Source: Eledone cirrhosa (taxonomy: Eukaryota). Taken from it: a DNA stretch of 64,000 nucleotides. The stretch is from positions 194,060,001 to 194,124,000 of the forward strand of contig OZ024743.1 in the NCBI GenBank assembly GCA_964016885.1, written 5' to 3'. The notes under the pieces were generated by a model. That model was not told the origin of the DNA. It saw nothing but the letters and a program-made list of their open reading frames with translations, and did no database searches. The translations under genes were made by a program, and so were the position numbers. Below, piece after piece: positions 1-64,000 of this stretch; the first letter of the stretch is position 1; each line of letters begins with the position of its first letter.

Positions 1-85
1 AAATTTATAAATTTATTATAATAAATTGAAGTGAAAGTAAATGGTGCCTGTGTATCTTATTGGCAACATGACCCTCCCAAAGTAT

Positions 86-93
<8 letters not shown>
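1..93 (+). mobile_element. 3' end of Penelope-like pLTR running into (TA)n
   Basis: ttattggcaacatgaccctcccaaagtataacaat matches the pLTR downstream of the GIY-YIG ORF at 49492-49526. Confidence 0.85.
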
Positions 94-160
<67 letters not shown>

Positions 161-749
161 TATATATTAAAAAACAATGGTAATAAATGAAACAAACAAA
201 ACACAGGGGGCAATTTTACACATATATATTAGGTTCACTCTTAGAGGAAGTAGAAAAGGTTTCGATGTTTCGGACTGATGTCCTTCTTATATATTTATGT
301 AAACAAAACATTAACACACAGGTAAATCATATCCGAAGCCACTTATAATAACTGCTATGCTTCAACAGTTTAGAAATTTTAAATCATGCGTCCATGATTT
401 CCTACCACACCCATGATAATTTACGAGCAATGCTAAAAAGGTGACCAATGCGACGACATTAATATAATCATTCTGATTCTGAAAATGCTGCCGTAAAGGC
501 CTCCATACTTTAAGACACAGAGATTTAGGAATGTTACTCTTCTACAATAAACAGAGTAAACACAAACAAAAATCGTCAATAAAAAATGACCAAACTAGAG
601 TTCAGTTGTCATTTTTCAATATAACATATTTGAGATAAAAGCTGTTCTCTACATACACATGCATGCATACTCCCCCCCCCCATATATATATATATATATG
701 TGCACGTGGCTTAGTGGTTAAAGAGTCAGATTTACAATATTGGGGTGAA

Positions 750-1365
750 AGTAGATGAAACGACCCCAGTGCATTACTGGTACTTTATGTTATCGACCCC
801 GTAAGAAAGAAGGGCAAAGCTAACCTCGGCAGGATGTGAACTCAGATCGTATGGGGCGTAACCTTATGCTATAAAGCATTTGGTCCAACGCTCTACCAAT
901 ACTGCCACCCACCGCCCTTCTACTATAGGCAAATGGCCAGTTATTTGGGGAGAGGGGAAAGACAATTAATTCGACTCCAGTGCATTACTGGTACTTTATT
1001 TTATCGACACCGTAAAGATGAAAGATAAAGTTAACCTCGGCGGCATTTCAACTCAGATCATAAAGGGCCGTAACTCTATGTTGCAAAGCATGGTGTCCGA
1101 CCCTCTACTGATACTGCTAATCCCCCGCCCTTTTCTTGCACTAAATAATAGTTTCTCATTTAGGCACAAGGCCAACAATTTGGGGAAGGCGAAAATCGAT
1201 TAAATCGACCCAGTGCGTGACTGGTATTTTATTTTATCGACCCAGTAAGAATGAAATGCAAAGCTAGCGTCGGCGGGATTTGAACTTAGAACGTAACGGG
1301 CCCTAACTCTATACTGCAAAGCATGGTGTCCGACGTTCAACCGATACTGCTAATCCACCACCCTT
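750..1365 (-). mobile_element. Three head-to-tail tRNA-derived SINE copies
   Basis: Repeated ttatcgacccc-gtaag-atgaaa-caaag-aacctcggc-ggatttgaactcag; reverse strand gives pol III A box (tggcagtatcggtagag) and B box (gagttcaaatcc); central part resembles the Nin/Deu SINE domain. Confidence 0.85.
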
Positions 1366-2608
1366 TTCTTGCACTGAATAATAAAAATACAAACATTTCA
1401 ACAAAGGGTAAGAAATCTGTTAAGCCATCATATGCTTAGGTCGAAATTTACCAGTGAAAAACCATGACTCCAATTCTATCGTTTAACACAACCCCCCCCC
1501 CCCCCGCGCTTCCTGTTCTCTGTAAAGGTTTATCTTTTTACCACATCTCCTATCGTTATTTTACAGTTACCGAGAATCGAATAACTACACATTTGTTTAA
1601 TTATTTACAACTTTAAAAAACTGAAACCATTTTTAATACGTTATAACTGGGTATAATGTTACTGTGTCTATAATACAATAACAAACATATTCGTTTGTAG
1701 CTTCACATTCGTCAGCATATTGCTTCATTATCGTCAACTATTTCACTATCTCTCACCTTTTAATAGCTTCAGGGTTAACGATATTTTTCTTCTAAGATTT
1801 CCAGAATTTGTTAGATTCTCACATGTTTAACACAACAGGTGGTTTAAAAACACTAGTTCTCAAACTAGGGAAAAACTCATTCAAGGAAAACTAAATGTAT
1901 ATTGGGAAATATAAGAATAAAAATATAATATATAATAATATATAAAATATATAATAATATATAAAAATGAAAATACTCGAACGGTATCGCAATATTTTTG
2001 TTTCAAACTTTGAAAGGAGGAAAAAAAATACAAAAAACAAAAGAAGACTAACAACAACAACAAAGAATACATTTCAAGTGTGGCGGATAAATATTTTTCG
2101 TAGATAATTAGATTGGTTGGCTCAATTTCAGCTTTCTTTTATCGTGAAATATTCTACAATCTCCTAATTGCACGTTATTTTATGTCAGGGGAGATGAAGT
2201 TAAAAAAAAAAGACATACACGTTCCCACACACACAAAAAACACACAATACACACACACTCATGCACTCACATTCACACAATAACGCAGATATGTATGCAT
2301 ACGCATGCACACGCCTGTGAGAATGTGTATTTATATGTACATTTTTTTCTACATCTGTTGCTGATATCGTTATAAGTACAAAAACATATAGCTGAGATGA
2401 TATTCAAATTTACACAAATTTACCAAAAAAGAATCAATTCATGCATACATAAATACATAGGTATGTTTAAATGCACATAGGCGCACACAAATACACACAT
2501 ATATACGTACACACCTATATATAGGCACACTAAAACACATAATTCTCTCAGTGATTCACAGGTATATATATATATATATACATACATACATACACACACA
2601 GACATATA

Positions 2609-2658
<50 letters not shown>

Positions 2659-2688
2659 TACATATACATATATATTTTTATATATATG

Positions 2689-2736
<48 letters not shown>

Positions 2737-2766
2737 TACATATACATATATATTTTTATATATATG

Positions 2767-3600
<834 letters not shown>

Positions 3601-4019
3601 AGACAGAGATATGGTGAGGGCGTACATACGCTCTCTAACATGAATATACATATACATATGTGCGCGCGCGTGCGTGTGTGTGTGTGCGTGTGTGTGTGTG
3701 TGTGCAGGTTAGAACGACACGGTAGAGAAGTTAGTGTAAAGTAACGATTGCAAAAGAGTAGTTTATGATTTTACCTTATATTTTACGGTATTTTGGGGTT
3801 ACGATCCTTTCTCTCAAAAGAAAGGTAATGGTGTTTGATGGGGACTATATTGTATAGTATCAACAAGTGCGAGAATTAGAACTCAATACCACAGTAGCAA
3901 TCACAAGTTCTAGTCAATATTGAGTTAATCTGGAGATTCTAGTACGCCTTCACAGGATCATAAGCTGACGACTTTATAAACACGCAGCCCATTGCCAACA
4001 AATACACATACAGACAGAC

Positions 4020-4163
<144 letters not shown>

Positions 4164-4185
4164 GTATATACATACATATGTATAT

Positions 4186-4300
4186 ATTAGAAGGAGTCAG
4201 GGCACGACGGCTGAGCTCTTTCCGTGGCACTCCGACCCTTTTTAATGTAGTCACATTCTACTATCCCATGTATCAAGTACTCTGTTGAATTATCGCTTCT
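4186..4300. mobile_element. Diverged fold-back pLTR derivative (same family as 37573 and 59131 elements)
   Basis: Hairpin around gacggctgagctc; tail ctactatcccatgtatcaagtactctg matches reverse complement of 59172-59200. Confidence 0.6.
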
Positions 4301-4639
4301 AGAATGAGGTGTTTTAAATGATATTTTTAAATTTCTTCCCCCACCCCTCTCTCTGTATATATATATATACATATAAAATTAGAATTGGTGCTCTGAAATA
4401 GCGATGCATACATGAATATTTATATAGTATATTTGGCAATATACTGTATGCTTAATTAAAAACATTTTGAAGACCTTGCGCTATTATTTTAAAGTAGTGA
4501 CTATGTCACTTACTTCTTTTTATATAACAAGTTGACGGGACTAGCATGGGTATCACTGCTAGGACCGGTTGCACTCCAGCTTATTGAATAGGCAATGTTA
4601 AATAAATCCCAGAGTATACTCATAGTTATTCGCTTAAAT

Positions 4640-4985
4640 ACAACGCACAGGTACCTTCAATTATTCCCGAACTCAAGTTTCGGCCACACTTAATGCAGCA
4701 ATAGAGTGTACAGCATCCTCTCTCCGCATATATTATGCAGCAATGCACAATCGGCGCATGTGGCTTCATCAGTGGGTTTCGCCTAATCAATAACCAATCG
4801 ATCGACAGAATTCGACTCCAGTCCGTGTCGGCTATGACGGCCAGCACAGTAAAACGTTAGCGAGTAGAATCTCTACGCCTCACAATGCCATCCCCTGATT
4901 GGCTACCGATTGAGGATTTTACGTGATTGCAGGAGACGAAATTCAAATAGTTCCGCTCCCGCCATAAGCACTCAGCCAAAATATC
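4640..4985. promoter_or_regulatory. Candidate CpG-rich promoter with CCAAT boxes and E2F/CDE-CHR-like motif
   Basis: CCAAT at 4794, ATTGG at 4898; minus strand TGGCGGGAGCGG-aacta-TTTGAA at 4942-4964; unique CpG-rich sequence in AT-rich context. Confidence 0.4.
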
Positions 4986-5052
4986 TCAAACACAAAGTTA
5001 GCGAAAAATTGGATAGTAGAAAAATTCAGTCTCCAATCGCTGTACAATAATA

Positions 5053-5117
<65 letters not shown>

Positions 5118-5124
<7 letters not shown>

Positions 5125-5310
5125 TAGTCGGGGATCAACGGCTGGTTTCTTGCCGTTTTGACAGCAAGTCCCAGGGTCTGGAACTAACTGTCGAAACGGC
5201 AAGTGCTCAGCCGTCGAGCTACGAACCTTTCTACTATAGTCACAGGCAACTAATCCAAGCATCGAATACTCTGTTTAATAATGGTCTAACTAGTATAATG
5301 GGGGTTTAAT
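5118..5310. mobile_element. Diverged fold-back pLTR derivative in (TA)n
   Basis: Imperfect hairpin acggctg..cttgccgttttgacag / ctgtcgaaacggcaag..cagccgt; homologous to 37650-37762. Confidence 0.65.
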
Positions 5311-5554
5311 TTTCACACACACATTTACACACACACTAACACACACACACATATATATATATATATATGCACACACACACACATATATATATATATATAC
5401 ACATTCCTTTAATATGACTTTAATCTTTGTATGTAAATTGCCATGCTATATTATTATAATGGATGTCAACCAACTGTGCATCAATATATACATATGTTTC
5501 TGTATGTCTCTTGTGTTGGAAAGGAGGTCAAGTATGTAAAAAATCATTGAAAAA

Positions 5555-5603
5555 TTGCTCCGAAGACACCAAACCTCGGTTTGGAAGAAACAATTGTAAG
5601 CGA
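5555..5603 (+). ncRNA. Type I minimal hammerhead ribozyme (U4C core variant)
   Basis: ttgct-CCGAAGA-ca-ccaaac/gtttgg-aa-GAAA-caattg-TA-agcga; stem I ttgct/agcga, palindromic stem III ACAATTGT, GUA site, followed by AATAAA. Confidence 0.7.
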
Positions 5604-5944
5604 ATAAATGGTTTAAACAGAACTTTGATTCATGTAATTTCTATATACACATATATATGTATATATATACTATATGTTGATTATCATATACGATTTATAT
5701 ATTTATTGATATTTTAATATTTAATATTTAATTACATATTTATATTTTCTCTCTTGCTTTGGACCAATAATTATGATAAACTACGTAATTATCAAGTCTT
5801 GTTAAAATATTTTTGTTTTCAAAGTGAAAATACAATAAATATTTATACTCCAAATGGAATATAGAGAAAAAGAGAAAAAGACTTGTTAATGAGAACATGG
5901 TTATTCTCATTTAAATTACACAACGCATGATACAATTGTTTCTG

Positions 5945-6153
5945 CTATAGACACATACCCACAATTTGAAGGGGAAGGGAAAGTCGATTAAATCGACCTC
6001 AGTCCATTACTGGTACTTTATTTATCGACCCCGTAAGGATGAAAAGCAAAACTAACCTCGGCAGGATTTGAACTCAGACCAGAAAGGGCCGTAACTCTAT
6101 GCCATGAAGCATGATGTCGGATGCTCTACCGATTCTGCAAATCGACCACCCTT
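5945..6153 (-). mobile_element. tRNA-derived SINE
   Basis: Same consensus as 750-1365. Confidence 0.85.
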
Positions 6154-6551
6154 CAACGTATAACATAATGTTGTTTTCTGGTAGGTTCATCGTCGATATC
6201 TATGATGATCATTCACTAGGTCGATGTGTATTCTATTGACGTGTGACAGCCGTTAATACTTACATTACCATATTTCTAATGAAATACACTCTATTTCAAT
6301 TAATTATATAATTAATTAAAAATTTGTATTGGTGTTCCGAAATAGTGATATCCAAGGCGGGAAGATATGTAATCTTGATAACCACTTTTAAGTCAGAAAC
6401 TGTGGCATCGTCGATTACTTCCCCTTGCTTTCACTGAAGCTAGGTATGTAATGATCGTTCCAACTTTAACATTTATAGCGAAAGGCCTTCCAAATGTTTT
6501 TCATAAACATCCCGTATATTATTAAATATACAATGCGTACATTATATATGC

Positions 6552-6733
6552 TGGATTGGCAGTATCGGTAGAGGGTCGGACGCCATGCTTTCCAGCATAG
6601 TTACGTCCCTTTACGATCTGAGTTCAAATCCCGCCGAGGTTGACTTTGCCTTTCATCCTTACGGGGTCGATAAAATAAAGTACCAGTAATGCACTGGATA
6701 ATTGCTGGCCTTGTGCTTAAAGTAGAAACAATT
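6552..6733 (+). mobile_element. tRNA-derived SINE (young variant)
   Basis: ggattggcagtatcggtagag...gagttcaaatcccgccgagg...gtcgataaaataaagtaccag; nearly identical to 30357-30533. Confidence 0.88.
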
Positions 6734-7164
6734 ATATATGCTTGCATTAATATTTTAGAAGGATTTGCTAAAGTTATGTACACTTTATAGAATACTATAT
6801 ATTCTCAAGAGTTCTAGTGAGTGAATCGCGAGAGAATTTAAGTGAAAGATAGGGGATAGGGGAGAGGGGAGAAAGGGAAAAGGGGAGTGAGGGTGAGTGA
6901 GAGAAATAGAAATAAAATATCTGACTGCAAAAACTGGATTGTTATTTCATTTATTGATTCTAAAATTATGAAAGGCAAAATTGACTTTGCTGAAATTTGA
7001 ACTAAGAGATTCGTATCGAAGTATTCTAGCAATGGTACCACTAGTCCGCCTTCCAATATTTAGTATAAAAACAACCTGAGTTACACACATACACACACAC
7101 ACACACACGAGCCCACACACGCACGCACAAGCATATATATATATATATATATGTATACATATGC

Positions 7165-7560
7165 TTCGTTTTGGAATTTGTTTTGCGCGAGATTTCTTAT
7201 CTGAAATCGTGTGTTGAAACAGATATTGTTATACTTTTTATTTTGGTGGCGGTGGTGGTTATACTTTGGGAGGGTCATGCTACCAATAAAAACACACTTC
7301 AATTTTTCACTTCAATTTATCATAAATTTACGGTTGGCTGGTTGGTTCGATAACCGGAAGGTTGTTTATATATTGTCGAAGCTCTTTCGTCGCACATTCT
7401 CTGACCTCCCCAGTGACTAGGTTTTTATTTTGCGTCTCTTCTTTGTTCTGTCCGACACCATCTTGTTTTTGTGTGCTGTGTGTTGTGTGCTTAGTTTGCG
7501 CATCCGAGTGTGTGTGTGTTTATTTACTTGTCACTAGTTGGTTGTTTGTTTTCTGTTTAA
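7165..7560 (-). mobile_element. Degenerate Penelope-like solo pLTR with decayed hammerhead
   Basis: Homologous to 43860-44317; hammerhead core mutated (CTGGGGA) at ~7373-7418. Confidence 0.8.
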
Positions 7561-7678
7561 TTGGCTTGCGTAAGCTCATGCAGCGCTCGCGAAATATTTG
7601 CACTCTACTAATGTATTGAGTATCTTACCTACTGTGGTTATCCGCGGTTGAACCCGAACCCCCCCCCCCCCACACACA

Positions 7679-7715
<37 letters not shown>

Positions 7716-8189
7716 ACACACACATATATATATGTATACATATATATCTATCTTATATAAATGTATATAGATGTATACACACACACACATATATATATAT
7801 ATATTTATATATATGTATATATGTATATCTGTATATATGTATATATGTATATATGTATATATGTGTTTGTGAGGGGGTGGGGTAGGGTGTTTCTGAACAT
7901 GATGTATTACATTTTTTCTCATAAACTACTCTAGAGATCTCTCTTTTCCATGATCTTCATTTTCTTTTTGCTTACTAATAGCTTCTATAAAGCTATGGTA
8001 ACTATACCAGTATTTTCTCTTTATTCTTGAAATTCTGAGATGTCATAAATGGCCCTTCACCAATGCTCATTTCTCACAAGAATGACGGCCACAGAGGCGG
8101 TGCAGATATAGAAATGCTTAACAAAACCAAATTACAAATTCTTCTGCTTGTCAAATTACCATTAGGCATACAAATCTTGATAATCCTCA

Positions 8190-8770
8190 TGGTGTTTTTG
8201 ATGATGATGGTGGTAGTGATGATGATGTTGGTGATAATGTTGATGATGGCGATGATGATGATGTTTATGATGATGATGGTGATGATGATGTAGATGATGA
8301 TGGCGATGATGGTGTTGACGATGGATATAGTGAAGGTGATGATGATGTTGGTGATAATGTTGATGATAGTGATGATGTTTATGATGATGATGGTGATGTT
8401 GATGATAATGATGATGATGGTGATGATGGTGATGATGATGGGTATAGTGATGATGACGATGTTCGTCATGACGGTGGGGATGATGATGGATGTAGTGATA
8501 ATGACTATGTTGACGATGATGAGTGTAATGAAGATGATTATGATGATGATGATGATGATGATTATGGTGATGATGATGGTTAAGATGATGGAGTTAGTGA
8601 TGATCTCGATGTTGATATGATACTGCTGCTGCTGCTGATGATGATGATGGTGATATTAATGATGATGTTAATGCAGAAGCTGTCTATACTGCTGCTCAAG
8701 ATGTTGAAAGTGTGGTGGTGGTGGCGGTGGTGGTGGTGGTGGTGGTGGTGGTGGTGGTGGTGGTGGTGGG
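8190..8770. repeat. Degenerate (GAT)n and (GGT)n simple repeats
   Basis: Direct inspection; source of Met/Ile-rich pseudo-ORFs. Confidence 0.95.
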
Positions 8771-8894
8771 GACTCTAATGACTTTGCGGTTCTATCGACT
8801 TTTCTGGCAATATCAAAATATTCGTATTATAGTTATATATATATATATATATATATATATAACGAAATAAATGTGATATATATACATATGTCCC

Positions 8895-8949
<55 letters not shown>

Positions 8950-9013
8950 GTCCCAAGGCTCCGATACCATCAACACCATAACACACAGAGCTGGCATATC
9001 TAAGAACTGACTG

Positions 9014-9069
9014 ACTGCCTGATGAGGTCATAGCCATTCAATGGCTATCATCGAAATATATATAACAGT
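9014..9069 (+). ncRNA. Type I hammerhead ribozyme
   Basis: actgc-CTGATGA-ggt.atagccat/atggctat.atc-GAAA-tatata-TA-acagt then AATAAA; stem I has one mismatch; sits in a ~170 bp insert between (TA)n tracts. Confidence 0.75.
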
Positions 9070-9111
9070 AAATAAAGTATTATGAGTTCATGCAATTGAC
9101 TTATGTTTCGT

Positions 9112-9150
<39 letters not shown>

Positions 9151-9155
<5 letters not shown>

Positions 9156-9941
9156 GAAAGGTATAGAAATTGTTTTAGTGAGAAGCTAACAGTATTCCAT
9201 AACATATATGCGACTATGTCGTCAAGATGGGAAAAATAGTTAACGTAAGATGTAGGAAAAATAATTCAAACTCATCTCAAAAGAGAATTAGGATACAAAT
9301 TCATCCACAGAATTTAGTGAAATCCAGGGAAAAATCAATAGACCCTTAACTCATGATAAAATAAAGTTTAAAATACTTATCCTTCAATTTGGAAAAACAT
9401 CAAATGCTCTGTATAGTCTTAAAGACTATTTCATGAAAACTTTCAGTGGAGATGGTCATGGTTGGATTTCAATCGTCAGCAGAGCTCAACAGATAACCAG
9501 GGCTCCCACAGAATTATAGGGCAAAAAGGGAATTCTAAAACTGGCTAGTTCACCATCATGCGTGATTATGAAAAACGCACATGAGGAAAAACAGGGCTAG
9601 TGACGTCAGGATGAAAATGAATGTTTGTTTACAAGAAATAACAGTCAAGTACATTCCGAAAAAAAACTCTACAAAGGGAGTTCAGCAAACAGCAATATTA
9701 TCGCAGTTTTTATAAAAAAACCGGGATTAGTCACAGATAATTTAAGCACTCAAGGAAAAAAATCCGAGTATAAATATAAATGAAAGGTATAGAAATTGTT
9801 TTAGCGAGAAGCTAACAGTATTCCATAACATATATGCGACTATGTCGTCAAGATGGGAAAAATAGTTAACGTAAGATGTAGGAAAAAATAATTCAAACTC
9901 ATCTCAAAAGAGAATCAGGATACAAATTCATCCACAGAATG
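9151..9941. repeat. ~790 bp element with ~165 bp terminal direct repeats
   Basis: 9151-9313 nearly identical to 9777-9941 (taaatgaaaggtatagaaattgttttag...caaattcatccacagaat). Confidence 0.85.
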
Positions 9942-10010
9942 TATACACGTAGCTAAGTATATATAAACACGTAGATAAGTATATATATACATATATATAT
10001 ACACACACAC

Positions 10011-10066
<56 letters not shown>

Positions 10067-10414
10067 CTTTCTTTATTAACCACAAGGGTTTACATAAAGT
10101 AGACATTAAGGACAGTGCAGGAAAATACAGGACGGAACAAATGGGCATTTCTGCGTGTAAAAAAACAAAACAAAAACAGAGGATGTAACAAAAAAATAAC
10201 AATGAAAAATTCCCCAATAGGGGGGGGGGGGACTTCGGAGGGACATTTGTAGAGAAAGCCCATTAAAAGGCCACAGTGATCCTGACCACCAGGGCAAGTG
10301 CCCTCTCCCAGTTTTCCACCTTTAATTTGGAATTAATTAAGGTGCCTGATCATCGGAGCGCGTCCCTGCCATAAAAAGCGAAAGAGTAAACGCTCCAGCG
10401 CAGTCAGGCGGGGC

Positions 10415-13400
10415 TTAGGACACCTCCGCTCGACCTTTCAGGGATAGCTTCCTCTCCGCCCATCTACTCAGAGTAGGCCCATTCACTCGGGCCATACTTG
10501 CTTCTCTCACCCATCTTTCAACAAAATGCTGGGAAGAGAGCACTTCCCTCTCTACCCTGATTTTCCTTTTCAAATGAAATTTGAAAAAGTCAATCAGGGC
10601 ACCACCGAAGAGGTAAGTGCTCGTCTTCAGCCCTTTCAAACGTGTCCACCATACTATCTCTTTCGCCATGGCCACCAAACAGATAAAAACTGCCTGCCAT
10701 TCCCGGCTAAAGGAAGAGGGCGGCACAATCCTCACGATGGACTCAGCTGATATCCGGATCCGTCGTACACGCGACAGCAGGTGTTCGACATAAATCCACA
10801 ATTCAGCAATTCTCGGACACTGGACGAGTGCGTGCATGACGGTTTCGTCACCCTGCGCGCATCTCGGACATGCCCGGCTGACGGCACCTCCATGCCGGGA
10901 GAGTTTATCCCGAACTGGCAAGGCTCCTCTGGATGTTGTCCATAGGCCCAAGCCCGAAAGTTCTTCCGAAGAGATTGGCTAGTGGATTTTCGTCGTGGCC
11001 TAGAGTTTCCCCAAGTACGTCGTCGCTCTTCTGCTCCAATAATCCTCTATAGAACGCCGAGGTGGAGTTTACATCGATCACATTGCCCGATTGGTCGAGC
11101 GTTGTGAGCGCCTGAAGACATTCCAGTCTCCAAGCGCTCCCTCTCGGTCTTCGCTTGACCTAGGACTGCAGCTCCGTCAAGGAAACGATCTGGGGAAAGA
11201 CGTGTCTAGCAAACGGCGACCACCCCTGATCACCATCGAGGAAGAGGTGGAGATGTCGTGGCCTGAGCGCGTGTCTGCGCATCATCAGCCACGGCATGCC
11301 CAGCCCTCCAGGTAGCGGGTGTTGACAACAGATGGACCGCCTGATCATCGGAGCGCGTCCCTTCCATAAAAAGCGAAAGAGTAAACGCTCCAGCGCAGTC
11401 AGGCGGGGCTTAGGACACCTCCGCTCGACCTTTCAGGGATAGCTTCCTCTCCGCCCATTTCTGGGTGAGAGAAGCCACCCTGCTCGTCACCTCGTCCCAG
11501 TTTTTGTCCGTCTGGAGATCAGGACCGAACCAGACCCCTAGTAATTTAACCGGTCCGTCCGTCCAGCGCCCGACGACGCTGTTGGACGTCATGGACCTGC
11601 CTCTCCAGGTGCCGAGCTGCAGGCCCACTGACTTTTCCTGGTTGATCATTGCTCCTGTCACCGCTTCGTATTCTCTTAGTGTAGTGCCGATCGCCTCGAT
11701 GTGTTTGGCGTTCGACACCACTACGGTGACATCGTCCGCATATGCTGACACGGATCTTCCGCATCCTAGTTCGCGCGGGACCCCCCTCAACGTCTCCAGT
11801 TTATGCAGTAATGGCTCGAGAGTCAATACGTACTGGAGGGACGAGATGGGACATCATTGGCGGACCGAGCGCATGATGTTGAACATTTCCTAAAGGTGAC
11901 TGTTCACTCTCACCACAGAGCAGATGTCGCTGTGCATGGCAGCGATCCAGCGTCTGAAGACCGGCCCAAAGCCAGCCGCCTTCAGAACTGCCGCTAGGTA
12001 ACGATGGTCGACCCTATCGAAAGCTTTCGACTGATCTAAATTGATCAAGGACCCACCTGTGCCAGGTTCCCTAGCTACCCTCTCTACGATGTATCGCATG
12101 AGGTGGAGGTTGTCATGGATGGATCTGTCGGGAATGGCGCATGTCTTCGCCTCTCCCACCAGACCACCAGCGACAAGCGCCAACCCCTTTGCTAGCACCT
12201 TGACCAAAATCTTGAACTCTGTGTTTAGCAGAGTTATGGGCCTGAAATTATCTATGTTATCCAATTTGTTCGGATCCTTTCTCAGCAGCGCCAACGCTCC
12301 TCGGCTCACAGAGCTGGGAATTCTCCCGTTCTGTTGCCAGTTGCAGTAGACGTCCGCCAAGAGGCCTCCGAACAAGTCTGGCATCTGTACGTAAAGTTCA
12401 TAGGGCTGACCATCCAAACCAGGCGATTTACCTCTTGTGCAGCCAGTCATTGCCTCCCGTACCTCAGCGGCTGTTATCGGCTTTTCGCAACATTCCGCCT
12501 CAGTGGTCGAGTGCCGCGACAGTCCGTCGAGGTAGACACTAAAGTCCATCCCTCGATCCGGCCCGCCGCTGTCCCCGCACAGTTGAGCGAAGTGTCGCTG
12601 AAAAGCTTCACACATTTGCCCGGGATCGAGTAGCATGCGCACGTCGTGGTCCACCAAAGATCGGATCGTGGCTTTGTTGCCACGACGCGCCTCCGCCACT
12701 CGGGCCCATTGAACGGCTTTCGTCCCCTCGTGTCTGAGAGCACGCACTCTATCTCTGACAACGCATCCCTCTGCTCTATTTTTCTCTATAGCTAAAGCCT
12801 TACTAAACCTAATGGACTCTATTCTAATCGCTCTTTTTAGAGCAAACCACCACTTGTTGTTGACGATGGTCCCCGTCAACGCTCGCTTAACTAGTCGCTA
12901 ATCCGGTCTCTGTAGGCCTTGCGCGCTGCTAAGGACGAGTTTAGCTTCCTGTAGCCGGGTCCTCGTCTATGAAGCCTATCTAAGTCAAGCACACAGATCA
13001 CGAATTTGTGGTCCTATAGCTGACTATCTTGAATTGTGGACAGCTTATGCTAGACCTATCTATTTCCCTACAAAATACTCTATCTAGTTATGATCTGGAT
13101 GACCCGATGCGATTTGTCCAAGTCCACATTGGCACATTCGGGAAATCCAATCGGTACCTGTCAGACAGTTCAAAACGCCTGAGCAGGTTGGTGAGGCTCT
13201 TGCACCCTCCTCCCTTATCCGCTAATCCCACACAGTCCCAGCGTGCATCTAAGATGCCGTTCCAGTCGCCCACTAACACTAAAGAGCGGGACGTTCCTAG
13301 AAAGGTCTGCAGATGCCGGAAGAAATCAGGCCGCCCTGCTCCTGTCGGGGCATAGACGGCCACTAGCCTGAAAGCTTGCCCTTCTCCGTTGGTCACGTCC

Positions 13401-13681
13401 AGCACCACCAACTTACTTTCTGGGTCCAGGAAGATGGCCCGTATGTCGAGATCCAAACCGAAAAAGCACAGCAACTCCACCCGCCGATCCAGGACGGCTG
13501 GGAGATGCGTACACATCGTAGCCGCCGAAGATCGGTCGGAGGCTCGTGCTTCGGAGATTCTGGTCTCGCTGATCGCCACTACATCTATGTTTAGTGACCT
13601 GAGGTCGTTGAGCAGGTGACCCTGCTTCCATGACGACCCCAAGCCACGCGCATTTATGCTGCCTATTCTGAGTGAGGTCAT
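10415..13681 (-). pseudogene. Tx1 copy A ORF2 (APE endonuclease + RT + C-terminal Cys-His motif), frameshifted
   Basis: SINARGL, SET, VYAP, GDWN (APE); KSPGLDG, FRPITLLN, LDQSKAFDRV, YADD (RT); CPRC..ET..HALVQC. Confidence 0.93.
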
Positions 13682-15642
13682 GTTGAAATGTAGTGGAAAA
13701 GATGGGAAAGACCACTTACCTTACTCCTCGTAGAGGAATGATGGTTTTTCCATTCTTTTCACTGCTTGTGGACTTCTCCGGAAGGATGTTCTTATAAATC
13801 CTCCTGGAGAGTGCTTGTCGGAAGTCTCCGATGTCTTTGGGGAATTTTTGTTTTAGTGTCGTGTACCTTTTCTGCGTGATTCGAGTGATTTGTATGTGTG
13901 GAGGTGGTGTGAACTTTTGGGTTGTTGTGTAGTCTTTTTCTGTGATGCTGGTGTTGTGTTGGATGTAGTGTAGTAATTAGTTGTTGTTCAAATTTAATGC
14001 TGTGTAGTGTGTTTCGGTTCGGTTGTTTTGTTTTGTTTGCGTTTGTTGTGGGTTAGTTTCTGTTTCGCTTTTAGGTGACTTTTGTGGTGTTGGTGATGGT
14101 GGTGTTAGGGTTAATGATGGTGATGGTGTTGGTGTTTGTGGTGATGGGGTTGGTGATGCTGGTGTGGATGGTGGCATAGCTGTCCTAACTTTTTTGTTTG
14201 ATAGTTTATTTGTTTTCCTCTCTATTTTGTTTTGGAGGGGGGAAGGAAAAGGATTTTTTCTTTTTTGGTTTCTTTTTTTCTTTTTTCCTGATACCGTTTC
14301 CCACTCCTCGTCGTCACAATCTGTCTCCAGTTGCGATAGGTCGGGGAGTGGAAAATCCTCCACAGGCGTTGGTTTTGGTTGTGGCGTGGTGGATGGTGTA
14401 GGCGCTGGTGTTTGTTCTGGCGCGTTGGGTGGTGGTGGTGCTGGCTTTGCTACTGTTGCTGGGGTTGTTGCTGTTACAGTTGCTTCTCTTGTTGCTGCTA
14501 CAGTTGTTGCAGCCATTTGTGCTGCTGGTGGTATTGATGGTTGAGTCACTGGGGTGGGTAAGAGAGGTGGCCTCAACCTTTTAGCCTGAGGGCAGATAGC
14601 CCTTAGGTGGGTTCCTTCACCACAAACGACACACCTAGGCCTTCTGCCCTCGACGATTACGGTGAGGTGGCTGCCGTCAGTGTGGTCTATTACATCTGGG
14701 ATCTCCTCAATGCTTTTTTGGTCTGCTTGGATCAGGAGCTCCATCCCAGATCTGGACCAGTTCTCCTGCTTTTCTTTCGCTATTTCGATTATGTTGGTGT
14801 TGGCTTCGATGCCGGCGAGGACGGCAGCCATTAGCCAGGGAATTTCGATGGCCGGTGGAACGTGGGTCACCCTGATCTTCACGAGTCTCTGGCCACAATA
14901 GCTTGGGACGAGTGTGAAGTCGTCATTTCTTAATGGGGCCATGGAGTGTTCTCTGGCCTCCTGTGGTGTTTCAAAGAACACGTCCACGGTTCCATATTTC
15001 TGCCCACGTCTGATGTGATTTTTTTTTGCCCACACATGTCCCAAAGCTTTTTGGATTTGGGACTCGGATGCCCGTTCCACTCGGCGCGATTTTATGTTAA
15101 TCGTCCGATAAGACACGGTGCATAGGCGCCGATGCTCCATTTTATTAATTGGGTGTGTGTGTGGGGTGTGGGGGGGGGGGAGGCTGGCTGACCCTGTACC
15201 CATCTTTCTTTACCATTCTTATGGCATTCTAATTCCTCCTGAGTTACCTGGAATGCTTCGCACTTTTTTCTACTCTGGCAAAAGACAGGGTGGTTTTCTT
15301 AATTTCATTGTTGCTGTTGTCGTTATCGTTATTTTTGTTATTGTTAATTTTAGTTTCAGTTGTGGTGGTGGTGGTGTCAGTGGTGTTCGCTGTGGTAGAG
15401 TTCATTTTGGGTGAATTCATTTCGATATCACGAGATAATCTATTTTTTTCTTTTGTTTCTGTTGTCGCTGTGGTGGTGGTGGGGGTGGCGGCTTCAACAC
15501 CTGCAGTCATTGGTAATGGCGGGAAATGAATGTCTGCCTGAGACAAATTCAAAATATTGCTACTGCTTATATTTTTAGTGTTGGCAAACGCAGTAATATT
15601 TACTGTTAGTTCGTGAGGAAGATGTAACTCTGAGTCGTCCAT
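13678..15642 (-). pseudogene. Tx1 copy A ORF1 (gag-like, CX2CX4HX4C knuckle, Pro/Thr-rich tail), disrupted
   Basis: CVVCGEGTHLRAIC in ORF 13977-15203; homologous to ORF1 of copy B. Confidence 0.85.
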
Positions 15643-15845
15643 GATTTTTTCAAAGAAAAATGTTTTGTTTGATAACTATAAAAGTTTAAATTTTGGGCTC
15701 AAGACCCCAATCTTTTCAGATAATAATGTATGTGCACTTATATACAGTTAACAATAAAAATTGTCCATAAATGGCAATTTTAAACAACTGAAAATAGCAA
15801 ACCTTTGCGGAACTCACGATAATACGATTTACTACGTAGGTCGCC

Positions 15846-15883
<38 letters not shown>

Positions 15884-17199
15884 GGGAAGAAGACGCACAT
15901 GGTGGATAGAAGATCGTGAAATCGCTCCCGTAAGTTTTGATTTTTAACATATTTAAATCAATTGTGAAATAACAATTCTTAGTACAAATGATACATAAAG
16001 CATCCAGCTTAAGTCTCAGAAAAATTCGGATCCATAATATATTGTTATATCGCTCAAATATTCAATCTTGTATTATACATTTTATATTCAAAAAGAAAAT
16101 GGTTATAAATGGAAGAAAACCCCCTGTCTACACTATATAGAACAGCCAAATAACAGCAATTTTACCAACACCAGAAACTAGATACACCACCTACCCCATC
16201 ACCCCTCTGTGTACACTAAATATAACAGACAGATAACGGCAATTTCACCACCATCACCACCAATCTCAGCATAATAATAATAATTACTATTATTATTGTC
16301 TCAAGTTTTAACAAAATGTTTAATTCCAATATTAAGAAAATATGTCAACACATATACGCGACTAACCCCATAGATTCACCGATCAAACAAAAATACAGTC
16401 TATTCAACAAAACTCAGTAACGACAACGCCATCACTACAGCCACCGCCGCCGCCACCCATCCATCATTACTACCACTATCCCATCACCGCCGCCACCACT
16501 CCTTCATTGCTACCACCGCTATCCCCCCATTACCTTCTGTTAACTTACGAAAGGGGAAGGTGGCAGTGTCACTAGACAATATTAATAAGAAAGATTAATA
16601 TTTAATTTTGGATCAGGAATGTTAGAGTCGAAAAGGAGAAAAATGACAAAATGACTAAATAACTAAAGATAATTTCACCACCAACACCACCACCACTACC
16701 ACGATGAAAACTCTGGTCAAGTCGACTCAACCGCTATTTCTACTCCAACTTCAACACCATCACAACAGTACTACGATCACATCACCACCACCACTGCCTC
16801 ATTATCGTTACCGCCGCTATTCTCTCCCACTACCCCTGCTAGTTGCTGCTAGCACAGCACCACCACCACCACCACCACCACCACCACCACCACTCCCTCA
16901 TTATCACTACCGCCGCTATTCTCTCCCGCTACCCCCTGCTACATCGTAGTGCCCCCACTAAAAGAGGAAGGCATCAAAATATATAAATAGACTGAATTGA
17001 TGACCCGGTCAAAATCAAAAAAACAAAAATCAAAATCAAAGCAGCACAGCAACAACGAAAAACGTAAAGAAAAGAAAAGTAAAGAGAAAAACAAACAGAC
17101 GGACAGAGAAGGGAAGGGAAAAACTAAGTCAGACATTCAAACATTACATTACAATGAAACTTATGCTTATTCATTTTTGGTTTTTTTTTTTCCTGTTTG

Positions 17200-20148
17200 T
17201 TCGTTTGTTCGTCTACAGCGTGATAATGCCACACAAAAATCACGTGGAGTGACGAAATCACCGGAGGTGATGAAATCACCGGTGGTTATGTAACCATACA
17301 TTTGCCAATCCTCGATAAGAGTGTTTAAATGTCGAACCTAAACAGTTCGAATAACGGTGAAATGGAGACTAGAATGTCATGTGACAGACTCTCACCCAAC
17401 AGGTGCTCCCTGGCTCAGCAGCAGGGACCTGGCTGTCAACCAAATACTGCTGGTGTCGGAGGAAGAAGAAGAAGGAAAGGGACTAGAACCAACTGGACGA
17501 AAGAATTGAATAGAACTATTATGCAATGTTACCTGAAGAGTAACCCCAAGTAGAAAGGCTATAGGAAACGGATGCATAACATCTGGAACGAGATTGGTCT
17601 ATTTAAATTAGATGAACACAAATTGGCCGGGCAGGCTCGGGTAATAAGAACTAATGGGTGGATAAGCGAGCTGGAACTGGAGGAACTGAGCAGAGAGATT
17701 AGCTTGGAGATGGAGGGTGGAGTATGTCAAGCAAACGAGCCAGTGGGAAATGAAGGTGAAGAGGTCGAGAGAACGGAGGAACCACCCGAAGCAGACAATG
17801 ATCTGAATGCTGAGATAAATAATACCTGGAACAGAGATACGGCCACTGGGGAGATGAATGCTGACGGGCTAGGACAAGATTTGGTTGATATCCTAAACTT
17901 AGTGGTAGATGAATTGAACAATGATAGTGGGAGACCGATGAACCTAAGATTTGTAGACAGGAAAAAGTTAAAAGAAACAACAGCTAAGGTAAACAAAGTC
18001 ATCCCAGACCTTGAGGCGAGGAGCCTTCACCAGTGCAACAATATCCTCAAAGCAACAGCAAATACGGTGAGGAAACTACTTGGTATAAAAGCGAGAGGAA
18101 ACAACAGACAAGAAAGAGCAAAGCCTTGGTGGAAGAAACGACTGAGTGGTCAAATCAGGGAAATGAGAAATGACATTGGAAAGCTTGAGTCCATACTGAA
18201 TGGGACACTAAAAAACATAGAAACTAAAAATAGACTGGAAATAGAGTACAAAACTAGGAGGAAAAAGCTAAATATTATCATAGAGGAACTGAAGCAACGC
18301 ATTGTAGCAAAGAGTGCAAAAATCAGGCGATACGAGAACAGAGTCAGTCAGTATAGACAGAACCCCATGTTCGACAACAACCAGAAGATGCTGTTTGGAC
18401 AACTTGAAGGGAAAGAAAGAGGCAACGACTTGAGTCCTGAGGCGGAACAAACTAAAACATTCTGGAGAGGAATATGGGAGCAGGATGTTAAACATAATGA
18501 CCAGGCAGTGTGGATTGAGACAGTACAGAAGTAGATTAGTGAATAGGCACACCAACAAACTGATTTGAGTATCACAGTTGAACCTCTTAAGGGGCAGGCC
18601 AAAAAACTAACCAACTGGAAATCACCAGGCCCAGATGGTGTGCAGGGGTATTGGATTAAAAATATAACATCCCTCCACCCGAAACTGTCAACCATGTTCA
18701 ATGACTACTTGATGTCAGGTGAGGTACCAGAGTGGTTGACAAAAGGTACCACAGTTCTGATAAAGAAAGACCAAATCAAGGGTAATGATGTTACCAACTA
18801 TAGATCTATCACATGTCTGTCCGTAATGTGGAAACTGTTGACAAGCATTATGTCTGAGGAAATCTACCATCACCTCCACACGAACAACTTGTTACCGGAC
18901 GAACAGAAAGGATGCCGAAAGAAGTCACGTGGTACAAAGGACCAGTTACTTATTGATAAGATGGTAATGAGGAATTGCAAGAGGAGGCACACTGGTCTTG
19001 CCATGGGATGGATAGACTACAAAAAGGCATTTGACATGGTGCCTCATTCTTGGATCACCAAAAGCCTGGAGATCTTCAAGGTGGCAGATAACATCAGACA
19101 GTTGTTGGGCAAAAGTATGAAGTCCTGGGAAACAGAGTTAACATCAACTGGAGAATCCTTGGGAAGCGTGAAGATCAAGAGGGGTATATTCCAGGGAGAT
19201 AGTCTGTCCCCTCTGTTGTTTGTCCTTGCCCTGATGCCACTGACCAGTGTACTGCGAAAAGTGAGAGCAGGATACAGGTTGGGAAAGGGAGGGCTTACCA
19301 TCAATCACCTCCTCTTCATGGACGATCTTAAGCTCTTCGGGAAGAGTGAGAAGGAGTTGGATGTGCTTGTTGACACTGTCCGTATTTTCAGCAATGATAT
19401 ATGTATGCAATTTGGTATTAGTAAGTGGGGAGTCATTGTGATGAAGAAGGGTAAGTTGAGCAGAAGTAACGGAATCCAGGTACCAACAGGTGAGATGATA
19501 AAGGAAATTGACACTGAAGAAGGATACAAGTATTTGGGTGTTCTGGAGGCTGATGACATCAAGAACAAAAAAATGAAGGAATTGATAAGAACTGAATACA
19601 TTCGGAGAGTAAGGAGCGTATTAAATTCACATCTCAACAGTAGGAATGCCATAAGTGCAGTAAATTCCCGAGCTGTGTCTATTATTAGGTACAGTGCGGG
19701 AATTCTGAGATGGAATGTTGCTGAACAAAAAGAAATGGATAGGAAGACTAGGAAGCTATTGACTATCTACAACATGTTCCACAAGAGGAGTGATGTCGAT
19801 AGACTCTACTTAAGGAGATCTGAAGGTGGAAGAGGTCTTATCAGCATAGAGGACTGTGTTCAGATGGAGAAAAACAACCTACACAAATACGTGACCGATA
19901 GTAAGGAGCCAATGCTCAGAATTGTACTGAAGGAGAGGACAATAGACCAGGGGATGTCCTAGGAGGAAATAACAACGAGGAGAAAGAGCAGCCTTCAGGA
20001 AAAATCCCTTCATAGTACCTTTTTTGAGAAAACTGAATTTAGAGATCCACAGATATGGAACTGGTTGAAAAGAGGAGACCTTAAAAAGGCTACAGAAGGA
20101 ATGTTAATGGCTGCGCAGGAGCAGGCCCTCAAAACGAAGTGGTTGAAA
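17200..20148 (+). mobile_element. R4/Dong-clade RLE non-LTR retrotransposon copy 1 (5' part, in-frame stops, 3' truncated)
   Basis: N-terminal WTKE..MQCY..S.P..KGYRKRMHNIW domain; RT motifs WKSPGPDG, QKGCR, GTKDQL, DYKKAFD, QGDSLSP, LFMDD; 5' boundary approximate. Confidence 0.9.
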
Positions 20149-23100
20149 GCTGGGGAAAGCCGTGTCTAGCAAACGGAGACCACACCTGATCACCGTCGAG
20201 GGAGAGGTGGAGATGTCGTAGCCTGAGCGCGTGTCTCCGCATCATCAGCCACGACATTCCCAGCCCTCCACGTAGCGGGTGTTGACAGCAGATGGACTGC
20301 CTGACCATCGGAGCGCGTCCCTTCCACAAAAAGCGAAAGAGCAAACGCTCTAGCGCAGTCATGCGGGGCTTAGGACAAGGTACGACGGTCAGGCGGTAGT
20401 AGATGACGGACGCGATATACGCGTTAGCCATCTCCGCTCGACCTTTCATGGATAGATTCCTCTCGGCCCATTTCTGGGTGAGAGAAGCCACCCTACTCGT
20501 CACCTTTTCGCAGTTTTTGTCCGTCCGGATATCCGGACCGAACCAGCCCCGAGCAATTTAACTGGTCCGTCCGTCCAGCGCCCGACGACGTTGTTGGACG
20601 GCATGGACCTGCCTCTCCAGGAGCCGAGCTGCAGGCCCACTGATTTTTCCTGGTTGATCATTGCTCCTGTCACCGCTTTGTATTCTCTTAGTGTAGTGCC
20701 GATCGCCTCGATGTGTTTGGCGTTCGACACCACTACGGTGACATCGTCCGCATATGCTGACACGGATCTTCCGCATCCTAGTTCGCGCGGGACCCCCCTC
20801 AACGTCTCCAGTTTATGCAGTAATGGCTCGAGAGTCAATACGTACAAGAGGGACGAGAGGGGACATCCTTGGCGGACCGAGCGCATGATGTTGAACGGTT
20901 CCGAAAGGATGGCCGTTCACTCTCACAACAGAGCAGATGTCGCTGTGCATGGCAGCGATCCAGCCTCTGAAGACGGGCCCAAAGCCAGCCGCCCTCAGGA
21001 CTGCCGCTAGGTAACTATGGTCGACCCTATAGAAAGCTTTCGACTGATCTAAATTGATCAAGGACCCACCCGTGCCAGGTTCCCTAGCTACCCTCTCTAC
21101 GATGTATCGCATGAGGTGGAGGTTGTCATGGATGGATCTGTCGGGAATGGCGCATGTCTTCGCCTCTCCCACCAGACCACCAACGACAAGCGCCAACCTC
21201 TTTGCTAGCACCTTGGCCAAAATCTTGAACTCTTTGTTTAGCAGAGTTATGAGCCTGAAATTATCTATGTTATCCCCTTTGTTCGAATCCTTTCTCAGCA
21301 ACGCCAACGCTCCTCGGCTCACAGAGCTGGGAATTCTCCCGTTCTGTTGCCAGTTGCAGTAGACGTCCGCCAAGAGGCCTCCGAACAAGTCTGGCATCTG
21401 TACGTAAAGTTCATAGGGCAGACCATCCAAACCAGGCGATTTACCTCTTGTGCATCCATTCATTGCCTCCCGTACCTCAGCGGCTGTTATCGGCTTTTCG
21501 CAACATTCCGCCTCAGTGGCCGAGAGCCGCGGCAGTCCCTCGAGGTAGACACTAAAGTCCATCCCTCGATCCGGCTCGCCACTGCCTCTGCACAGTTGAG
21601 CGAAGTGTCGCTGAAAAGCTTCACACATTTGCCCGGGATCGAGTAGCATGCGCACGTCGTGGTCCACCAAAGACCGGATCGTGGCTTGTTGCCACGACGC
21701 GCCTCCGCCACTCGGGCCCATTGAACGGCTTTCGTGCCCTCGTGTCTGAGAACACGCACCCTAGCTCTGACAACGCAGCCTTCGTGCTTTGCATTGAAGA
21801 ATTGGTCAAGGGCCAATTTCGCCGCAAGTACGTCGGTCGCGATGCCTTTGCCCAAGCGCCTCGTCTATTTCCCTCTGCTCTATTTTTCTCTATTGCTAAA
21901 GCCTTACTAAACCTAATGGACTCTATTCTAATTGCTCTTTTCAGAGCAAACCACCACTTGTTGTTGACGATGGCCCCCGTCATACGCCCGCTTAACTAGT
22001 TCGCTAATCCAGTCTCTGTAGTCCTTGCGCGCTGCTAAGGACGCGTTTAGCTTCCAGTAGCCGGGTCCTCGTCTATGAAGCCCATCTAAGTCAAGTACAT
22101 AGATCACGAATTAGTGGTCCGTGTAGCTGACTATCTTGAATTGTGGACAGCCTATGCTAGACCTATCTATTTCTCTACAAAATATTCTATCTAGATATGA
22201 TCTGGATGACCCGATACGATTTGTCCAAGTCCACATTGGCACACTCGGGAAATGCAATCGGTACCTGTCAGACAGTTCAAAACGCCTGAGCAAGTTGGTG
22301 AGGCTCTTGCACCCTCCTCCCCATACGCTAATCCCACACAGTCCCAGCGTGCATCTAAGATCCCGTTCCAGTCGCCCACTAACACTAAAGAGCGGGACGT
22401 TCCAAGAAAGATCTCCAGACGCCGGAAGAAATCAAGCCGCCCTGCTCCTGTCGGGGCATAGACGGCCACTAGCCTGAAAGCTTTCCGTCTCCGCTGGTCA
22501 CGTCTAGCACCACCAACTTACCCTCTGGGTCCAGGTAGATGGCCCGTATGGCGAGATCCAAACCTCTCCGAAAAAGCACAGCAACTCCCCCCCCCCCCGA
22601 TACCGGACGGCTGGGAGATGCGTACACATCGTAGCCGCTGAAGATCGGTGCGAAGGCCCGTGCTTCGGAGATTCTGGTCTCGCTGATGGCCACTACATCT
22701 ATGTTTAGTGACCTGAGGTCGTTGAGCAGGTGGCCCTGCTTCCATGACGACCCCAAGCCACGCGCATTTATGCTGCTTATTCTGAGCGAGGTCATGTTGA
22801 AATGGAGCGGAAAAGATGGGAAAGACCACTTATCTTACTTGATCGTCTGGTGAAGGGATCGTTGAAAACGCCCCTTCGGCTCGTCGTCGGCTCTTCTGTG
22901 AGTATAACCGAATATACCCTCCGGTTGAGTGTCCCTCCTAGGTCTCTAAAATCACCAACTGCTTTGAGGAATTTCGTTTTAATGTTTGTGTATTGTTTAT
23001 GTGCTATTTTTACCAATCTTATGTTCGTTAGTGTTTTGATTGGTGCTGGTATTATGTAGTCGTGCTGTGAAATGTCTTTGTGTTCAATTATATAAGTCAT

Positions 23101-25121
23101 TAATTTCTTGTTGTGTGTATTTATTGCTGTGCATTTGTTTTTCTGGGGGTGGGGTGGGGTTCTGCTATTTTCTTGTCGTTGTTGCTGGGTGTGTGTGTTT
23201 TGTTGTGCTTGCGATGTTGGTGCTTGTGGTGGTGGTGTTGAAGGTGTTGTTGTTGTTGGCGGTGGGGTTGCCGCCGGTGGTGATGGTGGTGCTAGTGTTG
23301 GTGTTGGTGGTGTTGCTGCTGTAAATCTTTTTGAAGTAGCCTTTACCCTTTTTTCGTTTCTTTCCTCCTTTTTCGAAGGCGACGATGCGCTGCTTCTGCG
23401 TTTGTGCCTTCTTGCGACCTTTTTCCACCCCTCTCCCACCTCACACTCCATGTCCGATTCTGTGAGGTCGGGGAGGGGTACCAGCTCCACTCTTTCACTT
23501 GTTGTTGTTGGTGATGTTTGCAATGGAGTCTCTGTTGCAGCTGCAGTTGGTATTGCTGTTGTTGTTGTTAATACTTCAACTGCTGCTGCTGTTCTTGATT
23601 TCCGTGGCGTGGGTATGAGTGCCAGGGACCTATCCTTCCTGGTTGCCGCCTATCCTGTTTCTGGTAGCAGTGGAGCCGGTTTCGGAAGGAGGGGGGTTTT
23701 CTCCTTTCTCAGGGTTTTCTCATTGCAGAAGGCCCTGAGGTGAGTCTTCGATCCACAGCGAAAGCATTTCGGGCGTTTGCCCTCAACACTTTTAGGCAGT
23801 TGAGTGCCGTTATCGAAGTCTTTCACATCCGGGATAGCTTCGATGCACTCCTGGTTGGTTTGGATTAACATCTCAATGGAGGTGCCGACCGAATCTTCTC
23901 GTGCTTTTTTCTGTACTTGCAGTACAGTTGTTTTGTCCTCGATTCCGACGAGGACAGACTCGGCCAGCCAAGCAGGGGGCATCCCGAGGGGGGGGGGGGG
24001 GTCACGTGGGTAAGTTTGACCCTCACAATTTTTCGTCCGCAGTAGGAGGGCACCAACACCATTTCCTCACTTCTTAGGGTCACTAAGGATTGAGCCTTTG
24101 CCTCCTGGGGTGTGGCAAAAAGCACGTCTACGGTGGCATATTTCTTGCCTCGGGTGATGTGCGTTTTACGCTGCCACACAGACCCTAAGGCTTTTTTGTA
24201 TTTGAGCCTCTGTGGCCCTTTCAACCCTACGGGAATTTGTGCTTACTGTACGGTACGTGAGCGTACAGTGCTGTTGGGTTTCGAAAGATTTTTCGGCTAC
24301 CTTACAGATTGCTCGGTGTCCGGTTTTCGTCACCATCTTCTTTGCTTCCTGTAATTCTTCATTTGTTATAAGGATGGTTTCCAGGTTCTTTGCGATACCT
24401 GCAAACGAGATTGGTTTTTCTTTGTTGTTGTCGTTGTCGTCGTCAGAGCTGCTGTTACTTTTGTTGTTGCTGCTGATACTACGGCTGCCGCCGCCGCCGC
24501 TGTTGTTGTGGTTGTTGTTCTTGCTGCTGCTGTTGTTGTTGCTGTTGCTGCTAATGCTGTTGTTGTTTATGCTGCTGCTGATGCTGTTGCGGCTGCTACT
24601 GTTGTTTTCCTTGTCACTGTTGTTGCTACTGCTATTATTCATGACGTCAGACGAATGAAATTGGTTTTCGTATTTACCGCACACCTTTTTCGTCGTTGTC
24701 GTCGTCGTGGAGAAATGTTCCACGTTTTGCACATGATTTTGGAAACTATTTTTCTTTACTGGCGTCGCTTGCGAAAGAGAAGGCAGGGAGAGAGACACAT
24801 TTAAAGAAGGGAGGGAGAGAGACAATCTTCTCTCTGGTGTAGTGACGATTGAGGAAGAAGACGGAATGAGTGGGAGAGACTTGTGAAAATTCTTTTTTGT
24901 AGCCATGTTTTTTTTTGGTTTAAAATAAATATTGGGCACAAAACCCCAATAAGCGGTCATTTAACCCCGAAGAGCTAAATAACGGGAAGAAAGACCCCTC
25001 TCACGAGGAGGAGGGTATTTTTGTCTACAATTTGGTTAAAGTTTTAAACAATTTACAATTATTATAGCGGCTAAAATTTACAATACCTTACAGAGCCGAG
25101 CCTCCGTCAACCATGGCATTC
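20149..25121 (-). mobile_element. Tx1/L1-clade element copy B (3' truncated), 5' end abutting (AAT)n
   Basis: ORF2 fragments 20129-22795 closely match copy A; ORF1 fragments 22792-24960 with CFRCGSKTHLRAFC. Confidence 0.92.
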
Positions 25122-25157
<36 letters not shown>

Positions 25158-25159
<2 letters not shown>

Positions 25160-27117
25160 CCGAATCAAGAGTAATGATGTTACCAACTATAGACCTATCA
25201 CATGTCTGTCCGTAATGTGGAAACTGTTGACAAGCATTGTGTCTGAGGAAATCTACCATCACCTCAACACAAACAACTTGTTACTGCACGAACGGAAAGG
25301 ATGCCGAAAGAAGTCCCGTGGTACAAAGGACCAGTTACTTATTGATAAGATGGTAATGAGGAATTGCAAGAGGAGACACACTGGTCTTGCCATGGGATGG
25401 ATTGACTACAAAAAGGTATTTGACATGGTGCCTCATTCTTGGATCACCAAAAGCCTAGAGATCTTCAAGGTGGCAGATAACATCAAACAGTTGTTGAGCA
25501 TTATACTGCGAAAAGTGAAAGCAGGATACAAGTTGGGAAAGGGAGAGCTTACCATCAATTACCTCCTCTTCATGGACGATCTTAAGCTCTTCGGGAAGAG
25601 TGAAAAGGAGTTGGATGTGCTTGTTGACACTGTCCGTATTTTCAACAATGATATATGTATGCAATTTGGTATTAGTAAGTGTGGAGTCCTTGTGATGAAG
25701 AGGGGTAAATTGAGCAGAAGCAACGGAATCCAGGTACCAACAGGTGAGATGATAAAGGAAATTGACACTGAAGAAGGATACAAGTATTTGGGTATTCTGG
25801 AGGCTGATGACATCAAGAACAAAAAAATGAAGGAATTGATAAGATCTGAATACATTCGGAGAGTAAGGAGCGTATTAAAGTCACATCTGAACAGTAGGAA
25901 TGCCATAAGTGCAGTCAATTCCCGAGCTGTGTCTATTATTGGGTACAGTGCGGGAATTCTGAGATGGAATGTTGCTGAACAAAAAGAAATGGATAGGAAG
26001 ACTAGGAAGCTATTGACTATCTACAACATGTTCCAGAAGAGGAGTGATATCGATAGACTCTACTTAAGGAGATCTGAAGGTGGAAGAGGTCTTATCAGCA
26101 AAGAGGACAGTGTTCAGATGGAGAAAAACAACCTACACAAATACGTGACCGATAGCAAGGAGCCAATGCTCAGAATTGTACTGAAGGAGAGGACAATAGA
26201 CCAGGGGATGTCCTAGGAGGAAATAACAACGAGGAGAAAGAGCAACCTTCATGAAAAATCCTTTCATAGTACCTTCTTTGAGAAAACGGAATTCAGAGAT
26301 CCACAGACATGGAACTGGTTGAGAAGAGGAGACCTTAAAAAGGCTACAGAAGGAATGCTAATGGCTGCGCAAGAGCAGGCCCTCAAAACGAAGTGGCTGA
26401 AACACCATATTTACAAGGAGGAGGCTAGCCCACTGTGCAGGATCTGTGGAGAGAGAGAGGAGACTGTGGCTCACATTGTATACGAGTGTAAACACCTAGC
26501 CGAGACTCACTATAAAGGCTGGAGACATGATGTGATGGGCAGGGTGATCCACTGGCACCTATGAAAAGTAAACAATTTACCACATTCTGAGAAGTGGTAT
26601 GAGCATAAGCCAGAGTCGGTGATAGAAAACGATCGGGTGAAGGTGCTGTGGGATTTTAGGATACAGACGGACAAGAAACTGGAACACAATAGACCTGACC
26701 TGGTGGTTTTGGACAAGGAAAAAAAATCGTGCCTGATTGTGGATGTAGCCTGCCCATTCGACACGAGAGTGCAAGAGAAGGAGAGGGAGAAAATTAACCG
26801 ATACCATGACTTAAAGTGGGCGGTAAAGTGGATTTGGAACTGGCATGAAGTCAAAGTTTTCCCGATTGTCATAGGCGCACTAGGTACTATCTCAAAGAAT
26901 TTCCAAGGATGGTTAAAGAAAATTAGTCCCGCCCCGCTTTTTGGAACACTTCAAAATGCATGCTTGCTGGGAACAGCAAGAACCCTCCGATAGGTCCTGA
27001 ATATCTGAGGCTGTAGGTAGTGGCTTGATATTCATTTCAACAAACTTTCCAGTTAACTAACATCAATGACTGAGACTCAAAGAACATTAATAATAATAAT
27101 AATAATAATATAATAAT
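25158..27117 (+). mobile_element. R4/Dong-clade copy 2 (5' truncated, internal RT deletion, intact 3' end with (TAA)n tail)
   Basis: RT LFMDD; CRIC..ETVAHIVYEC knuckle, RHD, LWDF, HNRPDLVV..IVDVACP..KE.EKI.RY restriction-like endonuclease; (TAA)n on both sides. Confidence 0.93.
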
Positions 27118-27122
27118 GATAA

Positions 27123-27340
27123 GGGAAGGAGTTGGATGTACTTGTTAACACTGTCCCGTATTTTCAGCAATGATATATGTATGAAATTTGGTGTTAATAA
27201 GTGTGGAGTCCTAGTGATGAAGAGGGGTAAATTGAACAGAAGCAACGGAATCCAGGTACGAACAACTGAGATGATAAAGGAAATCGACACTGAAGAGTGA
27301 TACAAATATTTGGGTGTTCTGGAGGCAGTTGACATCAATA
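27123..27340 (+). mobile_element. Third, more diverged R4/Dong RT fragment
   Basis: Homologous to 19350-19565 and 25605-25820. Confidence 0.85.
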
Positions 27341-27361
27341 ACAGTAAAGAGTTAGCAACAT

Positions 27362-27807
27362 ATAATTAGGATTTAGCTTCAAACATAGCTGTATACAGAT
27401 ATGTTTTGGAATTTCGTATTTCTAAAGAAACACGGTATGTTTATAGAAACATAAACCCTAAATCCTATTTCAATCCTATTATAAGTTGAGCCAACTTATG
27501 CAGCTTCATATGCAAATGAGATTAATCATCTCATTTACACAGACGAGAAAACTATATTCTCGACTGTTTTCAAGTCCAGCAGTCGCAATAGTGGGGGGAG
27601 GTCGTCCTGATGAGAACCAGTTAAGTTCGAAATGCATCGACAATTGTCCCCCTTACTTCTGCTGGACACAACCAGAGTGCGATAGCCCCCGGTGATTTTG
27701 CATAACTACGGCTTTCAAAATGTTTATCTATAAACATACCGTGTTTCTTTAGAAATACGAAATTCCAAAACATATATGTAAACAGCTATGCTTGAAGCAA
27801 AATCGTA

Positions 27808-27811
<4 letters not shown>
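27362..27811. mobile_element. Small element with ~90 bp inverted arms enclosing a hammerhead
   Basis: 27362-27452 is the reverse complement of 27720-27811. Confidence 0.85.
27601..27644 (+). ncRNA. Canonical minimal type I hammerhead ribozyme
   Basis: gtc-CTGATGA-gaac/gttc-GAAA-tgca-TC-gac; palindromic stem III ATGCAT, AUC site. Confidence 0.8.
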
Positions 27812-27890
<79 letters not shown>

Positions 27891-28094
27891 TTACAAATGA
27901 TATCGAGGACAGACAAGCGAAATATACAATTTCGTATTTTGCTTAGCAAAAGATACACATGCAATTCCAGAATAGAAAAACCATTGAAGAAACCCAGCTA
28001 AAGAAAACGCCCCTTTTATCTTTGAAAGAATTTACAATACTTCCTCATATATCACCAAAGGATAGGTCAGATTATTGTCTAGGTTAGATTCTAG

Positions 28095-28250
28095 GCGGTG
28101 AATTGGTAGAGTCGTTAGAACGTCGGATAGAATGATATTTTTTTGGTATTCGTTCTGACTCTTTACACTCTAAGTTCGAAATCCGCCGAGGTCAACGTTG
28201 CCTTTTATCCTTTTGTAGCTGCTAAAAATAGTACCATTAGAGTATTGGGA
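28095..28250 (+). mobile_element. tRNA-derived SINE (diverged)
   Basis: ggcggtgaattggtagagtcgttagaacgtcgg...aagttcgaaatccgccgaggtcaac. Confidence 0.8.
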
Positions 28251-29861
28251 TGGAGTCTTCCTCACTTTCTTTATATGATTCTCTCTCTTTTTCTTTGGAA
28301 AAAATCGGTTATAATCAGATCTAGTGAATGGATGTCCCCGGCAGCGTTAAAATATCAAGATACGCCGTACGTCACTATGGCGCCCCTAGGATCCAGCAGT
28401 AGTTACAGATCAATCCGTTTGTACATACATACCTACAGTCATACCTACCTACCAATCTATCTATCTGCCTACTTGCCTACCTATCTATCTGCCTACTTAC
28501 CCACCTACCATCCTTCCTACCTCCCTTCTACCTACTTACCTACCTAGCTACCTATGTACTTATCTATCTACCTACCTATCTACCTACATTTGTACTTACC
28601 TACATACATACCTACCTACCTATATACATACATACTTATATGCGTACCTAGATACATACTTACATACACACACACATACATACGTACCTGCATACATCCA
28701 TACATAAATCCATACATCCACACATACATACATACATACATACATATATGTTATTCCAGAACGAAACTCTCTGAAGGAAACGCCCCTTTTATCTTTGAAA
28801 GAATTCCCAACACTTCAAGATATATCACTAGAAGAAAGGTCAATTTATTGCGTAAGTTCAATTCTAGCTAGCAGAATGAGAAGAAATATATTACAGCACT
28901 ACTGTGTCGGACAAGTTAAGCTGTGTATAATAAGCAGACCGCTGGCTGATAATTTGGTTTTGTTGACAAATTGTCTAAGAATTGCAATTGTATGGGAAAC
29001 CAAAGTTAGGAATCTTCATAGGTACCGGGAATGTGCAAGAAACAGCGATGTTGGAAAATGTCACAAGATACATCAATGGGATCAATAAAATCTAGGAATA
29101 TATATTAGAAATATCTGTGTTAGCAAAGTTCTTAATAATATTGTCATTTTCATCTATTAATATATATTACATGAGTTTAGCTCAACGCTAGAATCTATGT
29201 GCGAGAAGGCTAAAAGAAAAGAAAATTGGATTCTTTTTTTTATTGTCTGGTAAATTCCGCCTAAATGTATTATACATGAAATTGAATTCTGTACAACAAA
29301 CGCATTAAACGTGTCCAGCTTCCTACACCACATTAACAAACCTCTATGGAAACTAAGTATTGTCAATATAGGAAATAAGGTAAGGCCAAACTTCTTTCCC
29401 ACAGGTAACAAAAAGGAATAAAATATGAGTCTATTACTACAAAATGCTTCAATTCATTTTAACATCGAAATTATCTTTTTCTAATCGCACACACAAACGT
29501 ATATATGTTTTGTCCTTTACACATGAAAACAGGTCTTGATATGTCTTAACATGCTTTAACGTATAATATGCTGTATATATATATATACACACGCATGTAT
29601 ACACACACACACATATATATATATATTTAATATATATATATGTTTAATATAGAAATAACGTCTGCAGAACTAGAATAGTTACACTCAAAAGAACTCGTCA
29701 GGAGAGCCGACTGTCCGATTTCTTTTGAATGAAACAGTTCTAATCCTGTAAAAGCCAGTACTACATTAAACATAATGTTTACACTTTACTAATGTAATGA
29801 GCACCTTTGTCATTCGTGACCGAAGGGTGTCATTACCTTTTAACCCCCCCCCCCCTCCATA

Positions 29862-30309
<448 letters not shown>

Positions 30310-30356
30310 TTATATAGTGGATAAAGTTCACGTACTTTTTGTTCATTATTATGTTT

Positions 30357-30533
30357 TCAGTATCGGTAGAGGGTCGGACGCCATGCTTTCCAGCATAGTT
30401 ACGTCCCTTTACGATCTGGGTTCAAATCCCGCCGAGGTTGACTTTGCCTTTCATCCTTACGGGGTCGATAAAATAAAGTACCAGTAATGCACTGGGTAAT
30501 TGCTGGCCTTGTGCCTAAAGTAGAAACAATTAT
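30357..30533 (+). mobile_element. tRNA-derived SINE (young variant)
   Basis: Near-identical to 6560-6733. Confidence 0.88.
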
Positions 30534-30731
30534 TATGTTTTATTTAGTCGACGACGCTAGAAATAGCAGTCAAATCTCTCAAATTATAACCAACCTTTTT
30601 TAAGCACATTGGGTTATATAGACATAGACATCCTAAAAGACTGGGATGCTTTTCACCATAGTTTTATTTGATCATTGTTTATATGAACAAAACTATTTTC
30701 TACAAATACTACTGCCATTACCACAACCACC

Positions 30732-30805
<74 letters not shown>

Positions 30806-31517
30806 ACCATAACACTTCAGTGTCATCTTGCAGTCCCACTTATTCAAATAATGTCGCTACCACCACCATCAACACCACCACCACCATATCACCACCATCA
30901 CCCCCTTTATCATCACACTACACTTTTCTGCACCACAATACCCTCAATGTGGTCCCCTATCAAGCTCCACTTCAGTTCACTTCAATAATCCTTCCCTCGT
31001 AAATATTTCTGTCTATATTGTTCTGAGAGAATGTAGAATGTATAAAGCTGTGGAAATAAGATCTGGTCCCTAATACAGGTGGATGACCTCACACACCACT
31101 GTAATGGCATTAAAATATCTCATTGTTGTAAGGGGAGAGTTGTTCTATTGAAATTCATCCAAGCGTAAACCTAGCTGACTCACCTTATCTGCGCAGTCTC
31201 CGTTTACTGCATGTACCTATAAATCTTTCTCCCTTCCTAGGAAAAAGAATGTCTGTTTTCTCCGTTAATCTAAATAATTAATATTATTCGGTGACATCCT
31301 GTTTCCCCTGGTTAACATACATTTAAACGGATTAATATTCTTAGCCTACTTCAACAATTTTAGACAGAATAATTATTATAAAAGTGTTTCGTGTTTGTAT
31401 TTAGAAGTTAGGGGAAGATTTGTGAGAATCAAATATTAAATTTCCTTAGTTGTCCATGTTTGGTTTTAAACAATAGCATTCCTTGATCCAATATACTTAT
31501 CAAGGTTTCGAGACTTC

Positions 31518-32789
<1,272 letters not shown>

Positions 32790-32790
<1 letters not shown>

Positions 32791-33345
32791 ATATATTATA
32801 AAGTAAGAAGAAATATTAGACATAAATAAATACCTATTTCTTTCTTCAAATTCCCGACTGTACAGTTTCGTGGCTACTATGCAAACATTTTACATCATGG
32901 AGATGCAACATTTCTGTGAGGTATGCCGACTTTTCAAGGGAACACCTCAGGGAAAGAACCATTTCAAACAGGTCTGCATCGAGTAAGAAAATCTCGAAAA
33001 GGCGGAGGGAAACACTATCACGTGATACAGTGGTCGAGATACTCTCGCGCGATGCAGACCTGTTTGAAATGGTTCTTTCCTTGAGGTGCTCCCTTGATAA
33101 GTCGGCATACCTCACAGAAATGTTGCATTTCCATGATGTAAAATTTTTGCATAGTAGCCACGAAACTGTACAGTCGGGAATTTGAAGAAAAAATAGGTAT
33201 TTATTCCTTCTTACTTTATAATATATTACATAGCTCTGATATCGAGTCAATTTAATTATTCCGATTATCTTGTCTCACATAATCATAGAGCAACACTGGT
33301 TAAGGTCGACAACACACAATCTCACATACTTGTGAAAAAATATGT
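32790..33345. mobile_element. Palindromic mini-element with mirror-image U3-A8 hammerheads
   Basis: Arms ~32790-32981 / 33050-33228 are reverse complements; right-hand extension to ~33345. Confidence 0.88.
33089..33180 (+). ncRNA. Type I hammerhead, U3-A8 core variant, long stem II (mirror copy 32851-32942 on minus)
   Basis: (c/t)tccc-TTGA(T/A)AA-gt.ggc...gccac-GAAA-ctgtacag-TC-gggaa; 10 nt palindromic stem III ACTGTACAGT, GUC site at 33173-33175. Confidence 0.8.
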
Positions 33346-33420
33346 CTATATATGCATGTATATGTATGTATACACGTGTATTTATGTACCTCTCATTAGT
33401 GTGTATATATATATATATAT

Positions 33421-33527
33421 ATATCCAAAATTAAATTAAGGGTGTCATGTGTGTCAGACTGCAGAATACGCTCAAAGATTCGAATGAATAGATCCGAGCA
33501 TTTTATATCAACTAGAAATTGATTGAC

Positions 33528-33564
<37 letters not shown>

Positions 33565-33800
33565 AAATAAACATATGAAACAATCACAGGGAATAATTTG
33601 TAAAATGTGTAAGCACACACAGCTAGGTAGCTAACCAATTAAAGTTTAACTAGAACTTCAACTGTGATTGTTTCATATGTTTATTTTATACATATATGTC
33701 AATCAATTTCTAGTTGATATAAAATGCTCGGATCTATTCATTGGAATCTTTGAGAATATTCTGCAGTGGATATGGCGCTTAATTTAATTTTGGATATATA
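33421..33800. repeat. Inverted-repeat element (arms ~33421-33590 / 33662-33800)
   Basis: gaatagatccgagcattttatatcaactagaaattgattgacat is the reverse complement of atgtcaatcaatttctagttgatataaaatgctcggatctattc. Confidence 0.88.
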
Positions 33801-33939
33801 TTAATTGTAGAGCTAACTCAGTTGAATTGACTCGGCTGCTATTTCTAGCTGACGATAATCCTATTCACGCCACTGGGATGACGGTGGTACGATGTGTGTA
33901 TTTAAAAAAAAAATGCAACACGTGTTGCAAGTCATTCAC

Positions 33940-33979
<40 letters not shown>

Positions 33980-33992
<13 letters not shown>

Positions 33993-34868
33993 TGTGGTTG
34001 TCTGTCTGTCTATCGAATTTTGGCACACATCTCCTCTTAGAATCTCTCACGGAATTGCACCGAAATTGGTATACTTGTACATTGAGCCCTAGCGAAGACA
34101 TCGGAAAAAAAAATTTCAAATTGACCCGCCCTATGTGACGAAATCGAATATAATGTATCGATTTTTGAGCGTAAGTGATCAGTTATTTCCCTTTGTTCTG
34201 TTTACATTGAGCGTCTGCGTGCAAAAATTAAAAAAATTACGCTGGCTTTCTCAGCGTTTAAAATGGCATTAACACAATACACGATTTAAAGACTACGTAA
34301 AACAAGCCTTTTAAAACAATATTTTTACTTGAAAACAAGTCTATTTAAAAACTACTTAAAACAAGCAAATATTTCGTAAAAAAAAGCAAAAATTATATAA
34401 GTTTATATAAAATATATGTATCTGTAAATTTCGTTAGGCGTGCAGACAGACAGTCGTGCAGAGAGGTGATATAGGCGTGCAGACAGACAGTCGTGCAGAG
34501 AGGTGATATAGGCGTGCAGACAGACAGTCGTGCAGAGAGGTGATATAGGCGTGCAGACAGACATAACTGATAATTTGGTTACGCTAATGTTTTTCTCTGC
34601 GTTGCAGTGTTTACATTTTCGATCTTTGTTAATAAATAACCAGTGCAGTTTTTATCCCCAGCATCCTCTTTTGTTATAACATTCGGGTTATCGTTATGTT
34701 TTCTTAACTTCATAAGGCATATTGTTGGTTGAGGGAATATTAATAAAAAACACCACATGCAAGTCTGCACAGTAGACACTACAGTTTTTAAGCCAAGAAA
34801 GAAACTTAACATTGTAACTTTAACACAGCTACTGAGCGACCCCGAGCAACGCCGGGCTTTACTGCTAG
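33980..34868 (+). mobile_element. Non-autonomous Helitron with internal 37 bp tandem repeat (34436-34560)
   Basis: 5' tatatataaaa..gtctgtctgt start; 3' hairpin cccgagcaacgccggg followed by CTAG at 34865-34868. Confidence 0.75.
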
Positions 34869-36064
34869 TATGCTATAAAATTGACGGCCGTATGTAGGTA
34901 ACAAACTTTCCGCCAAACGGCTGGACCAAACAACATCAAATTTGCACCATAGATGTAACTTTTTCCAAGTAAAAAAGTGAGGGTATTTTTGTCTACTGAA
35001 TTTTGTTAAAAGATTAAAGACATTATTTAAATATACACTTCTTTAAAATTTCAACTGTCAACACTTCCGGTTATACGTAATTCCTCACTTTTTCTTATAA
35101 CGTCCGTCGCACAACATTCCCCTCTTTCTCTTAGTCTGTCTTTTTAGATAGATACATAGCTATAACGTAGCGCCCTTATAATATGTCTCTGTATGACTGA
35201 CTGTCTGCATTAGCTAACGTTTTTCGAAATATTTACTTCTGCGTTCACAGACGTATTTTTTAAGTTTCAGAAGAACCTGTTAAGGGTGAAAGCAGCGATT
35301 CTTTGCTTAAACTTTAATATGTTATTTTAATATATATATTCGTGTACAGATATTTTTGCATACACAAAAACAAAAACCTATTTATTTCACGAAAGCACAG
35401 ACGGCTTATCGTCATTGTTACTGTTCGTGGCTAAGAGGACCACAGTCTTTCCAAGTGGAACATTGATGGCCAAAGATCTGAGAACAATCAATGGCCATCA
35501 ATGTTCCACTTACCGTTTGGCTTACCAGGTGCATGGTATGTTACACGATGACAGCCATTGGCACCCCACCCTGCAAGAAACAGCAACTGCTAAAATCCCT
35601 TCTCAGCTGCGAAAACTTTTTGCTATTATGCTGCACAACTGCGATCTCGCCGACCCGCTCACACTGTGGAACAACCACCGTGAAGTCTAGCTGAGGACAT
35701 CCTCCACCGCACACGCAGACACAATCTAATTTTAAATGAGGCGCTCATTTGTCTTGAAAACAGTGTCCTGGAGATTGGTGGTAGGCCTCTAAGTCACTAC
35801 AGCTTACCTGCTCCTGACAGGATTGTCCAGAGTTCCACGTCTACAGAGCTTCTCCGTGAGACGAGCTACGGTCAAGTGATTCTCCCATGGTCAATTGTAT
35901 GTAGTATGCTCTAGGGTGAGCTAACCAAGCAATCTCTTCATCTTTGCTCTGGAGGGCCGAACAAAAAATATTGTATACTCTGAGGCTCTAACAATGTAAT
36001 TCTGTAATTTTGGTTTTCTTCACTTTTTTAGAATCCTGGTGATAAGGGCAAAACGAGAAGCTAG
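34869..36064 (+). mobile_element. Internally deleted Helitron with RepHel remnants
   Basis: DLRTINGHQCSTYR..GMLHDDSHW..TL....PSQLRKLFAIML..C...P..LW linker; SHGQLYV.CSRV..TKNIVYSEAL helicase C-terminus; ends CTAG at 36061-36064. Confidence 0.85.
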
Positions 36065-36883
36065 TGAAGATATAAATGTCGGCAAAGCTAATCTAACAAG
36101 GAGCGAAAGCAGTCATATCTAACTGGAAGGGTGGATTGTGATCATCCAATATCGTTGAACTGATTGTTAGATACCTCTTACGCACCACACCCGACGGAAT
36201 GTTCGAATTCAGTAAGACAATATGTCTGATTATAAAATGTGTGTGGAATGCTGCGGAAATAATACGACAGTTTTGGCATTTATCTTTGGCAGGAAACCCA
36301 CTGTGCCTATTGCAAGCTGACGATTTTTAACCCAATTTTGCTCTTAAAGTACTTGAAGCCTAATTTAACGCGTATTCAGACGTGTAAGGATGATGCACAT
36401 GAATTTATTCAAGGCCTCCGAGACTGGTGGGAGAAAATTATCTACAGATCCAAAATATAGTCACATTGCATGTAACAGAACATACTCCACTTTCTGTAGC
36501 TAAGGACCAGATGGTCTTAACCTAAACCACGAATTAGGTTTACCAACCAAGAACAATTCCCATAGATTCCGCCAACCAAATTTTATTCAAAAGGAGTTGG
36601 TTGACAGGAGGGTTGTAGGACATTTACTGAAAATCGTTCGCATTGAAATCGAAACCAACATCATGCCGTTACAAAGTTTCATCTTCACACTTATTCATGA
36701 GAGGATGGTGGGGCGGGCTTAGACGTCCGACATTATTTTACGTGTACTAACAAAGGACGCATTCAGGCATTAGATTAAGGAATTATAAACAGTCCAAAGT
36801 TTAATCCAACCATAGTAATATATGTAGAATAAGGAAAATGCCATGTTCGGTGTAGATGCTACAAAGATTTTTTTATTAACAAA

Positions 36884-37155
36884 GCTGTGATACATATTTC
36901 AATGGTGACTTTTTCAATCATATATCCAGTCGCTTGATATCAGACAACATCTTATGTAATATGTTTACGTTTCCGATACAATCCAATCTACAGACAAGGG
37001 AACAGATAGAAATGATGTTTTCTGTCGGTTCCCTTGTCTTTTGATCATAGACGTAGCCTTATTACATAAGGTACTGCCTGATGATATCGCGCGACTGGTT
37101 ATATGATTAAATAATCAGGTAGCCCCGATTGCCAATGGAATACATATGACAGCCG
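36884..37155. mobile_element. Old degenerate member of the 31601-32017 palindromic hammerhead family (duplicated at 41530-41800)
   Basis: gctgtgatacatatttcaatg at 36884; cctgatgatatc..ggaatacatatgacagc at 37077-37153; shared spacer ctgt..ttcccttgtc. Confidence 0.7.
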
Positions 37156-37204
37156 AACTTATCTAGCTTGCATTTGCGTTGAGAACTTATTTATTTAATA
37201 TGTG

Positions 37205-37236
<32 letters not shown>

Positions 37237-37331
37237 CGTGCGTGTGCGTACACGCCCGTATATATATACATGCGCTAAACCGATTCTGTTTACCTTTTAC
37301 ATATATATATATGCATATATATATATATATG

Positions 37332-37363
<32 letters not shown>

Positions 37364-37506
37364 CGTAATATAATAAGCCAAGGATTGGTATATCAAATCC
37401 TTTTAAATCATTTGATTTATATATGCTCTGGGAAATTATAGTATTATTATGGTTAGAATTTACATATTGGGTGAGGCCTTGAAATATCCTTGGTTGAATA
37501 TTGTTG

Positions 37507-37572
<66 letters not shown>

Positions 37573-37573
<1 letters not shown>

Positions 37574-37757
37574 ACGAAGGAAATGTGGTAAGGAACCAGG
37601 TGGACCATAATGCACCAAAGTACTCAATACTTAAGGTAGTAGAGTGGGTAATAGGAACGAGTAGGACCCCGACGGCTGAGCTCAAGCCGTTTCGACGGCT
37701 AATTCTGGAATTAGCCGTCGAAACGGCTTGAGCTCAGCCGTCGGTGTCATACTCGTT

Positions 37758-37762
<5 letters not shown>
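37573..37762. mobile_element. Fold-back pLTR end in (TA)n (112 bp hairpin plus ~78 bp one-sided extension)
   Basis: gacggctgagctcaagccgtttcgacggctaatt-ctgg-aattagccgtcgaaacggcttgagctcagccgtc; homologous to 59131-59262 and 60775-60828. Confidence 0.88.
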
Positions 37763-37796
<34 letters not shown>

Positions 37797-38798
37797 TTCA
37801 GTTAAAATAAGTTGGCATTAAACTGGCATCTTTGTATGTATGCATGTATGTATGTATGTATGTACTTTTTATTGAATGAGAGACTCCTAGCCTTTATTAA
37901 GACATCTCTCTAGGAGAAAGTCACTCTGATATAAAACCAGCGACGTCATTTGCATCCAATGATGTAGATCAATTCTACTTCTTGGGAAAATGCATTCGAT
38001 GTTCAGAGTGTGGGATTGCCCCCCTCCAGAACCTTTCCTCACTTAAAAAAGCTTCAAGCATAGGCATCGCTTGATATCTGACATTTTTTGCGTTGTATGG
38101 CCGTAAGAAAGACCCTATCAGGACTAAAATGCCATGTCCGTGATGCTCATGCTTAAGTATCAAGCGATGGCATTACACGAAATAGAGTTACAGCCATCAT
38201 GTATATATGTAAATGCGTGACGTCCAAACAAGTATCTTCCACCTCCAACTCCACCTTTACCATTCATCCTAGTTTGCTGGTTATAAAAGAAAACGTAAAA
38301 GAAATAGGAACAATTAAATAGATACAGTAAGGAAAAATGGGGAGGGAGTGGCAGTTTATATACTCTTGTTTAGGCGGTTACGCCCCGCGGATAGAATGGT
38401 GAAAGGAAACAGCAAGTGACACCACCAGAATCAGCCACTCTGTCACATGAGGTTGCTTCCTAAGGTGGAATATAGTCCTTGACAACTGTATATATATTTC
38501 ACATAGTGATCTATTTAATTGTTTCTAATTTTGGCACAAGGCCAGCAATTACGCAGTGTATTACTGGTACATTATTTAATCGACCCCGTAAGGATGAAAG
38601 ACAAAGTTAACCTCGGCGGGATTTGAACTCAACAGAAATATTCACTTTTGGTGATACCAATATTGCTTTGCTTTACTAAAGTAAAGAATTGATATCCCTT
38701 ATCTTTTCGAGAAGCATTTATACGATTTCATCGGATGTTATTATATACTTGCTATATATATATATATATACATACGCACACGCGCACACAAACACACA

Positions 38799-38889
<91 letters not shown>

Positions 38890-38892
38890 GTG

Positions 38893-38961
<69 letters not shown>

Positions 38962-39135
38962 AGGAAACCGTTTCATTTCAAACATGGTATATTGAAAACA
39001 TGACGCTTTTCAATATTATTTAGAATTCGATCATATTTCCTTATTAGTTGTTCGTGTTTGGTTTCAAACAATAGCATTCCTAGATCCAATATACTTATTA
39101 AGGTTTCGAGACCTTCACAGCCCCCCGCCCTCCCC

Positions 39136-39239
<104 letters not shown>

Positions 39240-39494
39240 TGAGAGAGAGAGATATGAAAGTCACTGTTGTAGTATGTACAAACTGTATTTGTATATATAT
39301 ATATATATATATATATATTTAAGTAGCAGCCGTACTAAGAGTGAGAAATGAAATTTCGTTTCATTTTTTCCGTTTATCGTTTTCGGTAACCCGGCCGATT
39401 AACTCACTCGATATGCAAATTAGGCTGCTCAGCCGTTAATCTGCATAAGGAAAGTATATACTTTCAGACGTTCAACAATCTGGCAGGAAGGTAT

Positions 39495-39537
39495 ACGTTG
39501 CTGACGATAGCTAATAAGCTTGAAACTAGTACAGCAT
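39495..39537 (+). ncRNA. Minimal type I hammerhead with U-U at the base of stem II
   Basis: gttg-CTGACGA-t-agct/agct-t-GAAA-ctag-TA-cagc; palindromic ACTAGT, GUA site. Confidence 0.72.
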
Positions 39538-39874
39538 TCCTTTGTCAGTGTTGAACAAATGAGCAACGATGGTTGCTAGACACTGTATGTCTTAATTCGG
39601 GATGTTTGTTTACAATCACACCGAGCATTATAATAAATTTTCGGTGAATCCATATGTACATGTATATATGTGTGCATGTATGTATATATGTATATATATA
39701 TACATACTACTGTACGCATGTATACATATATGTATGTACGTATACATACTTATATATATATATATATACATATATAGCGTCCGAAACCTTTAAGACCATC
39801 TTCCTGCTATTTCAAGCGTCAACCTAATATATTCCTTCCATATACTGTACCGATTCTGTTTACCTTCTACATAC

Positions 39875-39915
<41 letters not shown>

Positions 39916-40076
39916 TTAAACTAAGTTGAAAATACAACAATATTCAACCAAGGATATTTCAAGGCCTCATCCAATATGTAAATTCCAACCATAATAATAC
40001 TATAATTTCCCAGAGCATATATAAATCAAATGATTTAAAAGGATTTGATATACCAATCCTTGGCTTATTATATTAC

Positions 40077-40109
<33 letters not shown>

Positions 40110-40112
<3 letters not shown>

Positions 40113-41240
40113 TATTTTCCGTTGTGTTGTAATATAAATATTACACACAGTAGATTATCAGCTCACGTAGAGTTTGCTCGACGGTTCCAGTTGTAGTTCC
40201 AAAAGTAATCCGGAGAAAAATAGAAAGATTTGAATGGATACAGTTTAGTTGAAAGGAATTTATTGACACGTGTTTCTATAACAGTTACGTAACCTAAAAC
40301 AGCTGTTATCTACAAACTTTTAGTTATGTAGAAAAAGCTTGGACGCTCAGGGATAGCGATCAAAAGTTTACCCTAAAATGGGAGAAATTAGCTAAAACCC
40401 AAAGCTTTTCCAGGAGCCAAAATTTCTGCAAATTGTGTAATCTTGAGATTTATTACATAATCACACACAAGAAGAAACTGCTGAATAACAGAATTGAACG
40501 AACATTATTCTGCCGTCACAGAACTAAAACCCTTTTTTCCCACTACAAGCCGAATATTACATAAAAGAGGACTAGAGTATGTATGTATATATGTGTGTGT
40601 CTATACGTGTGTATATAAAGATAAGTTGAGTATGAAAATGTATACACATGAGCGCGTATGTATGTACATGAATACATGTGTGTATATATATGTGTATGCA
40701 TGTGTATATATATGTAAGTATGAATATGTGAATTGTGAGTATATGTATTTTGTAGAGGTGTGCAAATATATTTGTGTGTGAATGCGTGTGTGAAAGGATA
40801 CTTACACTTGAAAGAAAAATTTAAGTCTGAATGTTAATTAAGTGCAAACACAAAACCAACCACGCATATCTTTACTATCTCTAATCCTTCTATAGATTTA
40901 GAAAAATAACCAATAATATATTCTATAAAAAATGTCAAAACAACAGATGGGAATCTAATTACTCACTGCCACCAAGAATTCTCACTGCTATCGAAAAACC
41001 ACTCCTTCAACTATTCTTCTAACAACTTCACCCCTCCCTCCTAATATTCTCTATAAAAACTAAATAGGTCCTCAGTAATATTATTCTGATGAAATGACAG
41101 TAAATAATAACATTGAAATATTGAATGTCTGCATAACTAAAAGTTTGTAGATAGCAGCTGTTTTAGGTTACGTAACTGTTATAGAAACACGTGTCAATAA
41201 ATTCCTTTCAACTAAACTGTATCCATTCAAATCTTTCTAT
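40110..41240 (+). mobile_element. 5'-truncated Penelope-like element with inverted pLTR piece and GIY-YIG C-terminal remnant
   Basis: 40334-40530 translates KAWTLRDSDQKFTLKWEKLAKTQSFSRSQNFCKLCNLEIYYII..LLNNRIE..FCRHR; arms 40221-40332 / 41128-41240. Confidence 0.85.
41081..41200 (+). ncRNA. Type I hammerhead with ~90 nt stem II domain
   Basis: ttatt-CTGATGA-a-atgacagt...actgttat-a-GAAA-cacgtg-TC-aataa; perfect stem I, palindromic ACACGTGT, GUC site. Confidence 0.78.
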
Positions 41241-41292
41241 ATATATATATGTACGTATTACGTATGTAAAAGGTAAACAGAATCGGTTTAGC

Positions 41293-41328
<36 letters not shown>

Positions 41329-41387
41329 GGGCGTGTACGCACACGCACACACACACACATACACGCACACACACACACGCGCACACA

Positions 41388-41486
<99 letters not shown>

Positions 41487-56655: not shown

Positions 56656-56914
56656 AAAAAAATTGAATAATAATAGAAAGAAAAAGACACATTTGTACAT
56701 CACGTCATTAAGATATAACTTAATTTGACATTTTGTCTATAGTTATAGAAATTATAGTTTAGCATCAGAAGTTTGTCCACTATTGCTGATATATATAAAT
56801 AACCAGCGATGTAAAGCATTGACAGATATGTTTTATTCAATAGGGTTTATTTAATAAACTATCGACCCCCTCACACCTTCCAAAATATAACTAGAACCCT
56901 CACCCACCCCCAAT

Positions 56915-57270
56915 CTACTAGGCCTTACGGTTACTAAGGATTTCCTATGGCGAAATACCATCATTAACATACATAGGACAGCTTCTGAAAGACTGGCCCT
57001 TCTATTAAAGCCTAGCAAAATTCAGCTCTTAACAACAATTGATCCCTTAAAATGTTGAACTAAGGCTCCCAATGAAATACTTCACTAAAATATGGGAGGA
57101 CGAGACCGTTGCATACACAGGCATCCTAAGAAGCATTCTGAGCAAAGCTACTCGGTTAATGGACATGCTTCAGCCTCTGGCTGCCATCTACTCTATTTCT
57201 TCTCACTGCCTTTTCTACCATAACCACAATGGCTTATGCTCCTCGGAACAAGCTGGATTCATGCTGTCTC
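56915..57270 (+). mobile_element. Old CR1-group LINE RT C-terminal fragment
   Basis: LLGLTVTKDFLW..I..I.RTAS.RL.LL; PMKY..KIW; LQPL....S.CLFY...NGLCSSE. Confidence 0.65.
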
Positions 57271-59073
57271 TACTTACTCGTTTCTTCTCCTTTCATCATA
57301 TATGTAGTATGCAACTACTAGATTTCACACTAGCTACTACACCCAACCCAGTACTTCAAGTTAGGAACGTCAGCACGTAAGTCTTTCCTATGGGGCCACT
57401 TTGTATCAGTTTAAGCAGAATATAAAGTTCTCATTATCGGTTTCAGAGGACCTGCAAAGGCTACGAGTACTGACACTTCCTCGAAAATTAATACGTGAAA
57501 AATAAAGCAATGGATTGCGATTTCTAAGAAAGTGCAAAGGTTAGTATGTTGGTGGATAAACCAAATTCAATATTGCTTTCTTATTATGTTTGTAAATATA
57601 TGTTTAATTTTATTTGAATGTTCATCTGTATGTAAGACCCTGCATATCACAGTGTAGGCAGTTTTAAGTATATTTTAGAAGTGAATTGGTATCGGTTCTC
57701 TTAACTATATCTATTAACTATGGTAGTATTATCGAAGGGAAATCTAATAACTGAAGGCTAAATGTTCACTGTGACAATGAAATACATGGTTGCTTTCGAC
57801 TGAACCAGAGGCGGTACATATTTTTGCTTCTGTTTGACGTTGCTGTCAGCTCCAGTAAATAAATTTCAACTTGACGGCTGTATAATTATAGTCTTTATAG
57901 TAATATGGTTCTTGTAGAACATTATACCAAAATAGTATATATTTCTAGTGAATTTACAGCAGCGCAATTTTATGTATAGCTTAAGAAAATCGAAAACACT
58001 GTATGTTGGTAGGTGAGGTCTGCTGTATATTCGGTGTTATTTAGAAAAGGTAGCGCTGCTCAAGCGAAAGGAGTCATTTCAGGGCTTTTCAGATAAGAGG
58101 CCAACACTATCCACTGTTTAATATATGTATAAAGCTATACATCCTGATGGAGTCGTATGGGCGCCGTCGTAACATCAGGCGTGCCTTAGGCACTTTAAAT
58201 TTTACGAAGCACATGTCTTCTCCAGGTCTAAAAACAGCTCATTTCTTACAGAGAAGGTAAAAAAAGACAATCAGAGAAAGAAGATGATAACAAGATATTG
58301 AATACGTTTTATTGACCTCGAAGGGATTTGAACCTAAAGAACAGAGAGCCGGAACCGATATCACAAAGCATTCTATCTGACGTTCTAACGATTCGGCCAT
58401 TTCCTAGCCTCCACTCGTTAATACTAATTTATTTATCGACCAATAGTATGTATATTTTCCCATTTAGAGGTTGTATGATCACAAAACACTTTTATCTGTT
58501 ATTTCATATTTCGTTAGAAAAAGTATCAATCAAATATTGTGGAACATATTCCACTCACAAAATATGTGGTCTTGTACCTCTCTTAAATGGCGTGGTGTGT
58601 ATGTGTGTGTGTGCGCGCGTGTGTGTGGCAAAATATTGGTTAGAATATTGAACGAGAAAGACACCCATAGAGATATTTGTTCTGCTGCGAATTACAGAGA
58701 CTCCCTTGTCATATTTGCCGTTATATATATTGCAAACTATTACCAGTAAAACTATTGTTCCTTTATCAATCTATCTATCCACCTATGTATGTATGCATGT
58801 ATGTATGTATGTATGTATGTATGTATGTATGTATGTATGTATGTATGTATGTATGTATGTATGTATGTATGTATGCATGCATGCATGCATGCATGTATGT
58901 ATGTATGTATGCATGCATGCATGCATGCATGTATGTATGTATGTATGTATCTACGTATTTATGTATGTATGCATATATGTATATATGTATGCATCTATGT
59001 ATGTATATATATTTATGTATGTATGCATATATGTATATATGTATGCATCTATGTATATATGTATGCATCTATG

Positions 59074-59130
<57 letters not shown>

Positions 59131-60825
59131 CAAAGGAATTGTGGTAAGGAACCAGATGGACCATAACGCACCAGAGTACTCAATACTTAGGGTAGTAGAG
59201 TGGAAAATAGGAAAAAGTACGACTCCAACGGCAGAGCCCAAGCCGTTTCGACGGCTATTTCTGGACTAAATTAGAATTTTTAGCCTGGTGAATAAATAGT
59301 CGATCTTGTCAAGGGGGTACTTCCTTATATGGGAAGATTGTAGTTGTCAAGATGATTGGTTAAAATTTGTTGTAAACACAAATAAGTCTATCATGGCATT
59401 TGGTGGGAGGTAGGGGTGGCTGAACATGCCTGTACAACAATCGGGGAGTGAGTGGAGCGGTCAAGCGTTGAAAGTGATATGTATACAGCAGATTCTAAGG
59501 ATAGTGTATGAAGTGGAGGAGGGAGGTTATAGTATAGGTAAATCGAATGAGAGTAGGAGACAATAAAAGATAATAGAAAAAAGAAAAAAATACATAGTGA
59601 GAAATGAATAAAAAAAATCACAATGCTATCTTACAATTACAGGTTAATAAGTTGAGAATAGAAAGAAACTTGTAGAAATTGAGTAGTACCAGAACTGATA
59701 CAAAATTAAAGGGGTTTAACAGTGACTTCAAAACCCGGCTCTACCAACACCGACATACTTTCCGAAACCCGGTCCGGCGACATGCCACTACACTTTCGGG
59801 CCACATCTGGGACCTCCAAGATAATAATATAACCTACAATCTCACTTGGAGCTTACTGTCCAGAGCTAACTCTTACACGGGAGGACGCCGTCCGTGTAAC
59901 TTATGCTCGGAGGAAACATTACAAATGTTGTTTTCGTAGGACCAACTCCTAAACAAGAAAGACGAACTGGTAACCGCATGCAAACACAGATTGCCTAGGA
60001 CTTACCTCGCCCTCAAACCCCATAATGACCCGGGTGGGTAGACAAGGGCTGATACCCCCCACTTGCCGAATAAGTTAGGGGAAACCCCAGCTTACTTAGG
60101 TAGATGTATCTCTTTTCTTTTCTTTTCCTCTTTGTCTTCTTCCCCCTGTCTCATCCTATCACTTCCTTCCACCCCCTATTTTCTTCCTCGTCTGCTTTCC
60201 CCTCTCGCCTACACCGATGCAGCCCATCGGGCCTCTGAGCATCAGTTCCCCCACCCCTATAATTTTAAGATAGAATTGGCCGAATACGTTTTACTAACTA
60301 CTTATAGCAGACGTGTTAAACCCCTTTAATTTTGTATCAGTTCTGGTACTACTCAATTTCTACAAATGTTTTCTATTCTCGACTTATTAACCTGTAATTG
60401 TAAGATAGCATTGTGATTTTTTTTATTCATTTCTCACTATATAATTTTTTGTTTGTTCTATTATCTTTTATTGTCTCCTACTCTCATTCGATTTACCTAT
60501 TCTATAACCTCCCTCCTCCACTTCATACACTATCCTTAGAATCTGCTGTATATATATCACTTTCAACGCTTGACCGCTCCACTCACACCCCTATTGTTCT
60601 ACAGGCAAGTTCAGCCACCCCTACCTCCCACCAAATGCCATGATAGACTTATTTGTGTTTACAACAAATGTTAACCAATCCTCTTGACAACTACAATCTT
60701 CCCATATAAGGAAGTAGCCCCTTGACAAGTTTGGCTATTTATTCACCAGGCTAAAAATTCTAATTTAGTCCAGAAATAGCCGTCGAAACGGCTTGAGCTC
60801 TGCCGTCGGGGGTCATACTTTTTCC

Positions 60826-60828
<3 letters not shown>
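59131..60828 (+). mobile_element. Truncated Penelope-like element with ~515 bp inverted pLTR arms around a GIY-YIG remnant
   Basis: Arms 59207-59721 / 60314-60828; spacer FKTRLYQHRHTF..TTLSGHIWDL..N.TYNLTWSLL..Y.GGRRPCNLC..E...LLNKKDELVTACKHR. Confidence 0.9.
60716..60799 (+). ncRNA. Candidate U3-A8 hammerhead with long stem II (mirror 59235-59317 on minus)
   Basis: agcccc-TTGACAA-g..ggctattt...aaatagcc.tc-GAAA-cggc-TT-g(a/g)gct; stem III and stem I imperfect. Confidence 0.5.
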
Positions 60829-60894
<66 letters not shown>

Positions 60895-61699
60895 ATTATT
60901 ATTAATTAGATATCACAAAGTGAATGTTTCATTGTTCGGTGTTCGGCAGGTTCTTTCATTGAACTGACTTTATTTTGAAGTGGGATTTCTAATATATAGT
61001 ACAAATAAAGTTTACGAGGAGAGAATACATATTGGGAATGCAAATATTTGGCTATTGCAGCTGGCTGAAAAACATTTACACTCCACTCTTCGTTGATGTT
61101 ACCTCTATTGCAATTTCATTATACCTTGTTGATGGCGTCGCGGCCATTTCATTTTATTTCAATCTTGAGATGTAAAGGAAAGGAAAAGTGCAACTTGTTT
61201 AAAAGAAGAAAGAAAATGCATCAAATTAGTTAGTCAGATTAATGTTATTGTTAGGTGGTATGGTGAGAATGTCAGAAATAGGATTTACTTCCGATTGGTA
61301 CACATACATTCAATATCATGTAGATCAACAAACCGACTTCAGTAATTCTTTTTTATAACATTAAGTAGCTTCGGGAGATAGTAATATTATTATTGAATGT
61401 ATGTCGAAGAACTTCAGAAAATGCATACCAATAATATGATAACTGCTCAGACTTGAGGCTAATTTTTCTAGGCATGAACGAATTATCTTGTATGAATGAA
61501 TTATTTTACATTAGTATAATACTAGTATGGATTTTATTGGTTTGGAAGGGTGAAAAATACTGCCGAAGTGTGCTAAATTTCAATGAAGACTTATGCGGTG
61601 CACCATTAGATACTTGAATGCGAGTAGACAAGTTCCATATCATCGTATTATGATGACAAAAATAATTTATAATTTTAGCATAAGTCCAGAGCAGGACTT

Positions 61700-62155
61700 A
61701 ATAGGGCAAAAGATGAAAGACAAAACTAACCTTGGCGGGATTCGAACTCTGAACGTAAAGGACCGTAACTCTATGCCGAAAAGCATGTTGTCCGATGCTC
61801 TACCGATACTGCGAATCCACCGCCCTTACATAATGGTTTCTGATTTAGGCACAAAGCCACCAATTTTGGGGGCGGGGAAAGTTGATTAAATCGACCTCAG
61901 TGTGTACTTTATTTTATCGACCTTGTAGGATGAACGGTAAACCTCGGCAGGATTTGAACTCAGAACATAAAGAATCGTAACTCTATGTCACAAAGAATGT
62001 TGTCCAGTGCATTACTGGTACTTTATTTTATCGACCTCGTAAGGATGAAAAGTAAAGTCAACCTTGGCGGTATTTGAACTCAGACCCTAACGGGCCGTAA
62101 CATTATGCTGCAAAGCATGGCGTCCGTCCCTCTACTGATACTGCCAATCGACTGC
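61700..62155 (-). mobile_element. Three SINE copies head-to-tail
   Basis: Same consensus as 750-1365. Confidence 0.85.
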
Positions 62156-62334
62156 CGAAGAGATGATAATAATAATGACACGAAAGAATAGTTGCTTAAA
62201 TTGTCTCCAGTGTTTATCGAATCCAGAAGAAAGAGAGATAAAGAGAGTTTCGCGAGGAGGGATATAGAGACAGAACGTAATGAAATACTCCAGGTCACAT
62301 TGACAGGCACTCTACCGATGTAACCATCAACATC

Positions 62335-64000
62335 TCTATATATATAAAACGGTAGATGTCTGTCTGTGTGTGTGTGTGTATGATTTTTATGCATTTCCAC
62401 ATTTCTCTACTGATTTTGATGAATTTTTTTCCAATGTGCTCCAACTTTACCAGGACAGGTCAACGCGTAATTATTTTTGCCAAAAATGTCCTGCTTCTAT
62501 GAAAAAAAATCGATAAAACTAAATACATACTGTAACCCTCTCTCTTACAAGCTTCATTCCTCTCACTACTACCATCAAAATATATGAAACTACATAAATG
62601 TTGCAACTCTCTTTAAAAGGTTCATCTTTTCCTCTACTCCACTCTCAATCTCCTCTGTAACTCTCTTTAAAAAGTTCATCACTCTCTCTACTCCCGCCTC
62701 AATCTCCTCTGCAACTCTCTTTAAAATGTTACTGCCTCCGTCTACTACTCTTTACAGTTTAGAACAACGACAAAGCTTCTTTTGAAGGAACGCGACACAA
62801 ACTTTGAAACCTAAGCAACAAACAGCCATAACGACACTCATAAATCAAATATCAAAATTTAAAAAGCCGATAACACTAAATAAATACTGCTCGCTCAACG
62901 TTACATTTTACACACTTACATTTTACATCAAATAACAAATATTCAAAATCAACAGATGAATTTATAAAACAACAAACGTAACAATAACGACGCTTAAGCA
63001 TTTATTTACATGATTCTCAACAAAGACACTATATTTTATTGTTGTCCTTTTTGTAATTTTCTTTCTTTGTTTTTCTCAATATGAGACAAAAAATTGAGAA
63101 AACTTTTATCACGGGATTCTATTCAAAGTCGGGACAATTATTGCTTTTGGTCAGGAGAAGGTCATGAAGCAAACAATTTTCAAATCAATCAACAATAAGG
63201 GCAAAAACCGATCACGATCATTCCCCCTCTCTATTATTTAACTGCTTTACTCTATCTGTTGCTCTTCACTCCCTATATGACAACACTGCAGAGAGAGAAA
63301 CAATGTATATGATCAAATGGAGCGTTCCGTATATTCCCCCTCTCTATAATTTAACTGCTTTACTCTCTCTGTCGCTCTTCACTCCCTATATGACAACACT
63401 GCATAGAGAGAAACAATGTATATGATCAAATGGAGCGTTCCGTATATTCCCCCTCTCTATAATTTAACTGCTTTACTCTCTCTGTCGCTCTTCACTCCAT
63501 ATATGACAACACTGCAGAGAGAGAAACAATGTATATGATCAAATGGAGCATTCCGTATATTCCCCCTCTCTATAATTTAACTGCTTTACTCTCTCTGTCG
63601 CTCTTCACTCCCTATATGACAACACTGCAGAGAGAGAAACAATGTATATGATCAAATGGAGCATTCCGTATATTCCCCCTCTCTATAATTTAACTGCTTT
63701 ACTCTCTCTGTCGCTCTTCACTCACTGTATGACAACAGTGCAGTGGAGCGTTCCGTATTGGCATACGGCTTATCTGGAGCATTTTCAATCGGCTTATTTC
63801 AAATAACAACCCGCAAAATAACACTTCATATAACATATTAATGCTATAGACATATGAATCGGAATGTAACCCGTGAACTTTTTCCTGGGCAAAATTATTC
63901 GAACAGACATGACGTCATTACCAGAGTGTTCAGACTGAAACTGGCTAATCTCCCATGGCCAACTTTATGTTGCCTGTTCCCGCGTAGGGAGCAGGAATGG
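62335..64000 (+). mobile_element. Internally deleted Helitron (runs off window)
   Basis: 5' tctatatatataaaa..gtctgtctgt; 63870-64000 ELFPGQNYSNRHDVITRVFRLKL (Rep) fused to SHGQLYVACSRVG (helicase motif VI). Confidence 0.82.
63221..63742. repeat. 113 bp tandem repeat, ~4.6 copies, inside Helitron
   Basis: ttccccctctctat recurs at 63221, 63334, 63447, 63560, 63673. Confidence 0.95.

Follow-up and report, generated by a model that had tools for sequence, protein, structure and literature searches.

Back-to-back truncated copies of a U3-A8 hammerhead retrozyme in Eledone cirrhosa, probably inserted by a Penelope-like element enzyme

Introduction

A palindromic stretch with two mirror-image hammerhead motifs lies in a 64,000-nt piece of the Eledone cirrhosa genome (contig OZ024743.1; this whole piece is called the window, and positions are counted from its first letter). 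The locus raises the question whether the palindrome is itself a working element, or whether its shape records how a different unit was inserted.

Hammerheads of this kind have a published background. A natural U3-A8 variant and pseudoknots in hammerheads were described by Perreault et al. (2011, PMC3088659), and Penelope-like elements (PLEs) of Schistosoma were reported to contain U3-A8 hammerheads (about 1,300 matches) and hammerhead pairs on opposite strands at distances of 100-700 bp, with activity in vitro being low (PMC4209133). PLEs are known to leave inverted 5'-truncated copies with one-ended tails of 30-40 bp and a bias for microsatellites, the formation of the inverted arms and tails being given as an open question (PMC8557442). 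For a PLE, reverse transcription (RT) has been shown to start at two internal sites and both strands to be nicked, with uncut RNA serving as the main substrate and a dimer being predicted (PMC11167929). Non-LTR retrozymes were defined and linked to PLEs (Cervera and de la Pena 2020, PMC7229834; 10.64898/2026.07.22.740005) and are regarded as PLE derivatives by Li et al. (2026, 10.64898/2026.07.22.740005), where only one of nine tested dimers cleaved. Hammerhead dimer cleavage is summarised in PMC6765202.

Results

Layout of the insertion

The palindrome consists of two truncated retrozyme copies lying back to back and is not the functional unit. The mirror symmetry was probably left behind by a two-ended insertion, carried out by the enzyme of a Penelope-like retrotransposon, and would not reflect a working self-cutting hairpin. 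The parts of the insertion are as follows:

32038..32789, no strand: (TA)n-rich tract at the left end, likely target
32790..33401, no strand: full insert, made of two copies of a ~591-nt retrozyme unit, each truncated on its 5' side and joined 5'-to-5', with (TA)n on both flanks
32790..33039, minus strand: left arm, 250 nt, reference positions 411-661, with its end at site A (predicted cut +65 nt)
33034..33401, plus strand: right arm, 368 nt, reference positions 453-834, with its end at site B (predicted cut +240 nt)
33034..33039, no strand: 6-nt overlap of the arms, a microhomology with one mismatch against the family reference
33229..33401, plus strand: 173-nt "tail" that separates end site A from end site B, right arm only
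33402..33425, no strand: (TA)n tract at the right end, likely target

The right arm carries a 13-nt deletion, 11 substitutions and 3 gaps separate the two arms over about 195 nt, and the apparent "loop" of the palindrome is surplus 5' length of the left arm. The host is an animal with a (TA)n-rich genome of 3.0 Gb. An initial annotation of the locus had given its extent as 32790-33345 with inverted arms of about 190 bp; the start and the inversion hold, while the insertion reaches about 33401 and its arms are unequal.

The hammerhead motif and its stems

Both mirror-image motifs described initially are present:

33090..33179, plus strand: type I hammerhead motif of the right arm, predicted cut after 33175
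33090-33093/33176-33179, plus strand: stem I
33094-33100, plus strand: core UUGAUAA (U3-A8)
33101-33161, plus strand: stem II, 61 nt
33162-33165, plus strand: GAAA
33165-33174, plus strand: stem III, a 10-nt palindrome, with the predicted GUC cut at 33175/33176
32851..32942, minus strand: type I hammerhead motif of the left arm, predicted cut 32856/32855
32937-32931, minus strand: core UUGAAAA (U3-A8)

Each arm thus has a UUGA(U/A)AA core, a 61-nt stem II, GAAA, a 10-nt palindromic stem III and GUC, and shows the type I features (core positions 3-9, G12-A13-A14, A15.1-U16.1, H17 and a Watson-Crick 3-8 pair). An Rfam scan of 30000-36000 gave no hammerhead match at E<=5; therefore a standard search overlooks the motif, as had been expected of searches based on CUGANGA. 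Taken alone, the 106-nt motifs show no folding advantage over shuffled sequences (z -0.55 and -0.75).

The U3-A8 pair, which had been interpreted as a compensatory swap, was found in 54/54 copies scorable by flank anchors at loci found by BLAST, a count in which the oldest subfamily was mostly unscorable, and in 31/31 where the query that retrieved the loci lay upstream of the hammerhead. Position 7 varies and is the only core position that differs between subfamilies.

Covariation among genomic copies, a check proposed with the initial annotation, was also observed. In 26 hand-picked copies scored on a hand-drawn structure of 25 pairs, 83.1% of the cells were paired, against 75.9% in shuffled controls and at most 52.8% in slid controls, and 14 of the 25 drawn pairs, in stems I and II, had changed on both sides; the copies are related and the structure was drawn from them, and these values are support and not a p-value. 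RNAalifold alone recovered only 8 pairs, all in upper stem II. In the L223 family, stem III has been altered to another perfect palindrome and stem I compensated.

The predicted energy of stem III is +1.5 kcal/mol as a hairpin and -13.4 kcal/mol as a duplex. This stem would be unstable in the first form and stable in the second; the modelled energetics fit dimeric cleavage, in line with the suitability for dimers initially ascribed to the palindrome, which in L223 was changed and yet kept.

A further candidate contact connects the 5' flank of stem I with stem II:

33082..33086, plus strand: UGAGG, candidate 5' half of a stem I-stem II pseudoknot
33110..33114, plus strand: CCUCA, within an internal loop conserved in stem II, candidate 3' half

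UGAGG lies about 12 nt before the core. Both halves are kept in 43/49 copies of the window copy's subfamily and in 12/15 and 39/48 copies of two others, and they are also visible in the oldest subfamily; in a family with a C3-G8 core, GGAAAA and UUUUCC occupy roughly the corresponding positions. This conservation suggests a stem I-stem II pseudoknot like those of other hammerheads. The pairing could instead be an alternative inactive hairpin, as in the fold of the left arm.

A family of copies built on a unit of about 591 nt

The exact core and stem III pattern gave 316 matches genome-wide against 0 for the reversed control and, at a shorter spacing, 36 against 1, so the hammerhead motifs are not due to chance. 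At least 316 copies with an intact core are present in the genome, in several subfamilies with identities down to about 62% and the same layout throughout. A first look with a 171-nt query had given 1,143 candidates, 40 of which were scored.

Direct repeats in partial tandems within loci give a period of about 590 nt. The monomer at L016 has 591 nt, 37% GC and a longest ATG ORF of 69 aa, and an ORF with RT plus GIY-YIG is absent from the unit. Folded as a circle, this monomer reaches z -4.8 against 40 shuffles, a value to which an AT-rich palindrome contributes. The family of the window copy includes head-to-tail copies in the form of partial tandems and two-hammerhead arms (L020, L023), and solo and direct-tandem copies are common in it as well; in the window copy's own subfamily, no array above about two units was seen. 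The repeating unit is therefore the monomer of about 591 nt and not, as first proposed, the palindrome, and we consider it very probable that this unit is a non-LTR retrozyme with PLE-type inverted insertions.

A sister family with a C3-G8 core has the same stem III. The pattern scan linked to this family gave 16 matches against 916 in the reversed control, an uninformative count, and the C3-G8 pattern at 20-50 nt spacing gave one degenerate match. At L249 (G000:C3:352304500-352313500, 3000-7330), eight tandem copies of about 525 nt and an inverted arm belong to the sister family, with both ends of the array in (TA)n. Its seven full units hold 52 singleton and 7 shared variants, a star-like divergence, and the inverted arm differs from the array units by 0-6 of 235 nt. 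As judged from these variants, the array would fit several rounds of copying on one circular template, and equally a homogeneous source array. It was also observed that L249 has U-U at 10.1/11.1 and a GUU site together with its C3-G8 core, and it is possibly a weak ribozyme.

Two fixed 3' ends and variable 5' junctions

Copies end at two fixed 3' sites, A at +65 and B at +240 nt from the predicted cut. Among terminal cases, 94 were A ends and 63 were B ends, followed by (TA)n in 74/94 and 48/63, respectively. Foldbacks at loci L001-L151 had one A and one B end in 34 of 39 cases against 19.4 expected (p 1e-6); ends were classed by motif, this count omits pairs whose ends are separated by a long (TA)n tract, and the rows for L076, L096, L140 and L141 are probably mis-paired. 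Among loci selected on the hammerhead region only, the A+B pairing was found in 22/25. All 11 opposite-strand pairs among the matches listed (100 of 316) were of the minus/plus type with their 3' ends outward.

The 5' sides behave differently, as arm lengths and inner junctions differ in every foldback and the junctions are scattered over the unit. The predicted cut site is crossed intact by 67 of 70 copies, the other three beginning a few nt upstream; therefore the template was uncut or re-ligated RNA. In the same 70 copies there is no pile-up of 5' ends at the predicted cut site, and hence no direct genomic sign of cleavage.

A stretch of the form GT...polypyrimidine...AG, about 45-50 nt long, follows right after the cut site (window 33197-33233, plus strand; L016, 1039-1089). 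It is conserved between subfamilies and extends across end site A, and one may speculate about a likeness to the short introns retained in PLEs.

Autonomous Penelope-like elements of the same genome

The genome contains 10,596 GIY-YIG candidates, of which 50 loci (30 + 20) were examined. L228 is a near-complete PLE with direct terminal repeats of about 1.07 kb and a 938-aa frame encoding RT, a CxxxxCxxC linker and GIY-YIG; it is called Neptune-type from the linker, following PMC8557442, and not from a tree. Among the Neptune-type families, three have U3-A8 minimal hammerheads and one has C3-G8. These autonomous PLEs also end in (TA)n at two sites, with one short and one long end in 11/11 divergent pairs from the three families scored, two convergent neighbours having been set aside as separate insertions.

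This shared end behaviour would also be expected if the copies were 5'-truncated 3' ends (pLTR plus tail) of an unfound autonomous PLE, the unit not being independently mobile, and the small share of GIY-YIG candidates examined leaves room for such an element. We nevertheless regard this explanation as improbable. No long frame in line with the hammerhead was found among 120 loci; in 30/93 cases the sequence continues beyond end B into the part that precedes the next hammerhead, closing a non-coding unit of 591 nt; and subfamilies as distant as those described above retain the same layout. No PLE with a long-stem-II hammerhead was present among the 50 GIY-YIG loci, and no extended match of the retrozyme unit to PLE terminal repeats was found at the PLE loci examined.

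The similarity of end motifs between the retrozyme and the best PLE candidate was not significant (best p 0.064). The Neptune-type family N2 was considered as the partner, and its assignment was not significant. The window itself contains a truncated Penelope-like element in inverted arrangement with RT and GIY-YIG frames (43850-45820, minus strand, and 47842-49630, plus strand), in which a minimal hammerhead-like motif with a canonical core was seen by eye near 44120-44075 on the minus strand; it was rejected as an evident partner, as its hammerhead-like motif and its ends differ. A homolog search with its RT gave 69 relatives. In the Neptune-type terminal repeats of L234 and L243, the U3-A8 minimal hammerhead has GCAA for GAAA in all matched copies.

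A proposed route of insertion

Read from the DNA, the locus and its relatives present a unit free of ORFs, a family of copies, covariation in the stems, fixed 3' ends in (TA)n, the pairing of A with B ends and variable 5' junctions. With high confidence we interpret this as a dispersed non-LTR retrozyme of about 591 nt, inserted back to back, likely by the RT/GIY-YIG protein of a Neptune-type PLE. The earlier suggestion of a retrozyme-like small element mobilised by PLEs agrees with the inverted truncated arms, the one-ended tail and the (TA)n targets.

In the proposed sequence of events, tandem retrozyme copies would be transcribed, their hammerheads would cleave as dimers via the palindromic stem III, and the monomers would be ligated into circles. 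The PLE protein would then nick both strands of a (TA)n target, priming one cDNA at the internal site A and a second at site B; both cDNAs would stop early and be joined at a microhomology. The resulting foldback would be a dead end for cleavage, with the antisense arm pairing with the ribozyme.

The last point bears on the proposal that the palindrome is the functional unit, its hairpin RNA from either strand cleaving itself near the 3' end. The core is intact on both strands and foldbacks are common in the family; even so, we hold this to be very unlikely. The predicted cost of imposing the hammerhead fold is 3.6 kcal/mol on a single arm but 128.6 kcal/mol on the foldback, and a foldback transcript would, on this model, bury the ribozyme as the antisense arm pairs with the sense one. 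The second hammerhead is antisense and therefore provides no dimer partner, but would sequester the sense motif instead, and the 3' termini are 65 and 240 nt beyond the cut site. Arm lengths and junctions that vary in every copy, and the frequent solo and direct-tandem copies, also speak against it. A MITE or foldback DNA transposon at TA that resembles a hammerhead by chance would account for inverted arms and TA-rich targets but is scarcely credible, given termini A and B that differ in 34/39 foldbacks and so form no terminal inverted repeats, ragged inner ends, covarying stems and subfamilies differing in the core at position 7 alone.

Discussion

The retrozyme insertion described here is no novel type of system, since elements of this class are already known, as are U3-A8 cores and hammerhead pairs on opposite strands, the latter two from Schistosoma PLEs (PMC4209133); the novelty first attributed to the locus was overstated. 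Like metazoan non-LTR retrozymes (PMC7229834; 10.64898/2026.07.22.740005), the family has a non-coding low-GC unit (37% here) with one type I hammerhead per unit, occurs as tandem and solo copies and is accompanied by PLEs, a likeness at the level of DNA sequence, expression as linear and circular monomer RNA (circRNA) being a trait of the known class. It differs in its length of 591 nt against a typical 170-400 nt (within the 51-972 bp range of Li et al.), in its mostly dispersed, truncated and inverted copies, and in having a U3-A8 core and a 61-nt stem II where the canonical form has 4-bp helix II loops.

The motif resembles the minimal hammerheads of PLE pLTRs, including the U3-A8 form of Schistosoma Cercyon, in being type I with a short helix I and a palindromic helix III, and in its opposite-strand pairs at the spacing cited above (PMC4209133). 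The insertion is built like those of the EN+ PLEs Neptune, Poseidon and Naiad (PMC8557442, PMC11167929): an inverted 5'-truncated copy is present, only one end bears a tail, the hammerhead is followed by two internal end sites, and targets are AT-rich or microsatellites. Unlike these PLEs, the retrozyme is non-autonomous and its tail measures 173 nt and not 30-40 nt. As in pseudoknot-stabilised hammerheads (PMC3088659), a Watson-Crick contact between the stem I and stem II regions is predicted, but here, in a hammerhead of the dimeric repeat type, the candidate contact would link the 5' flank of stem I with an internal loop within the long stem II. Within the literature covered by our search, we found no description of the long-stem-II form with a probable pseudoknot, of a 173-nt tail or of a counted end asymmetry; long-stem-II variants may already be in print.

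The value of these observations is mechanistic, as a non-coding passenger follows the same rule of one short and one long end as the Neptune-type PLEs of its genome, and retrozymes are thereby tied to PLE enzymes by an insertion signature and not by co-occurrence. They also add a hammerhead architecture that Rfam missed here, with a 61-nt stem II, a candidate pseudoknot and a 10-bp dimer helix. Tentatively, and with less than even confidence, we suggest that the copies record PLE integration by a dimeric protein with asymmetric priming on circular retrozyme RNA, each of the two target strands being primed at a different one of two internal RNA sites; this RNA would be processed by a dimeric U3-A8 hammerhead, the long stem II of which docks on the 5' flank through the pseudoknot. 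If true, this reading would bring tails on one end, inverted arms and multimers from rolling-circle copying under one explanation, and would offer a 591-nt substrate with a 173-nt tail for in vitro work.

Neighbouring repeats

Several other repeats were observed in the window and at further loci. An adjoining foldback at 31648-32017 carries a hammerhead-like motif with a CUGAUGA core and a long stem II on both arms, has its 3' ends outward and has related copies at other loci. Directly right of the retrozyme insertion, a foldback repeat lies in (TA)n (33417-33801); no hammerhead core was found in it by regex, and partial relatives occur in L101 and L170. At L246 (194-285, plus strand), a long-stem-II hammerhead-like variant has a candidate 12-nt palindromic stem III. 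Large inverted repeats of 1,274 and 516 nt with 95-96% identity are located at 35999-42711 and 59207-60828. Nested, broken frames of non-LTR retrotransposons lie at 10415-15209, 17554-19962, 20129-23649 and 25068-26993, and the two that were tested both match Pfam RVT_1.
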